Virus record (IMG/VR): IMGVR_UViG_3300042895_001344 | Location: 1 to 64,000 of that record | Length of the DNA: 64,000 bases | Reading direction: 5' to 3' (one strand) | In this document: positions 1 to 64,000 of the stretch, piece after piece | Layout of the letters: each line of letters starts with the position of its first letter | Position numbering within the stretch: position 1 is the first letter of the stretch | Notes under the pieces: model-generated | Told to the model about the DNA's origin: nothing | The model's database searches: none | The model's input: only the letters and a program-made list of their open reading frames with translations | Made by a program: the position numbers and the translations under genes

Positions 1-418
1 ATGCTTGACGATACTGAATTTCATCTGGTAAGTTATCATACTCTAAGAAATGAATATATTGTTTACCTAATTGTTTAACAAGATTGAAAGCATTTTTCAT
101 TGTCAACCAAATTGCATAGTCGTGATGAAAATCTATTTTATTAGTTATCTTATATGAACCCATATCGGTCCATCTATCACTATTAATACCATACTCAGCA
201 AAATCCTTTTCTAATAATATGTCGTTATTACCATCATATAGATAGTAATCTGCTAACACTTGTATCTCAGGTGAAACTGCATAATGTCCACATAATATAA
301 TGGGACAGTTATAAACCTTTAAACTTATAAGTAATTTCTTTAAAACATTTTCTTTATCTTTATTATCAGGCCAGCAGTCAACTACAAAAACATCATCATT
401 AAATTGTGTATATCCCAT
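1..418 (-). CDS. Partial ORF running off the left edge; hypothetical, probably glycan-related (not in the ORF track)
   Basis: ATG at 418 overlaps the TAA of the upstream gene. Open frame MGYTQFNDDVFVVDCWPDNKDKENV...HFLEYDNLPDEIQYRQA continues to the window edge. Confidence 0.75.
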   Translation of the reverse strand, partial: MGYTQFNDDVFVVDCWPDNKDKENVLKKLLISLKVYNCPIILCGHYAVSPEIQVLADYYLYDGNNDILLEKDFAEYGINSDRWTDMGSYKITNKIDFHHDYAIWLTMKNAFNLVKQLGKQYIHFLEYDNLPDEIQYRQA

Positions 419-1080
419 TATCTTTTTCTTATTAAAATTATTCCATTAAGGAAGGTTATTGATTCTATATCAGTTCTACAATCAGGTTGTACTTTATTTG
501 AATATGGTATTAGTTTATCTTCTCGTCGATCCCATACTGCGGCTTGATCATCTAAGTTCTCAACACCTCTAAAGTTAATATCATCCGTTAATTTCTTGAA
601 GTATTCCATCATACTCTTAGGGTCATTTAAACCTCCACCGTACCAAGGGAAATAGGATGTTGCAACATCTTCAACAATGTACATGCCACCCGATTTAACG
701 TATTGAAATAGTGTTTTAAATGAATAAATAACATGTTCATTCAAATGTGATCCGTCATCTAATATAAAATCAAATGGACCATATTCATTTGAAATTTGAT
801 TTAAAAACTTATCATCATCTTGTGAACCTATTTCAACAAAAATTCTATCTTCCTCATATTTTTTACAATCAGGATTGATGTCAATACCTAAAATATTAGA
901 ACGATAATAATAATCCTTCCAAGTTAATAGTGATTTACCATCTAAGACACCAATCTCCAATATGTTTAATTTATCATATCTGTTAAATGGTAAATACTTT
1001 TCATATTTAACACAATAATTGTGATTGTCGGAAGACTTATCAGTTCCGTATACTTTAGCCAAATTATCTAATGTACTCAT
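418..1080 (-). CDS. Class I SAM-dependent methyltransferase (MycE-like sugar O-methyltransferase type)
   Basis: Motifs GTDK, ILEIGV, GIDI, DFILDDGSH, GGMYIVED. ATG at 1080 forms an ATGA overlap; the track start at 1086 is TTG. Confidence 0.8.
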   Translation of the reverse strand: MSTLDNLAKVYGTDKSSDNHNYCVKYEKYLPFNRYDKLNILEIGVLDGKSLLTWKDYYYRSNILGIDINPDCKKYEEDRIFVEIGSQDDDKFLNQISNEYGPFDFILDDGSHLNEHVIYSFKTLFQYVKSGGMYIVEDVATSYFPWYGGGLNDPKSMMEYFKKLTDDINFRGVENLDDQAAVWDRREDKLIPYSNKVQPDCRTDIESITFLNGIILIRKR

Positions 1081-3812
1081 TTCCAAAAATATATCATTTG
1101 TAAACTGTTATTATTACCCATAAATAATAGATATGAATTGAATCCTAATCCATTCATTTTATTTATAAAATTTGTTCTTAATTCATCATCAAAATCAAAA
1201 TGACTATGATGATATTCCATTGCTATGGTTTTAACTTTTTGTAAGTTCTCATCACTGATACCCGCAAATGCTGCATGTTCTGCTCCTTCAATATCGACCT
1301 TAAGGAAATCAATATGATCCACCAAACCACTTTCAAAAAGATAGTTTAATGTATATGTTTTAACACTATATCCTTCCTGACCTTCAATACCAAAAACATT
1401 TGATCCTCCTAAGTGAGTACTCTCATATAAATTCAATTCTCCAATTTCATGTGCAGCAGCCGCATTAAATAATATTGAACGTGGGTCAGCATTAAGTGAC
1501 AGTAATTTAAAATATCGTCTATCTGGTTCAAATGAAATTACTTTACTTGCACCTTGACTATACGCCCATCTATTAAAGATACCCATATTACCTCCCAAGT
1601 CAACAACAATATCACCTTCATTTATTCTTCTTTCATTACCACCCTTATAATAATCATGTAAATTGAATATCTCATGATAGATTGCTCTTGCCCATCCATA
1701 TTTGTCCGCAATTTCTATTGTTCCACCCTCAACATCTTTGATGTCACCTAAGTTCTCTAACTTATATGTATTAACATCTAATGATGTATAAAATTGTTCT
1801 GATTTATAAAAACTATTATCACGTTTCATCTTAATGAAGTCCATCATAAAATCGGACATCTGTGCATTCTTATTACCGTGGAAATAAAGAATTTGATTCT
1901 TATCTTTTGGTATTGCTTGGTACCCAAATATTCTATTGAAGTTTTGTGGTCCTTCTTCATTCCAAAACTTTAAGAAATGATGTTGTGTTTCATTTGTCAT
2001 TCCATCATCTCCGTCGTAAGATGATGTGTCAAAATTAGATAGTGGTAAATGTTTTTTAAAATTATATTTCCATCTCATTGCATTATCAATACCCTCATCG
2101 TTCCATAGGTATAGTCGTTTGTAATCTTTACCTCCATCTTTCATTACTTCCACATAATGATTAAGGATCTCTTCAAACCACCATTTACATTCTTTATTAT
2201 AGACATACATACAAACATGCATATAAGGTTGTTGTTTTTGAACTCCCCATTCTTTTGCAACTTGTTCGTTGAATAGTTGTGAATTTTTTCCATCATCATA
2301 CCAACCAAAGAATTCTTCCTGAACATGTACATCAGATATTGGATAGTTCTCAATCTCTTTGAAATAAGATTTAATATTATCTACGTTGTAGTTTACGACA
2401 ACATCACCATCCATCCAAACGTAATTATCAAATCCTTCATTAATAGATTCAATACATGCCATTTGTTTCCAATACCATTTATCGTGTTCAGATATCTTTG
2501 GTGTTGTTATCGTTCTTTTGATAATATTTGGATAGTCAAATGGAACCTCACAATCAATACCATATACTATAATCTTACGTTTAGAAAATTCTAATAATGA
2601 TTGAACTAACTTTTCAATAACCGGCATGTATCCGATATTACCAGTTGTGATGAAAGCAAAGTCATCAAATTTATTTTCAAGTATATCTGAAGCACCCTTT
2701 GCAACAGTACTCCAATTAAACTCTTCATGTATTTCTTTTGATTCAGCCACAGCAAATGATTTATGTCGTTTATATTCGTTAAATGCACTTAACATTTGTT
2801 CTCCCAAATTATTCCAATCAGGTTCACAATATTCACCAGGGAAATCTTTATGTTCCACATTAGCAGGTCTTAATCCATCTATCTTTACAGGAATACCTTT
2901 ACCTTCCGCAAACTGTAATTGACCTCCCCAATCTGAGTAAATTGACGGTGTTCCACAAGCCATAGCTTCAATCAACGGTAAGTTCCATCCTTCACTACGT
3001 GCACATGTAACAAACACATCACCCTCTTGCAAATATTTTACATATTCTTCCTGTGGTGTGAATTTTATAAATTTAATGTTCGTTGTGTCTATATTGTGAT
3101 GTTTAACCCTATCTTCAGTTGTTTTAAGTCCGTCAAATGGATAAGGGTTTTCAACTGATGCAATTAACTCCACATCATCCCTATCTTTAAATGTCTTACT
3201 AAACGCACTTAAAACCTCTGTAGTTCCCTTTCTATAATCCCATCTACCAAAATGTAAGAACCTAAATTTGTCCTTCTTTGATGTCTTAGTTAACGGTTTA
3301 AATGTATCTACATCAACTCCCTCAGGAACTATTGATATTTTATGTGATGGATAACCCTGTTCAACCAAACAATCAAATTGCCATTGTGTTGGAACCCATA
3401 CCTCGTCAAAGTAATGTAATCTTTTAAAGAAATTATCGGGATAACGTGTTGATTCCCAAACATTATAAGCTATTTTATAACCATCATAGTCATCATAAAA
3501 ATAACGATTGTTAGTATCAACCAAAACAATATGAACGTCAGGTTTATAACCACCATCATATCCATAGATTGGGTAATCCGACCTACTACCATCCGAATTA
3601 TTAAGAGTTTGAAGAATTAACATATCCTTCATCTCATCTGTAATATAAGGTTCATTATCGTGTGGGGTATCATTCATACCCTTCCAACCCCCACCTATAG
3701 TGGAGTTTCTAACCTTTACTGTGTGGTATTTGTTCAGAGCACAAAAAAAGGACTTTGCGTGGTTAGCATATCCTGTTACTCCAATAAAACATGTATGTAC
3801 AAGTATTTTCAT
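1077..3812 (-). CDS. Multidomain GT4 glycosyltransferase + DxD GT-A-like domain + FkbM methyltransferase
   Basis: GT4 motifs PEGVDVDTF and RSEGWNLPLIEAMACGTP. Central WMDGDVVV. C-terminal VVDLGGNMG, SFEPD, FLKVDIEGAE. Confidence 0.8.
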   Translation of the reverse strand: MKILVHTCFIGVTGYANHAKSFFCALNKYHTVKVRNSTIGGGWKGMNDTPHDNEPYITDEMKDMLILQTLNNSDGSRSDYPIYGYDGGYKPDVHIVLVDTNNRYFYDDYDGYKIAYNVWESTRYPDNFFKRLHYFDEVWVPTQWQFDCLVEQGYPSHKISIVPEGVDVDTFKPLTKTSKKDKFRFLHFGRWDYRKGTTEVLSAFSKTFKDRDDVELIASVENPYPFDGLKTTEDRVKHHNIDTTNIKFIKFTPQEEYVKYLQEGDVFVTCARSEGWNLPLIEAMACGTPSIYSDWGGQLQFAEGKGIPVKIDGLRPANVEHKDFPGEYCEPDWNNLGEQMLSAFNEYKRHKSFAVAESKEIHEEFNWSTVAKGASDILENKFDDFAFITTGNIGYMPVIEKLVQSLLEFSKRKIIVYGIDCEVPFDYPNIIKRTITTPKISEHDKWYWKQMACIESINEGFDNYVWMDGDVVVNYNVDNIKSYFKEIENYPISDVHVQEEFFGWYDDGKNSQLFNEQVAKEWGVQKQQPYMHVCMYVYNKECKWWFEEILNHYVEVMKDGGKDYKRLYLWNDEGIDNAMRWKYNFKKHLPLSNFDTSSYDGDDGMTNETQHHFLKFWNEEGPQNFNRIFGYQAIPKDKNQILYFHGNKNAQMSDFMMDFIKMKRDNSFYKSEQFYTSLDVNTYKLENLGDIKDVEGGTIEIADKYGWARAIYHEIFNLHDYYKGGNERRINEGDIVVDLGGNMGIFNRWAYSQGASKVISFEPDRRYFKLLSLNADPRSILFNAAAAHEIGELNLYESTHLGGSNVFGIEGQEGYSVKTYTLNYLFESGLVDHIDFLKVDIEGAEHAAFAGISDENLQKVKTIAMEYHHSHFDFDDELRTNFINKMNGLGFNSYLLFMGNNNSLQMIYFWK

Positions 3813-3819
3813 TAATGAT

Positions 3820-3847
3820 AATATAATGAAAATATGTGAAAAATCAA
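3820..3847 (-). promoter_or_regulatory. Sigma70-like promoter TTGATT-N16-TATATT
   Basis: Lies 7 nt upstream of the ATG at 3812; the same architecture recurs at 6 other gene starts. Confidence 0.55.
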
Positions 3848-4656
3848 ATCAAATTTTGTTTATTTTTTGGTAAATAATTTATATAACTTGGGAAATTTTT
3901 TGATATAAAATCATGTAGTTTATTTGCATAGGTCTTATTATGGTTAGGCCCTGGATGTCCATTATCCACACCTAAATCTAAATATTTCCCATAATCACCA
4001 TCAAATCTGTTGAGTTCATTATGATCTATCGATGTTATTTCTCTAACATTCCAACCATTCCATACCCAATTACAATTTTTAGATTCTAAAAAATATTTTA
4101 TTAATAAATGATTTTTATACCAATTTACGGTATCCTCATTATAATTTTGTAAATAAGTTAAATATTCTTGTGTTTTAATACCATCATCAGTTTCTTTTAA
4201 ATAACCCCAAGAAGCCGTTGGCATGAACGGTTCAATACCACAATCTTTAGTATATATTTCTCTTCTTAAAGGTGAAGGATACATTATAAATATTAAATCA
4301 GGTTTTATTACATCATAATACGTTAATAAACATCTAACAATGAAATCATTACTTCTACCGCCAGCACCAAAATTAAAATTAACACCATTTGGTATCAATG
4401 ATGTGAATTGAGCTGGCCAAGTTTCATGATCATTAACCGCAACACCTTCGGTATTTGAACATCCAAATGACATAATTTTAAACCCTTCTCTTTTAATACT
4501 ATCACCTCTAAATCCTAATTCATTATATGTGTATGTACATAAACCTGTGTTGTCTGTACCTGATGTTTTAAATATTTTGTTTTTTCGTTCACCTAATTTA
4601 AACTTGTACGATGAGATTTCAAATTCATTAGGGTCCCAATATTTTAGTGGATTCAT
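3844..4656 (-). CDS. SGNH-like hydrolase/acyltransferase
   Basis: FGCSNTEG, GRSN and C-terminal DNGHPG match SGNH blocks I, II/III and V. Confidence 0.6.
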   Translation of the reverse strand: MNPLKYWDPNEFEISSYKFKLGERKNKIFKTSGTDNTGLCTYTYNELGFRGDSIKREGFKIMSFGCSNTEGVAVNDHETWPAQFTSLIPNGVNFNFGAGGRSNDFIVRCLLTYYDVIKPDLIFIMYPSPLRREIYTKDCGIEPFMPTASWGYLKETDDGIKTQEYLTYLQNYNEDTVNWYKNHLLIKYFLESKNCNWVWNGWNVREITSIDHNELNRFDGDYGKYLDLGVDNGHPGPNHNKTYANKLHDFISKNFPSYINYLPKNKQNLI

Positions 4657-5153
4657 ATTAATTTATTTGTTTCTATTTTTATATGTTCGTTTTCTAAAAA
4701 CCATAATAAAGAATATCGTACACCTTCTAAAATTGGTGTTATTTCATGGTCTATTCTTACATCAAATAAATATGTATTCCCAATAACTTTATCTAATGTA
4801 ATTTCATTTGGGTTATACAATTTAAAGTCACCTCCTTCAAAATCACCATTTAATAAAACTCCCACTGCATATAATCTATTATTTCTAATATCATTATGTT
4901 TTCCAAACCAATCACCTTTTACAAATTTATGAAAATGTATAACTTCTTTATTTTTTTTTATCCGTATGTTTGATTGTTCTTCAAAAAATGTTTTAAGTTT
5001 ATCAAACAACCATTTCGTTTCCAACGAATATGTAATTGATTGTGAATTATATTTTCTATCACTCATTATCCAATTTTTAATATGGGTGTCGTTATACGAT
5101 ATTATAGATTCACACTCCTCTTTATTAAATAAGACTTGTTCCTTTATTAACAT
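4653..5153 (-). CDS. 2OG-Fe(II) oxygenase (P4H/PKHD-like)
   Basis: HxD in WFGKHND, FEGGDF, distal H in HEITP, and RYSL. Confidence 0.8.
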   Translation of the reverse strand: MLIKEQVLFNKEECESIISYNDTHIKNWIMSDRKYNSQSITYSLETKWLFDKLKTFFEEQSNIRIKKNKEVIHFHKFVKGDWFGKHNDIRNNRLYAVGVLLNGDFEGGDFKLYNPNEITLDKVIGNTYLFDVRIDHEITPILEGVRYSLLWFLENEHIKIETNKLI

Positions 5154-5685
5154 TTATTCTATATTTTTCTCCGTAAGGAAAATTTTTATTTTCTAATTCA
5201 ACCATATTTAAATAATCTAATATTTTTTGAAAACCATTATTGTAATATAGTTCTTCATATGATATATTAAAATAATCTTTATTTAAATAATTTTCTTTTA
5301 ATCCGTTTTTGATTTGATTAAAATATGATACATCTCCGTCTTTTATTAAATTTTCTTTAAATACCCATGCTTTATCCCAATTATTTGTTTTATTAGCATT
5401 TAACCAAGATTCACTTTGTTCACTTATATTTTCTCTATATAAAATAATTACCTTATCTGATATTTCTATTAATTCTGAAAAATCTGTTTTAATATCATAT
5501 GTTTCTTTAATTAAAATGTGTGGTGTTTTATATTCCCACAATTTTGGTGATACACCATGTTTATACCACTTCCAATTTGGACTTGTTATGGGTTCAAATA
5601 ATGTGGTAAAATTTTTATTACTAAAAAACCAATTAGTTAAGTTGGTTGATCCACTTCGTGGTTCTGCTAGTATTGTTATAACCAT
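5125..5685 (-). CDS. Sulfotransferase-like protein (Stf0/P-loop type)
   Basis: 5'-PSB-like EPRSGSTNL followed by FEP; LYREN; YEEL. Confidence 0.65.
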   Translation of the reverse strand: MVITILAEPRSGSTNLTNWFFSNKNFTTLFEPITSPNWKWYKHGVSPKLWEYKTPHILIKETYDIKTDFSELIEISDKVIILYRENISEQSESWLNANKTNNWDKAWVFKENLIKDGDVSYFNQIKNGLKENYLNKDYFNISYEELYYNNGFQKILDYLNMVELENKNFPYGEKYRINVNKGTSLI

Positions 5686-5771
5686 TATTAAAAAATTGAT
5701 GTTGTTAAAGCTCTCATATTAATTTATTTTATAATTTTAATTATATGTTAAAAATTTATTACATAATAAAA

Positions 5772-6353
5772 TTATAATAATGTATTTTTTTCTTTTACAT
5801 TAGAAACATTAAATTTAAAATTACCAGCAATTACAATTCTATCTTTAGTTGAATTTGGGGAAATTTCAGGTTTGTGAAGTATTTTTGACGAAAATAAAAA
5901 TAATTCGTCTTCTTCAGGTAAAACTGAAAATTCATTTTTATCAAAACTATATGAGAACATACCTTCATTACCATTTAAATTATTTGGCATTTGTACATAA
6001 TAAGTGAAGGTTAAATCAGTTATAATGGAATTTTTATATTTTCCTCCCATTTTTAAATGGTCATGCCATAAAGATTGTTTTGTTTCATTTCTTGATATAA
6101 AAACCCAAGTCTCTAAACAATAATCTATAACCGTATCAATTATACCATTCTTTTTGAGATAATCAATTGCCTTTTTAGTTGCTATTTCTTTTATGAAAGT
6201 GATTTCCTTTGTGACCAATCCTAATGGAGTTTGTATACCAGGAGAATCATAATCACCTGTTTGGGATGAATATAAATTAATATTTTTTTTAAGTTGACTA
6301 ATTAATATTTGTTTATCGTATGGATAATCTATTTTATATTTTTCTATTTTCAT
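5772..6353 (-). CDS. Putative 2OG-Fe(II) oxygenase
   Basis: WHDH, LTFTYYV, LHKP, RIVIAGN. Confidence 0.65.
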   Translation of the reverse strand: MKIEKYKIDYPYDKQILISQLKKNINLYSSQTGDYDSPGIQTPLGLVTKEITFIKEIATKKAIDYLKKNGIIDTVIDYCLETWVFISRNETKQSLWHDHLKMGGKYKNSIITDLTFTYYVQMPNNLNGNEGMFSYSFDKNEFSVLPEEDELFLFSSKILHKPEISPNSTKDRIVIAGNFKFNVSNVKEKNTLL

Positions 6354-6976
6354 ATTATACTTTTATTATTTTTAAAATCTACAATTGGTTCATCTATATT
6401 TAAAAGTTTATGTAGTTTAACATAAAAATCATGGCACCCTTTCCAACCTGGATGCCAATCTATTGGGTCACCTCCTTCATCTGCAATAGAAGTTACTTTT
6501 ATTAATTCTATAAACTCTTTTGTTTTTTCATAAAACTCATCGTTCCATGTTACAAATATTGGTTGGTGGTGGTTATAAAACATTTTTATTTTCTTAAGAA
6601 ATAAAATTTCATCGTCTCGTTCACCATTTAACCAACTATTTGTTTCTTTAATTCGTAATTCAAACAGTTTTTTTGCAAATAATTTATCCTTATACCATTC
6701 CCAATTTAAATATTTTGAATTATGATTTATTTCTCTTTCCCCAAAATATCTTCTTGGGAATCTTGATGGGGATGTAAAAACTATTATGATTCTATCACCA
6801 TTTGTATAATTTGGTATATTTCCTGTTTGGTATAATATAGAGTGATTATCAGCTCCAAATTTTCCAAATTTAATTACGTTATAATGATTGGATAGATAGT
6901 CCGTCCAATGCATTTTAGGTACTTCCCAATCAACAAAACTATCACCACAAATATATAAATTAGATTTTTGTTTCAT
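6350..6976 (-). CDS. SGNH-like protein
   Basis: CGDSF, GADN, DWHPG. Confidence 0.6.
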   Translation of the reverse strand: MKQKSNLYICGDSFVDWEVPKMHWTDYLSNHYNVIKFGKFGADNHSILYQTGNIPNYTNGDRIIIVFTSPSRFPRRYFGEREINHNSKYLNWEWYKDKLFAKKLFELRIKETNSWLNGERDDEILFLKKIKMFYNHHQPIFVTWNDEFYEKTKEFIELIKVTSIADEGGDPIDWHPGWKGCHDFYVKLHKLLNIDEPIVDFKNNKSII

Positions 6977-7659
6977 TACACTAATCTCATATTTTTGGTG
7001 AAGGGCTTTTCAAAAACATCCCAAACCCATTTTTTTAATTCATCATTAACTTCAATTTTATTTTTTATTTTTGATGTTCCATTCATTTTTTTAATTTTTA
7101 ATACTACACCAAATTTTTCATATATTAAATTTTTGAATTTATCTATTTCGGAAATATCAAATTCATAATCACATTTTGTGTTATCTGTCCAATAATTCTT
7201 ACATGCAAATATCGATAACGTATCGGGTAAGTTTTTATTTATTACATTAAAAAATTTACTATATTCTTTTTGTATTTTATATTCATTATCACAATATATT
7301 GCATCTGCTAAATTTTTATTAAAATATTCATAAATAAAGTTATTATCAATATCCGACCAATTATATTTTAATTCGTTTCTATGAAGATGATTTGATATTT
7401 CAAAAAAATATTCCAATGCACTATACCATCTGTCAAACCAATTTCTTGTGATACAACAAGTTTTTTGAAAACCAAATTCTTCTAATAAGAAGTTTTTTCT
7501 AAAATGAAAATGGTGGTTTGTATTTATATTGGGGTAGGGTTCTTTAGATGTTAGATTTATTTGTAATTGATTATTATTTTTTAATGAATCTTCTATTGAG
7601 ACAGACGCACATCTTGGAATTGAAACCCAAATAAGTTGATTGTTAATAAGAATTGACAT
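6976..7659 (-). CDS. Sulfotransferase family 2-like protein
   Basis: WVSIPRCAS (IPK/RxAS PAPS loop) and TRNWFDRWYS (3'-PB motif RxPxxRxxS). Confidence 0.65.
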   Translation of the reverse strand: MSILINNQLIWVSIPRCASVSIEDSLKNNNQLQINLTSKEPYPNINTNHHFHFRKNFLLEEFGFQKTCCITRNWFDRWYSALEYFFEISNHLHRNELKYNWSDIDNNFIYEYFNKNLADAIYCDNEYKIQKEYSKFFNVINKNLPDTLSIFACKNYWTDNTKCDYEFDISEIDKFKNLIYEKFGVVLKIKKMNGTSKIKNKIEVNDELKKWVWDVFEKPFTKNMRLV

Positions 7660-7943
7660 TAAATAATTTTTTCATTATTTAATTTTTTTGCAAAAAACAA
7701 CTTGTCAACTTCTTCCCATTTTCCAATCGGGCATGGATTGTTATTTTTAGAATAAATTTTTTTCATTAATGGACATCCACATAAATCACAAACTATACCT
7801 AATTTAAATTTTTTTATACGTTCTTTTTTGTGTTCACAAGAATTACAAATTTCTGAACGTTTTTGTGCAAGGGACGCTTCTGCGTCAGATGGGTTTGCTG
7901 CTGTTATCCATGCGGATACTATTTCTAATAAATCTAAACTCAT
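7659..7943 (-). CDS. Small Cys-rich putative metal-binding protein (DUF6171-like)
   Basis: Pattern R-x2-IC-x2-C...C-x2-CGC...CP-x2-KW. Confidence 0.55.
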   Translation of the reverse strand: MSLDLLEIVSAWITAANPSDAEASLAQKRSEICNSCEHKKERIKKFKLGIVCDLCGCPLMKKIYSKNNNPCPIGKWEEVDKLFFAKKLNNEKII

Positions 7944-7949
7944 TGATTA

Positions 7950-7977
7950 AATATAACTAATTAAACGATAGGTGTAA
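7950..7977 (-). promoter_or_regulatory. Sigma70-like promoter TTACAC-N16-TATATT
   Basis: Lies 6 nt upstream of the ATG at 7943. Confidence 0.4.
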
Positions 7978-7981
7978 TTTT

Positions 7982-8068
7982 TTAAGAATTTTCGTTAATA
8001 ATTAATGCACCGATTTGGGTCATTAAATTATTCATTTCTAATATTTCTTGTTCTGTTATTGTATTCAT
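7982..8068 (-). CDS. Putative 28-aa peptide MNTITEQEILEMNNLMTQIGALIINENS (not in the ORF track)
   Basis: ATG-to-TAA ORF fills the gap directly downstream of the ATP-grasp/Hint gene, on the same strand. Confidence 0.45.
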   Translation of the reverse strand: MNTITEQEILEMNNLMTQIGALIINENS

Positions 8069-8089
8069 AATATAAATTTTAATAGTTTT

Positions 8090-9625
8090 TTAGAGTTGTA
8101 GACATCTATTTGAATAATATCCACAAGCACCTGTTGCCGAACAAACTTCATACATCTTATCACATCCACCAGACCCTACTCCAATTGAATTACATGGTGC
8201 ACAATATGAATTGTGTTCTACTGCGATATATGATGATACGGTTGCAGAATCACCATCTGTTATGGTTAGGAAAATATGTTCGTCTTGTACACCTATTATA
8301 TATCCACTTAATACTTCGGTTTCGTCTTGTATAGATATCACAGTTTTTTCATTAAATGAAATAGTATCATAATTACCAACATTTATTAATAATAATATAT
8401 CCCCTATTTGTAAATTTGATGTAGTTTGTGTGTTTATATCTTCCCCAATTGTTGCCCACATAACATTGTTATTTCTTTTTATTAAATAAACAGAATTTGA
8501 TGTATCTTTCCAATTTGTTTCGTCACTAAAGTTTAGTGTTGTTAATTTAACTGAAACATCAATTCTTTTTTTAAATGTTATTACATTGGTACTAAATGAT
8601 GAATTTGAAAGAAGTTCATTATAATCAACGTTATATGTCCTCAATTCGTTGGCCTCAGTTATGTTAGGTTGATTTTCATATAGTCTAATTGTTTTAACAG
8701 TATCACCAACCTGTAAATCTTGCCCTGTTTTAAAACTACCATCTGCCATTACAACTAAATCCGTATCAAGTAATTTAGGTTTCACCAACCTTTGTGTCCC
8801 TGTTAAGTATCCGTTTCTATCTACATTAGAAATTTGATGTGTTAGACTATCATATGAGTTGTCATTTAATTCTTGCATAACCTTTAAATTACCATATTTT
8901 TTGTATGCACAGATAGGAATCGATTCTAATGTTGGTGGGTATAAGATATTTAAGGAACGAATAATTGTAATACGTCCTTCGTTTAATTTTTCCTCATTAA
9001 ACAAATATTCCATTAAGAAATAATCTTCATTTACATTATTTGTAATAACTTCATTTAATTCTTCAATATTTGAAACTTTAAAAAATTTTGGGTATACTTC
9101 CCTATCATATATTGGAAATCTTGCTTTTAAAATAAAGTTTGGGTGTATACCATTATTAGGTATGGTCGTTATATTTGATATAACTTGTGAAGTTTCATCC
9201 ATATATGCAAACTTAAACCCAAAATTTTCATTCTGAAACAGTTTTAAAAAATTTACTTTATCTTTGCAGTAAGTTTCGTCAACGATTGCTGAAACATCGT
9301 AGGCACTTCTTACAATTAAGTGATTATCACTATCTTCAATATATGGAATTGTAATACCCCCTAAAGTTTCAATAAATTCATATTCTACCCCCAAATTAAC
9401 ACAAGCCTCATTAAATTTTTCACTTACTTGTGGAATTCCACCGATAAATGTGACCTTTACAAAATTGTTGTTTGATACAAAGCTTATAAATTGTGTCAAA
9501 TTTATGGCCCCCTCAGTCTCAGCCGCTAATCTCACATCCCAACCAATATTGGTGTTTATCTCAATTGGTCTTAAATCACCATTTGAATTGTATGCAAAAT
9601 CTGTCCCTAATAGCAATGTTCTCAT
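8090..9625 (-). CDS. Circularly permuted ATP-grasp-like domain + Hint domain + C-terminal Cys-rich peptide
   Basis: N-terminal TDF..G..RPIEINTN, FILKARFP and FLMEY. Hint-like LLDTDLVVMADGSFKTGQDLQVGDTV, GYIIGVQDEHIF and VEHN|S. Then a 39-aa tail with 6 Cys. Confidence 0.7.
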   Translation of the reverse strand: MRTLLLGTDFAYNSNGDLRPIEINTNIGWDVRLAAETEGAINLTQFISFVSNNNFVKVTFIGGIPQVSEKFNEACVNLGVEYEFIETLGGITIPYIEDSDNHLIVRSAYDVSAIVDETYCKDKVNFLKLFQNENFGFKFAYMDETSQVISNITTIPNNGIHPNFILKARFPIYDREVYPKFFKVSNIEELNEVITNNVNEDYFLMEYLFNEEKLNEGRITIIRSLNILYPPTLESIPICAYKKYGNLKVMQELNDNSYDSLTHQISNVDRNGYLTGTQRLVKPKLLDTDLVVMADGSFKTGQDLQVGDTVKTIRLYENQPNITEANELRTYNVDYNELLSNSSFSTNVITFKKRIDVSVKLTTLNFSDETNWKDTSNSVYLIKRNNNVMWATIGEDINTQTTSNLQIGDILLLINVGNYDTISFNEKTVISIQDETEVLSGYIIGVQDEHIFLTITDGDSATVSSYIAVEHNSYCAPCNSIGVGSGGCDKMYEVCSATGACGYYSNRCLQL

Positions 9626-9675
9626 ATGTTTTGTTTATACTTTTTTATAAATGATATATCGATTATTTTTATTTA

Positions 9676-9704
9676 AATATACAAATAATTATTCAATTTA
9701 TCAA
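9676..9704 (-). promoter_or_regulatory. Sigma70-like promoter TTGATA-N17-TATATT
   Basis: Upstream of the gene starting at 9625. Confidence 0.55.
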
Positions 9705-9721
9705 ATCTATTTTACTTTATC

Positions 9722-9732
9722 TATAAATAGTT
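9722..9732 (-). promoter_or_regulatory. AACTATTTATA motif (putative phage late promoter class)
   Basis: The same motif precedes the structural genes at 56880, 59283 and 62982. Confidence 0.45.
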
Positions 9733-9951
9733 AATTTTTCTCTTTTAGTTCATATTTTATTCATTTATACCAAATTATCTCATATATATAGTATTAAGTG
9801 GGGTTTACATACTAATTTCACAACCTTTTTTTGGGGGGGTCTCAATCTTAATAGATCCACTTTATCCACCATATTGTTAAGAATTAGGTTAAAATACTTA
9901 TAAGACGATATAAAATAGTTTTGAATATATGTCTATTTTTTATACCGTCAT
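9731..9951 (-). pseudogene. Decayed copy of the DUF2061 gene at 11666-11893
   Basis: Colinear nucleotide similarity. Remnant frames RHIFKTILYRLISILT*FLTIWW, SGSIKI and YYIYEIIWYK*IKY carry stops and frameshifts. Same ATGA overlap with an upstream oxygenase. Confidence 0.8.
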
Positions 9952-10427
9952 AATAATCTTTTATTCTTTGTGATCCAAATGGCCATAATTTCTCTACAAC
10001 CCGATGTTATTTCTTTAACCTCATGTTGTTCGGTTTGACCATTAAAGTTAACTAAATCTCCCTTTTTAAAATTTACCAATTCATTATTAACATATAATTC
10101 ACCTCCTTCAAAACTATCGTTTAACATAATCAAATACGTTTTACTTGACTTTACATCTATATGATTTCTAGCATAATAACCTGTCTCATATTTAATATAA
10201 TGTAATGAATATATAACCTCATCTTCCTCCAATTTTATATATTTTATTATAGTACTAACTAATATTTGATTACTTAAATCACAATAAAATATTTCTTTTA
10301 AATGAACTATTTTCTCAAAAGACTTACCATGATATGATATTACATCATTATTTTGATTACCAAAATTATAATATTTTAATATTATATCAATATCGTCTTG
10401 ACTTATATAATTTTTAAAAATATTCAT
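9948..10427 (-). CDS. 2OG-Fe(II) oxygenase
   Basis: NHID, FEGGEL, HEVKE, RE. Confidence 0.8.
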   Translation of the reverse strand: MNIFKNYISQDDIDIILKYYNFGNQNNDVISYHGKSFEKIVHLKEIFYCDLSNQILVSTIIKYIKLEEDEVIYSLHYIKYETGYYARNHIDVKSSKTYLIMLNDSFEGGELYVNNELVNFKKGDLVNFNGQTEQHEVKEITSGCREIMAIWITKNKRLL

Positions 10428-10430
10428 TTA

Positions 10431-10991
10431 TTAAATTAAATTTAATTTTTGAATTATTTGACTTTTTTCAATTGGCATCACAATAGACCATCTTTCCCCA
10501 TTTGTAATTTCTTTTATTTCGTGCCATATTCTACAATGATATCCCAACGCCGTACCAGGTTCTTTATTTATTATAATCTCGTTACCGGAATCATCCCACG
10601 TAATGTATTCACCACCATCATAGTCATCATTCAATTGTATCCCTAAATTATATCTTCTTTCTTCGTATCCTTTAATTAAATCTATATGCTTTGTAAAATG
10701 GTCGCCAATTGTATATCTATGCAAAGTACATATAAGTGTTTTAAAAGTTTTGTCAATTTTAACTTCACTAACTTCACTAAACCAATTAATTAATTTATCA
10801 TAAAACCAATTGGTTTCATTATTATTTAATATGGTGTACACTTCATATGACATTAAATTTTGATTACTTTTTATTCTCTGTCCATCGATAAGTTTTGACG
10901 GAAACCAACCTTCTAATTCTGTATATTTTTTGTGGTATTGTATTATAGTTTGACATTCCTCTTTTGTAAATATTTTTTCTTGGTAAATCAT
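10431..10991 (-). CDS. 2OG-Fe(II) oxygenase (P4H/PKHD-like)
   Basis: FTKHID, YDGGEY, WHEIKE, RWSIV. Confidence 0.8.
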   Translation of the reverse strand: MIYQEKIFTKEECQTIIQYHKKYTELEGWFPSKLIDGQRIKSNQNLMSYEVYTILNNNETNWFYDKLINWFSEVSEVKIDKTFKTLICTLHRYTIGDHFTKHIDLIKGYEERRYNLGIQLNDDYDGGEYITWDDSGNEIIINKEPGTALGYHCRIWHEIKEITNGERWSIVMPIEKSQIIQKLNLI

Positions 10992-11009
10992 ACATACTAC
11001 TTTAATTTA

Positions 11010-11038
11010 AATATACAATAATTTTTTGTAATTACCAA
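11010..11038 (-). promoter_or_regulatory. Sigma70-like promoter TTGGTA-N17-TATATT
   Basis: Upstream of the ATG at 10991. Confidence 0.5.
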
Positions 11039-11598
11039 TTCTTTCCATTATAATGTGGTTCTATCATTAGTTTAAGCCACTTCTCCTCTTCACTAATCAA
11101 TTTTTCTAATTGAATAGAGTGTTCGTGTGGTAAGGTACTTAATGCCGTTTCTATGGAATTGTATTTAGTTGGTAGTTTAAATTCATATTGGGTCGGTGAC
11201 CATTGTAATTTGGAATCAGTTGGAGTAAGTTGAGACAGATCTCGAAGTTTATAAAATGAAAATCCTAACTTTTTATGTAATGGATAAAGTTTTTTATATA
11301 GATACGGATACCAATGTACGGAACCACCTTCTATCATATTGGTTACAATATCAATTACGTCCAATTGAGGTTTGAATGATAAATCAGTTACTGTACCAGA
11401 TAGAAAATGTTCCATTATAGGTCTATATATAAAAGTAGTACCACTATGTATATGTTTCTCTAAATCAGTTATGTCAAATCCAAAAGTATCTATACGATTT
11501 TTCACATCTAACCCCTCTAACCAACGGGTACCACATTTTAAAGGTGCGATTATATCTAATCCGTTTTTATATATACAACGTTTAAGTCTAATTTTCAT
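11032..11598 (-). CDS. Divergent sulfotransferase-like protein
   Basis: APLKCGTRWL resembles the PKxGTxxL loop; FIYRPIMEHFLS resembles the 3'-PB motif. Confidence 0.4.
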   Translation of the reverse strand: MKIRLKRCIYKNGLDIIAPLKCGTRWLEGLDVKNRIDTFGFDITDLEKHIHSGTTFIYRPIMEHFLSGTVTDLSFKPQLDVIDIVTNMIEGGSVHWYPYLYKKLYPLHKKLGFSFYKLRDLSQLTPTDSKLQWSPTQYEFKLPTKYNSIETALSTLPHEHSIQLEKLISEEEKWLKLMIEPHYNGKNW

Positions 11599-11665
11599 TA
11601 TAGGTTAGTTACAGTATAATACTTTTATTTGTAATTCCCCCCACCATTTCTTTATACCATTATAA

Positions 11666-11893
11666 CTATGTTTTGGATTTTTTGAAATCTTTTAATCCAA
11701 ATTTTATCCATTTATACCAAATTCTTTCGTGAATATAGTATTGGATGGGTTTATATATTAATTCTACTACCCCAAAAGCCGTTCCAATCTTAATTGATCC
11801 ACTTACCCACCATATTATTAAGAACCCAATAAGGGTACTTATAATACGATATGATATGGTTTTAGCGATGTGTCTCTTCCTTTCTACTATCAT
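11666..11893 (-). CDS. DUF2061 small membrane protein
   Basis: RHIAKTISYRIIST...YYIHERIW; this family is often linked to sulfate-activation genes. Confidence 0.75.
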   Translation of the reverse strand: MIVERKRHIAKTISYRIISTLIGFLIIWWVSGSIKIGTAFGVVELIYKPIQYYIHERIWYKWIKFGLKDFKKSKT

Positions 11894-12441
11894 AATAATG
11901 TTTTAGATTTTTTGGAATTGTTTTTATCAATAACTTTCCAATCAATTAATAAATGAATTCTATCAGTTTCTCCATTATTGATAACCGAATGTGGTTTATC
12001 ACTATTATTTATTTCCCAAATCTCACCTTGTTTCATATTAATCTCTTCACCATCAACTTCAAATATGCACATATCGTTGGTTACAATTGGAATGTGTATT
12101 CTGTTTCTAGAATCAAAATATATATGTGCATCGGTATGTGGTTTTATTTTTTTAGATTTTGGTAAATTTATTAGAATTGCAGTTTCAATATGACCTTCTC
12201 CTATTTTTGTTGTTAAAATATCACCGATACTATCCAAATCATTTTTAAAAATATTATAATCTTTCCAATATTTTAATTGTGTTTTTTCGTTATCCCATAA
12301 AATCGGAATTGTAAATGTTTCCGCGTGGACATGATACGATTCTTGTCTAAATGTAAATTCATTCCAATCTAAATCTTTTAGATGATTTGATATATTGCTA
12401 ACATCATATCTTTCGTAATATTTAAAATTAAAATCTATCAT
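11890..12441 (-). CDS. Aspartyl/asparaginyl beta-hydroxylase-like 2OG oxygenase
   Basis: IKPHTD, RIHIPI, HSVIN.G..RIHL. Confidence 0.8.
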   Translation of the reverse strand: MIDFNFKYYERYDVSNISNHLKDLDWNEFTFRQESYHVHAETFTIPILWDNEKTQLKYWKDYNIFKNDLDSIGDILTTKIGEGHIETAILINLPKSKKIKPHTDAHIYFDSRNRIHIPIVTNDMCIFEVDGEEINMKQGEIWEINNSDKPHSVINNGETDRIHLLIDWKVIDKNNSKKSKTLL

Positions 12442-12824
12442 TTATCATTCATATTAGGATATTCGATAATATCTCCGTTAGAGTCAATATACCCGTTTCT
12501 GATACTTGTACCACTAATTTTAGCAACATCTTCAGGTGGTTCGTGGTAAATAACATCATACCCAACCCCTCTACCATAATTGATACTTTCAATATCGGGA
12601 ATAATAGATATATTAATTTTATGTGAATTTTCCTTAAAAAACGGTTCGTCCGCCAAATCCATCATAACCTGTTGAGCGGTTTTTGGGTTATTCTCATCTG
12701 TCTCCACATTTCTAATGGCTACCCACACATTCTTTCCTTTCTCTAATTGTTGATTAAGTAACCACTCGTGACCCTTGTGCCAATTCTGCCATCTGCCCAC
12801 ATACATCGCATATTTTTTATTCAT
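12438..12824 (-). CDS. Small HxGH nucleotidyltransferase (cytidylyltransferase-like fold); possible minimal ATP sulfurylase
   Basis: GRWQNWHKGH, YGRGVG, ISGTSIR; translationally coupled to cysC. Confidence 0.7.
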   Translation of the reverse strand: MNKKYAMYVGRWQNWHKGHEWLLNQQLEKGKNVWVAIRNVETDENNPKTAQQVMMDLADEPFFKENSHKINISIIPDIESINYGRGVGYDVIYHEPPEDVAKISGTSIRNGYIDSNGDIIEYPNMNDK

Positions 12825-13258
12825 AGTGTTAATTTTTTTAATATTTCATAATAAGAATCTACTTCGGTTTTACCTGTTGTATCCAAATCTATAAAGTTTT
12901 CGGTCGGTGGTTCGTAGTTCTCCACATGAAACTGATTTCTACCTCTATCCTCTGTCGTGTGTACATAAACCTCAATAACGTCTTCTCTATTCTTAAAGTC
13001 CTCCCTTTGGTCTTTATATGGTGAAACTAAGGATACCAAGACCGTAAACCCCTTTTTATTCAAAAATTGAGCAATGTCTTGTGCTCTTTCAATATTTTTT
13101 CTCCTTCCCACCTCAGAATAGTCCTTATTTTGGAAGATATCCCTCAAATCGTCACCATCTATAATAATAGTGTTCTCCTTACCAAAATGGGTTAGGAGGT
13201 TGTTTACTAACGTAGTCTTACCTGATGCGGGTTGTCCGGTGAACCAATATATTGACAT
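12821..13258 (-). CDS. cysC: Adenylyl-sulfate (APS) kinase
   Basis: WFTGQPASGKTT P-loop, DGDDLR, VSLVSPY, YEPP. Confidence 0.85.
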   Translation of the reverse strand: MSIYWFTGQPASGKTTLVNNLLTHFGKENTIIIDGDDLRDIFQNKDYSEVGRRKNIERAQDIAQFLNKKGFTVLVSLVSPYKDQREDFKNREDVIEVYVHTTEDRGRNQFHVENYEPPTENFIDLDTTGKTEVDSYYEILKKLTL

Positions 13259-13266
13259 AATACTAT

Positions 13267-13295
13267 AATATAAAGAAAGTTTTTTAAAAAACCAA
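13267..13295 (-). promoter_or_regulatory. Sigma70-like promoter TTGGTT-N17-TATATT
   Basis: Lies 8 nt upstream of the cysC ATG. Confidence 0.55.
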
Positions 13296-13296
13296 A

Positions 13297-13413
13297 TTAA
13301 TGGTTATAGATAAATGGATCTCTTTTACGTAATTCTTCTAATTTCTTTTTAAATTCCTTCTTTCTCTTTTTGTCGGCAAAGTATTTCTTTACCCAATTGA
13401 TTAGTTTTTTCAT
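13297..13413 (-). CDS. 38-aa basic peptide MKKLINWVKKYFADKKRKKEFKKKLEELRKRDPFIYNH (not in the ORF track)
   Basis: Clean ORF starting 3 nt after the carbamoyltransferase stop. From recall (not searched), a KKLEELRKRDPFIY-type ending occurs in small phage ORFs. Confidence 0.65.
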   Translation of the reverse strand: MKKLINWVKKYFADKKRKKEFKKKLEELRKRDPFIYNH

Positions 13414-13416
13414 ATT

Positions 13417-15084
13417 TTAATTTTTATACATAACATAATTACCCATTACTAATATATCCATATCAGTATCAAAGAAAGTATCGACAGCATCTTTTGGCGT
13501 TAATACCATTGTTTTATCTTTAACATTGAATGAGGTATTCAGTAAAATTGGATAACCACTTAATTTTTCAAATTCCCTTAATAAATCATGAATTACGGTG
13601 TATTTGTAAACTGTTTGAACTCTTGCACTACCATCTACGTGTGTAACCGCCAGTAGTTTATCACGATATTCTTCCTTTACTTTAACAACTTGATTCATAT
13701 ATGGAACATCGTCTGTCATCTCAAAGAATTGATCTTGTTTCTCTTTGGTTACCATTGGGGCAAATGGTCTAAAACCTTCTCTTTTCTTAATCACCTTATT
13801 AATTCTATCTTTCATATTAGGTAATGTTGGATTTGCTAATATTGATCTATTACCTAACGCCCTTGATCCAAATTCTATATGACCATTAAACCATCCAACA
13901 ACTTTACCTTCAAATAATTTTTGTGCAATATGTGTTCTTAATTTATTTTCAGATTCAAACTTTTTAAAGTTCTTGGTACCAATTGCATGTCTAATATCAT
14001 CTAAATAATATTCGGGACCTAAAAATGGATTTCTTGTAATTTTACTTCTTACTTTACGTTCTTTAACCAAATAATGAACCACAGCACCTATTGCCGACCC
14101 TGCGTCAGATGGTGCAGGTGGAATCCAAAGGTGTGTAAAATGTGATTTGTCTATAATCTTGCCATTCGCCGTTCCATTATATGCACATCCACCACTTAAT
14201 GTTAAGTTTGAACTTTTACTTACGTGTCTAATTGATTTGATAATTTCAAATAATACCTCTTCGTATCTTAATTGAACCGCTGCCGCCAAATCTTTGTGTG
14301 TTTGTTCCAATGTTTCTTCCGGTAATCTTTGTGGGACGCTTAATAGTTCCGCAAGTTTTTCGTTGAACATGGATTTATCGGTCTTATTCCAACAAAATAC
14401 ATCCATATTACACACCAACTTACCACTTTTAAATGAAATCAAATCACGTACCTCTTTAATATACTTTTGAGGGTCACCATAGGACGCCAATCCCATTACC
14501 TTATACTCACCTTCGTTCGGTCTAAACCCTAAATAAGAGGTTAATGCGGAGTAATAAAGACCCATTGAATGTGGATACTTTGCAACTGAACTGTACTTAA
14601 TTCCATTGTAATCGGCAACCCCTAACGACACCGTATCAATTTCACCTACACCGTCAACGGATAAACAAGTAGATTCCTCAAAATGAGACGTATAATGTGC
14701 ATAATACTGATGAGCCTCGTGATGTGTTGAATAAAATACCGTGGGACAAATCTCTTTTAATTTCTTATCAATTTCTTTTATGTTATTACGTATTTTCAAA
14801 TACGACTTTAACGAATATATGGGATTCTTAAACCATTGAGGTTTGATGTTTTTCATTACTCTTTGATACTTTAATTGGGGATCTTCGTAATAACAAACCG
14901 CCTGTAAGTTCTTAGGTGTAATCTTATATTGTTTATAGATATATTCCAACGCTTTGGTTGGAAACGAATCATCATGTTTAATACCTGTGAATTTTTCTTC
15001 CTCGCAAGCAAATATTAATTGGTTATCTCTGAATAAACAAACAGAGGAGTCATGATAAAATGCTGAAATTCCTATAATATACAT
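13417..15084 (-). CDS. O-carbamoyltransferase, NodU/CmcH family
   Basis: HDSS, HHEAH, GEYKVMGLASYG, GGCAYN, EFGSRALGNRSILA, FRPFAP, HVDGSARVQTV, LNTSFN. Confidence 0.92.
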   Translation of the reverse strand: MYIIGISAFYHDSSVCLFRDNQLIFACEEEKFTGIKHDDSFPTKALEYIYKQYKITPKNLQAVCYYEDPQLKYQRVMKNIKPQWFKNPIYSLKSYLKIRNNIKEIDKKLKEICPTVFYSTHHEAHQYYAHYTSHFEESTCLSVDGVGEIDTVSLGVADYNGIKYSSVAKYPHSMGLYYSALTSYLGFRPNEGEYKVMGLASYGDPQKYIKEVRDLISFKSGKLVCNMDVFCWNKTDKSMFNEKLAELLSVPQRLPEETLEQTHKDLAAAVQLRYEEVLFEIIKSIRHVSKSSNLTLSGGCAYNGTANGKIIDKSHFTHLWIPPAPSDAGSAIGAVVHYLVKERKVRSKITRNPFLGPEYYLDDIRHAIGTKNFKKFESENKLRTHIAQKLFEGKVVGWFNGHIEFGSRALGNRSILANPTLPNMKDRINKVIKKREGFRPFAPMVTKEKQDQFFEMTDDVPYMNQVVKVKEEYRDKLLAVTHVDGSARVQTVYKYTVIHDLLREFEKLSGYPILLNTSFNVKDKTMVLTPKDAVDTFFDTDMDILVMGNYVMYKN

Positions 15085-15087
15085 TCT

Positions 15088-15834
15088 CTACTTTTTAAAT
15101 AAAACCTTTTTTAATAATTCTGGTTCAATATATTTTATTGGGTAATGGACACCTAATGGGTTTGGTGAATAAACGTCTTCCATACTAAACCGTTTAGCGG
15201 TTTCAATATCTGCAACACCTCGACCTTTAAGATACTTCACAAAATAAATATCTTCCCAAATAACTTCTTTAATTTTATTCGTTACAGATATTTCTAACAT
15301 TACATTTCGAGTTCTTAATGATAATCCACCGTTACCCACATACGACCCTTCTTTGGGTTTTCTCCAAGGTGCTCCGATGTAATCATAATCTAAAAACTCG
15401 TCAATTCCACTCCTTAATAATATAGAATCCAGTTGAAAAGTAAAGACCTTGTCACCTTTTACTGTTTTCCAAAATTCAACATCTCTAAACAAGACATTAT
15501 ATTCTATTTTTGTTAGACTCGGCATTTCTAAATTAATAACAATTACCTCTCCCCAATCTTTTACCATATCTTTAATGTGCTCGTGATTATCACACCCACA
15601 AAAAATCTGTAATCCCCATTTAATATTGGAATCTGTCTCATTAAGATAATACATACAAGTTTTCATAGTGATATATAAATCTTCATGATGTCTCGGTTCA
15701 AGTGTCATTGCGTAATGAGTTGTCCCGCTTTTTATATTTGGGGTATACCACTCCAATTCCTTTTCCATATTTCTAAGATGCTCATTCCATATGGGAATGT
15801 TTATCTCGTTATATTTTTTTTCTAAGTTTTCCAT
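15088..15834 (-). CDS. DUF5672-family glycosyltransferase-like protein
   Basis: FQLDSILL, DYDYIGAPW, VGNGGLSLR, EDIYF, FSME. ATG at 15834 preferred over the TTG at 15849. Confidence 0.7.
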   Translation of the reverse strand: MENLEKKYNEINIPIWNEHLRNMEKELEWYTPNIKSGTTHYAMTLEPRHHEDLYITMKTCMYYLNETDSNIKWGLQIFCGCDNHEHIKDMVKDWGEVIVINLEMPSLTKIEYNVLFRDVEFWKTVKGDKVFTFQLDSILLRSGIDEFLDYDYIGAPWRKPKEGSYVGNGGLSLRTRNVMLEISVTNKIKEVIWEDIYFVKYLKGRGVADIETAKRFSMEDVYSPNPLGVHYPIKYIEPELLKKVLFKK

Positions 15835-16432
15835 ATATGTAATTAGCAATCACTTTATACCCATCTAAATTTGGGTGGTAGTCTCCTTCATAAAAATTCT
15901 TCTCATCGTTCCATACACTTCTACTCCCGTACTCCCAAACACCGACATCGTTCTTTATTTCATATTCTCGTAATATATCTGAAACGCATCCATCTGGATT
16001 TATAAAATACTCTGGTAATTTTTTTGTATCAACATCCTCTTCTCTAAACGACGGATAAAAAGAATTAAAGTAAAAATGTTTATATCCCTCCAATAATTCT
16101 TCCATTAATAGATATATTTCAACCACATTGTGAATGTCTTTTGATTTATAACGATATGGATAAGATAACATTATTATAACAACATCATCTTTATCGATAA
16201 ATCCGTTTTCAATCGTTTCTCTCAAATCTCTTAAAATATATTCATTACCATAACCACAAACACCTAAATTAATATATTCACATTTTAATTTATCTGAAAC
16301 CCATCTTGGCCATGAGTTCATGTCTCTTAATTTTTGTATGAACATGTGGGGAAATGGTTCTTCTTTATATTTTACGTCAGTTTCAACCCCGTGTCCGGCA
16401 GTCCAACTGTCACCAAATGTTATTAATCTCAT
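15809..16432 (-). CDS. SGNH-like protein
   Basis: FGDSWTAGHG, GYGN, DYHPN. Confidence 0.65.
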   Translation of the reverse strand: MRLITFGDSWTAGHGVETDVKYKEEPFPHMFIQKLRDMNSWPRWVSDKLKCEYINLGVCGYGNEYILRDLRETIENGFIDKDDVVIIMLSYPYRYKSKDIHNVVEIYLLMEELLEGYKHFYFNSFYPSFREEDVDTKKLPEYFINPDGCVSDILREYEIKNDVGVWEYGSRSVWNDEKNFYEGDYHPNLDGYKVIANYIYGKLRKKI

Positions 16433-17160
16433 TGTATATATTTTAAAAATAAATTTGCCAAGACCTCATGTCCTGAAGATGCCATATGATCGTCAATAAT
16501 AACCTCATTAGTTTCGTCTATTATTCGTAAACCACCATTTTCTTTTACGATTTCTTGATATGGTTTATCATATTTTAAAGTATTGGATAATAACCATCTA
16601 TTATTAATATCGTTAATTTCATCTATTTTATACTCAATAATTTTTTTATCTATCGTCCAATAATAAACACGTAATCCTATACTATCGGCAAGTTTATTGA
16701 TTAAAATTTGATACTTAAATAATTCTTCAATCCATAAAACATATGTTCTATTAACAAAAATAGATTCAATAACATTTTTATCATATTCAATTGGTATTTG
16801 ATTAGGTGTTATTGTTGTTATCCTATTAGTTTTATGATCCGCCCATTTAAATCTTTCCATGTGTGTCCATTCAATGATGACAATATCTCCCCTTTGGAAA
16901 TCTTTACTTGCCATACATATATTATTAAAAATTGAAAAGTTACAGTTTCCTTCCATTCCAGTTTTACCGGTTATACCATCTATTCCACCGTGATTTCTCA
17001 ATTTCATGTTTAATTGTTCAGACATAATCTGTGGCCAACTTTTTGGTATAATACCGTTATGATAATTCATGATATAATCGTAACGTGTTGTACCTGGATA
17101 TTTTATAAATGGATCAAAATTTTCAGTAAAACTACATCCAAACGTATATAATGTATTCAT
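16429..17160 (-). CDS. SGNH-like protein
   Basis: FGCSFTE, GNCN, DDHM. Confidence 0.6.
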   Translation of the reverse strand: MNTLYTFGCSFTENFDPFIKYPGTTRYDYIMNYHNGIIPKSWPQIMSEQLNMKLRNHGGIDGITGKTGMEGNCNFSIFNNICMASKDFQRGDIVIIEWTHMERFKWADHKTNRITTITPNQIPIEYDKNVIESIFVNRTYVLWIEELFKYQILINKLADSIGLRVYYWTIDKKIIEYKIDEINDINNRWLLSNTLKYDKPYQEIVKENGGLRIIDETNEVIIDDHMASSGHEVLANLFLKYIQ

Positions 17161-17912
17161 TATTTATTTAATATTTTTGAGTGTCTTTTTATGTGTTTAT
17201 AAAAATATTCCATTTGATTAATATGTCCATATTCTCCCATATGATCATCAATAACTTCGCCGTTTGTTTCTTCCACAATTCTCGCTTTTAAAAGTCCATC
17301 AAAAAATTTTGGTAAGTTTAAATAACCCATTAAACTTGTTTTAATGCTTTCAGGATCATCAATAACGATAAATCTTTCATCAATAAATTTACTATGTTGA
17401 TTAAATAAAGTGTCATCACTACACCAATGGTACACTTCAGCACCTTTTTCCTTAACGACCATGTTAATTAATTTAATCCAATCTAAAACTTCATTAATCC
17501 ATAATGGATGAGATCTGTTAACAATAATTTCTTCCAATGTAGTTTTAGAATAACCCGTGTCACTATAATTTGTGGCATTTGGTAATAGTTCAATGACTAT
17601 ATTCTCATTTAAATTAATTACAGGAAATCTAAGCATACTAGTCCAACCAAATATTAATATATCACCTTTTTTTATTAAGTCACACACATTAATATATTGT
17701 CTAAAAATACTATAATTTGATGATCCTCCGACACCACAATTCATGGTTTGATATTCAATTTTTTTACCCAATAATTCAGACCAAACTAACGGAAGTTTTC
17801 CACCCTTAAATTTCTTATACCGATCGTATTGATTTTCAAATGGATGATAAACACCTTCAATTGGATTATATTCAGCGGTAAAACTACATCCAAACGTCCA
17901 AAGTCTATTCAT
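17160..17912 (-). CDS. SGNH-like protein
   Basis: FGCSFTA, GSSN, DDHMG. Confidence 0.6.
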   Translation of the reverse strand: MNRLWTFGCSFTAEYNPIEGVYHPFENQYDRYKKFKGGKLPLVWSELLGKKIEYQTMNCGVGGSSNYSIFRQYINVCDLIKKGDILIFGWTSMLRFPVINLNENIVIELLPNATNYSDTGYSKTTLEEIIVNRSHPLWINEVLDWIKLINMVVKEKGAEVYHWCSDDTLFNQHSKFIDERFIVIDDPESIKTSLMGYLNLPKFFDGLLKARIVEETNGEVIDDHMGEYGHINQMEYFYKHIKRHSKILNK

Positions 17913-18510
17913 TATTAATATAATTTAAAAATACGTCAACCGCTTTATTGTGTCCATTTATACCTAAATGTGTGTCGGGAATTTTTCCCTCTGTTTCATC
18001 ATACATCGATAAACAATTATTTTGTTTTAATGTTTGATTGTTTAATTTATGATTTAATCTAAACTCTTCTCCTGACCAAAAATATACATTAAAATTTTTA
18101 GATTTGGAAAATGTTTTAATTAAATTTTCCCAACTATATATTTCCTCAACCCATTTATCTTGATTTCTATCAGATATAATTTCATTATCAACACCATTTA
18201 AGTTAGGGTATACATTTTGAAACTCATTGTTTTTAACTTTTCTAAATTTAGAAACCAATCCCCAACCAATTATAACAATATCTTTTTCGTTAATTAAATG
18301 CGACACATCACAAAAATCTTGAAATATTTGATAATTGGAACTACCTGCAATTGCTAAATTTTTAATGTTTGAATTTAATTTTTCCGCCAATAGGTTTGGC
18401 CACGATACAATTTCTAATTGTTCCACCATATTAAGATATTGTCTATGATTATCACTTAAATCTTTTATATTGGCAGTAAAGCTATCTCCAAATGTCCAAA
18501 GTGTTCTCAT
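17905..18510 (-). CDS. SGNH-like protein
   Basis: FGDSFTA, GSSN, DTHLG. Confidence 0.6.
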   Translation of the reverse strand: MRTLWTFGDSFTANIKDLSDNHRQYLNMVEQLEIVSWPNLLAEKLNSNIKNLAIAGSSNYQIFQDFCDVSHLINEKDIVIIGWGLVSKFRKVKNNEFQNVYPNLNGVDNEIISDRNQDKWVEEIYSWENLIKTFSKSKNFNVYFWSGEEFRLNHKLNNQTLKQNNCLSMYDETEGKIPDTHLGINGHNKAVDVFLNYINNE

Positions 18511-19784
18511 TTACATAAATTTTCAAAAAAAAGATAATCATCATCAACTATCGTTAAAAGATCTAAAACTTTTTGTTTATTACTTTCAAATCGTTCCTTG
18601 TTGTTTTTATAAAAATTTATTAGTTCTTCTTTTATATTTGATAACCTTACAATTTCATCTACAAACATACCCAAACGTTTTCTTTGGTCTGGTTCCTCAT
18701 CATAACTATGATTCAAAATATCATCGTAGAAATCTAATTTATATTTTTCCTTTACCATCTTAATGTGGTTATGTGTTGATAAAATAACAGGCATTTGGTA
18801 ATAGTAAAATGGTTTAAATGATTTTTCAGATATGTGTATATTATTGTTTGAATCTAAAAACATTGATTCCGTTATAATATTAACATATGTGTTCTCATAA
18901 TTTTTAGGATATTCAGGTGTATGCATCCATATCGGAAAATCTTTATTATTAACCTCACTAAATTCGTGAAACCAATCTTTTTCAACCTCGTAATCACTTT
19001 TCTTAAAGTGTAATTCATTGAAGTATTTCATCTCCTCTTCCAACATAACTCTATCCTCTTTTGAAAATAATGGGTAGTAATAACTTTCTATTGGTCTACA
19101 GTCATATCCGGGTACTAATGACCAATTAATATCATCCAATAAATTATATTTTTTTAAGAAACACAATAAACCATATCTGTGAATTTTAGGGGATTTGTTA
19201 AATAATTGAAAGAACTTACCCTCTTTTATCGGTTCAAAATCACAACCGCCCACTTTTTTCAAGACCTTTGTGGATGAATGTGGAACAAATCTTATTGTGT
19301 GTACATTTATTTGTGATTGATGTTTTTCTTTGTATTCGGGTAATTTATAATTGTTATTTACGATGTAAATTTGTTTCTCGTTTATACCTATTCCTCGAAC
19401 AAAATCTAAAATTTTCTTAAAACTTTCTTCACAATCAGGTTCGTGTTCGGTTAGGAACATAACAAAGAAATTTGTACATTTTTTTAAACAATCAACGACA
19501 CCGTCATTAAAAGGTGTTATACCATTCTCAAAAAAATCACTAATAAATTCTCCCCCATGATTTATAATATAATAGTAATTTTGTGTTGGGTTATTACTCA
19601 CTTCAGACATTGTACAGGTTCTTTGTATAAATTTATCACCATATGATGTATCATCTATAAAATGTTTGATTAAATTCCTTGAATCACAAACTCCTCTTTT
19701 TGGATAACGAAATATTATATTGGGAATTGGTTCTTCGGTGTATTCATCAAAATTATCATAAACCAAATTTAAAACTTTCTGCAT
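18507..19784 (-). CDS. Putative glycosyltransferase (GT10-like ES..SEK..KP family)
   Basis: FNKSPKIHR and YVNIITES...ISEKSFKPF...HSYD; paralogous to three other genes in the window. Confidence 0.45.
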   Translation of the reverse strand: MQKVLNLVYDNFDEYTEEPIPNIIFRYPKRGVCDSRNLIKHFIDDTSYGDKFIQRTCTMSEVSNNPTQNYYYIINHGGEFISDFFENGITPFNDGVVDCLKKCTNFFVMFLTEHEPDCEESFKKILDFVRGIGINEKQIYIVNNNYKLPEYKEKHQSQINVHTIRFVPHSSTKVLKKVGGCDFEPIKEGKFFQLFNKSPKIHRYGLLCFLKKYNLLDDINWSLVPGYDCRPIESYYYPLFSKEDRVMLEEEMKYFNELHFKKSDYEVEKDWFHEFSEVNNKDFPIWMHTPEYPKNYENTYVNIITESMFLDSNNNIHISEKSFKPFYYYQMPVILSTHNHIKMVKEKYKLDFYDDILNHSYDEEPDQRKRLGMFVDEIVRLSNIKEELINFYKNNKERFESNKQKVLDLLTIVDDDYLFFENLCK

Positions 19785-22321
19785 TATATTAAATTTTCAA
19801 AAAACGAATAATCTTTTTGGATGTACTCCAATAAATTTATAATTATTTTTTTATTATTTTCGAATCTATCTTGATTATTTCTATAGAATTCAGTAAATAA
19901 ATCTTTATTGTCATTTATTCTTTTTATTTCATCAATAATCATTATGAGTCTTTTTTTGTGGTCAGATTCACCATCGTAACTATGATCTATAATATCATCA
20001 AAAAAATCTAATCCATATTCTTCTTTCATTTGTTTTACATGTCCTTTAGAGGCAACAAATATTGGAAACTGATAATAAAAAAATGGTTTAAAGGATTTTT
20101 CTGAGATATGAACGGTATTTGGTAATCTATTGAATACAGATTCTGTTGTAATATTAACGTATGAGTTTATATATGTATCCACAATTTCAATCTCAGTTAA
20201 TTTTTGTGATAAATTACGCTTTTCATTATCATCATCTTTATTATAAGTAAACATATTATTTTCATAATCACTTAATTTATAATTAACTTCTAAAAGATAT
20301 TTAAATAAATTTTCTAATTCTTTATCTTCATTTATAACGTCTTCCATAAAATCAGGATGAATTGTTTCGTTCTTATTTGGAATAAATGACCAATTAACAT
20401 GATCTATTAAATTATATTTCATTAATAAACACAATAACGCCGTTCTATGTGGTTTAATTGATTTATTAAATGTCATAAAAAATTTACCTTGTTTATTTGT
20501 CGTAAATTCACATCCACCTCCGTCTCTCATATCCCTAATTTTACAAAAAAGTAAAAAATTAATCTTATAAACATTAATATCACTATTATATTTCTTTTTA
20601 TATTCTTCTAATTTTGAATTGTTATTGATACAATATATTTGAGACAAATTTACATTTTTTTTAATGAAGTAATTGTTGATTAAAACAAATACATTTTCAT
20701 CAATAGGTTCATGTTCAGTGATTAATAATAACTTAAAATTTTTATATTGCTTTAATTTTTCAATTACCTCATTAGTTATTACAAAATCTTCATTTTCTTT
20801 AGTTATAAAAGTGGGGTTAATGTGATGATTAATTATGTAAAAAAAATTACCATATTCATTAATTTCATTTAATTTATATTTTTTTATTAAAAATTCTCCC
20901 TTTTTTACATTTACTAAAGTATGATTTAATAAACTATCTCCATCGTTAAAGGCCCATTTATTATCGTAGTATATTGAACCATTTGAAATTGGGTTATTGT
21001 TTTGCCAAACATCGTATACCAAATTAAATGATTTTATATTAAGGTCCTTCCAAACATTGTTGATCAAATTTGATATTTCTTTATTAATATTGTTTGATCC
21101 ATATTTTAATCCATAAAGTCTTATAAAATTTTGTTGGTTATGGTTACAAACTTCTTTCATTTCTTCTCTAATTGAAGATAATTCTTCTTTAGATTTTTGG
21201 CTATAATCAATTAATATTTTAATAATTTTATTAATTCTAATAGTTTCATCATTGTCGTTGTCATAATCTTCGTTAAACCATTTATCAAAGGTTTTATACC
21301 CAATTGATTTAAGAAATTTTAACGTTCCTTTATTTCCTAATATTATAAATGGATGACCAACCATAATTGGTTTCCAAGTTTTTTCTGATATGAATAAAGT
21401 GTCTTCATATGTTAACGTTTCAGATATTACAGAAATAAATGTTTTATCATAATCTTCCGTTGTTATATTACATGCCAAATTATAATGTAAATTTGGTGCC
21501 GATTCAATGTGAATTGGTGAATTATCTTTTAAAAAATTAAAATGATTAATATCATTCTCAGATATTAAATAAATTTCAGGATCGTACATATTAACATCCC
21601 CTAAACTCACAAATCCTCTATTAAAAATATTATTTTTTAGTAATTCAATTAAAAATCTAACTCTGTGTGGTCTTGGGTTTCTATTATACATTAAAAATAA
21701 ATTTCTATCATCAATAGTTTTATACTCAACAATTTTCTCATATGAAAATTTATTCCACGCCTCAAAATCTAAAATAGGTTCAACATTTATATGTAATTCT
21801 TTATTTCTTACAATTTCTTTACTCAACAAATTACCACACGCATAATAGACCGAAAATGAAGGTAAATTAGATTCCTTTCTCCATTTTTCTATTATTTCAA
21901 AATCATCGTTTCCTTTAGAACCTGAATATCCTTCATATGTTAAAAATAATAATATTTTACATTTACCATTTCTAACGTCCTCCAAATATTTCTCAGATAC
22001 ACATTTAAACCCAATATCATAATTATCCCTAAAAAAAGACATATTATAAATATTTATTATGTATATGTGTTTATTGTTACCTATTTTATCTATTGTCAGA
22101 TATGTAATATTATGGTTATATATTGAGGGGCACACTTTACCTTTGAAGAAATCCGAACTAAACATTTCACCATTTTCAGAAAAAATATCCCAATCTCCCC
22201 ACATAAGGGGTCTTGATATTCTTTTTAATTCTTTGATGTACCAACTTTTAGAAGATCCATTAGGTCTATAAAAATCTAATATACTATCCCATTCTTCTAA
22301 ACTACATATAATTTTGTCCAT
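19784..22321 (-). CDS. Tandem two-domain member of the same GT10-like family
   Basis: Two copies: ISVISET..ISEKTWKPI and YVNITTES..ISEKSFKPF. Likely ATG at 22321; the track start at 22363 is TTG. Confidence 0.5.
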   Translation of the reverse strand: MDKIICSLEEWDSILDFYRPNGSSKSWYIKELKRISRPLMWGDWDIFSENGEMFSSDFFKGKVCPSIYNHNITYLTIDKIGNNKHIYIINIYNMSFFRDNYDIGFKCVSEKYLEDVRNGKCKILLFLTYEGYSGSKGNDDFEIIEKWRKESNLPSFSVYYACGNLLSKEIVRNKELHINVEPILDFEAWNKFSYEKIVEYKTIDDRNLFLMYNRNPRPHRVRFLIELLKNNIFNRGFVSLGDVNMYDPEIYLISENDINHFNFLKDNSPIHIESAPNLHYNLACNITTEDYDKTFISVISETLTYEDTLFISEKTWKPIMVGHPFIILGNKGTLKFLKSIGYKTFDKWFNEDYDNDNDETIRINKIIKILIDYSQKSKEELSSIREEMKEVCNHNQQNFIRLYGLKYGSNNINKEISNLINNVWKDLNIKSFNLVYDVWQNNNPISNGSIYYDNKWAFNDGDSLLNHTLVNVKKGEFLIKKYKLNEINEYGNFFYIINHHINPTFITKENEDFVITNEVIEKLKQYKNFKLLLITEHEPIDENVFVLINNYFIKKNVNLSQIYCINNNSKLEEYKKKYNSDINVYKINFLLFCKIRDMRDGGGCEFTTNKQGKFFMTFNKSIKPHRTALLCLLMKYNLIDHVNWSFIPNKNETIHPDFMEDVINEDKELENLFKYLLEVNYKLSDYENNMFTYNKDDDNEKRNLSQKLTEIEIVDTYINSYVNITTESVFNRLPNTVHISEKSFKPFFYYQFPIFVASKGHVKQMKEEYGLDFFDDIIDHSYDGESDHKKRLIMIIDEIKRINDNKDLFTEFYRNNQDRFENNKKIIINLLEYIQKDYSFFENLI

Positions 22322-22364
22322 AATATTATATAATAATATAAATAAAAAAAATCGTAATAACAAT

Positions 22365-22392
22365 TTGTAATTAGAGATTTTTTTAGTATATT
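22365..22392 (+). promoter_or_regulatory. Sigma70-like promoter TTGTAA-N16-TATATT for the + strand sugar cassette
   Basis: Lies 6 nt upstream of the ATG at 22399, in the divergent intergenic gap. Confidence 0.55.
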
Positions 22393-22398
22393 TTATAT

Positions 22399-23370
22399 AT
22401 GAAAATATTAATTACGGGAGGTGCTGGTTATCTTGGTTCCGTTATAACGGGTAAGATGTTATCTGAAGGTCACGAGGTGGTAGTTCTTGATAAGTTAATC
22501 TTTAATCAAGTATCTTTATTATCTTATACTTCAAACCCAAATTTTAAGTTTATACATGGTGATGTTCGTAATGAAGTATTATTAGAGAGATTATGTAATG
22601 AGGTTGATGTTATTATACCATTAGCTGCAATTGTGGGATTTCCCGCATGTGCATCTGAACCTGAATTGGCTAAAGAAATTAATTTTAGTCAAATTGTTAA
22701 TATCGTAAAATACTGTAACGGTAAAGGTAAAAAAATATTATATCCAAATACAAATAGTGGTTACGGTTTAGGAACAGGTCAACTTGAATGTGATGAGGAA
22801 TCACCATTAACACCAATATCTGTTTATGGTCAAACTAAATGTGAGGCTGAAAATTTCTTAAGGACCTCCACTGACGCCATTGTTTTTAGATTAGCCACCG
22901 TATTTGGTGTGTCTCCTCGTATGAGGACTGATTTATTAGTAAATGATTTTACATATAAAGCAATAACAGACAAATATATTGTTGTGTTTGAAAAATCATT
23001 CAAACGTAATTTTATTCATATTCAAGACGTTGCAAATGTATTCTTGTTTATGTTGACTAACTATGAACAATATAAGGGTGAAGTCTTTAATGTTGGTTTA
23101 AGTGATGCTAATTTAAGTAAACAAGAATTATTAGAAAAAATTCAATCTCACGTTAAAAACTTTGCGGTATCATATAATGACTATTACGAAGATCCCGACA
23201 AAAGGGATTACATAGTATCAAACACTAAAATAGAGTCGACTGGATGGTACCCAAAATGGACTATAGATATGGGTATTAAAGAATTAATAATGGCCTACCA
23301 AATGATAGTACCAAGAATGGGTGCTGAATTTAGAAATGGTTTTCCTTTAGGATACGCAAATCAAACATAA
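22399..23370 (+). CDS. NAD-dependent nucleotide-sugar epimerase/dehydratase (extended SDR)
   Basis: ITGGAGYLGS, catalytic YGQTK, RLATVFG. Confidence 0.9.
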   Translation: MKILITGGAGYLGSVITGKMLSEGHEVVVLDKLIFNQVSLLSYTSNPNFKFIHGDVRNEVLLERLCNEVDVIIPLAAIVGFPACASEPELAKEINFSQIVNIVKYCNGKGKKILYPNTNSGYGLGTGQLECDEESPLTPISVYGQTKCEAENFLRTSTDAIVFRLATVFGVSPRMRTDLLVNDFTYKAITDKYIVVFEKSFKRNFIHIQDVANVFLFMLTNYEQYKGEVFNVGLSDANLSKQELLEKIQSHVKNFAVSYNDYYEDPDKRDYIVSNTKIESTGWYPKWTIDMGIKELIMAYQMIVPRMGAEFRNGFPLGYANQT

Positions 23371-23371
23371 T

Positions 23372-23917
23372 ATGAGTAATAAATGGGATGAGTTCATAGA
23401 AACTCCGTCAAAAAAATTCGGGTATCAAGTACCCATATTTACACCTTCAATTTATAGAGAATATAGAGGTGAGATATTCACGACATTTCATAGTGAGGAA
23501 CATCCTGTAATGAAACACATTCATTATGAGAAATCTGAAATTAGTATTCACGGTAGATTCTCAAAATCATATAAAGGTGTATTAAGAGGATTACATTATG
23601 ATAATAAAACTTGGAAATTGGTACAAGCTGCAGTCGGTGATATATATTTAATAGTGTTAGATATGAGACCAACGTCGGACACCTTCGGTGAATGGGAATC
23701 TTTTATGATAACTGAAAAAGATAGGAACCAGGTATTGGTACCACCAGGATTTGCGAATGGACATTACGCACTAACCGATTGTATGTTTCATTATAACTTA
23801 TTTTACAAAGATGGTTATGTTGATGCTAACGAACAAGGTGTTGTTAAATGGAATGATCCTGAATATCAAATGGAATGGCCAACAGATAAACCAACATTAC
23901 AAAAAAGAGACAGATGA
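23372..23917 (+). CDS. rmlC: dTDP-4-dehydrorhamnose 3,5-epimerase-like cupin
   Basis: VLRGLHY, LDMRPTS, VPPGFANGH, WNDP. Confidence 0.8.
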   Translation: MSNKWDEFIETPSKKFGYQVPIFTPSIYREYRGEIFTTFHSEEHPVMKHIHYEKSEISIHGRFSKSYKGVLRGLHYDNKTWKLVQAAVGDIYLIVLDMRPTSDTFGEWESFMITEKDRNQVLVPPGFANGHYALTDCMFHYNLFYKDGYVDANEQGVVKWNDPEYQMEWPTDKPTLQKRDR

Positions 23918-24549
23918 TTAAAAATTTAGTAGATGAATTACCAATGGTCAATAATCCGTTATGGGATAAAGCTGGTTTAATTCAATTTGAAAGAAAAATG
24001 GCGGATCATTGGGAATCCGGTAAGGTAAAAGGTCCAATACACTTAAGTGGTGGTAATGAAGATGAATTAATTGAAATATTTAAATACATTAAGAAAACAG
24101 ATTGGGTATTCTCAACTTGGAGATCTCATTATCATGCACTACTTAAAGGTATTCCATCTGAATGGTTAGAAGAAGAGATACTTGCTGGTCGTTCTATTAC
24201 TATAGTTAGTAAAGAACATAAGTTTTATTCATCAGCAATAGTTGGTGCGATTATTCCAATTGCAACAGGTGTTGCACTCGCAAATAAGAGAGATGGTAAG
24301 GATGATAAAGTTTGGTGTTTTATTGGTGATATGGCATTTGAAACTGGTGGTTTTTATGAAATGCACAAATACGCTCAACGTTATGATTTACCAATACGTT
24401 TTGTTGTTGAGGATAACGGTGTATCTACAAATACACCTACGGAAGAAACTTGGAATGGAATAAAAAGAGAAGTACCTAATGATGTTATTTGGTATAATTA
24501 TAAAAAAGAGTGGCCGCACTACGGAACAGGAAAATGGGTGATTTTTTAA
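23914..24549 (+). CDS. TPP-dependent enzyme, E1-alpha-like subunit
   Basis: HLSGGNE, WRSHYH, TPP motif GDMA...EDNGVS. Confidence 0.85.
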   Translation: MIKNLVDELPMVNNPLWDKAGLIQFERKMADHWESGKVKGPIHLSGGNEDELIEIFKYIKKTDWVFSTWRSHYHALLKGIPSEWLEEEILAGRSITIVSKEHKFYSSAIVGAIIPIATGVALANKRDGKDDKVWCFIGDMAFETGGFYEMHKYAQRYDLPIRFVVEDNGVSTNTPTEETWNGIKREVPNDVIWYNYKKEWPHYGTGKWVIF

Positions 24550-25796
24550 ATGTAGTTTACGATAATTGGGATGAGAATGTTAATCCCAAACCAAATTTAG
24601 AAAATATGTTTGGTCAAAATAAATTCAAAGTTGTAAATGGACTTTTTCGTTATTATGAAATGATGTTTAAAGTAAGATTATGGAACATATTAGATGTTTA
24701 TAATAATCCAAATGAAAATTTTTATTATTTTATTAATCCAATAGGTAATAGTTTATACCTATTTCATGAATATGGTGATATACCATTACCAGATGACGTT
24801 AAAGAATGTTTTTTAAAATGTAAAAATTTTAACATAGTTTTCTTAAACGAACATGAATATGAAGAATTTGAATATTTGGAATTTATACATAATAAATCAT
24901 TAAAACACGGATTTGACCACTCTAGAATTTTTGTTTTAAATAATAATTCAAAATTAAAATTATATAAAGAACAAATAGGTACATCAATTAATGTTTATAC
25001 TTTAGAATTCTTACTTAATTTTATTTCAGGTCATATGTTAGAATATATTAGTGAACATAAACCTATAAAAGAAGGTAAATTTTTTCTTTGCCACAATAGA
25101 TCGCCTAAACCACATAGATATTCTCTTTTGGTTTTACTAAGAAATAATAATTTATTGGATCAAGTAGATTGGTCATTAATAATGGGGTGGAATAGAAAAC
25201 AAAATTTAGTAGGTGGTGATGTTTCCAAAAATTTCTTTTCTCGATTTTTTAATTTTATCGAATATGAAAATCTTAAAGACGATATAGATTTTTTTGAAAA
25301 TATAGGTATTAAAAAAAGTATATATGAGAATGAAACAAATTGGTTTAGTGAAGGTGACTTATCCCCTAATTTTAATTGGAAAGATATTTATGAATTACGA
25401 TCTTTTCATGAGAGTTATGTAAATGTTGTAACAGAGTCTAATTTTTTTAGTGATAGTGTTCATATAACTGAAAAATCAATAAAACCATTTTATTTTTATC
25501 AGCTACCCATTTTTCTATCGGGGGTTGATCATGTGAAATTTTTAAAAAATAAATATGATTTTGACTTTTTTGATGAAATTATAGATCATAGTTATGATAA
25601 TATTAAAGATAACAAAAAAAGATTATTTGCTGTTTTTAATGAAATAAAAAGGCTTTTTAGTAATAAAGAAGAAATTATTAATTTTTATATAAATAATAAA
25701 GATAGATTTGAAGAAAATAAAAATAAAGTGATTAAAATTAAAAAGGTCAATTCTGATGTAGATTATTTTAACTCATTAATAAATAAAACATTTTAA
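24534..25796 (+). CDS. GT10-like family putative glycosyltransferase
   Basis: HNRSPKPHR and YVNVVTES..ITEKSIKPF..DHSYD. Likely start MGDFLNVVYDNW at 24534. Confidence 0.45.
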   Translation: MGDFLNVVYDNWDENVNPKPNLENMFGQNKFKVVNGLFRYYEMMFKVRLWNILDVYNNPNENFYYFINPIGNSLYLFHEYGDIPLPDDVKECFLKCKNFNIVFLNEHEYEEFEYLEFIHNKSLKHGFDHSRIFVLNNNSKLKLYKEQIGTSINVYTLEFLLNFISGHMLEYISEHKPIKEGKFFLCHNRSPKPHRYSLLVLLRNNNLLDQVDWSLIMGWNRKQNLVGGDVSKNFFSRFFNFIEYENLKDDIDFFENIGIKKSIYENETNWFSEGDLSPNFNWKDIYELRSFHESYVNVVTESNFFSDSVHITEKSIKPFYFYQLPIFLSGVDHVKFLKNKYDFDFFDEIIDHSYDNIKDNKKRLFAVFNEIKRLFSNKEEIINFYINNKDRFEENKNKVIKIKKVNSDVDYFNSLINKTF

Positions 25797-25797
25797 A

Positions 25798-27447
25798 ATG
25801 AAAAACGTGTTGATAACCGGTTGTTCTGGTTTATTAGGAACATATTTAATAAAAAAATTCTTAACAATTCAAAATTCGTATAAAGTAATTGGAGTTGATA
25901 TTGTTGACACTAAATTAAATTTTAAACAGCCTAATTTTGTTTTTGAGAAATTAGATTTAACTGATGAAAAAAATATAAAATATCTTTTTGATAAGTATAA
26001 ACCTGATTTAGTAATCAATTCTTTTGGAATTAAAGGATCTCCATTGAAGGCTAAAAATCAACCTGTTGACTTTTTATACCCATCATTAAAAATTAATACT
26101 GAAATAATTAATCAATCATATAAAAATAATAGTTGGTTAATATTTGTTAGTTCGGTTGGGGTTTACTCTCCTGCTGAGAAATTTGTCGAAGATGATGTAT
26201 GGAAAACTTTACCTTCTGAGAACGATTGGTACCCTTCTTGGTCAAAAAGGGTTGGTGAACTTTTATTAGAGTCATATAAAGTGCAATATGGTTATGATAA
26301 ATGGTCCATCATAAGACCCGCAAACATATTTGGTGATTATGATGATTTTAGTGGTAATGGTACCGTAATATCAACTACAATTAAGAAAATATGGGAATCT
26401 GAAGGGACAATGGAATGTTGGGGAGATGGTAGTCCAACTAGAGACTTTGTATTTGGTGATGACGTTGCGGACGCAATATATAAAATGTATGAAAATAAAA
26501 TTAATGATATTGTAAATTTTGGTTCAGGAGAAGAAATTACTATTAAATCGATGATAGAAGATTTAATATCCATTAGTAAAAAGAATATTTCGATTACTTG
26601 GGATTCTTCAAAACCTAATGGTGATTTAAGAAGACAAATGGATACCACAAAACAAGAAAAATACGATTTATTACCAACAACTTCATTTAAAAGAGCGTTA
26701 GAAAGGACATATTATTACTACATTTCCCAATTTAAAACCGAAGAATTATCTTTTTTAAAAAGAGATTTGTTTGATAATGGATTTTATGTTGGTAAATTAG
26801 ACGAAATTTTTACTGATATAAATACATTAAATGGTAAAATAGAAGAATTAAAATCATTATCAAAAACTAAAGAATACTATAGTGCTAGATTTGATTACAA
26901 TTTAAGTGATAACGAACCTAGATATAAAATTAGTTTAAATGAAGAAGAATATGAAGAAAGGAAAAAATTTGTAAAAGAAAATAATAAAAAAGTGGTTCAA
27001 AAATGGTGGGAAAGCACAAGTCCTGTTTTTAACGAATTAAAAAATTATTTTAATGATGAAGTAGTAAAATGTTTAAAGAAAATTTATCCTGAATCAATTG
27101 GTAATGAATTACATAATTCTAATTTTACATTATATGAAAATGGAGATTTTATCACCCCACATAGAGATGGATTTAATATATCAAGATATTGTGTTATATT
27201 AATTTACTTATCAGATGAAAAAGACTACAATAATGGTGGTGGTGAATTAGTTATAATTGAAAATGGAGTAGAAGTTGTGGTCCCTCCTATAAAAGGTAAC
27301 TTCGCAATATTAGACTTTACAAGAAATAACGCAAATCACGCAGTTAATCCAGTTAAAAATGATTTCGTAAGATATACGTATATTAATTTTTATCAAAATG
27401 AAAAAATACATTTAGAAGAAATGGAAAAAAATACAAAATATAAATAA
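25798..27447 (+). CDS. GDP-fucose-synthase-like SDR fused to a C-terminal 2OG-Fe(II) oxygenase
   Basis: ITGCSGLLG, YPSWSK, WGDGSPTRDF; C-terminal PHRDG, GGGEL, NHAVNPV..RY. Confidence 0.75.
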   Translation: MKNVLITGCSGLLGTYLIKKFLTIQNSYKVIGVDIVDTKLNFKQPNFVFEKLDLTDEKNIKYLFDKYKPDLVINSFGIKGSPLKAKNQPVDFLYPSLKINTEIINQSYKNNSWLIFVSSVGVYSPAEKFVEDDVWKTLPSENDWYPSWSKRVGELLLESYKVQYGYDKWSIIRPANIFGDYDDFSGNGTVISTTIKKIWESEGTMECWGDGSPTRDFVFGDDVADAIYKMYENKINDIVNFGSGEEITIKSMIEDLISISKKNISITWDSSKPNGDLRRQMDTTKQEKYDLLPTTSFKRALERTYYYYISQFKTEELSFLKRDLFDNGFYVGKLDEIFTDINTLNGKIEELKSLSKTKEYYSARFDYNLSDNEPRYKISLNEEEYEERKKFVKENNKKVVQKWWESTSPVFNELKNYFNDEVVKCLKKIYPESIGNELHNSNFTLYENGDFITPHRDGFNISRYCVILIYLSDEKDYNNGGGELVIIENGVEVVVPPIKGNFAILDFTRNNANHAVNPVKNDFVRYTYINFYQNEKIHLEEMEKNTKYK

Positions 27448-27448
27448 A

Positions 27449-28423
27449 ATGATAAATAAAAATTCAAGAATATTAATTACCGGTGGTTCGGGATTAGTAG
27501 GTCAAAACTTAACCGAAAGATTACTTAAAGAAGGTTACACTAATTTAAGAATAAATTTACACAAAAGAGGTGTTAGAAAAATTCATGATGGTGTTCATTA
27601 CACATATCACGATTTACAAACTTACGAAGGTTGTTTAACTGCAACTAAAGATGTGGATGTAGTATTTCACGCCGCAGCGTCAACATCTAATGCGGTAGAT
27701 ACTGTTGTTGATCCGTTAGCTCACGTTACACCTAACGTCGCAATGAATAACTTCTTAATTGACTCCAGTTGGAGAAATAAGGTTCAACATTACATCTTCT
27801 TATCATCTAACACAGTTTATCCACCAAAAGGAGATGAACCCGTTGTTGAGACTGATTTCTTATTTAATGAACCATATCCTGTTTACTTCCCTGTGGGTTG
27901 GATGAAAAGATATGCTGAGATTCAATGTGAATTGTATGGTAAGTATTTACCTGTTAAAATGAAATGTACCGTTGTTAGACCAGCCAATTTATTTGGTCCT
28001 CACGATAAGTATGATTTCAATAAATGTCACGTAACTCCAGCAACTATTCGTAAAGTGGCCGATAAAATGGATCCAATTCCAGTATGGGGTGATGGTAGTG
28101 AATTGAGAGATTTATTATACATTGAAGATTTTGTTGAGGCATTACAAGTTATTATGGAAAATGAGACTGAAATGTTTGAAGTTTATAATGTTGGGTCTAA
28201 TAAAGTTTATTCCGTATTAGAAGTATTAGAAATGATGAAAGTAATTGCTAACCATGACGCTCCAACTGAATTTATTAGTGGAAAACCTTCCATGATACCA
28301 ACTCGTAAAATTGATTCAAATAAAATTAAAGAAAAATTAGGGTGGGAATCTAAAACATCATTAACAACAGGTTTATCCTTAGCTTACAATTGGTATACTG
28401 AAAATAAAAACGAATTTAATTAA
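27449..28423 (+). CDS. GDP-L-fucose synthase-like epimerase/reductase
   Basis: ITGGSGLVG, RPANLFGPHD, WGDGSELRDLLY. Confidence 0.8.
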   Translation: MINKNSRILITGGSGLVGQNLTERLLKEGYTNLRINLHKRGVRKIHDGVHYTYHDLQTYEGCLTATKDVDVVFHAAASTSNAVDTVVDPLAHVTPNVAMNNFLIDSSWRNKVQHYIFLSSNTVYPPKGDEPVVETDFLFNEPYPVYFPVGWMKRYAEIQCELYGKYLPVKMKCTVVRPANLFGPHDKYDFNKCHVTPATIRKVADKMDPIPVWGDGSELRDLLYIEDFVEALQVIMENETEMFEVYNVGSNKVYSVLEVLEMMKVIANHDAPTEFISGKPSMIPTRKIDSNKIKEKLGWESKTSLTTGLSLAYNWYTENKNEFN

Positions 28424-28424
28424 T

Positions 28425-29252
28425 ATGAAAGGATTATTATTTGGTGGTTGTTCATTTACATGGGGTCAAGGTCTATATTTCTATTCGGACTTACCTAAAC
28501 AAAAATACCCATTAAATGAATTCACATATCGACGTGAAGAATTAACCGACGCACATCTAAGATTTAAAGATACATTAAGATTTCCTCGTTTAGTTGCAAA
28601 TCACTTTAATACTTTTGAATTAGTTAAAGGTCAGAATGGTGGGAGTGAAGATGAAACATTTGATTTTTTACGTACAGTTTTTAAACATAAAATTAATGAA
28701 AAGCACGACCATTATGTAAGTGATAACATAGAATATGGGGATATTGAATATATAATTATTCAAACATCTCAAATTTGGCGTAATAAATTCTATTTTACAT
28801 TAAATGGTAAAGAAGATTATGCTATGATTTCATTGAATAATAATCATCACGGTTATAATTGGGATAACCTTTATAAATGGTTGATTGAAAATAATGAAAC
28901 AATTGAAAATGTTGTAAAATCTCATTTAAAAATACAATTAGATAGATTTGAAAATGAAGTGAAGTTTTATGAGGATAAGGGTATAAAAGTAAGATTTCTA
29001 TGTTGGGAACCTGATTTCTATTATGAATTGGATAAATACCCATATCTTAGAGAGAGATTCGTACCAATTTTTTACAATGATGTAAGATATAATACAATAC
29101 GTAAAATGCACGATGAGAATCCACATTTAAAGATCAAGGGTGATGTTGTATTTTTCGGTGATAATATTCCCGATGATCATCATCCATCAAAAGAATGTCA
29201 TAAGGTGATTGCTGAAAGTATAATTAGAAGACTTGAATCTGAAATAAAATAA
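28425..29252 (+). CDS. SGNH-like protein
   Basis: FGGCSFTWGQG, NGGS, DDHHPS. Confidence 0.6.
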   Translation: MKGLLFGGCSFTWGQGLYFYSDLPKQKYPLNEFTYRREELTDAHLRFKDTLRFPRLVANHFNTFELVKGQNGGSEDETFDFLRTVFKHKINEKHDHYVSDNIEYGDIEYIIIQTSQIWRNKFYFTLNGKEDYAMISLNNNHHGYNWDNLYKWLIENNETIENVVKSHLKIQLDRFENEVKFYEDKGIKVRFLCWEPDFYYELDKYPYLRERFVPIFYNDVRYNTIRKMHDENPHLKIKGDVVFFGDNIPDDHHPSKECHKVIAESIIRRLESEIK

Positions 29253-30028
29253 TGAAAGGTATAATATTCGCCGGTTGTTCGTTTACTTGGGGTCAGGGAT
29301 TGTATTATTATTCCACTATGAAAAATGTGGTTAATCAAGGAAATCAATTTAAACCTAATTTATTAACAGATGCACACATTCGTTATAAAAATATATTTAG
29401 ATTTCCAAGATTGGTGGCTAATCATTTTAATGGATTTGAAATTGTTAGAGAACCGAATGGTGGTAATGATATAACGTCAATCGATTTTGTTAACAACTTA
29501 TTCGATAAATATAAATTTAATGATGGAGGTAAATATGATTATTCGGAAATTGATTATATTATATTACAAACATCTCAAATTGTTAGGAACCATTTTGATG
29601 TTGGGGTGGGTGGTAAATTAAAAACATTATCCTGTAGTCAAAACGATTCTAAGTTAACAAAATATTTAGTAGAAAATAACATAACATTTAATGAATGGTT
29701 TAATATATTTACAGGACAAGTATTTCAAAAAATAAAAGATTTTATTATATTCTACGAAAATAAAGGTATTAAAACTAAGATATGGTGTTGGCAAGATGAT
29801 TTATTAAAATATATTAAAACAGATTCTTATTTTTCAGATAAATTTATTAAATTTGAATATGAAGGACAAACATATGATTGTTTAGATTATATGATAAATT
29901 TGAATGAAAATTTACTTATATCAAATGATAAAATTAATTTTACAGAATTGATACCGGATCAACATCCATCTAAATTATGTCATGAAATAATTGCCAAAAA
30001 TATAATAAAAAATATAGAAAATAAATAA
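29252..30028 (+). CDS. SGNH-like protein, paralog of the preceding gene
   Basis: FAGCSFTWGQG, NGGN, DQHPS; shares TDAH.R.K...RFPRLVANHF with the preceding gene. Confidence 0.6.
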   Translation: MKGIIFAGCSFTWGQGLYYYSTMKNVVNQGNQFKPNLLTDAHIRYKNIFRFPRLVANHFNGFEIVREPNGGNDITSIDFVNNLFDKYKFNDGGKYDYSEIDYIILQTSQIVRNHFDVGVGGKLKTLSCSQNDSKLTKYLVENNITFNEWFNIFTGQVFQKIKDFIIFYENKGIKTKIWCWQDDLLKYIKTDSYFSDKFIKFEYEGQTYDCLDYMINLNENLLISNDKINFTELIPDQHPSKLCHEIIAKNIIKNIENK

Positions 30029-30030
30029 TT

Positions 30031-30576
30031 ATGAGTTCACCAGAATATACCCCATATAAGGACGCACTAACAAATTCAATGACTTACCTTGGTCAACAGG
30101 AAGATACTGTATTTATAGGTCAACAGGTTCTTTGGCACGGTAATCCAATGAGTACGACCATTGGTGATGTTCCTAAAGAAAAACTAATTGAACTTCCCGT
30201 TATGGAAGAATCTCAAATGGGTATGTCATTAGGAATGGCTATGGCTGGTAAGTTTGTCGTTACATTCTACCCTCGTTGGGATTTTGTAATATGTTCAACA
30301 AATCAATTAGTTAACCATGTTGATAAAATTGGATTAATGAGTCAAGGTAAATGGCAACCTAATATGATTATTCGTTTAGGTAAGGGTTCTGATAAACCGT
30401 TAGATCCAGGTCATCAACACAGAGGTAATTACTTTGAGGAATTCAAATCCATGTGTCCTAATATTAATTTTATTGATTTAAAGGATTGGAACGATATTGA
30501 ATTACATTATAAAAACGCATACGAAAAAGGTGGTATTCATGTAATTGTGGAATATCCTGAATTATATTATATTTAA
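30031..30576 (+). CDS. TPP-dependent enzyme, E1-beta/transketolase pyrimidine-binding domain only
   Basis: ELPVMEESQMGMSLGMA, PGHQH; 181 aa with no C-terminal domain. Confidence 0.8.
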   Translation: MSSPEYTPYKDALTNSMTYLGQQEDTVFIGQQVLWHGNPMSTTIGDVPKEKLIELPVMEESQMGMSLGMAMAGKFVVTFYPRWDFVICSTNQLVNHVDKIGLMSQGKWQPNMIIRLGKGSDKPLDPGHQHRGNYFEEFKSMCPNINFIDLKDWNDIELHYKNAYEKGGIHVIVEYPELYYI

Positions 30577-31644
30577 TTTTTTATTAACTAAATGATGGAA
30601 ATTATGTGTAACAATTTTCTTTTTATTTATATAATATAATTCATTCATGAATGAATTAAAAAATGGATGATCTTCTTTAAAAACTTGTATTTTTTTAACT
30701 TCTTCTTCGGTGTATGCACCATCTCCCCAATGTACATGTTGTGTATAATTAATATGTAATTTAAAACTACTACTTTTAAAAATATCTGTCATTATATTAT
30801 AAAACATTCCCATTTCTAAATAATTTTTCTCACTTACAACAAAAGACAATGTTAAATAATTAATAGTATCAATTGTACTTATAAATTTGAGATTACCTAA
30901 TAACATATCCCAATCACCATTTAATCTGGTAATATTTTCGTAAGTATATTTAGTTCCCGCATCTATACTAATTTCAATAGATCCTATATATTTTTTCGCT
31001 TGTAATGAATTCCACATTTTTTCATTTAACATTTTACCGTTAGTAATAATGTTTATATATTGTAAATTTGGATATTTTTTAATATCAAAATTAATTAAAT
31101 AGTTTCTATAAATTTTAGAATAAAATGGATCTCCACTACCAGTTATTAATATTGTTTTTATATGACTGGCAAATTTAGTCTCAATTTCATAAAGAGTTTT
31201 TAATTTATCTTGATGTTTTTTAGAATTTTCATCATCATTTGAAACTAAGTCCAATCTACAAGATGGACATTTAAAATTACAACTTCTATCAAAACCAAAT
31301 AAAACGTTCTCAGGATGGGTTTCTATTTTTTCAACATCTTCGATTGAGTTAATTTTATGATAGTTTAGAAATTTTTCTTTTTCTATGAAATTAATTGGTA
31401 TTTCGTTTGTGTTTAATAATCTATTTAAACTAGGACACACATTATGATCACAATGTCTATATGTTCCATCTAATACTGATTTCCGTATATCAATTGCCGT
31501 ATTAGTATCCCACTCTATTTCTTCTTTGCCGTCTCTAATACTTGTTGGACACCATGAGGGGCAACAAACATACACTTGATATGGTTGTAAGTCCATATAA
31601 CTAAACGGGTTAGTACAAACATATTTATTTAACTTATCCTTCAT
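30562..31644 (-). CDS. Radical SAM protein with N-terminal twitch/SPASM-like Cys cluster
   Basis: CTNPF, CCPSWC, CNFKCPSC, GSGDPF. Likely ATG at 31644. Confidence 0.8.
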   Translation of the reverse strand: MKDKLNKYVCTNPFSYMDLQPYQVYVCCPSWCPTSIRDGKEEIEWDTNTAIDIRKSVLDGTYRHCDHNVCPSLNRLLNTNEIPINFIEKEKFLNYHKINSIEDVEKIETHPENVLFGFDRSCNFKCPSCRLDLVSNDDENSKKHQDKLKTLYEIETKFASHIKTILITGSGDPFYSKIYRNYLINFDIKKYPNLQYINIITNGKMLNEKMWNSLQAKKYIGSIEISIDAGTKYTYENITRLNGDWDMLLGNLKFISTIDTINYLTLSFVVSEKNYLEMGMFYNIMTDIFKSSSFKLHINYTQHVHWGDGAYTEEEVKKIQVFKEDHPFFNSFMNELYYINKKKIVTHNFHHLVNKKLNII

Positions 31645-32062
31645 TTTCTTCTTTTGTTGGCCAACTAACTTCCCAATCTTTAAAATCAGCCGCAATACAA
31701 TCAATTTTATAATCTTTTCTTCCACCAACAACTTCTTGTATTTTATTCTTGGCGGTATTTCTTATACCATTTAATCCGTGAGTTAACGATAACATACTTG
31801 GTCCTTCTTTTCCACTTCTTACATTAGATTCGTTATGCCAAATGTGTAAATTCATTTGTGCACATACAATAACCGCTCTCAACATCTCACCAGTTATAAC
31901 AACATCTTTCTCACTTAAAATAAGTTGTATGTCGTGTGTGATATCAGCAATTTCTTTAGCGTATTCTTCTTTATGTTCAGTTATAAACACTTCTTTTAAT
32001 TGTACAATCGAAAGTCTATCAATTAACTCCGATAATGTTGGTAAAAATCTTCTTTGTTCCAT
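31634..32062 (-). CDS. Helical hypothetical protein (DUF6165-like)
   Basis: LPTLSELIDRLSIVQLK N-terminal motif; coupled to neighbouring genes. Confidence 0.5.
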   Translation of the reverse strand: MEQRRFLPTLSELIDRLSIVQLKEVFITEHKEEYAKEIADITHDIQLILSEKDVVITGEMLRAVIVCAQMNLHIWHNESNVRSGKEGPSMLSLTHGLNGIRNTAKNKIQEVVGGRKDYKIDCIAADFKDWEVSWPTKEENEG

Positions 32063-33027
32063 TATATTAATTTGTTTTGTTTTTTTATTTCTGATAAATA
32101 ATCATTTTTTATTATAAAATCATACATAGTTTTTGCAATCTCAGTATGAGCTTTTATTGACGGGTGTGCACAGGGTGTTATATATCCACCTTTTGACATT
32201 TTTTTATTTGAGTACGCGTAATCGTAATATTTTGCCGATGATTCTACACCTATTAAATCGTCTCTATTCTCTAAATGACATAACATGTCAGCAACACAAG
32301 AAAAACCTCCTGGTTTGAGGTAACTATCCCAATTAACCATAGTCATCAATTCATTAAGATAATGAATATTACCATAAAGATAGTTTTCCTTTGTTTTTTC
32401 TCCTCTTATTTTTTTATAAAATGATTCATTGTTATAATCTGTTGAGAAAGCACTTGTTAATATTAATTTTGCATTATTTGCTTTACACCATGTTTGAGCT
32501 TCATGAATGTTCAATATTAATTCTATTGTTGCGGATCTATCTGAATAGATATGAGTAAGATACTCATTCCATAAACCTCTTTCATCTCCGACATGTGAAT
32601 CGGTTGGCCACATTGTTTTAAAATGAATATGTTGATTTAAATTTTTATGTACAAAATCAAATCTCTCCATACCTGTTAACATGAAAATAACTATTTTTTC
32701 TTTTATATTTTCAAATTTAAACGCGGGGTGCATTGATAATTGTTTAACAGATGCTCGATTACCTCTACCTACCATACCTAAATTAATCGACATATAATCT
32801 GTTAAATGGTTTTTACATAATTGATTTACCCATGAGTTTTCATAAAAGATTGTATCCACGATTTTTTCGTCGGATTCAGGAACATTTTTCATATCCCAAT
32901 TATATTTTTTCCATATATCTTCACTACAAGCACCTTGTCCTTGTGTAAAACTATCTCCAATACCAATTATAACTTTAGAATCTGTAGTTAATTTTCTAAT
33001 TAAATCGTATTTATACCAATCAAACAT
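32062..33027 (-). CDS. SGNH-like protein
   Basis: IGDSFTQGQG, GRGN, AHPS. Confidence 0.6.
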   Translation of the reverse strand: MFDWYKYDLIRKLTTDSKVIIGIGDSFTQGQGACSEDIWKKYNWDMKNVPESDEKIVDTIFYENSWVNQLCKNHLTDYMSINLGMVGRGNRASVKQLSMHPAFKFENIKEKIVIFMLTGMERFDFVHKNLNQHIHFKTMWPTDSHVGDERGLWNEYLTHIYSDRSATIELILNIHEAQTWCKANNAKLILTSAFSTDYNNESFYKKIRGEKTKENYLYGNIHYLNELMTMVNWDSYLKPGGFSCVADMLCHLENRDDLIGVESSAKYYDYAYSNKKMSKGGYITPCAHPSIKAHTEIAKTMYDFIIKNDYLSEIKKQNKLI

Positions 33028-34313
33028 TAAATTAAATTTTTAATTTTATTTGTATGATTACAATAATTTTTTAAATTGGTATACGCTTCAGGTAATTTAA
33101 ATAATTTACCAACCAATACTGATTGATTATATTTTATAATTTCTTCCATAGAAGAAAACCATTTTAATTTATCTTGAATATCATCAACTTTTTTAATTGA
33201 CTCAATAATATATTGTAACCTTTCATGTGTCGGTAAATGATCATATCCCTCATCTATAAAACCATCAAATGTTTTATATCCAATTTTTTTCATCATTTCC
33301 ATACTATCCTTATTCCCCATTATAATAAATGGACTATTACATGCAATAACTTTAAATGTTTTTTCACTTAAAAACATGGTTTCGTCACTATCACCACAAT
33401 GAGCTTCACTAATAACCGTCATAAATGTATCTAATGAAATTTGATTATTGAATCTTCTAATATAGAAATTATCATCAAATTCATCGTTACTTTTTTCATG
33501 TACTAAAAGTGGTAATCCAACTAATATTTCGTCTATACGTTCTTTACTTATTTCTTGTCCTTCAAATATATAACCATGTTTATCGAATGAGTTCATACTA
33601 ACTAATCCCTTGTTAATTAATCCCGCTTGATGTAAGTAATTATAAAACCAAACTCTTTGTAATCTAATTCTTTTATTTAAACAAGCGAAAGTTTTAATAT
33701 GAGATATATTTTCTGTTTTATGTGTGATGTGATCTTCAAATGTTGGTAATGGGTGGTTATCTCTGATTTTTTCATAACACATCATCCCCATATCTAATTC
33801 AAAATGTGAATATGGTATAACTTTAATCTTTTCAATTACATCATTGTCTTTTGTCCATTTTTCATATGTTTCATCGGCAATCATATTACCAGTAACATAA
33901 ATGATACGTGTTGGTGAAACATTCCATTCTTTACATTCTTTATGAAACCACTCCCATAACCAAGGTGTTTGATACCCCTCTAAACTTTGATCCAACATAA
34001 CATAAGCTTTATTATTTCTTAAGTCAGTTAGATATTTTTCATTAAGATAAAAGAAAAAACTTTTAACCCTAGGGTCATACCCTGTCCAATCATCGGGACT
34101 ATGGTTTACTGATGTTGGGATTATATACTCTTCATCAATTATTTCATCTACCGAATAATAATTTAACTCTCCATTAATATTTGATAATTGGCAATTAATG
34201 TTTGTTGCGGTTAATAATGGTGATATACCAAACCTATTAATCCCTGATCTATTAATATCTTTACAGGAAGTAAAATTAGCCAGATTAAACTTATCTTCAA
34301 AAACAAAATTCAT
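33027..34313 (-). CDS. GT10-like family putative glycosyltransferase
   Basis: LNKRIRLQR and TVISEA..LSEKTFKVI..PFIIMG..GYD. Confidence 0.45.
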   Translation of the reverse strand: MNFVFEDKFNLANFTSCKDINRSGINRFGISPLLTATNINCQLSNINGELNYYSVDEIIDEEYIIPTSVNHSPDDWTGYDPRVKSFFFYLNEKYLTDLRNNKAYVMLDQSLEGYQTPWLWEWFHKECKEWNVSPTRIIYVTGNMIADETYEKWTKDNDVIEKIKVIPYSHFELDMGMMCYEKIRDNHPLPTFEDHITHKTENISHIKTFACLNKRIRLQRVWFYNYLHQAGLINKGLVSMNSFDKHGYIFEGQEISKERIDEILVGLPLLVHEKSNDEFDDNFYIRRFNNQISLDTFMTVISEAHCGDSDETMFLSEKTFKVIACNSPFIIMGNKDSMEMMKKIGYKTFDGFIDEGYDHLPTHERLQYIIESIKKVDDIQDKLKWFSSMEEIIKYNQSVLVGKLFKLPEAYTNLKNYCNHTNKIKNLI

Positions 34314-35761
34314 TATTTATTGTAATTTTCTTTATCTGACACATAAACTCCAGGTTCATAGTGTGTTATTCTACCATCAGTAATTTTTACATCTTGTATT
34401 GTGTTGTCAATCACTAATGAATTATACCAATCTTCTAACTCAGGGAATGTCTCCACGAAATTCTTGTTTCTACGAATATCATATTGAACATAGAAGCTTT
34501 TAAAGTCATGATATTGTATTGACATGTCCATTTCACTTGTATTATGACCTCTATTAACAACTTCAATATAATCAATCAATCTTTGAATTTGAGCACCTTC
34601 ATGCATATTGATTAACGGATTCTTTTTATGTTTTCTCCACCACATTGATAACTTACCGTGTAAATCGTGTTTAATATCGTCCGGTAATGTAAGTGGTGAC
34701 ATAAACGCCGGCCATCTTAAAATGTTAAAGTCAACAATTGGTTTATGTGTTCCGTATTTCTCTTTTAATTTCAACATATCATCTAAAAATTCAGTAATAC
34801 TAAATAAACACAAACTATTAATTGTCATCATAATAACAACTTGTCTAATTTTAGCACTCTCAATTACTTTAACTAAATTACTTCTCCATAGTTCATAATT
34901 TAAACCATCCCTAATATATTCCGCTTGCTCACCATAAGCTTCACAACTTGTATACAAATCGAATTCTTTGATGTCTAATTCGTGAGATATACTAATTAAC
35001 CTATTCACCGTCGTTTCGTTAAGACCTAGGTTAGAATTGACTGCAAGTCGTAAATTAGGGGACGGATATTGTTTCATTGTATCCATGAACTGCCAAAAAT
35101 TACGAGATTGTGATGGTTCTCCACCAGTTACACGTATTTCCATTAATTTTTGTGACAATTCAGGCCACCATTTTAAGAAAGCATCAACATATGGATTGTT
35201 CTCATTGTATTTACCGTAAATCTCAGACCAAGATCCGTCAGCATAATATGCCCCCGCACTTGTTGTTTTAAATTTCTGATATGGACCATTATCTTTAATG
35301 TCTTTACCCCATGTTGTTGAGTATCCTGAATTACAATATGAACAAGCAAAATTACATGTTCTATCAAAAGATACCTCGATAGTCTGTGGTACAATATCCG
35401 CATCCCAAGGTAGTTCTTTTAATGCCGCAATATCTTCAGAACTATAAATTTGACTTTTATATATACGATCCGAAATATTATTTCTACCGATATCTTCAAT
35501 CTTCCAACAGTAAGAACATTCCGCCGGTTTAACACCTTCTAACATCATTTTACGAATTTCTTTCTTAAAATCAGTATTATGTAATGCTGCTGGATTTGTT
35601 TTTATTGCTTCAACATCAATGGGATGTGGTAATGGTAAATGACACGAGTTTGTAAATCCATGACCTAAGTGTAAACTAACATTTAACCATTTAGCCGCAC
35701 AAAAACTACAACTTACTTTATTTAAATGTTCATCTCTCCAGTTTGCTAATTGTTCTGACAT
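34313..35761 (-). CDS. Twitch-domain radical SAM protein
   Basis: CAAKW, SCH, CSYCW, CNFACSYC, TGGEP. Confidence 0.85.
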   Translation of the reverse strand: MSEQLANWRDEHLNKVSCSFCAAKWLNVSLHLGHGFTNSCHLPLPHPIDVEAIKTNPAALHNTDFKKEIRKMMLEGVKPAECSYCWKIEDIGRNNISDRIYKSQIYSSEDIAALKELPWDADIVPQTIEVSFDRTCNFACSYCNSGYSTTWGKDIKDNGPYQKFKTTSAGAYYADGSWSEIYGKYNENNPYVDAFLKWWPELSQKLMEIRVTGGEPSQSRNFWQFMDTMKQYPSPNLRLAVNSNLGLNETTVNRLISISHELDIKEFDLYTSCEAYGEQAEYIRDGLNYELWRSNLVKVIESAKIRQVVIMMTINSLCLFSITEFLDDMLKLKEKYGTHKPIVDFNILRWPAFMSPLTLPDDIKHDLHGKLSMWWRKHKKNPLINMHEGAQIQRLIDYIEVVNRGHNTSEMDMSIQYHDFKSFYVQYDIRRNKNFVETFPELEDWYNSLVIDNTIQDVKITDGRITHYEPGVYVSDKENYNK

Positions 35762-35795
35762 TTTTATATTTTTATTAATGTAATTAAAATTATTG

Positions 35796-36542
35796 TTATT
35801 TCATATATTGTATTGGTACTTTTTCTAAAAAGTTACAATTTTTTGATTCATCATAAATTATATCTAAATTGTTAATAATCTCAAAATCGTATAAACAAAT
35901 AAGATCTTCATAATAATATTTTTCTACTAAACCTACTAATTCAGATTGATATAAATCTTTTGCATCATTTATATCTGACGACTTCATTAAAATAGAAAAA
36001 TGATTTAAGTCCATTTCCCCATAATATCTTTGTTCTTTCAACCCGCAATCAGGACTCGAACACCCTAAATATAAACCGTCCGACCTATAATCTTCAATTA
36101 ATTGTCCTTCAAATGTTAGTTCATTTACTTCGACAAAGTTTTTATATAATATAAATTTATTTAATTTTCTAATAACAGATAGTGTTACACCATTTTCAAC
36201 GTCCTTCTTATCCACATCTTTAAAATGTATATATTTAAATTCATCTTCTCCATTGTCTTTTCTTACCCAAAATTCCCAAGCAACATCGTTAGTTTCACTA
36301 TTATATGATAATCCCATATTTTTTCCAGGTTTACCGTATATCATACAAATTTTATCAATTTTATATTTTTCTTTAATTGTAAAATTACAGGTAATTATAA
36401 ATTTTTCTTTATGTTGAAAATCATACACATTATAATTTTTTTCTTTATCAAAAATAGTAACGTATTGATTATCGTGATGTTCACTTAAATCCCAATTATA
36501 TTTAATCCAATAAGGGTGTTTATATTTTATTCTCATATTCAA
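35796..36542 (-). CDS. Degenerate LamG/concanavalin A-like domain protein
   Basis: Paralogous to the N-terminus of the next gene: GKPGKNMGLSY, LYLGC, YYGEMDLNHFSI, CLYDF. Confidence 0.45.
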   Translation of the reverse strand: MNMRIKYKHPYWIKYNWDLSEHHDNQYVTIFDKEKNYNVYDFQHKEKFIITCNFTIKEKYKIDKICMIYGKPGKNMGLSYNSETNDVAWEFWVRKDNGEDEFKYIHFKDVDKKDVENGVTLSVIRKLNKFILYKNFVEVNELTFEGQLIEDYRSDGLYLGCSSPDCGLKEQRYYGEMDLNHFSILMKSSDINDAKDLYQSELVGLVEKYYYEDLICLYDFEIINNLDIIYDESKNCNFLEKVPIQYMK

Positions 36543-38619
36543 TTTTCTTTATAAATTTAATCAATTCTGGAAAATATTCTTCGCAAACATAACCTCTTCT
36601 AATTTCATATTCTCTAATAAATTTTACAAAATCTAATTTGTCTTTATTAAATGAATTAGAATCAAGTTCTGAATCACTAATAAAAATATCTCTCAATCTA
36701 GATATTTTTTCAATTTCTTGTAATGAAAAACCAACATCTTTAATTTCTTGCATTTTATGAAAATTTAAACTTCTAAAACTTGTGTTAAATTTCATAAATT
36801 TTATACATCTATCAAAATAATCAATTTTAACATAATCTTTTAATATCCTAAAACTTAAAAACGGTGGATGTCTTAAATATGATGTGTCCAAAATAATTGC
36901 CGAATTCCAATATCTTTCATCATTAAAATGTTTAATTTTCATTTTATATATTCTTTTTATTAATCTCTCATAAGAAAATACACTAAATATATTAAATGTT
37001 GCCATAACGACAATAGTTACTTTCGGTAATAAAGTTAGAATTTTATCTATATTTTTAAATAACATATTAAAATCTAAACCATACCTAGTGTATTCGGCTT
37101 GTTTTCCGTCAGCTTCACAAGATGTAAAAATAATTATTTCTTTTACTCTTTTTTCGTCAATTATAATTGTTAACTTTTCAATTAATTTATCAACTAAATC
37201 ATCAGGTATACCTAAATTACTATTAATTGATAATTTTAAATTTTTATTTGGTTCCTCAGTTTCAATAATGTAATCTAGTACTTTCCAAGTATCTTTAGAT
37301 AGCAATGGTTCTCCTCCGGTAATTCTAAACGTATCTAAACTACTATATAATTCGGGAAACCACGTCCAAAAAGCTTGGACGTATGGATTTTCTTCAGAAT
37401 GTTTATATGGTACCGTATTTCGTTCTTCCATTCTTTTTGTACCATTATAATCATATGAAAGTCTATATGGTCCATATTGATTAATTTCTTCCATCCATTT
37501 AGATGAATATTCAGGTCCACAATATGCACATTTAAAATTACAAGTATTGGAAAAACTAACTTCAGCATACTTTGGGTTAAAATCATCTCTCCAATTTGAT
37601 TTAGATATATCATGAAAATATGGTTCTGACCAAGGTTCCGATGATTTAAAAATTCTATCTGAAAATGATTTTACAGTTGTGTCTTCAACATTCCAACAAT
37701 ATTGACATTCGGATGGTCGTTCTCCTTCCAACATTTCTTTTCTAGCTTGTTTTTTTATTAGACTATTATGTAATGCCGTTGGATTTCTTTTAATTTCATT
37801 TAAATTTACTTTATGTGGTTCTGGATGGTGACAACTATGTGTTGTTCCATTATGTAAATGCATGGTTACTTGAGTCCATTTAGCCAAACAAAATCCGCAA
37901 CCAACACCATCTAATTTTTCCTTCATTAATTCGAATCCAACGTTAGACATTTTATTTTTTTTCTTTAAAAATGTCTTATCTTTTAACTCGTCCATTATTA
38001 AAAACTCGTCATTTTTATCCTCCAAATCATAATAACAATATAATGTATCAAAATCATATGAATTTTTTAATTCAGTACTATCTGTTGAATATTTTTCTAA
38101 CTTTTCAATATCAATATCCTCAGAATATATACTTAAATGTTTTAACTCCATTTCGGTTAAACATTTATGTCTAATATTTGTACTATCAATATTATGACAT
38201 CCAATATATATTGGTTCATTAATATAATCACTAACCAATTCACCTTCACTTTCTATTGTGTCGATTAATTTAAAATCTTTATATAATTTAAATGTTTTTT
38301 TATTGTAGGTAATTGACAATGTTAATCCACTCGATAAAGTGGAGTTATTTAAGATGTCATAAGTATAACAATTAAATTTTTCTTCTCCGTTTTCTTGTAC
38401 TGTCCAAAATTCAAATACAAACAAATCAACTTCATAATCATAACTAATACCAAAATTTTTACCAGGTACACCTAAAAATCCAATTTTGTAGTCTTTTTCA
38501 AAGTCTTTACCTATTTTAAATGAAATATTAATACTAAAACTACCTTGAGTAATTATATTACTTTGTATTTCATGTAATTTTGGTTTTAGGAACCACGGTT
38601 TCTGATATTCTATTCTCAT
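36520..38619 (-). CDS. LamG-like domain fused to a twitch radical SAM enzyme
   Basis: N-terminal GVPGKNFGISY, IYIGC, CYYD; C-terminal CLAKW, CQYCW, CNFKCAYC, TGGEP. Confidence 0.8.
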   Translation of the reverse strand: MRIEYQKPWFLKPKLHEIQSNIITQGSFSINISFKIGKDFEKDYKIGFLGVPGKNFGISYDYEVDLFVFEFWTVQENGEEKFNCYTYDILNNSTLSSGLTLSITYNKKTFKLYKDFKLIDTIESEGELVSDYINEPIYIGCHNIDSTNIRHKCLTEMELKHLSIYSEDIDIEKLEKYSTDSTELKNSYDFDTLYCYYDLEDKNDEFLIMDELKDKTFLKKKNKMSNVGFELMKEKLDGVGCGFCLAKWTQVTMHLHNGTTHSCHHPEPHKVNLNEIKRNPTALHNSLIKKQARKEMLEGERPSECQYCWNVEDTTVKSFSDRIFKSSEPWSEPYFHDISKSNWRDDFNPKYAEVSFSNTCNFKCAYCGPEYSSKWMEEINQYGPYRLSYDYNGTKRMEERNTVPYKHSEENPYVQAFWTWFPELYSSLDTFRITGGEPLLSKDTWKVLDYIIETEEPNKNLKLSINSNLGIPDDLVDKLIEKLTIIIDEKRVKEIIIFTSCEADGKQAEYTRYGLDFNMLFKNIDKILTLLPKVTIVVMATFNIFSVFSYERLIKRIYKMKIKHFNDERYWNSAIILDTSYLRHPPFLSFRILKDYVKIDYFDRCIKFMKFNTSFRSLNFHKMQEIKDVGFSLQEIEKISRLRDIFISDSELDSNSFNKDKLDFVKFIREYEIRRGYVCEEYFPELIKFIKKIEYENKI

Positions 38620-40049
38620 TTCATTTTAACATTTATAAATTTTGTATTAGGGTATAATGTATCATCAACATTATCAACATCTAACACTTCTAATATTTTA
38701 TTAAGTCCATCTTTTTTATAATCTATCTTTTTTTGTTGCATTTCAGTAACAAATCTTTTCTCATTTCTTGCGGTCGTTTCTCCCTTTTTCCATTCACCAT
38801 TAATAAATCCTTCGTCTTCATGAAACATACAATTAAAATTACCTTCTCTTCTTATTGGAATTATATTATCGATAACTTCAATATCTTCTTTAGTAATTTC
38901 AGTATTAAGATTTTCACATATTATATTATTTACCTTATCTAAATAACCATTCTCAAAATCCATATGTAAAACCAAACTTTTTTCTTTACTAACCGACATT
39001 TTTATATTTTTATAACACTTGTCATATATTTTAACTTCAGCAATTTGGCCTTTAAAATATGTTTTTTGGTTGCTACAAAACCCTAATATAAATGGATTGG
39101 TGTTATCGTGTTTTTTAAGGTTTTCTCCAATCATAAATGATTTATTCTCTTTAACATCGTTTACGTTAGTGACTAATTCATTATTAACAAAGAAATACAT
39201 TTCTTTTGTTTTATTATCAAATGAAACTGTTACCCACGTCCATTCATTTTCAAATTTCTTAACCCAATTATTATGATAATTTTCGTTTTTATCAAAAACT
39301 GTCATGTTAACCGTCCTTGAATTATTAAAGGATAACCCCCATGTCCAAGATTCGTGTTTTCTTAATATTGGGTATTCAATAAATTTCTTTTCTTTGTCAC
39401 CAACCAACCAAATAGGCACTTTCTCTTGTTGTTGTTCTGCTTTAAATAATACAGAAATAGTATGATTACCAGATAAACATTTACTTATCTTTTCGTTTGT
39501 TGGTATAACCACTAATGAATCATCTCCATTAAAATTTACAACCGATTTTTCTTTATGTGATTTAAAAATCTTACCATCTTTATAACCCTCAAAATAACAC
39601 CTCCAAAAAAGATCATCATCTTCTTGACCCCAATCCCAATATTCGTTTGAATAACCATTGGTTTGATACGCTTGTTCTTTGGTAAATAAAACAACACCTC
39701 CAAAGTATTGATCATACCCTAATGTGTAATTATACTTTGATAATTTGGTTGCAATATGAACTGGTGATTTTTCAGGATAGGAGTAATCACAAATTAAATT
39801 ATCTTTATCGATTGCTAACATATCCACGTCGTGCCAAGCTACATAATCACAACCATCTTCAAACGCATAATGTGCTGCAATGTTTTTTGTTGCACCTCTA
39901 TTAAATAATTTATCATCAACTTGATGTCCAACATAAAATTTATGTTCTATTCCTTTTTCATTTAAATATTTTGATAAATGTGGTATCAAATTCTCAATGT
40001 GTTCCTTTCTATTTCTGTACGGTATACAAATACCTAATTTATGACTCAT
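38616..40049 (-). CDS. GT7 (beta-1,4-galactosyltransferase-like) with an inserted LamG domain
   Basis: IPYRNR, FNRG, WHDVD, YFGG, NGYSN.YWDWGQEDDDL. Insert FNGDDS..YFKGQIAEVKIY. C-terminal H..NE.RF..DGL. Confidence 0.8.
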   Translation of the reverse strand: MSHKLGICIPYRNRKEHIENLIPHLSKYLNEKGIEHKFYVGHQVDDKLFNRGATKNIAAHYAFEDGCDYVAWHDVDMLAIDKDNLICDYSYPEKSPVHIATKLSKYNYTLGYDQYFGGVVLFTKEQAYQTNGYSNEYWDWGQEDDDLFWRCYFEGYKDGKIFKSHKEKSVVNFNGDDSLVVIPTNEKISKCLSGNHTISVLFKAEQQQEKVPIWLVGDKEKKFIEYPILRKHESWTWGLSFNNSRTVNMTVFDKNENYHNNWVKKFENEWTWVTVSFDNKTKEMYFFVNNELVTNVNDVKENKSFMIGENLKKHDNTNPFILGFCSNQKTYFKGQIAEVKIYDKCYKNIKMSVSKEKSLVLHMDFENGYLDKVNNIICENLNTEITKEDIEVIDNIIPIRREGNFNCMFHEDEGFINGEWKKGETTARNEKRFVTEMQQKKIDYKKDGLNKILEVLDVDNVDDTLYPNTKFINVKMK

Positions 40050-41461
40050 ATTCCAACTGTTACAAATGTTATGTTATTTTCGTTTGTTATTCCGTGTTCT
40101 ACAAAATTTAAATCTGATAATCCATCGTTATATAATAATTCGTGATTTGTAGATACTTCATTTATAAATCGTAGTTGATTCCATCTAGTAGATTGATCTT
40201 TCCATTTGTTATCTAAAAATCCATTTTCTTCGTGAGGTAAACTTTCAAATAGAGATTTTCTCCTATGTGGAACATATAATTCGTATATACTATCTACTAT
40301 TAAGTCTGTAATTTCACAATTAATGATTTCACCATCATTATTATTTCCTGATAAATCTTTTAATTTATAACCTTTTATTATCTTAGTGTCATAATATAAT
40401 TTAAGGGAATCCGCAGATTTGTAATCACCAAAATTTTGTGTTAAACCCTTAAATTTATTTTTTGATATTTCCATTATTTCATTATCATCTAAAACGATAT
40501 CATAAACGGCAAAAGCATCAAAATATCCTTTAAAATATTTTGGTTCATATTCATTGTTAAGGTCACCTGTTCCAATATAAAAAAATGGTTGTTTTTGGTA
40601 TTGATGTAGTTTTCCTGAAAATTCTACTTTACCAATAATATCCCCGTCTTGGTATACTTTAATAATCTTATCTGTGTCGTTAATTGTAATGGAAATATTT
40701 GTCTTATAATTTTTCTTTATTTTAGAATTAACATAAAGTACATTATGTTTATTATCAAAAGTACAAATATTATATCTGGAAAATGAGTTGAATGATATTG
40801 AAAAATCATATCCTGGTATTGTAAATATATTAAATTGATCCACTTCTTTTGTATGGTCACATATTATATCATCAGGATAAAAGGAAATAAATAATGTAAT
40901 ATCCTTATTAAAGTTAAGATTATTTATACCTTTTACGTAAGCATCTTTTCCATTAAATTTTAATACAGAACCTGATGTTCCCATATTATCTAAGTAAAGT
41001 GTATTTAAATCTAAATCATTCACAACACACCTTAAAAGTAAATCAGTATCTTCATAACCCCATCCCCAATACTTGTTAGAATACCCGTTTATTTTTTTAA
41101 AATCTTTAACATTAAACATGGTCACTCCTCCAAAATATGTGTCAAATATTTCTCTATCTTGGTTTGAAAAATTGGTAGCTAAGTGTGTGGGTGTAATAGA
41201 ATAACTGTAGTCTACGTCGATCGGTAACATATCTATATCATGAAAAACAACATACTTACATTTAAGTTTCTCAGCATAAGTAAATCCTATATTTAATAAC
41301 ATTCCTCTATTGAACAATTTAGCATCATCTTGTTCAACTATGATAATCTCATACGGAATATTCTTTTCACTAAGATATTTTGTAATTCTCTCTTTAAAAA
41401 TATCAAGCTGTTCGTATCTATTTCTAAATGGAACTATTATACCTACTTTTCTATTGTGCAT
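40046..41461 (-). CDS. GT7 with an inserted LamG domain (paralog)
   Basis: VPFRNR, FNRG, FHDID, YFGG, WGWGYEDTDL. Insert FNGKDA..YFKGYFDAFAVY. C-terminal DGL. Confidence 0.8.
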   Translation of the reverse strand: MHNRKVGIIVPFRNRYEQLDIFKERITKYLSEKNIPYEIIIVEQDDAKLFNRGMLLNIGFTYAEKLKCKYVVFHDIDMLPIDVDYSYSITPTHLATNFSNQDREIFDTYFGGVTMFNVKDFKKINGYSNKYWGWGYEDTDLLLRCVVNDLDLNTLYLDNMGTSGSVLKFNGKDAYVKGINNLNFNKDITLFISFYPDDIICDHTKEVDQFNIFTIPGYDFSISFNSFSRYNICTFDNKHNVLYVNSKIKKNYKTNISITINDTDKIIKVYQDGDIIGKVEFSGKLHQYQKQPFFYIGTGDLNNEYEPKYFKGYFDAFAVYDIVLDDNEIMEISKNKFKGLTQNFGDYKSADSLKLYYDTKIIKGYKLKDLSGNNNDGEIINCEITDLIVDSIYELYVPHRRKSLFESLPHEENGFLDNKWKDQSTRWNQLRFINEVSTNHELLYNDGLSDLNFVEHGITNENNITFVTVGI

Positions 41462-41693
41462 TTTTCTTTACTTTCTTATCGTCAGTTTTAATTTCTTCTT
41501 CTACATCATCACCCTTTACTATTTTATTATGAAATTCGGCAAGATAATATTGGACTCTTTGTCCCCACTCATCTTTATCGATTTCTTCAAACCACACAGT
41601 TAATGCGTCTAATGAATTGGCAATTTTTTCTAATGCTTTTATTTTTCTCGTTTCGAGAGCTAATTGCTCATCTTTTTCTGTTTTTACACTCAT
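41451..41693 (-). CDS. Small hypothetical protein
   Basis: 80-aa ORF overlapping both neighbours. Confidence 0.6.
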   Translation of the reverse strand: MSVKTEKDEQLALETRKIKALEKIANSLDALTVWFEEIDKDEWGQRVQYYLAEFHNKIVKGDDVEEEIKTDDKKVKKNAQ

Positions 41694-42547
41694 ATTGATA
41701 TGATTTTTTTAATTAATTTATTCCAATTTTTATAATGGTTATATTCTGGTTTATTTAATCCTAATTCAAACATAAAATCAGGATTTAATAAATTTATTTT
41801 AAAATTTGTCTTTTTTAATTCTTTATACATTTGAAAATATTCACTTGAAAACGCATAATCTTCATTTAGGTTTGCAACATTCGATACTCTATCTATTGAT
41901 GTTGAGTCCCATTTAAAGTGATGAACTTGTACTGAGTGTGTATCCACTGGTGCAATTAATGGATGACTCCACCCTTGCCATCTCCATGTTGTGTGGTCGT
42001 CAATTTTAGCATAATGTTGTCCTGCCGTTACATCAACATATCCTTTCATAATACAAATCTTATTTGGACATGCGTTACTCATTGGATATCTAAAAAAACC
42101 AGCATTAGGAAATTGTTCCCATATAGATACGTCATTAACTAACTCAGTAAATTCGCCCCCTGTACCAATTCTATCAATAAAACCACCTCTTACAATATCC
42201 CAATTATTTTCTTGACAATCATATATTATTTTACGTAAATCATCATTAGGATATAAATGAAATTCATCAATATCAGCAATAACATACCAACTATCTTTTC
42301 GTTTTGATTTAACAAAATTATAAAGTTGCGTTACTTTTTCCCAATCAAATACTCTTTCTTGTATAGTTATAACAACATTAACTTTTTCGTAGTTTTTAAT
42401 TACTTGATTAATTTCTTCGGTTAAATTTGGATGTAATTCGGTTTCGTATACGGCAATATTAATTTCATCAACATGTTTTTGATAATGTTCAATGAAATGT
42501 GGAAGTAAGTTAATTCCGTGACCTATAACTGTTAATAATTTAACCAT
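41690..42547 (-). CDS. GT2-like glycosyltransferase (GT-A fold)
   Basis: HFIEHY, WYVIADIDEF, HHFKW. Confidence 0.65.
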   Translation of the reverse strand: MVKLLTVIGHGINLLPHFIEHYQKHVDEINIAVYETELHPNLTEEINQVIKNYEKVNVVITIQERVFDWEKVTQLYNFVKSKRKDSWYVIADIDEFHLYPNDDLRKIIYDCQENNWDIVRGGFIDRIGTGGEFTELVNDVSIWEQFPNAGFFRYPMSNACPNKICIMKGYVDVTAGQHYAKIDDHTTWRWQGWSHPLIAPVDTHSVQVHHFKWDSTSIDRVSNVANLNEDYAFSSEYFQMYKELKKTNFKINLLNPDFMFELGLNKPEYNHYKNWNKLIKKIISI

Positions 42548-43271
42548 TTTTCTTATTAATTACCGTAATACCACTAGATGACGGTTTATTAGGTAATATA
42601 CCAAAATTAAATAGATTAATCAAATTAAAAGATGGGTTTTTTTCTAATTCTTTAATAAACTTTGATGGTCCATCGAATCTATGATGATCTTTTTTTGCAT
42701 CTTCAGAAACTATAAGTTTTTCCTCATAATCTGAATCCGTATCGTGGATAACGATAATACCTTTATCTGTTAATAGTGTTGAATATAACTCAAAATCTTT
42801 CTTGACTCCTTCATATGAATGGTCACCATCTATAAAGATAAAATCTAATTTAATATCTTGTAAAACAAAGAAATTATAATATGCGTCTTCTGATGTTGAT
42901 TTAATCAATCTGGGATGAAATTTATAACGGAAATATGAATTCTCATCCTCTAAGTCGTTAGGTCCTCCTACCCCATTACAAGCGTCAACCAGGTAGGTTA
43001 CTCCAATGTCTCCCCAACTTAAATTATCATCTCCCTCAAATATTCCTTGTTTGTGTAAATCAATTCTTGCTTGTGTCATAATACGGGGTATAAACCCACC
43101 TCCAGACCCGATACAGACACAGGTTTTTGCTCTCATATGTTGTATCAGTGAATAAACAACAAGACCGTCACCCATATGTTCTGTCGTTGCACCATGTGTC
43201 CATCTATAAGGGACTGGATCACCTCCATTTGTTGTGATATTTCCTGTTATGAAATCTTGATTGGTAATCAT
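42540..43271 (-). CDS. SAM-dependent methyltransferase (Methyltransf_24-like)
   Basis: CIGSGGG, FIFIDGDHSYEG, IIVIHD. Confidence 0.8.
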   Translation of the reverse strand: MITNQDFITGNITTNGGDPVPYRWTHGATTEHMGDGLVVYSLIQHMRAKTCVCIGSGGGFIPRIMTQARIDLHKQGIFEGDDNLSWGDIGVTYLVDACNGVGGPNDLEDENSYFRYKFHPRLIKSTSEDAYYNFFVLQDIKLDFIFIDGDHSYEGVKKDFELYSTLLTDKGIIVIHDTDSDYEEKLIVSEDAKKDHHRFDGPSKFIKELEKNPSFNLINLFNFGILPNKPSSSGITVINKKNG

Positions 43272-43277
43272 TAAGAT

Positions 43278-43306
43278 AATATAAGAAAAATATTTCTATA
43301 AACCAA
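43278..43306 (-). promoter_or_regulatory. Sigma70-like promoter TTGGTT-N17-TATATT at the start of the enzyme operon
   Basis: Lies 6 nt upstream of the ATG at 43271 and overlaps the end of the LamG gene. Confidence 0.55.
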
Positions 43307-44009
43307 ACCTTCCCTTTTGTATGTTGTAATTTAATAATACTTCCGTAGATGATAGTGTTCTATCATATAGTTGTACATTTCCTAAATACGCATTATGATA
43401 TGTAGTATCTATTGCATATGAACAAAGTCTAGCTACCGTTGTTGCATTAATAGTACCTGTATTACCTGCACTTGACGCCCAAGATGTACCATTTCTATAT
43501 ATTACCATTGCCCCCGTAGATGTATTTTTAGTAAAACACCAATAATTCCATCCTAAATAAGTTGAACCAGCTGCTTGAGACAATCTATCACCACCGCAAT
43601 CAAAATAAATAGTTCCATCTGCCCATGGTAAATGTATATTTAATGTTCTAGCACCTGCTATATCTCTAGATTCAACAACCGATGATTGTTGTGTAGTAAT
43701 TCCGTAATTCCAAACACAAAAACTTATTTGATTTCCAAATGGAATTGATGATGGTGAAACTGTAACATTCTGATTACTACCATTAAATATTAAATACCCA
43801 CCATTGAATCCGCTAAATGTTGGGCTATTATTTAAAGTTGTAGTGATTCCGTTATAACTTAGATCATACCAACTGGTTCCTGAACCTGGGTAAGATGAAA
43901 TATTAGCGGTATCCAAATGTAATACTAATCCATTTAATATAATATCATTAGTTGCAAATAATTTTGCACTTGAAGAATTTATTTCATATCCGCCAACATT
44001 TACACCCAT
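43296..44009 (-). CDS. LamG-domain protein (putative virion adhesin)
   Basis: LVLHLD..SYPGSGTSWYDLS, FNG, LYDRTLS..EV..NYN...RFGL. Confidence 0.85.
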   Translation of the reverse strand: MGVNVGGYEINSSSAKLFATNDIILNGLVLHLDTANISSYPGSGTSWYDLSYNGITTTLNNSPTFSGFNGGYLIFNGSNQNVTVSPSSIPFGNQISFCVWNYGITTQQSSVVESRDIAGARTLNIHLPWADGTIYFDCGGDRLSQAAGSTYLGWNYWCFTKNTSTGAMVIYRNGTSWASSAGNTGTINATTVARLCSYAIDTTYHNAYLGNVQLYDRTLSSTEVLLNYNIQKGRFGL

Positions 44010-44022
44010 AATTATTTATTAT

Positions 44023-44220
44023 TTAATCGTAATATACTTCTTTTATTGTTAATGTAACACCAGAATAAATAGAATATCCATTCATTTGATTTATTTTATT
44101 TTCACATTCTTCTACAGTATTAAATTCATATATTCCATCACCTATTATTGGTGGATGTAATATTAATGGGTCTCCAACATGTTCTATTTTTTTCTTTAAT
44201 ATTTGATATTTTATTGTCAT
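44023..44220 (-). CDS. Small hypothetical protein
   Basis: 65-aa ORF within the operon. Confidence 0.5.
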   Translation of the reverse strand: MTIKYQILKKKIEHVGDPLILHPPIIGDGIYEFNTVEECENKINQMNGYSIYSGVTLTIKEVYYD

Positions 44221-44226
44221 ATAATA

Positions 44227-44946
44227 TTATTTTATAAACCACATATGATAATGTTGTCCACTACCACCTGCACATTCTACTTTATATTTTAAGTCGGGAT
44301 TAGTTCCACTTCCTAATAATACCCAATATAATTTTAATACACTCATATCAGGTTGTGCACTACAACATGCATTTACAAAATTACCATCTCCCCAAGTACA
44401 CATTCCACTACTTGTAAAAGAACCAGCGTAAACAGGACCACTATAATATCCAGAATCCGTTCCACCCCAAATAGCTGAACACTGTCCTATTGTAGATATT
44501 CTATGCATTAACATCATTGTATTAGTATATGAGTATCCATAATCATTTGGATTTTTTAATGTATATTGACTCGTCGTCCAACCACCACCACATCCCACTT
44601 CCACTACATTTACATTTAATATTTGTGGATTATTTTTTTGTAATCTACCAGAACTATTCGTTTCCCAAGTTGCAGATGTATTTGAATTTGATGATTGTGG
44701 GCATAGGTCAGAAGTTACTCCCATCCAACCTCCACCATTAATTCCTGTATCCATTATACAATAAACTCTTTTAACTCCAAATGTTCCAAATTTAATGTAA
44801 TAATAACCATCAGCAACTCCTGGATTTGCAGACATAATTGCTGAAGCACTAGACGCTGCCAATGATGGTATTGTTCCCAATTTTTTATTTAATTCGGACG
44901 ATACTATTGTACCACTATACACATAACCACCTATATTAAATCCCAT
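44227..44946 (-). CDS. Fibrinogen-N/NEC-like Cys-rich protein (putative adhesin)
   Basis: AASSASAI..NP..DGYYYIK..VYC.MD..GGGW. Confidence 0.6.
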   Translation of the reverse strand: MGFNIGGYVYSGTIVSSELNKKLGTIPSLAASSASAIMSANPGVADGYYYIKFGTFGVKRVYCIMDTGINGGGWMGVTSDLCPQSSNSNTSATWETNSSGRLQKNNPQILNVNVVEVGCGGGWTTSQYTLKNPNDYGYSYTNTMMLMHRISTIGQCSAIWGGTDSGYYSGPVYAGSFTSSGMCTWGDGNFVNACCSAQPDMSVLKLYWVLLGSGTNPDLKYKVECAGGSGQHYHMWFIK

Positions 44947-44958
44947 AATTTTTTATTT

Positions 44959-45726
44959 TTATAAACCAAATCTTGATTTTTGTATATTATAATTTATTAA
45001 AACTTCATCCTCCGATAATTGTCTATTATATGCTCTAACTACTGCAATTTTTCCATTTAAAGGTACTATATAATTTGGGGTGTCAAAGTCTATACCAATT
45101 ATAAGTGGTCTACTACTATTACATACCTCATTTATATGACTACCATATAAATAATTAGTATAAGATTGTGAAACTCCATTTTTATATAATTTCATTTGGG
45201 TATATCCACCAGAACCTTTTGAAAAAATTAAATGATTCCAAACTCCAGTTGTTACTACGCCGGTTGATGATAATGCTCCTTCTAAACAACTTCCGTAACT
45301 TTGTGATGAGTAATATCCAACAAATTTTCCAGTATTATCAACATACATTGATATTGCCGGCCAATAATCATTTTCGGTATTTTTTTTCATAATACAATTA
45401 TTAGAATTAAATGCTGTAAAATATACCCAAGTTTCTAAAGTAAATTCTGCTGTACTACCAAAGTCAACATCTCCCGTCGTAACATAATCATTAGTTCCGT
45501 CAAATACAATACAACCACTATTTACACTACTGTAGGTTGGTCCATTTGTTAATGTACCATTATAGAGATTTCCTGTTAAATCATACCAACCCGTTCCACT
45601 ACCCACATATGAACCTGTAGATGAAGCGTCTAAATGTAATTTTAATCCTCTATTTATAATATGTGTAGTTTGTATTGATTTTACTAATGTACTATCAACA
45701 ACACTACCACTTATATTTAATGGCAT
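44959..45726 (-). CDS. LamG-domain protein
   Basis: LHLDA..SYVGSGTGWYDL, FDGTNDY, NGKIAVVRAYNRQLS, RFGL. Confidence 0.85.
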   Translation of the reverse strand: MPLNISGSVVDSTLVKSIQTTHIINRGLKLHLDASSTGSYVGSGTGWYDLTGNLYNGTLTNGPTYSSVNSGCIVFDGTNDYVTTGDVDFGSTAEFTLETWVYFTAFNSNNCIMKKNTENDYWPAISMYVDNTGKFVGYYSSQSYGSCLEGALSSTGVVTTGVWNHLIFSKGSGGYTQMKLYKNGVSQSYTNYLYGSHINEVCNSSRPLIIGIDFDTPNYIVPLNGKIAVVRAYNRQLSEDEVLINYNIQKSRFGL

Positions 45727-45744
45727 ATCTTATTATTTTCCATA

Positions 45745-46104
45745 TTATTGTTTATCCCATTTTAATTCTTCTTCATTCCAAATATAAAGATTATTTGTAT
45801 CAGGATATGATATTGGTGGTTCCCATAAACATGTTTCTTCATTTAATATCCAACTATTAAATGGTTTTGGTGCAATAAATGCATCTCTAATAACATCATA
45901 TGTATATCCAATTCCTGCAAAGTTTTTTCTAAAAGGACTTCCACCATTTATATGTGTTCCTCCTAATGTATTAAATGATGTTCGTTTACATAATTGAGCA
46001 CGAAAATCACCATAATGTCTTTCCCAATCAAAGTTAGTTTCATCTTTACCTACTATTACTTCCGTAACAATATAATTTTCATCTAAAAAAGCATAATGTG
46101 CCAT
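45745..46104 (-). CDS. Conserved phage protein, possibly a fibre assembly helper
   Basis: MAHYAFLDEN..VTEVIVG, FRKNFAGIGYTYD..RDAFIAPKP..SW; the function is inferred only. Confidence 0.55.
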   Translation of the reverse strand: MAHYAFLDENYIVTEVIVGKDETNFDWERHYGDFRAQLCKRTSFNTLGGTHINGGSPFRKNFAGIGYTYDVIRDAFIAPKPFNSWILNEETCLWEPPISYPDTNNLYIWNEEELKWDKQ

Positions 46105-46113
46105 AATTTTTTT

Positions 46114-47145
46114 TTAAGTAAATGTTACTGTTCCAGTACCTGCTGTTATTTGATATATTTTATTTAATCCAGATGTAATAGTTGTAACGGTTAAACCATT
46201 ACTAAATGTTCCGATATAAGAATTAGGTACACTAATAATTACTACACCACTTCCACCTGCGCCACCTGCACTAGTACCTCCACTAGTAGTTGATGCACCA
46301 CCACCTCCACCACCTGTGTTAGCCGTGCCGGCAACACCGGGATTGTTTAAATTCGGAGTACCACCTGCACCACCACCTCCCAAACCACCTGTACTTGCTG
46401 TACCAGGAGGGTTATGACTACCACCACCGCCACCGCCACCAATATAATAATTACCTCCTGAATTTTGACCTATAGTACTTCCTGATATTGTGTTTTGAAT
46501 ACCAGCACCACCATTACCACATGCATCTTGTGTTCCGGTTCCGCCAACGGCTCCTGCACCGCCACCTCCACCATGATTGTACGCCGCTGTACTGGTACAT
46601 GGTCCACCATCATAACCTTGTCTAGTTGCACTTATATAAGATGATCCGGGGTATATTCCATATCCATTTGTTTTTGATTCAGCGGCACCACCACCACTAC
46701 CACCATTACCACCATTACCACCATCAAAACTAGAACCACCACCACCACCAACTGCGGTAGATGATCTAAATATTGTGTCTGATCCATTACCACCAACATT
46801 TGGATTTCCTCCTGCACCACCTGCACCTACCGTAATACTATAAGTATTGTTTATACTTAGGGTATCTGTTCCACTTATATACCCACCGGCACCACCACCC
46901 GCACCATGTCTATATCCACCACCACCACCTCCAGCAACAAGTAGAAATTGAGCATTAAAATTTGGTGATTTAACAGTTTGCCAAATTGCACCGGTACTAT
47001 CATACCACTCAGGTTCTCCTATTGTACTATTAAATCTAAACATACCCGCACTTGGTGATGCTGGTCTTTGTGCTGTTGTTCCACTAGGAAGTTTTAATGA
47101 TCCAGTTCCCGACATTATAATATCACCTAATGTATTTATTCCCAT
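46114..47145 (-). CDS. Glycine-rich fibre protein
   Basis: GTTAQRP..GMFRFN module; GGGGGG/GGAGGY repeats; terminal GGSGVVII. Confidence 0.7.
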   Translation of the reverse strand: MGINTLGDIIMSGTGSLKLPSGTTAQRPASPSAGMFRFNSTIGEPEWYDSTGAIWQTVKSPNFNAQFLLVAGGGGGGYRHGAGGGAGGYISGTDTLSINNTYSITVGAGGAGGNPNVGGNGSDTIFRSSTAVGGGGGSSFDGGNGGNGGSGGGAAESKTNGYGIYPGSSYISATRQGYDGGPCTSTAAYNHGGGGGAGAVGGTGTQDACGNGGAGIQNTISGSTIGQNSGGNYYIGGGGGGGSHNPPGTASTGGLGGGGAGGTPNLNNPGVAGTANTGGGGGGASTTSGGTSAGGAGGSGVVIISVPNSYIGTFSNGLTVTTITSGLNKIYQITAGTGTVTFT

Positions 47146-47172
47146 ATTGATAAATATTTGTTTTATTGTGTT

Positions 47173-47991
47173 TTAACAATGTGTACAACTTGGATCATAA
47201 TTATAAAGTGCACATCCACTACCGCAATCAAACCATTGCTCAAACTTTTCTCTTGTTGCTTGATAATTTTGTATAATTTCAGTTGAGGTTAATGGTCTAT
47301 TATATATCATAACAATAGATAAGTTACCGTCTAAATATTCTGCAGTTCCTGGTGAAACCCCTATAATTGTACTACCTGTCTTTGTTTTTAATTGACCTCC
47401 TGAGGAATGTGCAGAACTAGTGAATAATGCACCGTCGAGATAAGTTTTTAATGTTGTATTGTCATATGTTCCACTATAAAAATGCCATTGAGAGAGTGGA
47501 GCATTTGTTACAATTCCTGTTGTAGCGCTAGATGAATTTGTAATGTTAAAATATAAACTAGTACCATTATTTGTACCACCGGCATAATTTTCTCTTCCAT
47601 ATCTAAATTCAAAACCACCAATTCTATCATCACTAACACCATTGGTTACAACACCTCTATATGGACCTGTTCCACCACCATTCTTATGCCAAACACAAAG
47701 AGTTATACCATTAGTATATGAATAGTTTTCCATACCAGTTGTTGTAACATAGTTATTTGAATAATTGAAAGCAAAATTACTAACATATGAATTACTAAAA
47801 GTTGGACTATTAATTAATGTTCCATTATAGGCGTTACCACTTAAATCAGTCCATGCAGTTCCAGTGCCAGAATATGAATTACCATCAGTAGCATTTAAAT
47901 ATAAAAGTAAACCGTTGGTGACTACATTACTTGATGATACAATATTTGCACCTAACGTACTGAATAACTCACCATTTATATTAAATGCCAT
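47173..47991 (-). CDS. LamG-domain protein
   Basis: LYLNA..SYSGTGTAWTDLS, WHFYSGTYD, IYNRPLT..EI.QNY. Confidence 0.85.
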   Translation of the reverse strand: MAFNINGELFSTLGANIVSSSNVVTNGLLLYLNATDGNSYSGTGTAWTDLSGNAYNGTLINSPTFSNSYVSNFAFNYSNNYVTTTGMENYSYTNGITLCVWHKNGGGTGPYRGVVTNGVSDDRIGGFEFRYGRENYAGGTNNGTSLYFNITNSSSATTGIVTNAPLSQWHFYSGTYDNTTLKTYLDGALFTSSAHSSGGQLKTKTGSTIIGVSPGTAEYLDGNLSIVMIYNRPLTSTEIIQNYQATREKFEQWFDCGSGCALYNYDPSCTHC

Positions 47992-48001
47992 AATTAATTT
48001 T

Positions 48002-48682
48002 TTATACTCCCAATCTATTTCTAAAAACTTGATAATTTTGTAAAATTTCCGCCGCTGTTAATTCTCTATTATAAACTAATAAAAATGAAACATTACCATC
48101 AGAAAATTCACTAGAACCTAAATGACCACCTAATGAAAACCCATTAGGTCCTGCGGTTCCGGTAGTATTAGTTGTGTTTAATGCACCATTAATATACAAT
48201 TTATATGTTCCTCCAATTACACCCGTTCCAGCATATATTCTCCAATTTGTATCGGAACCACCTTGTGCTTCATTAGTTATCCATCCCGCAGAATAATATG
48301 CCGCCACGCTATTACCCCAATGACCTAATAACCAATTATTATTTAACGCAGATATTATTCTTCCAGAACCATTCGCATATCTTGATGCTCCAATAACAGT
48401 AAAATTAGATGAAGTTAAATTTATACTACTATTTCTAAAATGTGCACCAGCCGCGGTAGTTACCATCCTTCCTCCTGTTGTTAAACTCCAAGTTGGACTA
48501 CTATTAAATGTAAAATTATTACCATTACCACTTAAATCGTACCATGTTGTTCCGGTACCAGGATATGAATTTGAATTAGCGGCATCTATATAACAAATCA
48601 AATTAGTTGTAACTATATTTTTATAATTAAAGTATTTTGTCCCGTTTGATGTTAATATATTTCCGTTTACGTTTAATGGCAT
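48002..48682 (-). CDS. LamG-domain protein
   Basis: YIDAAN..SYPGTGTTWYDLSG, VYNRELTAAEILQNY. Confidence 0.85.
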   Translation of the reverse strand: MPLNVNGNILTSNGTKYFNYKNIVTTNLICYIDAANSNSYPGTGTTWYDLSGNGNNFTFNSSPTWSLTTGGRMVTTAAGAHFRNSSINLTSSNFTVIGASRYANGSGRIISALNNNWLLGHWGNSVAAYYSAGWITNEAQGGSDTNWRIYAGTGVIGGTYKLYINGALNTTNTTGTAGPNGFSLGGHLGSSEFSDGNVSFLLVYNRELTAAEILQNYQVFRNRLGV

Positions 48683-48685
48683 TTC

Positions 48686-48979
48686 TTAATATTTTTGTAT
48701 TATATTTTCAATCCAATTTATCACATCACTCTCTAACCATTCATCACCAACTAATGGCCCAAATGGTGTTAAATTATGTATCATTATTGCCCTATTTTTT
48801 ATATCATCCACAGTCACTTCAATTAAACTATCTGGAATAAAATAATTTCTATCTTCCTCATTTGGTATAAAGGCAATATTTGTACCATTATCCATATCTA
48901 ATGGAAGTGGAAATTCAATAAAATCAGGTTTTAAACTATCTTTTCCTATTCTGTGATTTTTATATTCGTAAAATGGCAT
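48686..48979 (-). CDS. Hypothetical protein
   Basis: 97-aa ORF within the operon. Confidence 0.55.
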   Translation of the reverse strand: MPFYEYKNHRIGKDSLKPDFIEFPLPLDMDNGTNIAFIPNEEDRNYFIPDSLIEVTVDDIKNRAIMIHNLTPFGPLVGDEWLESDVINWIENIIQKY

Positions 48980-48982
48980 AAT

Positions 48983-50161
48983 TTAATTTTTAAAATATAA
49001 TGATGCTGCAGTTGATGATGATCCCCATTGTACGCTACCAGCAGACGCTGCGGAGTTACCCGTCCACGGATGTAAATTTGTATACCAAGATGACGCACCT
49101 ACCGTCCAACATATTGGATATCCAGCACTTGATGTTTTAGTTCCCAACAATAAAGTGCTACCTGAACCAACTGGTGAATTGTGATCACTTATCCATATTG
49201 AAGTTGTATGAGCACATCTACTTTGTTCTGTTGGGACATACCGATATCCATAATCCCATGTACCGTCATTTGCGGCATCAACATAAATGTCATATGGTTG
49301 TGATGTAGTTGGTAGTGCATCTGTACCCCAATTAGGTAATGATGAAAAGATTATTTTTAATGCACCCGCACCATAGTTCATAAGTGGATCCGCACTACCG
49401 GTAACTCTCCATAATGTTGTAAGTGAACTTTTTAAAATATTAATATCTGTACTTGGTATTTTTCCTGCAGATAAACCAATTTGACTTGACGTCCAAGAAC
49501 CACCAGCATTTACACCTCCAGCACCTGATAAATCAGTTGTATTATACCATTGAACTGCTTTAACCCATGGACCATCTGGTTTATCAAAGATAATATACGC
49601 TTGAAATGCTGTGTTAGAACCTGATACAAATTTTAACCAATAAACACCATTTGGTGCCGCCGGATTAAGTGCTTTTATCACACTTGCAGAAGGTGCCGCA
49701 GTTTCAGCAGATGAACCATTTAATGCTGACATATAAATCCAATCGGTTCCTGTATAAACTTCAGCTAACCCAACACTTGTGTTAAATCTAACCATACCTG
49801 ACAATGGTGATGATGGTCTTTGACCTGTTGTTCCTTTTGGTAACGTTAATGATCCCGTACCAGATAAAATCATATCTCCATTAAAATTAGAACTACCGTC
49901 AGAATGGCAAAGATTTATTTTAGCTAGTCCTCCTCCAATAAATGCGGTGGAATTGGCTTTCACATCAACTGCACCTGCAACTGTTAATGTTGTATCAATA
50001 TTTCTATTATAAATTCCCCAAATTGCAGCATCACCCCAATTCATTAACCAACAATCATTATTATTATCATTTGATTTAATAATTGCATTATCAACTGATG
50101 TGTTTCCAACATAAGTTTGAACGTTTGCCCCTGAACCTAAATGTGATGAGTTTACTCCCAT
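48983..50161 (-). CDS. Fibre protein with GTTGQRP module and fibrinogen-like C-terminal domain
   Basis: GTTGQRP..GMVRFN; AAPSA..I..NP.APNGVYWLK..GPW. Confidence 0.6.
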   Translation of the reverse strand: MGVNSSHLGSGANVQTYVGNTSVDNAIIKSNDNNNDCWLMNWGDAAIWGIYNRNIDTTLTVAGAVDVKANSTAFIGGGLAKINLCHSDGSSNFNGDMILSGTGSLTLPKGTTGQRPSSPLSGMVRFNTSVGLAEVYTGTDWIYMSALNGSSAETAAPSASVIKALNPAAPNGVYWLKFVSGSNTAFQAYIIFDKPDGPWVKAVQWYNTTDLSGAGGVNAGGSWTSSQIGLSAGKIPSTDINILKSSLTTLWRVTGSADPLMNYGAGALKIIFSSLPNWGTDALPTTSQPYDIYVDAANDGTWDYGYRYVPTEQSRCAHTTSIWISDHNSPVGSGSTLLLGTKTSSAGYPICWTVGASSWYTNLHPWTGNSAASAGSVQWGSSSTAASLYFKN

Positions 50162-50164
50162 CTC

Positions 50165-53100
50165 TTATGATTTTTTAGGTGTTGCAATATTAGGGTTAAC
50201 TTCAGTTAAAGCAAACTTATATACTTTACCCTTCTTATTATTATATAAGAATAAATCATCTTCACCTTCCACTATTGTCCAATCACCAATTCCGTTGTTT
50301 AAGGATAAATCCGACGTATAAACTGTACTCCAACGATATGTTGCCGAACCTAAATCTCTTGTTCCATTTGCTTCAGGTAAAACGTTACCTGCTACCGTTA
50401 ATGTTGAACCGTCAAATGTTAAATTGGCTTCAGCATTTAATGTAACTCCACCGGCACTTGTCATTATTCTATTGTCAACAGCATTTGTAATTGTTGTTGT
50501 ACCACTGGAACCTGAAGAACCGTTACTACCACTAGAACCTGATGTTCCTGAACTACCGTTAGAACCTGAAGAACCACTAGTTCCTGATGACCCTGAACTA
50601 CCCGATGTTCCACTAGAACCTGATGAACCGTTAGATCCACTAGAACCTGATGTACCACTAGACCCTGAAGAACCATTTGAACCTGATGTTCCTGAAGATC
50701 CACTAGTACCTGATGTTGCTGCAGTATATGATGTTCCGTTTATTGATAATGAACCAGTTATACTTAAACTACCTGTAACTTGATGTGTGTCATCTAATGT
50801 ATCACCAAATTTTGTTGATCCTGAAGAATACATAACAGATGATGTAACATATGTCATGAAAAGTTCGTCAGCCGTAATTGCCCCTTTAACTTTTAATGAA
50901 CCTGTAATCTCAACATTTTTAGTTGCCGACCATATAGACCCTGTTTGTGCGAATATTGAATCTCCCGATGAACCACTTGAACCATTGGAACCTGAACTAC
51001 CTGATGTTCCACTTGATCCTGAAGTACCTGAAGTACCGCCTGATCCAGATGATCCTGATCCACCGCTAGAACCTGATGTACCTGATGTTGCGGACGTATA
51101 TGATAGACCACCAATTGTAACTCCATTTGTAAAATTAGCTGAACCCGATACGATAATATCGTCACCAAAAACAACACTATTACCACCTGAACTTAATATT
51201 TTAGATCCGTCTTGTAGTACAATATTTCCTCTAACATCAACCGAACCCGTCGTTGGGTCAATTAATATATTACCTCCACCCGATGACTTTAATTGAATAT
51301 CTCCATCCACAGTTTGGAATGTGATTGTATCTGTACCTTGTTCTAAAATCTTAATTGATTGACCGTTGTCGGTTGTAATCTGTAATTCTTGGTTTGTACT
51401 ACCTAAAACTTTTTGTCCGTCAATGTATAATGATGCACTTGATAAGTATAAGTGTCTAAATGGATTTGACTCACTACCCAAATCAAATGAACCACTACCT
51501 ACAGGTACAATTGACCCACTGAATGTTTGAGTTCCTTTAAACGTATTTGAACCTGTGATTGCAAAACCTAAATTTGTTCCTTGAACACTTGAACTTACAA
51601 TATTACTACTTAATAGAGCTGAAGATAAATCCACCGCTCCACTAACCATATGTCCACCTCTAACTACATTCACACTACCTGAAACTGCAAGTGGGAAATA
51701 AACATTAAGATTATTATTATCAACAGATTCTATTCTACTTGGTATGATTATACTTCTACTATCGTCCCAAACCGTAACAACAGGGAAATCAATACCTAAA
51801 TTGTGGAATACCGACCATGTTGCTAATGATGCGAATGTTTGTGTTGCTCCACCTATTCCATCTCTACCACTTGTTCCTGATGTACCTGAAGTACCACCTG
51901 AACCTGATGAACCCGAACCACCACTGGTTCCTGAAGAACCATTAATACCACTTGTTCCTGAAGAACCATTAATACCACTAGTTCCTGATGAACCACTAGT
52001 TCCAGATGAACCACTTGTACCTGATGTACCCGCAGTTCCCGCTCCACCTACAGTTACACTTATTGTTCCCTCTTGTGCAAATGGGAAATATACACTTATA
52101 TTATTTGTGTCTGTTGAAATTATTTCACTTGGGATTACAATACGTCCGTCATTATCAAATACTTGAACTGATGGATATCTAACACCCATTTGGTGATTAA
52201 ATGACCATGTGGCTGCTGCAACACTAACGTTTTGTGTTTTTGTTTGTCCATTTAATACAACGGCGTTTAAAGCATGTGATGCCGTTAATGCGTATGATGA
52301 ACTTGCAATTGTTGTTGTTGAACTTGATACGTATGAATTAAACCATGACTCATCTAACTTACCTGTTCCAACAACTGCACCATTAACGTATAATGATCCA
52401 GTAATCTTTACAGATCCAGTAAAATTATGATTATCGTCAAATGTATTACCAAATGCTGTTGAACCTGATTCAAATAATACTGAAGACGTAACTAATGCCG
52501 TATGAATTTCTTTTGCTGTAAGTGTTCCTGTAATTGTTAAATCACCATTTACTTTAGCATTATTTGTGGTTTCCCAAACCGAACCTGTTAAAGCAAATAA
52601 ACTATCTCCTGATGAACCTGATGAACCACTTGTTCCTGTTGTACCACTTGATCCTGCAGTACCTGAAGAACCTGCAGTTCCTGAAGAACCACTAGATCCT
52701 GATGTACCTGATGAACCGTTACTTCCACTAGTTCCTGATGAACCTGAAGTTCCTGTGGATCCACTAGACCCTGATGTTCCACTTGTTCCATTACTACCTG
52801 ATGTTCCTGAAGAACCATTACTACCGCTAGATCCTGATGTTCCACTGCTACCTGATGAACCATTAGATCCACTAGAACCTGACGTACCTGAAGTACCTGA
52901 TGATCCATTACTACCGCTAGATCCTGATGTTCCTGAACTACCTGAAGAACCACTAGTTCCTGTAGAACCGCTAGATCCTGATGTTCCTGAACTACCTGAA
53001 GAACCTGACGTTCCAGAAGAACCATTACTACCCGATGTTCCTGATGAACCATTAGATCCTGAAGTTCCACTAGAACCACTTGTACCACTCGTTCCCGATG

Positions 53101-53692
53101 TTGTGGACGTATATTCGGTTCCATTTATATTAAATGAACCTGTTAAATTAATTGAACCTGATAAAATTAAATTATTGTTTTCATCAAGTAACATTTGTCT
53201 GTTACCATTTCTACTGAAAACTAAACCATCAATATCAGTTGTTGCACCTCTTGCAGCACCTATCGTCCAATTCTCTCCACTCCAATTAAAACGAACACCC
53301 GATGCAACTCTATTTGGTGTGTTAAATCCTGCTGCATTATAAATTGAACTATCAGGAACAAATGCTTGAACATTTGCAACGGGGTCCGAACCTGATACTA
53401 CTAATGATGTTAATGATGTATTCCCTAAAACTCTTAAAGAACCTGACGTATTTAAAGATCCTGTAATATTTTCTGTTCCAATTAAATTGAAACTACCACT
53501 AAGATTTAATGAACCTGTGTTCTGAGCATTTGTAGTAACTATTTCCTCAATAGAGGTAGAAGCCGATCCTGATTTGGCAAAGTATAATTTACCGTCGGTT
53601 GTGTTTATTGCTATTTCCCCTAATTGTAATTGGGAGTTAGTAGGTCTATTCCCACCAGTGGAACTTCTACGTAGTTTTACTATTTGACTCAT
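50165..53692 (-). CDS. Long tail fibre-like protein with Gly-Ser/Thr-Ser repeat stalks
   Basis: N-terminal KLRRS...LGEIAINTTDGKLY; four G-x-x repeat blocks; C-terminal DLGSATYRWSTVY..WTIVEG. Confidence 0.8.
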   Translation of the reverse strand: MSQIVKLRRSSTGGNRPTNSQLQLGEIAINTTDGKLYFAKSGSASTSIEEIVTTNAQNTGSLNLSGSFNLIGTENITGSLNTSGSLRVLGNTSLTSLVVSGSDPVANVQAFVPDSSIYNAAGFNTPNRVASGVRFNWSGENWTIGAARGATTDIDGLVFSRNGNRQMLLDENNNLILSGSINLTGSFNINGTEYTSTTSGTSGTSGSSGTSGSNGSSGTSGSNGSSGTSGSSGSSGTSGSSGSTGTSGSSGSSGTSGSSGSNGSSGTSGTSGSSGSNGSSGSSGTSGSSGSNGSSGTSGSNGTSGTSGSSGSTGTSGSSGTSGSNGSSGTSGSSGSSGTAGSSGTAGSSGTTGTSGSSGSSGDSLFALTGSVWETTNNAKVNGDLTITGTLTAKEIHTALVTSSVLFESGSTAFGNTFDDNHNFTGSVKITGSLYVNGAVVGTGKLDESWFNSYVSSSTTTIASSSYALTASHALNAVVLNGQTKTQNVSVAAATWSFNHQMGVRYPSVQVFDNDGRIVIPSEIISTDTNNISVYFPFAQEGTISVTVGGAGTAGTSGTSGSSGTSGSSGTSGINGSSGTSGINGSSGTSGGSGSSGSGGTSGTSGTSGRDGIGGATQTFASLATWSVFHNLGIDFPVVTVWDDSRSIIIPSRIESVDNNNLNVYFPLAVSGSVNVVRGGHMVSGAVDLSSALLSSNIVSSSVQGTNLGFAITGSNTFKGTQTFSGSIVPVGSGSFDLGSESNPFRHLYLSSASLYIDGQKVLGSTNQELQITTDNGQSIKILEQGTDTITFQTVDGDIQLKSSGGGNILIDPTTGSVDVRGNIVLQDGSKILSSGGNSVVFGDDIIVSGSANFTNGVTIGGLSYTSATSGTSGSSGGSGSSGSGGTSGTSGSSGTSGSSGSNGSSGSSGDSIFAQTGSIWSATKNVEITGSLKVKGAITADELFMTYVTSSVMYSSGSTKFGDTLDDTHQVTGSLSITGSLSINGTSYTAATSGTSGSSGTSGSNGSSGSSGTSGSSGSNGSSGSSGTSGSSGSSGTSGSSGSNGSSGTSGSSGSNGSSGSSGTTTITNAVDNRIMTSAGGVTLNAEANLTFDGSTLTVAGNVLPEANGTRDLGSATYRWSTVYTSDLSLNNGIGDWTIVEGEDDLFLYNNKKGKVYKFALTEVNPNIATPKKS

Positions 53693-53713
53693 ATATATGT
53701 GTTCTAAATCCTT

Positions 53714-53750
53714 GTGATATATATCACGGTTAAAGACCTATGTAGGTCTT
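53714..53750. other. Two adjacent inverted repeats upstream of the fibre gene
   Basis: Perfect palindrome GTGATATATATCAC (53714-53727) and AAGACCTA-TG-TAGGTCTT (53733-53750). Confidence 0.7.
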
Positions 53751-53767
53751 ATGATAAATACTTATAA

Positions 53768-53801
53768 TAAATAAAAAAGGAGACTTTTTATGGTCTCCTT
53801 T
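53768..53801 (-). terminator. Rho-independent terminator
   Basis: Stem AAAGGAGAC/GTCTCCTTT with a U-tract on the minus strand. Confidence 0.75.
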
Positions 53802-53811
53802 GATGTTTTTA

Positions 53812-53979
53812 TTATACATTTTCGATTGAAAGGACCGTTCCTTCCTGTCTTCCAACATATTTGTTTACTTCTATTGTTGTAATGTTTAGTGCCTCTTCTA
53901 TTGAATTACCGATAGCACTACAATTAAATGTTATTTTTTCTTCACCTACTTGATATTCTACTTTAAATTTATGTCTCAT
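53812..53979 (-). CDS. 55-aa hypothetical protein MRHKFKVEYQVGEE...SIENV (not in the ORF track)
   Basis: Clean ATG-TAA ORF between the PT-rich gene and the terminator. Confidence 0.6.
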   Translation of the reverse strand: MRHKFKVEYQVGEEKITFNCSAIGNSIEEALNITTIEVNKYVGRQEGTVLSIENV

Positions 53980-54003
53980 TTTAGTTTATTTTGTTTTATT
54001 TTA

Positions 54004-56880
54004 TTAAGGTGCTTCTGCACAGAATGATTTATTGGATACTATTCCGGTATACGAAATGTTTCCTGAATATGGTGTGGCCCCTACACTATTTAAAGAAAAC
54101 GCATGAGTTTCATTTTCACCGGTATATACTGTTACTAAATTAGGATCTAAAAAGAATTGTTCTACATTAAATGGTTGATCTGCTGTTGCATATACTGTAG
54201 TGTAGAAATCCTGACCGTAATTTTGACAAGCCAAACTCGATGATGTGTAAGATGGTCCTAATTGATAAGCATATGATGTTGCAGGTATTGGTGTTGCGGT
54301 TGGTTCTGCTGTTGGTTCTGCCGTTGGTGGGAATGGTGTTGGTGTTGGTGATTGTGTTGGTACGTTAGTTGGTACGTTTGTTGGTACTACTGTTGGTTCT
54401 GGCGTATTAGTTGGTACTGCTGTTGGTTCTGGTGTATTAGTTGGTACTGCTGTTGGTACTGCTGTTGGTACAGGTGTTGATGTTGCAGGTAATGGTGTTG
54501 GTGTTGCTGTAGGTGCCGCCGGACAAGCTGTACAAGCTGTTTGTGCTGTTCCGGTTTCTGCGGAACCATTTCTAATAAACTCTCTTTCATCTGTACCATT
54601 AGAAACCCAGAATGTGGTGTTATTAGTCATATCACCATACACGTTACCATACAATGTGGATGATAAACCTTTTATTTGAGTTAAGTTACATAATGATGTA
54701 CCCTGTACGGTAATATTAACATTACCATATTCACCACCAGCACATGCTGTTGGTCCGTTAACTAAACTAACAAATCCACTAAACGTAGTTTCAAATGGTG
54801 TTGGTTGTGGTGTTGGTGTTGCAGTTGCTGGTACAGGTGTATTTGTTGGTACTGCTGTTGGTACTGCTGTTGGTACGTTAGTTGGTACTGCGGTTGGTAC
54901 TACTGTTGGTTCTGGTGTAACTGTTGGTGTTGCTGTTGGTACTACTGTTGGTACTACTGTTGGTTCTGGTGTAACTGTTGGTGTTGCTGTTGGTACTACT
55001 GTTGGTTCTGGTGTTGCCGTTGGTCCTGGAATAGCAAGACAATTTGTTAAGCTAATTATCGATCCTAAGTTGTCTGTATCTATTACATATTTATTTTCTT
55101 CATATTCAATTATAAAGTAATTTCCAATTCCAGTAAAATATATACTTGATAATTCCACATCTGTATATAATACATCACCAACATTTAATGTTGAATTTAT
55201 ACTGTAAAATGTAGAATCAACTGTTTGATTTTGACACGCCGTATATGGATCTAAATATGTCCCACCTAAATGTACTCCGTAACTATATAAAGGTATTGGT
55301 GTTGGTGTTGGTGTTTCAGTTGGTGTTGGGGTTGGTGTTGGTGATTCTGCCGCTGAACAACTTACACAAGCATTGGTAAATGTAAATATTCCACTTGTTA
55401 ATACCCCCTCTCTACTGTTTGTTCCATCGGAAAACCATCCTGGTGCATCTCCAGAAAATATATCGGCATCGTATGTTGATAATTCAAATCCTGTTGAGTT
55501 ACATAATGTTGATCCACTAATGAAATTTCCACCTCCTAATATGTTTATATATGTGTTTAAATTATTACATGTTTCGTATGCACCACTGAATCCCATAGAT
55601 AACGTTGGTGGTGTTGGTGTTGGTGTTGGTGTTGACGTTGCTGGTAATGGTGTTGGGGTTGGTGATTCTGTGGGTGCGTTTGTTGGTATTTGTGTACTAG
55701 TTGGTTCTGGTGTTGGTGTTTCAGTTGCTGGTAATGGTGTTGGCGTATCTGTTGGATTTGATGTTGATGTTGGTGTTGGTGTTGGTGTAACATCTGGAGG
55801 TAATCCACTGTTAAAACCAAAACTTTCCCAACTAACTGTATAATTATTTAAACCTGTTCCACTTACTGGCGAAAGTACCTCAATTGTTCCCAAGGTTGTT
55901 CCAGATTGAATTACATCATTATAGTTAATATCTGGATCAGTATAAAAATTACTAGTGAAAGTATTATTAGATGTTAGTAAATTACTTTGGAAAAATCCAC
56001 CATCCGGTATGTTTATTGTTCCTGTGGTGGTTTGTATTGTCAAAGACCATTGAATGATAACATCGTCCGTCACATTATAATCCGAATTTGGTGTAAAATA
56101 TCCTCGTAATTTTCCCGCTGCGGTTTGATAAAAAACAACATTCGCCATAATATTATTTACCGGTAATGGTGTTGATGTTGCGGTAGGTGTTGGTGTTGGT
56201 GTGCTAGTTGGTATTGTTGTACCTGTTATTGTTGGTGTAGGAGTTGGTCCACTTACATTTGTACAATTAACTAAACTATTTATTTCTGCATTTGGTCCTA
56301 CATTTACAACGTATTTATTTACCCCATCTTCAATAATGTTATAATCTTGTCCTGATAAACCAAATATTAAAGTAAGTTCAGAATCACTATATAAGATATG
56401 TCCCGTATTTAACGATGGATATTCTGTGTAAACAGTAGTATTAACTAATCCATTTTGACACGCAATATAAGGTTCAAAATATCCATTGAGATCTATTTGA
56501 TAAGAATATGACACAATTGTTGGTGTAGGTGTTGGAGTACTTGTTGCTGGTATTGGTGTTTCTGTTGGTGTTTCAGTTGGTACTTCTGTTGGTACTCCAC
56601 TTGGTAGTGGTGTACTTGTTGCCGGTACTGGTGTTGGTGTTGCCGTTGCAACAATTACCGTTGGTGTTGGTGTTGCAGTTGCACATGGAATACTAAAAGT
56701 ACAAGTTTGACTAAAACCAGTAAATAATAATGAATAATCTCCCATGTAATTTTCACTTACATAGTCGTAAGGGACAACATGTGACCCTAAGTCAATCGTT
56801 CCACCACTACAAGGTGAAAATGTGATAGTGGCAGTTTGTCCACTATAATTTGTTGTTAATATTCTAATCGATGTTGCCAT
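54004..56880 (-). CDS. Pro/Thr-rich beads-on-a-string protein (putative virion surface protein)
   Basis: Three ACQN-containing domains and two LCN..RE..AC..C domains separated by PT linkers. Confidence 0.7.
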   Translation of the reverse strand: MATSIRILTTNYSGQTATITFSPCSGGTIDLGSHVVPYDYVSENYMGDYSLLFTGFSQTCTFSIPCATATPTPTVIVATATPTPVPATSTPLPSGVPTEVPTETPTETPIPATSTPTPTPTIVSYSYQIDLNGYFEPYIACQNGLVNTTVYTEYPSLNTGHILYSDSELTLIFGLSGQDYNIIEDGVNKYVVNVGPNAEINSLVNCTNVSGPTPTPTITGTTIPTSTPTPTPTATSTPLPVNNIMANVVFYQTAAGKLRGYFTPNSDYNVTDDVIIQWSLTIQTTTGTINIPDGGFFQSNLLTSNNTFTSNFYTDPDINYNDVIQSGTTLGTIEVLSPVSGTGLNNYTVSWESFGFNSGLPPDVTPTPTPTSTSNPTDTPTPLPATETPTPEPTSTQIPTNAPTESPTPTPLPATSTPTPTPTPPTLSMGFSGAYETCNNLNTYINILGGGNFISGSTLCNSTGFELSTYDADIFSGDAPGWFSDGTNSREGVLTSGIFTFTNACVSCSAAESPTPTPTPTETPTPTPIPLYSYGVHLGGTYLDPYTACQNQTVDSTFYSINSTLNVGDVLYTDVELSSIYFTGIGNYFIIEYEENKYVIDTDNLGSIISLTNCLAIPGPTATPEPTVVPTATPTVTPEPTVVPTVVPTATPTVTPEPTVVPTAVPTNVPTAVPTAVPTNTPVPATATPTPQPTPFETTFSGFVSLVNGPTACAGGEYGNVNITVQGTSLCNLTQIKGLSSTLYGNVYGDMTNNTTFWVSNGTDEREFIRNGSAETGTAQTACTACPAAPTATPTPLPATSTPVPTAVPTAVPTNTPEPTAVPTNTPEPTVVPTNVPTNVPTQSPTPTPFPPTAEPTAEPTATPIPATSYAYQLGPSYTSSSLACQNYGQDFYTTVYATADQPFNVEQFFLDPNLVTVYTGENETHAFSLNSVGATPYSGNISYTGIVSNKSFCAEAP

Positions 56881-56885
56881 ATCAA

Positions 56886-56896
56886 TATAAATAGTT
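56886..56896 (-). promoter_or_regulatory. AACTATTTATA putative late promoter
   Basis: 5 nt upstream of the ATG at 56880, just downstream of the terminator. Confidence 0.5.
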
Positions 56897-56905
56897 TATT
56901 TAAAC

Positions 56906-56936
56906 AAAAAAGGAGAACTTTTTATGATCTCCTTTT
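56906..56936 (-). terminator. Rho-independent terminator
   Basis: Stem AAAAGGAGA/TCTCCTTTT; similar to the 53768 and 59319 terminators. Confidence 0.75.
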
Positions 56937-56955
56937 ATTATTTTTATTTGTTGTT

Positions 56956-58788
56956 TTACGCACATTGACCATCAGTTCCATTTATGAATACACCACCTGT
57001 GATGTCCATTACTTGTGAGAATGTTTGTCCACCTGAAGCCGCAATACTTTGTGGTCCGTTAAATGCGGTAGATACTGTTAAACATCCATCAGGAGCAACA
57101 TCGGCTATATGTACAACGACCGTTTGTGAACCTGTTAACGGAACTGTTCCTGAGAACCCATCTCCAGGACTTCTTGGAAACACATCATTTGTTGTAAGTG
57201 ATAAACCTCCAATTATAACACTTGTTATTGCACCACCAAAAAATCCATTACTACCTGTGACTTCAGTTGAAACTGCAGGTTCAGGTGTTGCAGTTGGTGG
57301 GAATGGTGTTGGTGTTGGTGATTGTGTTGGTACGTTAGTTGGTACTTGTGTTGGTTCTGGTGTTGGTGGGAATGGTGTTGGTGTTGGTGATTGTGTTGGT
57401 ACGTTAGTTGGTACTTGTGTTGGTTCTGGTGTATTAGTTGGAACTGCTGTTGGTATTGCTGTTGGAACCGCCGTTGGTATTGCTGTTGGTATTGCTGTTG
57501 GTATTGCTGTTGGTATTGCTGTTGGTTGTGGTGTATTAGTTGGTATTGCTGTTGGTTGTGGTGTATTAGTTGGTACTGCTGTTGGTTGTGGTGTATTAGT
57601 TGGTACTGCTGTTGGTTGTGGTGTATTAGTTGGTACTGCTGTTGGTATTGCTGTTGGTATTGCTGTTGGTATTGCTGTTGGTATTGCTGTTGGTATTGCT
57701 GTTGGAACTGCTGTTGGAACTGCTGTCGGTGGTGGCGTTGGAGGTAACGGTGTACTAGTTGGTACTTGTGTCGGAACTGCTGTTGGTACTACTGTTGGTA
57801 CTACTGTTGGTACCGGTGTTGCTGGTAATGGTGTATCAGTTGGTACCGCTGTTGGTATTGCTGTTGGTATTGCTGTTGGTAAAGGTGTATCAGTTGGTAC
57901 GTTAGTAGGTAAAGGTGTATCAGTTGGTACGTTTGTTGGTACGTTAGTAGGTAAAGGTGTATCAGTTGGTACGTTAGTAGGTAAAGGTGTATCAGTTGGT
58001 ACGTTAGTAGGTAAAGGTGTATCAGTTGGTACGTTAGTAGGTAAAGGTGTATCAGTTGGTACGTTAGTAGGTAAAGGTGTATCAGTTGGTACGTTAGTAG
58101 GTAAAGGTGTTGCCGGTAAAGGTGTTACTGTTGGTGTTGCTGTAGGTTCTGCTGTTGGTTCCGCTGTAGCTGGTAATGGTGTTGCTGTAGGTTCCGCTGT
58201 TGGTATATTTGTTGGTAATGGTGTATCTGTTGGTACCGGTGTTGCCGGTATTGGTGTACTAGTTGGAATATTAGTCGGCTCTATTGTTGGTTCTGGTGTA
58301 CTAGTTGGTACATCTGTTGGTACCGGTGTTGCCGGTATTGGTGTACTAGTTGGTACGTTAGTTGGTAATGGTGTATCAGTTGGTACCGCTGTTGGTATAT
58401 TTGTTGGTTCCGGTGTTGCTGTAGGTACTTGTGTTGGAATATCTGTCGGTGTTGGTGTATCTGTTGGTACAGGTGTTGGTATATCTGTAGGTAATGGTGT
58501 ATCTGTTGGTACAGGTGTTGGTATATCTGTAGGTAATGGTGTTGGTGTGGCGGTTGCAACAATTACCGTTGGTGTCGGTGTTGCGGTTGCACAAGGTATA
58601 CTGAAAGTACATGTTTGACTAAAACCAGTAAAGTATAATGAGTAATCTCCCAAATAGTTATCACTAATATAATTGTATGGAATAACATGTGAACCTAAAT
58701 TGATCGTTCCTCCACTACAGGGTGAAAATGTAATTGTAGCAGTTTCACCACTATAATTTGTTGTTAATATCTGAACCGTTATTGACAT
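56956..58788 (-). CDS. Pro/Thr-rich mucin-like protein; N-terminal paralog of 54004-56880
   Basis: Shared [38 protein letters not shown]-terminus, followed by a long PT tandem array. Confidence 0.7.
57445..57720 (-). repeat. Coding tandem repeats: 12-nt (PTAI/PTAV) and 30-nt ([10 protein letters not shown]) units
   Basis: TGCTGTTGGTAT runs and four TGGTACTGCTGTTGGTTGTGGTGTATTAGT-type units. Confidence 0.85.
57878..58110 (-). repeat. Coding 30-nt tandem repeat ([10 protein letters not shown])
   Basis: Five perfect consecutive GGTAAAGGTGTATCAGTTGGTACGTTAGTA copies from 57950, plus flanking copies. Confidence 0.9.
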
Positions 58789-58800
58789 TTTATTTTTATA

Positions 58801-59283
58801 TTAAATTGTTGTTATTTCGTAATTTATATCACATGTTGTATCAAATGGTATTATAATATATGTAATGTCACAAGTCATATCAAATGGTACTACATTATAT
58901 GTAATATCACAAGATGGTACGGATGGTGTTGGTGTTGGTGTACTAGTTGATACTGATGTTGGTTGTGGTGTACTTGTTGCCGGTAATGGTGTAGTGGTAC
59001 TAGTTGGTTGTGGTGTAGGAGTACTTGTTGCCGGTAATGGTGTTTCTGTACTAGTAGGTTGTGGTGTTGGGGTATCGGTTGGATTAGGAGTTGGTGTACT
59101 TGTTGCCGGTAATGGTGTTTCTGTATTTGTTGGTGTAGGTGTTGGTGTTTCTGTTGCCGGTAATGGTGTAGGAGTAGGTGTATTTGTTACAACATTAGTT
59201 GGTGCGGGTGTTGGAGTTGGTGTAAACGTTCCATTGTGAATATTTGGGACTATTTTTAGTCCTCCTGTAAATTGTATTCCCAT
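58801..59283 (-). CDS. Pro/Thr-rich protein with three C-terminal CDI[TN]Y repeats
   Basis: PT stalk followed by CDITY..., CDITY..., CDINY at 13-aa spacing. Confidence 0.65.
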
Positions 59284-59290
59284 AGTACTC

Positions 59291-59301
59291 TATAAATAGT
59301 T
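59291..59301 (-). promoter_or_regulatory. AACTATTTATA putative late promoter
   Basis: 7 nt upstream of the ATG at 59283. Confidence 0.5.
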
Positions 59302-59318
59302 TAATTTCTTAATAAGAT

Positions 59319-59352
59319 AAAAAAAAAGGAAGATTTTTTAGGTCTTCCTTTT
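59319..59352 (-). terminator. Rho-independent terminator
   Basis: Stem AAAAGGAAGA/TCTTCCTTTT with a U-tract on the minus strand. Confidence 0.75.
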
Positions 59353-59370
59353 AATTTTTGTTACGTTTTT

Positions 59371-62300
59371 TTAGAACGTTCCACCGTCTATTGTATTTGT
59401 GAATGTTAAACTACCATCTGAGGTTTTATAACCTAATATTGTAGTCACCACATCACTTGTATCTGTTGTCGGTACTTCACCAAATATGTCGTTAGCATTT
59501 TTAAATGTAACATTTGATCTTGTACTACTTATCAAGTCATTACCGTTAGTTGATACTTTTAATGTACCTGCTACCACTGTGTTTCCTGATACCGATTCAA
59601 CTGTGAATTTATCTGTATTGAATTGTAATGTTGTTCCACTATATTTCAATAAACTATCACCGATTGTGTTGTCAGAAGATGCAATTGGGAATGTTCCACT
59701 TGTTAAACTTGTTTCACTTCCTAATGTTCCTGCGGTCGTTCCAATTACTTTACTTGAATTGTTAGAACCATCAACTGTTAACCAATCATTATTTACTGAG
59801 TCCCATAGTAAAGAACCTGATTGTCCTATTGAACCTGAATCATATCCACTAATACCTGCGTATCTTTGGAATGGTGAGTAAGCATTTACTAAGATAATAT
59901 TATCACCTAATTCAACTGTATTTGATTGAATACTTACGTTTGTTGATGAACCTAATACTTGTAAGTTTCCTGATACAAATAAATTACCACCTAACATTGT
60001 TGCTGAACCTGAACTTACTGTTAATGAACCTGTAATTGATGTGTTAGCATTTACTTGTAGACCTGCTGCAGTTACCGATGCTGTTACCGCACCACTTGCA
60101 ATCTTATCTAATTGTAATCCTGTTACACCACTTGCTGGTATATTATAAAGTCCCGCACCATCACCAATGAACGAACCTGTGAATACAGAAGAAGTTACTG
60201 GTTGGTTAAATTTAACACTTAAGTTTGTTTCCCAAACTGATCCTGTTAAAGCGAATATACTGTCTCCTGAAGATCCTGATGTTCCTGATGAACCTGAAGA
60301 ACCTGAAGAACCTGCTGATCCTGATGAACCACTAGATCCTGAAGTTCCTGCTGTTCCTGAACTACCTGATGTACCGCTTGAACCACTTGTACCTGATGAA
60401 CCATTACTACCTGAAGAACCTGATGTTCCCGCTGTTCCTGAAGAACCGCTAGATCCTGAAGTTCCTGATGAACCTGAAGAACCACTAGTTCCTGATGAAC
60501 CATTACTACCTGATGTTCCGTCAGATCCTGAAGATCCTGAAGTTCCTGATGAACCACTAGATCCTGAAGATCCTGAAGAACCACTAGATCCTGAAGTTCC
60601 TGCAGTTCCTGATGTACCACTAGATCCTGATGAACCTGAAGTTCCTGAAGATCCTGATGAACCTGAAGAACCGCTAGAACCACTTGTTCCTGCTGTTCCT
60701 GAAGAACCGCTAGATCCTGAAGTTCCTGATGAACCTGAAGATCCACTTGTTCCTGATGAACCATTACTACCTGATGTTCCGTCAGATCCTGAAGATCCTG
60801 AAGTTCCTGATGAACCTGCTGTACCTGAAGAACCGCTAGATCCTGATGAACCATTACTACCTGATGTTCCTGATGTACCTGAAGAACCATTACTACCACT
60901 TGTTCCTGATGTTCCGTCTGATCCTGAAGAACCTGATGTACCTGAAGTACCTGCTGTTCCTGAAGAACCTGATGTACCTGCTGAACCTGATGAACCTGAT
61001 GAACCTGATGTACCCGCTGATCCTGAAGATCCTGAAGTTCCACCTGATCCACTTGTTCCTGATGAACCATTACCACCAATAGTAGCAATTACTGTACCTG
61101 TTTGTGCTTCATTAAAGTATACTTTTAAGTTATTACTATCAATAACTTCAATTTCTGTTGGTATAACAACTTTATCTGAACCGTCAAACACATTAATTGC
61201 AGGATATTTGTATCCTAAATTGTGGTTGAATGACCATGTTGTCGATGCTGAACCAATTACTAACGTTTTAGTTTGACCTGAAACAATAACCGCGTTTTCA
61301 GCGTATATTGCGTAAGACGATGTTCCTGCGAATTGAGAATTAGAACCTGAAACATATGTGTTGAACGCTGTTTCATCTAATTTACCCGTTCCAACTGTTA
61401 CACCGTTCAACATTAATGAACCTGTGATGTTAACGGAACCTGTGAATGAATGTACATCGTCTTGTGTGTCACCAAATTTGGTTGAACCTGATTGATAAAG
61501 AACTGAAGATGATACTAATGTAATGTTTAATTCTTTCGCTGTAAGTGTACCATCAATAAATGTATCTCCATTTACTCTGAATGTTCCGTCAGATGCGATA
61601 GATGCACTTACTGAACCACTTACAATTTTATTTAATTCTAATCCTGTTACACCCGAAGCTGGAATGTTATATAAACCTGCACCGTTTCCAACAAATGAAG
61701 ACGATACCACTGAAGCGGTTACCGCTCCAACAACTCTTACTGGATTTGTTGTTGACCATATTGAACCTGTTAATGCAAATAAACTATCTCCTGAAGTACC
61801 ATCACTACCTGAAGAACCACTTGTTCCTGAAGAACCACTAGATCCTGAAGTACCTGCCGTTCCTGATGAACCACTAGATCCTGAAGTTCCTGAAGATCCT
61901 GAAGTACCACTAGATCCGTTAGATCCTGATGAACCACTTGTTCCTGCAGTTCCCGATGTACCCGCCGATCCTGATGATCCTGATGAACCATCACTACCAC
62001 TAGATCCTGATGTACCTGCTGTTCCTGAAGATCCTGAAGATCCTGAAGTACCACTAGATCCGTTAGAACCTGAAGAACCACTTGTTCCTGCTGTTCCTGA
62101 TGAACCACTAGATCCTGATGTTCCTGATGAACCACTAGATCCTGATGTTCCTGTTGATCCTGAAGAACCATCACTACCACTAGATCCTGATGTACCTGCT
62201 GTTCCTGAAGATCCTGAAGATCCTGAAGTACCACTAGATCCGTTAGACCCACTAGAACCTGATGAACCATCACTACCACTTGTTCCTGATGTACCTGCAG

Positions 62301-62982
62301 TTCCTGAAGATCCTGAAGATCCTGAAGTTCCTGATGAACCGTTAGACCCACTAGAACCTGATGAACCTGAAGTTCCCGCAGTTCCTGAAGAACCACTAGA
62401 TCCTGATGTACCCGCAGATCCTGATGAACCTGAAGAACCACTAGATCCTGAAGTACCAGCTGTTCCTGATGAACCACTAGATCCTGATGAACCTGAAGTT
62501 CCTGAACTATTTGATGTATATTCAGAACCGTTTATAAATAAACTTCCTGTAACATTAATTGAACCACTAACGTTAACTTGACTACCAAACGTTGCTGTTG
62601 TACCTGTTAAATTAGTAATTGTAACACCACTGATAGTATTACCTTCAATGTTACCAACCAAATTCATGGTTGTATTACCAGCAATACCGGTGTCTAATAT
62701 ATATAATTTCTTTTCGGCAGTAGCGTAGAATGGTACACCATCTAAACCTGAACCATATGTACCAGCAGCAATTGATGGTGCGTTTGCTCCTTGATAAATC
62801 TTGGATGCTGCCCTAAATGCTCCTGCAACTCCTTCATCCGATAATTCCGGAGAACCAATAAATATAAAAGGTCCTTGTAAATTACCAATCGAACCGGTTG
62901 CGATGATTAATTCACCGTTTCTTGCCGTTGTGTTTTTGAGGGTTGATATCGAACCCCTCCTGTGTTTAATGATTTGTGCCAT
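59371..62982 (-). CDS. Long tail fibre-like protein with two long Gly-Ser/Thr-Ser repeat blocks
   Basis: N-terminal IKHRRG..GELII; G-x-x blocks; modules shared with 50165-53692; ends IDGGTF. Confidence 0.8.
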   Translation of the reverse strand: MAQIIKHRRGSISTLKNTTARNGELIIATGSIGNLQGPFIFIGSPELSDEGVAGAFRAASKIYQGANAPSIAAGTYGSGLDGVPFYATAEKKLYILDTGIAGNTTMNLVGNIEGNTISGVTITNLTGTTATFGSQVNVSGSINVTGSLFINGSEYTSNSSGTSGSSGSSGSSGTAGTSGSSGSSGSSGSAGTSGSSGSSGTAGTSGSSGSSGSNGSSGTSGSSGSSGTAGTSGTSGSDGSSGSSGSNGSSGTSGSSGSSGTAGTSGSSGSDGSSGSTGTSGSSGSSGTSGSSGSSGTAGTSGSSGSNGSSGTSGSSGSSGTAGTSGSSGSDGSSGSSGSAGTSGTAGTSGSSGSNGSSGTSGSSGTSGSSGSSGTAGTSGSSGSSGTSGSSGSDGTSGDSLFALTGSIWSTTNPVRVVGAVTASVVSSSFVGNGAGLYNIPASGVTGLELNKIVSGSVSASIASDGTFRVNGDTFIDGTLTAKELNITLVSSSVLYQSGSTKFGDTQDDVHSFTGSVNITGSLMLNGVTVGTGKLDETAFNTYVSGSNSQFAGTSSYAIYAENAVIVSGQTKTLVIGSASTTWSFNHNLGYKYPAINVFDGSDKVVIPTEIEVIDSNNLKVYFNEAQTGTVIATIGGNGSSGTSGSGGTSGSSGSAGTSGSSGSSGSAGTSGSSGTAGTSGTSGSSGSDGTSGTSGSNGSSGTSGTSGSNGSSGSSGSSGTAGSSGTSGSSGSDGTSGSNGSSGTSGSSGSSGTSGSSGSSGTAGTSGSSGSSGSSGSSGTSGSSGSSGTSGTAGTSGSSGSSGSSGSSGSSGTSGSSGSDGTSGSNGSSGTSGSSGSSGTSGSSGSSGTAGTSGSSGSNGSSGTSGSSGTSGSSGTAGTSGSSGSSGSAGSSGSSGSSGTSGSSGDSIFALTGSVWETNLSVKFNQPVTSSVFTGSFIGDGAGLYNIPASGVTGLQLDKIASGAVTASVTAAGLQVNANTSITGSLTVSSGSATMLGGNLFVSGNLQVLGSSTNVSIQSNTVELGDNIILVNAYSPFQRYAGISGYDSGSIGQSGSLLWDSVNNDWLTVDGSNNSSKVIGTTAGTLGSETSLTSGTFPIASSDNTIGDSLLKYSGTTLQFNTDKFTVESVSGNTVVAGTLKVSTNGNDLISSTRSNVTFKNANDIFGEVPTTDTSDVVTTILGYKTSDGSLTFTNTIDGGTF
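61790..62505 (-). repeat. Degenerate 9-nt coding repeat (G-S/T-S)n
   Basis: Gly at every third residue with varied synonymous codons. Similar blocks at about 60265-61075, 52610-53100, 51860-52045, 50960-51095, 50500-50720 and 63825-63955. Confidence 0.9.
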
Positions 62983-63003
62983 CTACTTTGTGTTTGTTTA
63001 GTT

Positions 63004-63014
63004 TATAAATACTT
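63004..63014 (-). promoter_or_regulatory. AAGTATTTATA putative late promoter
   Basis: Upstream of the ATG at 62982. Confidence 0.45.
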
Positions 63015-63080
63015 AATTTTTACCAATCTTCGAGTTATTTCTATCTATTTGTAATATATTTTTATTATTAATTTGTTTTT

Positions 63081-64000
63081 TTAAAAACCACCTAAATCCA
63101 ATACAATATTATTTTGTTCTTGTGTTATTACGTTTTGTCCTCCCATTGATATTGAAGCAGAGATAATTTGTGATTGAATTTGAGCTTGCATCATTGCCAT
63201 TGCACCTGATATAATAAGTGATTCTCTTAATGGATCAGTTGATGTTAATGTTGTTGTTCCACGTACTGTTAAATCTCCATCAATAATAACTGAACCTGTT
63301 GTACGTAATGAACCTGTAAAATCATGTTTATCATCTAATGTATCACCGAACTTTGTTGACCCTGATTGATAAAGTATTGAAGATGTTACATAATCAATAC
63401 GTAATTCTTTTGCTGTGATTGTACCATCAATTACTACATCTGTATTAACTTTTAATTTTCCATCAGCTAATGATGCACTTACACTACCACTAACAATTCT
63501 ATCTAAGTTAAGTCCTGTAATTCCTGATGATGGGATATTATATAATCCTGCACCATCACCTGTAAATGAACCGCTAATTGTTCCGTTATTTACAGTTAAA
63601 TCACCTGTGTTAATTTCTAAATCACTATTTGTTAAATCAACAAGACCATTGAAAACATGTAAATTAGATCCACTTGTTAAATACAATGATGAACTGTCGG
63701 TCATTATTGTATTACTATCGGTAATTCCTAATTGAGATGTAATATTTAACGATCCCGTTATTTCTACATCATTTGTTGTCGTCCATGTGCCAGGTGTTGT
63801 TTCGGCAAATAAACTATCTCCGCTAGATCCTGATGTTCCACTTGTTCCCGATGTTCCACTTGTTCCTGATGTACCTGCAGTTCCTGATGAACCTGAAGTT
63901 CCGCTTGTTCCAGCCGAACCCGATGAACCACTAGTACCTGATGAACCATTACCACCGACAGTAGCAATTACTGTACCTGTTTGAGCCTCGTTAAAATATA
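63081..64000 (-). CDS. Partial fibre-like protein; its 5' end lies beyond the window
   Basis: The frame of track ORF 63081-63704 stays open to 63998 (YFNEAQTGTVIATVGGNGSSG..GDSLFAETTPG) and carries the same modules as the other fibres. Confidence 0.8.
   Translation of the reverse strand, partial: YFNEAQTGTVIATVGGNGSSGTSGSSGSAGTSGTSGSSGTAGTSGTSGTSGTSGTSGSSGDSLFAETTPGTWTTTNDVEITGSLNITSQLGITDSNTIMTDSSSLYLTSGSNLHVFNGLVDLTNSDLEINTGDLTVNNGTISGSFTGDGAGLYNIPSSGITGLNLDRIVSGSVSASLADGKLKVNTDVVIDGTITAKELRIDYVTSSILYQSGSTKFGDTLDDKHDFTGSLRTTGSVIIDGDLTVRGTTTLTSTDPLRESLIISGAMAMMQAQIQSQIISASISMGGQNVITQEQNNIVLDLGGF

What the first reader, a model, noticed from the sequence alone, without database searches (positions are those of the whole stretch)
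11666..13295. cysC - small HxGH nucleotidyltransferase - AspH - DUF2061 unit: possible minimal ATP sulfurylase giving a two-gene PAPS supply
Seen: a promoter-led, ATGA-coupled unit of cysC, a 128-aa GRWQNWHKGH/YGRGVG/ISGTSIR protein, an AspH-like oxygenase and DUF2061. No sat or cysDN gene is present in the window. Established: Sat-type ATP sulfurylases belong to the HxxH nucleotidyltransferase superfamily, with QxRNxxHxxH, GRDHAG and ISGTxxR motifs. Inference: this protein is a stripped-down ATP sulfurylase feeding the three sulfotransferases. Viral cysC would then serve phage sulfation rather than host sulfur assimilation.
Basis: partly seen in the sequence, partly recalled or inferred. Interest (0 to 1): 0.65.

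Follow-up and report, generated by a model that had tools for sequence, protein, structure and literature searches.

The report
Candidate third type of ATP sulfurylase
A large T4-like phage carries a five-gene sulfation cassette whose 128-residue enzyme, derived from an NAD-synthesis enzyme, most likely makes activated sulfate (APS), and its family takes the place of both known ATP sulfurylases in many marine microbes and over 500 viral contigs.

Summary
The four overlapping genes exist as described. They are a short APS kinase, a 128-aa HxGH nucleotidyltransferase (NT), an AspH-like oxygenase and DUF2061. The next gene downstream (11032-11598) has a PAPS-sulfotransferase fold.

The NT is not a trimmed Sat. 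By sequence and fold its nearest relatives are archaeal NMN adenylyltransferases. Their NMN-binding segment is deleted, and two new near-invariant arginines (R38, R85) appear.

- NT relatives are fused to, or sit directly after, an APS kinase in 75 of 80 cellular loci and 72 of 80 viral loci. The fusions occur in both orders.
- Their commonest neighbours are CysQ-type PAP phosphatases and sulfotransferases.
- In two independent clades, 0 of 7 NT-bearing genomes have Sat or CysD. Of the APS-kinase genomes that lack the NT, 58 of 60 have one.

I conclude, at about 0.75 confidence, that this is an unrecognised NMNAT-derived ATP sulfurylase. With the kinase it would give the phage its own PAPS supply for sulfation.

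Two parts of the finding were not confirmed. Only one sulfotransferase was found, not three, and the "promoter" is no better than chance. No enzyme activity has been measured.

The parts
12821..13258 (-). Short (145 aa) APS kinase. It is expected to phosphorylate the 3'-OH of APS to give PAPS.
   Evidence: PF01583 E 1.5e-17, above the gathering score. All 21 PDB sequence hits are APS kinases. P-loop, DGDxxR, S48, R52, N55, SPY, R85 and YExP are kept. About 23 residues of the lid (KGLYKK...FTG) are missing. The same short form sits next to the NT in cellular genomes.
12438..12824 (-). 128-aa HxGH nucleotidyltransferase (NT), the candidate NMNAT-derived ATP sulfurylase (ATP + sulfate -> APS + PPi).
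   Evidence: No Pfam hit at threshold. The family profile matches archaeal NMNAT at E 3.5e-16. AF2 model pLDDT 93.4. Fold Z 9.4 to NMNAT 1f9a and Z 7.6 to ATP sulfurylase 1v47. Family-wide conserved residues: G10 R11 H16 G18 H19 R38 P47 D77 G84 R85 V87 G88 Y89 S104 T106 R109. Fusion, adjacency and phyletic evidence.
11890..12441 (-). AspH/LpxO-like 2-oxoglutarate oxygenase. By inference it makes the hydroxyl group that is then sulfated.
   Evidence: PF05118 E 1e-14. Weak LpxO match. Homologues lie in seven of the fetched cellular NT loci, directly upstream of DUF2061-APSK and NT in four Chitinophagaceae. It is among the commoner immediate neighbours, 4 of 131.
11666..11893 (-). DUF2061 small membrane protein. 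By inference it anchors the PAPS-making enzymes at the membrane.
   Evidence: PF09834 E 4e-15. Found within 3 kb of the NT in 37 of 80 viral loci, and next to the APSK-NT fusion in phage L004. Fused to the N-terminus of the APS kinase in Chitinophagaceae loci L034, L048, L053 and L077.
11032..11598 (-). 188-aa sulfotransferase-fold protein, the probable consumer of the PAPS.
   Evidence: No Pfam hit. In 35 homologues P19 K21 C22 G23 T24 R25 and R59...S67 (R-x7-S) are invariant, which resembles the 5'-PSB and 3'-PB PAPS-binding motifs. AF2 pLDDT 89. The top 24 structural matches are all PAPS sulfotransferases, the best being heparan sulfate 2-O-sulfotransferase at Z 8.0 over 162 residues. Foldseek's list is also almost all sulfotransferases.
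13259..13295 (-). 37-bp spacer upstream of the kinase. No promoter is supported here.
   Evidence: Only a 9-of-12 sigma-70-like match, and such sites occur in the region at the chance rate.

Best explanation
The unit is a self-contained sulfation cassette. The 128-aa NT is an ATP:sulfate adenylyltransferase that evolved from an archaeal-type NMN adenylyltransferase.

Proposed mechanism (inferred; no activity has been measured):
1. The NT keeps the ATP-handling motifs GRxQxxHxGH and ISxTxxR. It has lost the ~30-residue NMN-binding segment and gained two near-invariant arginines (R38, R85) suited to a small oxyanion.
2. It makes APS and pyrophosphate from ATP and sulfate.
3. The translationally coupled short APS kinase converts APS to PAPS at once. 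This pulls an unfavourable equilibrium, as in fused PAPS synthases.
4. The sulfotransferase-fold protein at 11032-11598 transfers the sulfate to an acceptor. The likely acceptor is a glycan or lipid made by the surrounding glycan island, possibly at a hydroxyl introduced by the AspH-like oxygenase.
5. DUF2061 may hold the machinery at the membrane.

What is shown: the gene order, the folds, the conserved residues, the fusions and the phyletic complementarity.
For: 1. Fusions. NT homologues are fused to full-length, high-scoring APS kinases in both orders. Examples: P0295 APSK-NT (231 bits) and P0282 NT-APSK (180 bits).
2. Linkage. In 80 cellular loci from more than 10 phyla, 46 are fused and 29 have an APS kinase directly upstream. 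In 80 viral loci, 72 are linked.
3. Neighbours. The commonest immediate neighbour families are Inositol_P/CysQ (8), Sulfotransfer_3 (7) and Sulfotransfer_1 (6). In phage L006 an APSK-NT fusion is directly followed by Sulfotransfer_2. In Chitinophagaceae the order is AspH, DUF2061-APSK, NT, Sulfotransfer_3. In Nitrospiraceae the NT directly follows a CysH-type PAPS_reduct gene.
4. A missing gene is filled. Of 50 NT-bearing genomes, 37-38 have neither Sat nor CysD. One of them is a closed 4.53-Mb chromosome.
5. Controls. In Chitinophagaceae, 18 of 18 APSK+ NT- genomes have CysD (13) or Sat (5), against 0 of 4 NT+ genomes. In a Marinimicrobia order, 40 of 42 APSK+ NT- genomes have Sat or CysD, against 0 of 3 NT+.
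6. Chemistry fits. The NT has the same fold superfamily and reaction type as Sat; the whole model aligns to the catalytic cores of ATP sulfurylases (Z 6.2-7.6, 110-117 residues). One homologue gives a sub-threshold PF01747 hit.
7. Relaxed constraint. The only two lesions in R38 or R85 among the 80 cellular loci (L008 R85H; L045 R38M) are in genomes that have CysD.
8. Acceptor side. The phage has a sulfotransferase-fold gene directly downstream.
Against: - No biochemical data exist for any member.
- 12 of 50 NT-bearing genomes also have Sat or CysD. In Acidobacteriota locus L007 the NT-APSK fusion sits beside cysDN, so the NT is not always the only route.
- The nearest relatives are NMNATs, and sulfate-binding residues could not be mapped in 3D because no coordinates were available.
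- Many genomes are incomplete MAGs or SAGs.
- The cellular loci were fetched with motif patterns, which inflates the apparent invariance of those motifs.
- The Salvovirus and DLP_6 phage fusions show no recognisable sulfotransferase within about 6 kb.
- The predicted kinase-NT complex got only weak support: ipSAE 0.32 against a best control of 0.00.
Confidence: 0.75

Rival explanations
1. The NT is a non-catalytic or accessory partner of the APS kinase. It might replace the missing lid or sense nucleotides, while APS comes from the host.
For: The phage kinase lacks the lid. The NT co-occurs with cysDN in L007. Complex prediction gave a weak pass.
Against: The catalytic HxGH and ISxTxxR motifs and four arginines are near-invariant. 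The NT is also fused to full-length kinases that keep their lid. Genomes with the NT lack any other APS source.
Confidence: 0.08
2. The pair makes a PAPS-like donor from a different acceptor or nucleotide. Examples would be another oxyanion, or a pathway like Campylobacter O-methyl-phosphoramidate synthesis, where an APS-kinase homologue phosphorylates CDP-amidate.
For: An APS-kinase homologue with a non-APS substrate is named in the literature: cytidine diphosphoramidate kinase Cj1415. That it is an APS-kinase homologue is from my own knowledge. The phage kinase is divergent: 64 bits, below the NCBIfam equivalog cut-off.
Against: No glutamine-kinase or amidotransferase genes were found in the window. 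The neighbours are PAPS sulfotransferases and CysQ. Many fused kinases score 170-230 bits as APS kinase.
Confidence: 0.07
3. It is an NAD or CoA salvage pair: a NadR-like ribosylnicotinamide kinase plus NMNAT, or PPAT plus a 3'-kinase. JGI names the NT 'phosphopantetheine adenylyltransferase'.
For: The best sequence and fold matches are NMNAT, NadM, NadR and PPAT. In Salvovirus the fusion lies next to a COG3236/NADAR-type gene and MazG.
Against: The NMN-binding segment is deleted. Scores are far below the NCBIfam cut-offs: 21.6 against 181 bits for NMNAT, and 26 against 104 bits for PPAT. The kinase matches only APS kinases in the PDB. Genomic context is sulfation, not NAD or CoA metabolism.
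Confidence: 0.04

Closest known systems
Sat-type (homo-oligomeric) ATP sulfurylase, PF01747, including the ATPS domain of PAPS synthases
   Same: Same superfamily (HxxH/HxGH nucleotidyltransferase fold), same proposed reaction, the same ISGTxxR-type motif, and the same habit of being fused or adjacent to APS kinase.
   Different: No profile-level membership. Profile-profile comparison (hhalign) gives only 55% probability over 60 columns. The QxRN register, GRDHAG and the N-terminal PUA-like domain are absent. The NT is about 110 residues, against about 210 for the catalytic core and 380-600 for the whole protein.
Archaeal-type NMN adenylyltransferase (NadM; MJ0541 1f9a, M. thermoautotrophicum 1ej2)
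   Same: Closest by sequence (E 3.5e-16) and by fold (Z 9.4, 26% identity). Both share GRxQPxHxGH, the NP.T helix cap, the IPDIE strand and SGTxIR.
   Different: About 30 residues between IPDIE and GYEV, which is the NMN-binding part in NMNAT (own knowledge of 1ej2), are replaced by S-I/V-N-Y-G-R-x-V. IGSAQ becomes x-V-R-D. The genomic context is PAPS synthesis, not NAD metabolism.
CysDN heterodimeric ATP sulfurylase
   Same: Both supply APS to CysC. The two are mutually exclusive in most genomes examined.
   Different: Unrelated fold (PAPS-reductase-like CysD plus the GTPase CysN), and it is driven by GTP.
Bifunctional PAPS synthase (animal PAPSS; bacterial Sat-CysC)
   Same: The two-step sulfate to APS to PAPS logic is carried in one polypeptide or one operon. 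Fusions occur in both domain orders.
   Different: The adenylyltransferase module comes from a different family and is about a third of the size. The phage kinase is a lid-less short form.

Membership tests
Sat-type ATP sulfurylase (PF01747) | Significant match to the family profile | tested here: not met
   No PF01747 hit for the window protein. No ATP sulfurylase among the 60 listed PDB profile matches. hhalign against 4 Sat sequences gives 55% probability over 60 columns.
Sat-type ATP sulfurylase (PF01747) | QxRNxxHxxH motif in register, and GRDHAG | tested here: not met
   HxxH is present, but G10/R11/W12 align to Sat Q/T/R. YGRGVG is a different motif. Real Sat sequences fetched here show QTRNPMHRAH and GRDHAG/S.
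Sat-type ATP sulfurylase (PF01747) | Forms APS from ATP and sulfate | not testable with these tools
   Supported only indirectly, by context and phyletic complementarity.
HxGH nucleotidyltransferase superfamily | Rossmann-like fold with an N-terminal HxGH motif and a C-terminal ISxTxxR motif | tested here: met
   Model pLDDT 93.4. Z 7-9.4 to NMNAT, PPAT, cytidylyltransferases and ATP sulfurylases. H16-K-G-H19 and I103-S-G-T-S-I-R109 are present.
Archaeal NMNAT (TIGR01527 / NadM) | Score above the curated cut-off, and an NMN-binding segment | tested here: not met
   21.6 bits against a cut-off of 181.2. The profile alignment breaks between IPDIE and GYEV, where about 30 NMNAT residues have no counterpart.
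Phosphopantetheine adenylyltransferase (the name JGI gives) | Score above the curated cut-off | tested here: not met
   26.2 bits against 104, and only residues 10-42 match.
APS kinase (PF01583), for the 145-aa protein | Profile match; P-loop, DGDxxR and SPY motifs | tested here: met
   64.5 bits against a gathering score of 21.1. The motifs are conserved. All 21 PDB hits are APS kinases.
APS kinase (PF01583), for the 145-aa protein | Full-length domain with the mobile lid; NCBIfam equivalog score | tested here: not met
   Only profile positions 4-114 of 152 are matched. 64 bits against 138.7 for TIGR00455. About 23 lid residues are absent.
PAPS-dependent sulfotransferase, for ORF 11032-11598 | Sulfotransferase fold with 5'-PSB (PKxGT) and 3'-PB (R-x7-S) motifs | tested here: met
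   The top 24 structural hits are all sulfotransferases, Z up to 8.0. PxKCGTR and R59...S67 are invariant. There is no Pfam hit, so membership rests on fold and motifs.
O-methyl-phosphoramidate pathway (Cj1415-Cj1418 type) | Accompanying glutamine kinase and gamma-glutamyl-CDP-amidate hydrolase | tested here: not met
   No such domains in the window ORFs scanned.

The most novel reading that the evidence does not exclude
This NMNAT-derived mini-enzyme is a third, independently evolved class of ATP sulfurylase. It would be the sole sulfate-activating enzyme in many marine Bacteroidota, Marinimicrobia, Marine Group II/III archaea, Planctomycetota, Omnitrophota and CPR/DPANN lineages. It would also be packaged with a lid-less APS kinase and DUF2061 as a portable PAPS factory in several hundred viral contigs. 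Current annotation would therefore miss sulfate activation in all of these.
Probability: 0.65. Interest if true: 0.85.

Novelty: new variant of a known kind. Interest (0 to 1): 0.75.

Why it matters
Sulfate activation is taken to have two non-homologous solutions, Sat and CysDN (stated in PMC6286981). A third, very small enzyme would matter in several ways:
- It would change how sulfur metabolism and sulfated glycan or lipid synthesis are inferred from genomes of abundant marine and candidate-phyla microbes.
- It would explain 'orphan' APS kinases.
- It would re-read viral 'cysC' genes, usually listed as sulfur-assimilation auxiliary genes, as parts of a virus-owned sulfation pathway.
- It would offer a compact two-gene PAPS module for biotechnology.
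- As an example of enzyme evolution, it would show a cofactor-binding segment deleted and two arginines gained, turning an NAD enzyme into a sulfate-activating one.

Tried and rejected
- Pfam and PHROGs scans of the NT alone. Pfam gave nothing at threshold. PHROGs gave the useful lead phrog_10255, a kinase-NT fusion.
- Megablast of the region against the phage collection: no match.
- The search for related loci with the 67-sequence alignment failed because it was too diverse. A 10-sequence alignment worked.
- Motif scans for sulfotransferases in the phage found only ORF 11032-11598, plus a DUF5672 false lead.
- The ESM Atlas search for ORF 11032-11598 was uninformative.
- Pfam Sulfotransfer_1 and Sulfotransfer_3 searches of the whole record were negative.
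- The promoter and terminator scan was at chance level.
- Literature searches found no paper describing an NMNAT-like ATP sulfurylase or a phage PAPS cassette. The library is incomplete, so this is not proof of novelty.
- Complex prediction for kinase + NT gave 'weak support': ipSAE 0.32 against a best control of 0.00, partner pLDDT 83, and runs agreeing in at least 93% of contacts. At that mark 58 of 80 solved complexes and 2 of 110 mismatched pairs passed, but passes at 0.60 or under came from only 7 of those solved complexes and from both mismatches. I do not use it as evidence.
- The NadR-like, PPAT and phosphoramidate readings were considered and rejected on context and on the missing substrate-binding parts (see rival explanations).
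Full report
**Setting.** The window is the first 64 kb of a 217-kb IMG/VR viral record that CheckV rates 65% complete. The virus is T4-like, with a Gp23 capsid match at 178.5-180 kb, and no psbA was found. Positions 1-48 kb form a large glycan-modification island. It holds GT4/FkbM and GT7 glycosyltransferases, methyltransferases, a carbamoyltransferase, DUF5672, several 2OG oxygenases, GDSL esterases, sugar epimerases/dehydratases, RmlC, TPP-enzyme pieces and radical-SAM proteins.

**The observation.** Four minus-strand ORFs lie at 12821-13258, 12438-12824, 11890-12441 and 11666-11893. Each pair is joined by an ATGA overlap. Pfam gives APS_kinase, nothing for the 128-aa protein, Asp_Arg_Hydrox and DUF2061. 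Neither Sat nor a CysD/PAPS_reduct domain occurs anywhere in the 217 kb. The proposed promoter is not distinguishable from chance.

**What the 128-aa protein is related to.**
- NCBIfam gives only sub-threshold matches to archaeal PPAT, NMNAT and NadM.
- A search of 1.84 billion representative proteins found 782 relatives at E up to 0.001, many of them 250-380 aa long.
- In a 67-sequence alignment G10, H19 and R109 are invariant. R11, H16, G18, R38, P47, D77, G84, R85, V87, G88, Y89, S104 and T106 are at least 90% conserved.
- The family profile hits archaeal NMN adenylyltransferases first (MJ0541, E 3.5e-16), then NadM and PPAT. No ATP sulfurylase appears among the 60 listed matches.
- The AlphaFold model (pLDDT 93.4) is closest to NMNAT 1f9a (Z 9.4, 109 residues, 26% identity), PPAT (9.3), NadM (9.1) and NadR (8.7).
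- ATP sulfurylases follow at Z 7.6 (T. thermophilus), 6.7 (human PAPSS1), 6.3 (soybean) and 6.2 (yeast). They align over essentially the whole model.
- A profile-profile comparison with four real Sat sequences gives 55% probability over 60 columns around HxxH.
- The NMNAT alignment breaks between IPDIE and GYEV. About 30 residues there, the NMN-binding part of NMNAT by my knowledge of the 1ej2 and 1f9a structures, are replaced by S-I/V-N-Y-G-R-x-V. NMNAT's IGSAQ loop becomes x-V-R-D.
- So the ATP-binding apparatus is inherited from NMNAT. The NMN site is gone, and two new near-invariant arginines appear.

**Linkage to APS kinase.**
- PHROG 10255 matches the kinase with its first half and the NT with its second half.
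- Pfam scans of ten long homologues show NT fused to APS kinase in both orders. The kinase scores reach 231 bits over the full profile.
- The fused form also occurs in cultured Salvovirus phages of Xylella, Xanthomonas and Stenotrophomonas, and in Stenotrophomonas phage DLP_6.
- A pattern scan of one genome per GTDB species found at least 551 cellular occurrences. The phyla include Acidobacteriota, Bacteroidota, Marinimicrobia, Nitrospirota, Planctomycetota, Omnitrophota, Verrucomicrobiota, Patescibacteria, Marine Group II/III archaea, Methanosarcinales and DPANN.
- Of the 80 loci fetched, 46 are fusions and 29 have an APS kinase immediately upstream on the same strand. Only 5 have none nearby.
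- Two of those five (Nitrospiraceae) have the NT directly after a CysH-type PAPS_reduct gene. One (Verrucomicrobiota) has it directly after a Sulfotransfer_1 gene.
- In IMG/VR at least 577 contigs carry the NT. Of 80 loci, 72 have the kinase fused, adjacent or one gene away, and 37 have DUF2061 within 3 kb, usually overlapping the NT stop codon.

**Neighbourhood theme.**
- Among 131 immediate neighbours of the NT/kinase unit, the most frequent families are Inositol_P (the CysQ PAP-phosphatase family, 8), Sulfotransfer_3 (7), Sulfotransfer_1 (6), UDP-glucose dehydrogenase (6), methyltransferases, and Asp_Arg_Hydrox (4).
- Phage locus L006 has the APSK-NT fusion directly followed by Sulfotransfer_2.
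- Phage L004 has the fusion followed by DUF2061.
- Four Chitinophagaceae loci have the order AspH, DUF2061-APSK fusion, NT, Sulfotransfer_3. These are the same four parts as in the window, followed by a sulfotransferase.

**The missing-gene test.**
- Of 50 NT-bearing genomes, 4 have a PF01747 match and 9 a CysD match, and one genome (G021) has both. That leaves 37-38 with neither (G002 has an ambiguous fragment). One of these is a closed 4.53-Mb Pyrinomonadaceae chromosome.
- Two of the four 'Sat' matches (Nitrospiraceae Sat-CysC fusions) have degenerate catalytic motifs: GWDYAS or GQDYAS, YRVH and ISATQVH.
- Control 1: in a 61-genome sample of Chitinophagaceae, the NT occurs only in G022. The 18 other APS-kinase-positive genomes all have CysD (13) or Sat (5). 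The four NT-bearing Chitinophagaceae (G022, G031, G035, G047) have neither.
- Control 2: in a 61-genome sample of a Marinimicrobia order, 45 genomes have APS kinase. The three with the NT (G023, G026, G150) lack Sat and CysD. Of the 42 without the NT, 39 have Sat beside or fused to the kinase and one has CysD with CysNC. No ATP sulfurylase was found in the other two, and one of those has only a fragmentary kinase hit.
- Pooled: 0 of 7 against 58 of 60. This is the pattern expected if the NT replaces Sat or CysDN.
- Among the 80 cellular loci, the only changes in the two family-specific arginines (R85H in L008, R38M in L045) are in genomes that have CysD. That suggests relaxed constraint, but there are only two cases, and the loci were selected by motif patterns.

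**The kinase.** All 21 PDB sequence matches are APS kinases. The P-loop, DGDxxR, S48, R52, N55, SPY, R85, R105 and YExP are kept. About 23 residues of the mobile lid are missing. The short form is not a phage oddity. It occurs next to the NT in Marine Group III archaea, Marinimicrobia and Flavobacteriales. Whether it needs the NT to close its active site is unknown. Complex prediction gave only weak support, ipSAE 0.32 against a best control of 0.00.

**The acceptor side.** ORF 11032-11598 lies 67 bp downstream of DUF2061 and has no Pfam match. Its 35-sequence alignment has invariant PxKCGTR and R59...S67. Its model (pLDDT 89) matches only PAPS sulfotransferases in the top 24 ranks (Z up to 8.0, 162 residues), and Foldseek agrees.

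**Interpretation.** The best-supported reading is a portable sulfation cassette:
- the NT makes APS from ATP and sulfate;
- the short kinase makes PAPS from APS;
- the sulfotransferase uses the PAPS;
- the AspH-like oxygenase possibly makes the hydroxyl that is sulfated;
- DUF2061 possibly tethers the enzymes to the membrane.

The last two roles are inference from conserved co-occurrence only. The NT's activity is also inferred. It rests on fusions, operon context, phyletic complementarity and a compatible fold and chemistry, not on an assay.

Three facts keep the confidence near 0.75 rather than higher:
- 12 of 50 NT-bearing genomes also have Sat or CysD.
- In one locus the NT-APSK fusion sits beside cysDN (L007).
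- No sulfotransferase is recognisable near the Salvovirus fusions.

**Comparison with what is known.** The field recognises two non-homologous ATP sulfurylases, Sat and CysDN (PMC6286981). The present family fails the membership tests for Sat (profile and motifs) and for NMNAT and PPAT (curated cut-offs and substrate segment). It is a clear member of the HxGH nucleotidyltransferase superfamily. Pfam and NCBIfam (June 2026) have no model for it, JGI calls it PPAT, and PHROGs calls the fusion 'kinase'. My literature searches found no description of it. I therefore rate it a new variant of a known kind: a new enzyme family proposed for a known reaction in a known pathway.

Noticed in passing
window 38616-41461: Two adjacent ~475-aa proteins combine eukaryote-type beta-1,4-galactosyltransferase domains (Glyco_transf_7N/7C) with a Laminin_G_3 lectin-like domain. 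Five more Laminin_G_3 proteins follow at 43296-48682. This is unusual for a phage and suggests glycan-decorated or glycan-binding virion fibres.
   Followed up: no
window 30562-38619: Three weak radical-SAM matches (389, 482 and 699 aa) lie in a run of ORFs that otherwise have no family match.
   Followed up: no
window 23914-24549 and 30031-30576: There are split TPP-enzyme pieces: an E1_dh/TPP-binding part and a transketolase pyrimidine-binding part. They flank sugar epimerase/dehydratase genes, one of which is fused to a 2OG oxygenase (25798-27447). This may be a branched or keto-sugar pathway.
   Followed up: no
window 13296-13414 (minus strand): A 39-aa Lys/Arg-rich ORF lies between the carbamoyltransferase gene and the kinase. 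It was read in the sequence and has no assignment.
   Followed up: no
window 8090-9625: A 511-aa ORF with a Cys-rich C-terminus has no Pfam match.
   Followed up: no
L090, L091 (Nitrospiraceae genomes G009, G010): The Sat-CysC fusion proteins have degenerate Sat catalytic motifs (GWDYAS/GQDYAS, YRVH, ISATQVH). The same genomes carry the NT directly after a CysH-type gene. The Sat domain may be inactive and the NT may be the working ATP sulfurylase there.
   Followed up: partly
L002 (Xylella phage Bacata, NC_052973.1) 5578-6318; L003 (Stenotrophomonas phage DLP_6) 4590-5321: Cultured phages encode a ~245-aa kinase-NT fusion with the family motifs (GRYQPxHxGH, GRDVGY, ISATKIR). It lies beside a COG3236/GTP-cyclohydrolase-II-annotated gene and MazG in Bacata, and near an Fe(II) oxygenase in DLP_6. 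No sulfotransferase is recognisable nearby. These are tractable systems for testing the enzyme.
   Followed up: partly
L024, L030, L041, L043, L044 and similar cellular loci: The short-kinase ORF overlaps the start of the NT ORF by 25-45 nt, rather than by the 4-nt ATGA overlap seen in the phage.
   Followed up: no
L136, L137, L142, L154, L157, L166 and other viral loci: In 14 viral loci one small unassigned gene (~110 aa) sits between the APS kinase and the NT.
   Followed up: no

Follow-up and report, generated by a model that had tools for sequence, protein, structure and literature searches.

LamG-like domains within two GT7 glycosyltransferases and ahead of a twitch-type radical SAM enzyme of a T4-like phage

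A gene cassette next to virion structural genes

The window analysed here, 64,000 nucleotides long, is a piece of a 217-kb T4-like phage record in IMG/VR. Six genes on its minus strand, the strand of all cassette features given below, form a cassette in the order methyltransferase, GT2-like protein, small protein, GT7b, GT7a and twitch radical SAM enzyme, to which the window's lineage adds a free LamG-like protein and a second twitch radical SAM enzyme (rSAM_b). The SAM-dependent methyltransferase (42540..43271) matches Pfam Methyltransf_24 (E 3.5e-12) and is syntenic. The GT2-like protein (41690..42547), syntenic in nearly all loci, matches Glyco_tranf_2_4 at E 8.7e-4, which is below the Pfam cut-off. 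The small protein (41451..41693, 80 aa), present in nearly all loci and without a match in Pfam or PHROG, is conserved better than the product of any other cassette gene, with 60-65% identity even in distant loci; its helical core is conserved and its variable tail often ends in KPKDPTI[ND]G. There follow GT7b (P0004, 40046-41461, 471 aa), GT7a (P0003, 38616-40049, 477 aa) and the radical SAM gene (P0002, 36520-38619).

Among 80 related viral loci, nearly all have the GT7b, GT7a and radical SAM genes in succession, and the complete six-gene cassette is present wherever related loci include the flank. The cassette sits in the fibre/structural region, not the nucleotide-metabolism region, next to genes that bear virion structural and collagen-repeat annotations. 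The LamG genes that an earlier note on this DNA had placed at 43-48 kb are real: four LamG_3 genes lie there, one of which (44959-45726) matches a PHROG annotated as virion structural protein. There is about an even chance that the cassette is a conserved, virus-specific, sugar-building one of a clade of uncultured T4-like jumbo phages, with the two GT7 genes, the radical SAM gene and the free LamG-like gene at its centre.

Two GT7 glycosyltransferases and their LamG-like insert

Both GT7 proteins score well above the Pfam cut-offs for Glyco_transf_7N and Glyco_transf_7C (27 and 23 bits), at 58.6 and 66.7 bits for GT7a and 72.7 and 68.0 bits for GT7b. The N-terminal catalytic GT-A part of GT7b (aa 1-155, 40997..41461; GT7N E 2.8e-20, GT7C E 5.6e-19) carries the motifs PFRNR, FNRG, HDIDM (DxD) and WGWGYEDTD. 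Its C-terminal catalytic part (aa 395-471, 40046..40279), delimited by alignment with GT7a and by conserved columns, holds P398, R400, the His at the lid hinge, N..RF and DGL. In GT7a the N-terminal part (aa 1-160, 39570..40049), supported by both Pfam families and by invariant columns, has PYRNR, FNRG, H73-D74-V-D76, Y115-FGG, W138/W140 and E143-D144-D145-D146, and its residues 3-153 match PDB beta4GalT7 at E 6.5e-31. The C-terminal part (aa 396-477, 38616..38864; P398, R400, F405, H410, N429, R432 and G448) was placed by superposition on beta4GalT7 and by bridging alignments through an insert-less relative, P0367. The AF2 model of GT7a (pLDDT 91.6, pTM 0.87) superposes on beta4GalT7 4m4k_A with Z 26.7 and rmsd 2.0, with 210/238 residues aligned between model residues 2 and 477 (VIA-align); the GT7 fold of GT7b rests on its full-length alignment with this modelled paralogue.

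Among 35 GT7a and 34 GT7b orthologues little or no variation is seen at the DxD, W140, E143, D144, D146, R400, H410 and Y115; conservation is 97% or more, up to invariance, at D74, D76, W140, E143, D144, D146 and H410, and D145 varies among GT7b orthologues. With their catalytic motifs intact, GT7a and GT7b are predicted to be complete beta4GalT-type inverting GT-A enzymes. Y115, the Tyr before FGG, stands at the position of Tyr289 in bovine beta4GalT1, and its invariance hints at a donor sugar that is not N-acetylated, e.g. UDP-Gal or UDP-Glc. An N-terminal hydrophobic segment is absent from GT7a, GT7b, the radical SAM enzyme and the free LamG-like protein, and a cytoplasmic location is therefore plausible for all four.

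The two catalytic parts are separated in each protein by a domain that matches Laminin_G_3 above the Pfam cut-off of 27.6 bits. In GT7a the insert spans aa 161-395 (38865..39569; E 6.2e-10, 39.8 bits; also placed by VIA-align and hhalign), and in GT7b about aa 156-394 (40280..40996), with Laminin_G_3 at aa 185-329 (E 7.4e-7, 29.9 bits) and alignment with the GT7a insert. The Pfam matches thus bear out the earlier note, which had read from the letters a LamG-like segment lying between EDD(D)L..R and H..N..RF..DGL in both genes. Model residues 163/167..387/394 of GT7a match the PAPP-A LamG-like domain (Z 20), 4dqa (Z 19.4) and pentraxins (Z 17-18) in VIA-align, so that the insert superposes on LamG/pentraxin structures over about 180-197 residues with Z 17-20. 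It is thus predicted, as a domain of about 235 aa, to adopt a LamG/pentraxin-like beta-sandwich. There are slight indications that the opening strands of canonical LamG_3 may be placed at the insert's end.

The site of the insert follows from P0367 (223 aa), whose whole length aligns with beta4GalT1 (E 2.5e-39) and which aligns also with both insert flanks of GT7a, its R...H segment pairing with R400...H410. The canonical GT7 fold is therefore contiguous here, as had been supposed, and the insert appears from these alignments to take the place of a turn of about 4 residues, between the helix next after E-D-D-D and the strand to the metal-ligand His. This His, H410, binds metal at the hinge of the lid loop, and the insert stands ten residues before it. 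The ESM Atlas model of a relative, made independently, superposes with TM 0.86 over 449 residues; together with the pTM of 0.87 the models predict that the insert packs rigidly against the catalytic domain.

The insert is retained in every full-length orthologue of both GT7 paralogues (from 80 viral loci and from about 12 contigs of MAGs), and retention was also seen across 1697 clusters and in relatives down to about 28% identity, at GC contents of 27 to 48%. It is the fastest-evolving part, with 46% pairwise identity versus 76% and 61% in the N-part, and between the two paralogues 19% versus 44%. Such rapid change fits a specificity module; relaxed constraint could equally be its cause. The columns that are conserved in the insert, F173-N-G175, T197, N242, G323 and G334, are mostly structural hallmarks of LamG_3. 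Insert-less GT7 relatives of 223 aa do exist, in GT10/GT11/GT2/GT9 clusters. Distant insert-bearing GT7s adjoin carbamoyltransferase, sulfotransferase, polysaccharide deacetylase and NDP-sugar epimerase genes, as well as a FkbM methyltransferase-radical SAM fusion, and the 80-aa protein is absent from distant loci in which such a GT7 occurs together with a radical SAM enzyme.

Related domains on and beside radical SAM enzymes

The product of the gene downstream of GT7a begins with a LamG-like domain (P2N, aa 1-225, 37945..38619), followed by a linker and a twitch-type radical SAM core (36520..37944; core aa 243-689). The core matches NF033640 (N_Twi_rSAM) at E 4.6e-90 and 302.6 bits against a cut-off of 170, which settles the radical SAM identity that the earlier note had given it. 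Its cluster motif, as taken from sequence, is CX3CX2C (C360-x3-C364-x2-C367). An own-genome match for the core covers 36553-37893. A second N_Twi paralogue, rSAM_b (34313..35761), lacks the N-terminal domain (NF033640 E 1.4e-89, 300.9 bits, same cut-off; 36% identity to the P0002 core). A further gene at 30562-31731 reached 39.4 bits and is not a member of the family. No PDB relative was found by sequence.

Directly before rSAM_b in reading order lies P0001, the free-standing LamG-like protein (35796..36536, 246 aa from ATG, this start being likely over a TTG at 36542). Its AF2 model (pLDDT 89.7, pTM 0.88) matches PAPP-A, the lectin-like receptor-binding domains of clostridial neurotoxins, CBM40, neurexin LNS2 and collagen IX NC4 in Foldseek (E 1e-7 to 1e-5), so that it, like the GT7a insert, takes the ConA/LamG fold for which AlphaFold modelling had been proposed as the check. 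All of its 100 homologues are about 245 aa long. Residues 1-225 of the radical SAM enzyme share 30% identity with P0001 (E 1e-31), on which the LamG-like fold of P2N rests, and match the A4 profile at E 3.2e-76. The P0001 gene is followed by rSAM_b in 29/33 loci, a pair that looks like the P0002 fusion divided into two genes. Depending on lineage, the radical SAM enzyme bears 0, 1 or 2 LamG-like copies.

Neither P0001 nor the P0002 N-terminus has a Pfam match at E<=1. A profile of the two nevertheless aligns with the GT7 insert in hhalign (97.2%, E 3.4e-11), and inserts of GT7b orthologues link directly to P0001 by BLASTP (E 7e-5 to 1e-3), which upholds the relationship that had been claimed for these domains. 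The insert profile in turn matches this phage's structural LamG_3 proteins at 96.2%; between the P0001/P2N type and those canonical proteins no direct homology was detected by hhalign (0.3%), and the tie runs via the GT7 insert. These comparisons point to one domain lineage common to the GT7 inserts, P2N and P0001, with P2N and P0001 as diverged copies. A simple copying of the structural LamG genes onto the enzymes can be discarded, as the P0001/P2N type is detectably related to the GT7 insert only. In the literature no description was found of this arrangement, a lectin-like domain within a GT7 catalytic domain whose lineage also occurs on a radical SAM enzyme and alone.

Possible roles and comparison with known systems

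The likeliest reading, to which we give about an even probability, is that the LamG-like domain is a built-in acceptor-docking module used by successive enzymes. In the manner of a CBM or lectin, and next to the active-site mouth, where alignment and published knowledge of beta4GalT1 place it, the domain would hold a polymeric, sugar-bearing acceptor. Both transferases and the tailoring enzymes of the radical SAM type would work on this acceptor in turn, with P0001 supplying docking in trans for rSAM_b. Candidate substrates are a glycan of the host envelope and a glycosylated fibre of the virion. The sugar-tailoring neighbours in distant loci indirectly support a glycan context. Against docking, the conserved insert columns are mostly structural and pick out no ligand or binding site, and the closest structural matches, PAPP-A, pentraxins and the lectin-like domains of neurotoxins, have proteins or mixed ligands as their targets and not sugars alone. 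The occurrence of one domain lineage on neighbouring enzymes hints at a common handle by which all of them would take hold of the same sugar-bearing substrate.

The least unlikely alternative, also raised in the earlier note, is that the domains are protein-protein modules joining both GT7s, the radical SAM enzymes and P0001 in one complex. In its favour, four adjacent genes encode the same domain lineage and the product of one of them has no catalytic domain, the best structural match, the PAPP-A module, is a protein-recognition module, and the P0001 and rSAM_b gene pair mirrors fused P0002. However, many relatives lack both the domain on the radical SAM enzyme and P0001 in an otherwise intact cassette; assembly via the domain is therefore not essential to the pathway. 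Recognition of a protein substrate, in the manner of a RiPP recognition element, is also unlikely; here the cassette would modify the 41451-41693 protein or the virion LamG/collagen-like fibre proteins. Enzymes of the twitch/SPASM radical SAM kind frequently act in peptide maturation, and radical SAM chemistry, glycosylation and methylation would be combined on a protein for which the strongly conserved 80-aa product or the products of the adjoining virion structural and collagen-repeat genes are candidates. Phage virion glycosylation has precedent in a passage of PMC12619734 that cites Freeman et al. 2023. This reading is weakened by the distant loci, in which insert-bearing GT7s and radical SAM enzymes occur with sugar-tailoring enzymes and without the small protein, and no acceptor motif was identified.

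That the insert is a tolerated structural accretion, serving stability or solubility with no ligand of its own, and that the radical SAM and P0001 copies are by-products of local duplication, we regard as improbable. Conserved columns that chiefly determine the fold, the high variability of the insert and the freely varying copy number on the radical SAM enzyme would all suit it. It is opposed by retention without exception in both paralogues over the full range of identity and GC content given above, by rigid, confidently predicted packing and by independent recruitment of the same domain onto another enzyme class. Very improbable indeed is hypermodification of phage DNA with sugars (cf. T4 glucosyl-hmC), with some part for the LamG-like domains, although the phage is T4-like and DNA-hypermodifying viral glycosyltransferases are known from Pyle et al. 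2024, as cited in a passage of PMC12619734. GT7 enzymes use sugar acceptors, the neighbours in distant loci are polysaccharide-tailoring enzymes, and the cassette lies among fibre and structural genes instead of those of nucleotide metabolism. Nor are LamG folds known to bind DNA.

With beta4GalT7 and beta4GalT1 (GT7; PDB 4m4k, 3lw6, 4irq, 1tvy, 2ae7) the phage enzymes share the GT-A fold (Z 26-27, rmsd 2.0, about 31% identity) and the UDP-binding, DxD, W-G-x-E-D-D-D and lid-hinge metal-ligand positions. In eukaryotes these are uninterrupted type II membrane proteins of the Golgi, whereas the phage GT7s have neither anchor nor stem and are interrupted by the insert. In lactose synthase (beta4GalT1 with alpha-lactalbumin; PDB 1nf5, 4l41) a protein module on the acceptor side re-sets the acceptor choice of a GT7. 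The insert, anchored beside the same lid loop, may be likened to it as a functional analogy; alpha-lactalbumin is a separate protein of lysozyme fold acting in trans, while the phage module has a LamG fold and is fused in cis. GT27 polypeptide GalNAc-transferases carry, C-terminal to a GT-A domain, a lectin domain of ricin type by which they are directed to glycosylated acceptors, and in these, as in other glycosyltransferases with lectin/CBM appendages, a catalytic domain is joined to a carbohydrate-binding one, to which the phage GT7s can be compared. The lectin domain of the GT27 enzymes has another fold and is flexibly appended at the C-terminus; the phage domain is internal, rigidly packed and common to radical SAM enzymes.

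The beta-sandwich fold is that of the PAPP-A N-terminal LamG-like domain, BACOVA_03559 (4dqa), PTX3/CRP/SAP and phage Laminin_G_3 virion proteins. Known modules of this kind are extracellular or virion, terminal or tandem, whereas the phage domains lie within or ahead of enzymes that are plausibly cytoplasmic, and the P0001/P2N type differs further in having diverged past Pfam detection. RiPP recognition elements are small docking domains, fused or free-standing, common to several pathway enzymes including twitch/SPASM radical SAM enzymes; the 0, 1 or 2 copies and the free-standing form here are similar, but those elements are winged helices in place of LamG folds, and the gene context here points to carbohydrates. 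In marine T4-like myophages the hypervariable fibre regions contain glycosyltransferase and radical SAM cassettes (PMC7029224), and jumbo cyanophages have glycan-modification clusters (PMC7824862). The setting is the same, beside tail-fibre, ConA-like and collagen-repeat genes. Those papers report chiefly GT8 and other families, with no GT7 holding an internal LamG domain and no LamG-radical SAM fusion, and the cassette of this phage is a conserved core of its clade, not a variable add-on.

Two GT7 enzymes with an internal LamG-like domain

Four open reading frames lie back to back on the minus strand, with overlapping stops and starts: P0004 (GT7b; 40046-41461, 471 aa), P0003 (GT7a; 38616-40049, 477 aa), the radical SAM protein P0002 (36520-38619, 699 aa) and the free-standing LamG-like protein P0001 (35796-36542, 248 aa), for which the ATG at 36536 is the start common to homologues. 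The two GT7 proteins are 30% identical over their full length. An earlier note, made from the sequence alone, had placed a LamG-like segment inside the GT7 catalytic domain of both genes, and Pfam agrees, with Glyco_transf_7N, Glyco_transf_7C and Laminin_G_3 all above curated cut-offs. By sequence, the solved beta4GalT7/beta4GalT1 structures align only to residues 3-157 (E 6.5e-31; profile E 3.7e-39), and a search of the C-terminal 80-90 residues against the PDB returned nothing significant; completion of the fold is therefore shown by structure and by a bridging insert-less homologue. The AF2 model of P0003, built from 69 orthologues and paralogues from related loci, is confident (mean pLDDT 91.6, pTM 0.87). 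Beta4GalT7 (4m4k_A) superposes on it (VIA-align) with Z 26.7 and rmsd 2.0 over 210/238 residues, spanning model residues 2..477, and thus the C-terminal segment of P0003 completes the GT-A fold. Model residues 163/167..387/394 superpose on the LamG-like module of PAPP-A (Z about 20), BACOVA_03559 (Z 19.4) and pentraxins (Z 17-18) (VIA-align and Foldseek), so that the ConA/LamG fold on which the earlier note's proposal depended is borne out in the P0003 insert.

The point of insertion can be placed by means of P0367, a 223-aa insert-less relative. It aligns end to end with beta4GalT1 (E 2.5e-39), as expected if canonical GT7s are contiguous here. In the joint alignment its '...EDDD..RC...RK.GRY.SL.H' runs on into 'P398-x-R400 ... 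H410' of P0003; the insert therefore takes the place of a roughly four-residue turn that joins the helix following the E-D-D-D motif (P0003 143-156) to the strand leading to H410. The insertion site is ten residues before the lid-hinge His. H410 corresponds in the alignment to the His introduced into beta4GalT1 by the mutations M340H (human) and M344H (bovine); this is the metal-ligand position, where the long flexible loop hinges. The 223-aa enzymes are the contiguous form from which the insert-bearing GT7s differ. Minimal 223-aa GT7s of this kind, with no stem, anchor or insert, are found on metagenome contigs (L091, L092) within dense glycan clusters of GT10, GT11, GT2, GT47, GT9 and sulfotransferase genes. 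An exhaustive search of representative sequences gave 4383 relatives of the GT7 query, including dozens of 50%-identity clusters of 455-510 aa that span the whole query as well as 215-235-aa proteins matching residues 3-157 only.

Invariant or nearly so in 35 GT7a and 34 GT7b orthologues are R12, R14, F49-N50-R51, H73-D74-x-D76, Y115-F-G-G, W138, W140, E143, D144, D146, R400 and H410. Given the retention of these catalytic positions, both enzymes are probably active. From the invariant Tyr before FGG, equivalent to Tyr289 of bovine beta4GalT1 (the residue changed in the Y289L work), a donor of the Gal or Glc type is suggested.

The segment closing the insert (P0003 aa 355-382, LVLHMDF...; P0004 LKLYYD...DLSGNNNDGEI) resembles the opening strands of canonical LamG_3 (LxLHLDA...DLSGNGNNGT). 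With hhalign, the canonical N-terminal strands found their best match in the GT7 profile at the predicted place (P0003 355-382), weakly (E 0.004, 8%). The GT7 insert may be a circularly permuted LamG.

A related domain on radical SAM enzymes and as a free protein

The earlier note also placed a related domain ahead of the radical SAM core, and another as a protein by itself; P0001 and residues 1-225 of P0002 do share 30% identity (E 1e-31). Neither Pfam nor NCBIfam recognises a domain in P0001 or in P0002 residues 1-225. The AF2 model of P0001 (54 input sequences; pLDDT 89.7, pTM 0.88) is a beta-sandwich. Its best PDB matches coincide with those of the GT7 insert, namely PAPP-A, the receptor-binding domains of clostridial neurotoxins (lectin-like), CBM40 of a sialidase, neurexin LNS2 and collagen IX NC4. 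In hhalign comparisons, an alignment of P0001 with the P0002 N-terminal domains (A4) matched the GT7 alignment (A3) at 97.2% (E 3.4e-11), exactly on the insert (P0003 193-385). The match is significant only after addition of GT7b orthologues and P0002 N-terminal domains, the narrower alignments (A1 vs A2) giving 5.7%. Canonical LamG_3 proteins at 43-48 kb and their orthologues (A6) matched the GT7 insert at 96.2% (E 2.6e-9) and gave no signal against A4 (0.3%). Additionally, P0001 directly matches the GT7b inserts of three related loci by BLASTP (E 7e-5 to 1e-3). Together, the hhalign pattern and the BLASTP matches argue, at the level of sequence, that the enzyme-borne domains form a lineage of their own, connected to ordinary LamG_3 by the GT7 insert.

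P0002 residues 243-689 belong to NCBIfam NF033640, twitch-domain radical SAM (302.6 bits vs a cut-off of 170), as does rSAM_b (34313-35761, minus strand; 300.9 bits), the next-but-one gene after P0002; the two cores are 36% identical. Among related loci the orthologous twitch enzyme is about 460 aa with no N-terminal domain in many cases (L020, L095 and others), about 700 aa with one LamG-like domain in this phage, and about 935 aa with two in tandem in L011, L012, L026/L027 and L051/L057. A docking-type domain here behaves as a module whose copy number on the radical SAM enzyme varies. The free P0001-type gene is present in a subset of loci only, and since rSAM_b comes next in 29/33 of these, the pair resembles the P0002 fusion split into two genes. 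A predicted complex of P0001 and rSAM_b from self-built alignments scored 0.01, which counts neither for nor against their pairing.

Conservation and setting of the cassette

The source record, whose bases 1-64000 make up the window, is a 217-kb IMG/VR virus (CheckV completeness estimate 65%), with a GC content of 25-30% in the region of interest and a T4 gp23-type capsid gene at 178-180 kb. The NCLDV capsid family had no match in the record, in a search whose own controls were also silent, and with gp23 present a giant-virus origin was set aside. Taken with related contigs of up to 330-350 kb, these data identify an uncultured T4-like jumbo phage. DNA and protein searches of 50,697 deposited phage records (cultured phages) gave no match, and no PHROG family matches any of P0001-P0004.

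Genes were mapped by BLASTP in 80 related IMG/VR loci. The order GT7b, GT7a, radical SAM is kept in nearly all of them, and the full cassette (methyltransferase, GT2-like, small protein, GT7b, GT7a, radical SAM) is found wherever enough flank is present, with the GT2-like or another gene at a different place in a few. All full-length copies of either GT7 gene in the related loci are 448-506 aa, and the insert is thus always present. It is the fastest-evolving part, with a mean pairwise identity of 46% within orthologues against 76% (GT7a) and 61% (GT7b) for the N-terminal part, and of 19% against 44% between the paralogues. The same cassette occurs on about a dozen GTDB MAG contigs (GC 27 to 45%). 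In cultured bacteria, such as Azospirillum and Rhodoplanes, the match extends to residues 1-160 only. Seven ESM Atlas clusters, all Uroviricota, have the GT7N, Laminin_G_3, GT7C arrangement, and one Atlas model agrees with that of P0003 (TM 0.86 over 449 residues), which as an independent prediction supports a fixed domain arrangement. BFVD contains giant-virus GT7 proteins and phage LamG proteins, and no GT7-LamG composite.

The methyltransferase of the cassette is class I (Methyltransf_24), and the GT2-like assignment is weak. Atlas look-ups give weak leads only for two further genes, 33027-34313 (GT10-like, 0.80) and 32062-33027 (DUF6071/GDSL (SGNH), 0.95-0.96). The cassette ends with a third radical SAM gene (30562-31731, minus strand), which is distant from the twitch family (39 bits) and scores about equally against the prokaryotic viperin-like model NF038283 (E 4e-10, below cut-off). 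The best-conserved cassette gene encodes a small helical protein of 80 aa (41451-41693, minus strand) between the GT2-like gene and GT7b, which retains 60-65% identity even where the GT7s have 35-45%. Its core, RKVKALEKIANSLDALTVWFEEIDK.EWS.RIQYYLAEFH, is followed by a variable charged tail that ends in KPKDPTI[ND]G in many loci. No Pfam or PHROG family matches it. Such an arrangement of leader and tail would be in keeping with a role as substrate, scaffold or regulator.

Upstream lie four small Laminin_G_3 proteins, one of which matches a PHROG annotated as virion structural protein, one Gly_rich_2 protein and two collagen-repeat proteins. Two very long minus-strand proteins (50165-53692, 1175 aa; 59371-62982, 1203 aa) have multiple matches to collagen triple-helix repeats (E 1e-40 and 1e-69, respectively). 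Both are probably fibres, and candidate targets for glycosylation by the cassette. At 54000-60000 the GC skew is +0.20 to +0.28 and the AT skew strongly negative, opposite to the flanking minus-strand gene regions; the longest ORFs there are still on the minus strand, a 544-aa plus-strand ORF (56984-58618) overlapping a 610-aa minus-strand one.

Outside the core clade, too, insert-bearing GT7s are found paired with radical SAM enzymes. At two distant loci on GTDB MAG contigs (L099, L103), the GT7 lies beside carbamoyltransferases, a polysaccharide deacetylase, a sulfotransferase and an NDP-sugar epimerase/dehydratase, and adjoins a 913-aa FkbM methyltransferase-radical SAM fusion (L099:3239-5977). 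Overall, gene context points to the building and tailoring of a glycan or glycoconjugate, not to chemistry on DNA or peptides. In marine T4-like myophages (PMC7029224) and in jumbo phages (PMC7824862), cassettes of glycosyltransferases and radical SAM enzymes next to fibre genes have been read as host-surface modification, and a precedent for virion glycosylation is cited in PMC12619734.

Possible roles of the LamG-like domain

The alignment and published knowledge would place the LamG-like domain beside the acceptor entrance of the GT7 enzyme, where, as a module for acceptor docking or for specificity, it could serve a polymeric substrate; through copies of the domain, radical SAM enzymes would then tailor that substrate too. 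The proposal is based on the intact GT7 domain, the rigidly packed insert, the lineage shared with the radical SAM enzyme and the free copy, universal retention and fast evolution, and we regard such a common module as evenly poised between true and false. The same shared lineage, with the split P0001/rSAM_b arrangement, might be expected of modules for enzyme-enzyme assembly, which we consider unlikely. Recognition of a protein substrate, for example the conserved 80-aa protein or the virion fibres, would accord with the layout of the former and the proximity of the latter; the neighbouring carbohydrate genes point to a glycan or glycoconjugate, and this reading is a little less probable still. 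That the insert is an inert accretion is improbable: rapid divergence might be expected of it, and retention in every full-length copy is not. Glycosylation of DNA by the cassette is very improbable given the gene context.

A bolder reading is that the LamG-like domain is a portable element for recognising substrates in a modification pathway encoded by the phage. Copied from the GT7s onto radical SAM enzymes and a free adaptor, it would bring radical SAM enzymes, glycosyltransferases and methyltransferases to a single macromolecular target, for which the 80-aa protein or a virion fibre could serve. This is a speculative idea that we think probably wrong. If true, the domain would parallel, for carbohydrates or glycoproteins, the RiPP recognition element, and would be the first known case of a lectin fold gating a GT-A lid loop in cis.

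The composite domain string is present in automatic Pfam annotation of metagenomic proteins, all named 'hypothetical protein'. Full-text literature searches turned up no account of a GT7 interrupted by a LamG domain or of radical SAM enzymes fused to LamG, and nothing on NF033640. Across this abundant clade of uncultured jumbo T4-like phages the cassette is a conserved core, and knowing whether it yields a glycosylated virion or a modified envelope of the host would inform how, in aquatic phage-host systems, hosts are recognised and superinfection is excluded. A LamG-like domain on twitch radical SAM enzymes offers a handle on the targets of those enzymes, and the insert-bearing GT7s could give scaffolds for glyco-engineering.

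Glycosyltransferases with appended lectin domains are well known, and GT7 enzymes are textbook models of acceptor specificity set by a lid loop and a partner protein, alpha-lactalbumin. A natural, widespread GT7 with a lectin-fold domain beside the lid loop is a system for in-cis control of acceptor choice. The role proposed for the insert can be likened to that of the lectin domain in polypeptide GalNAc-transferases; alpha-lactalbumin sets the acceptor of beta4GalT1 in trans, whereas the LamG-like insert would do so in cis.
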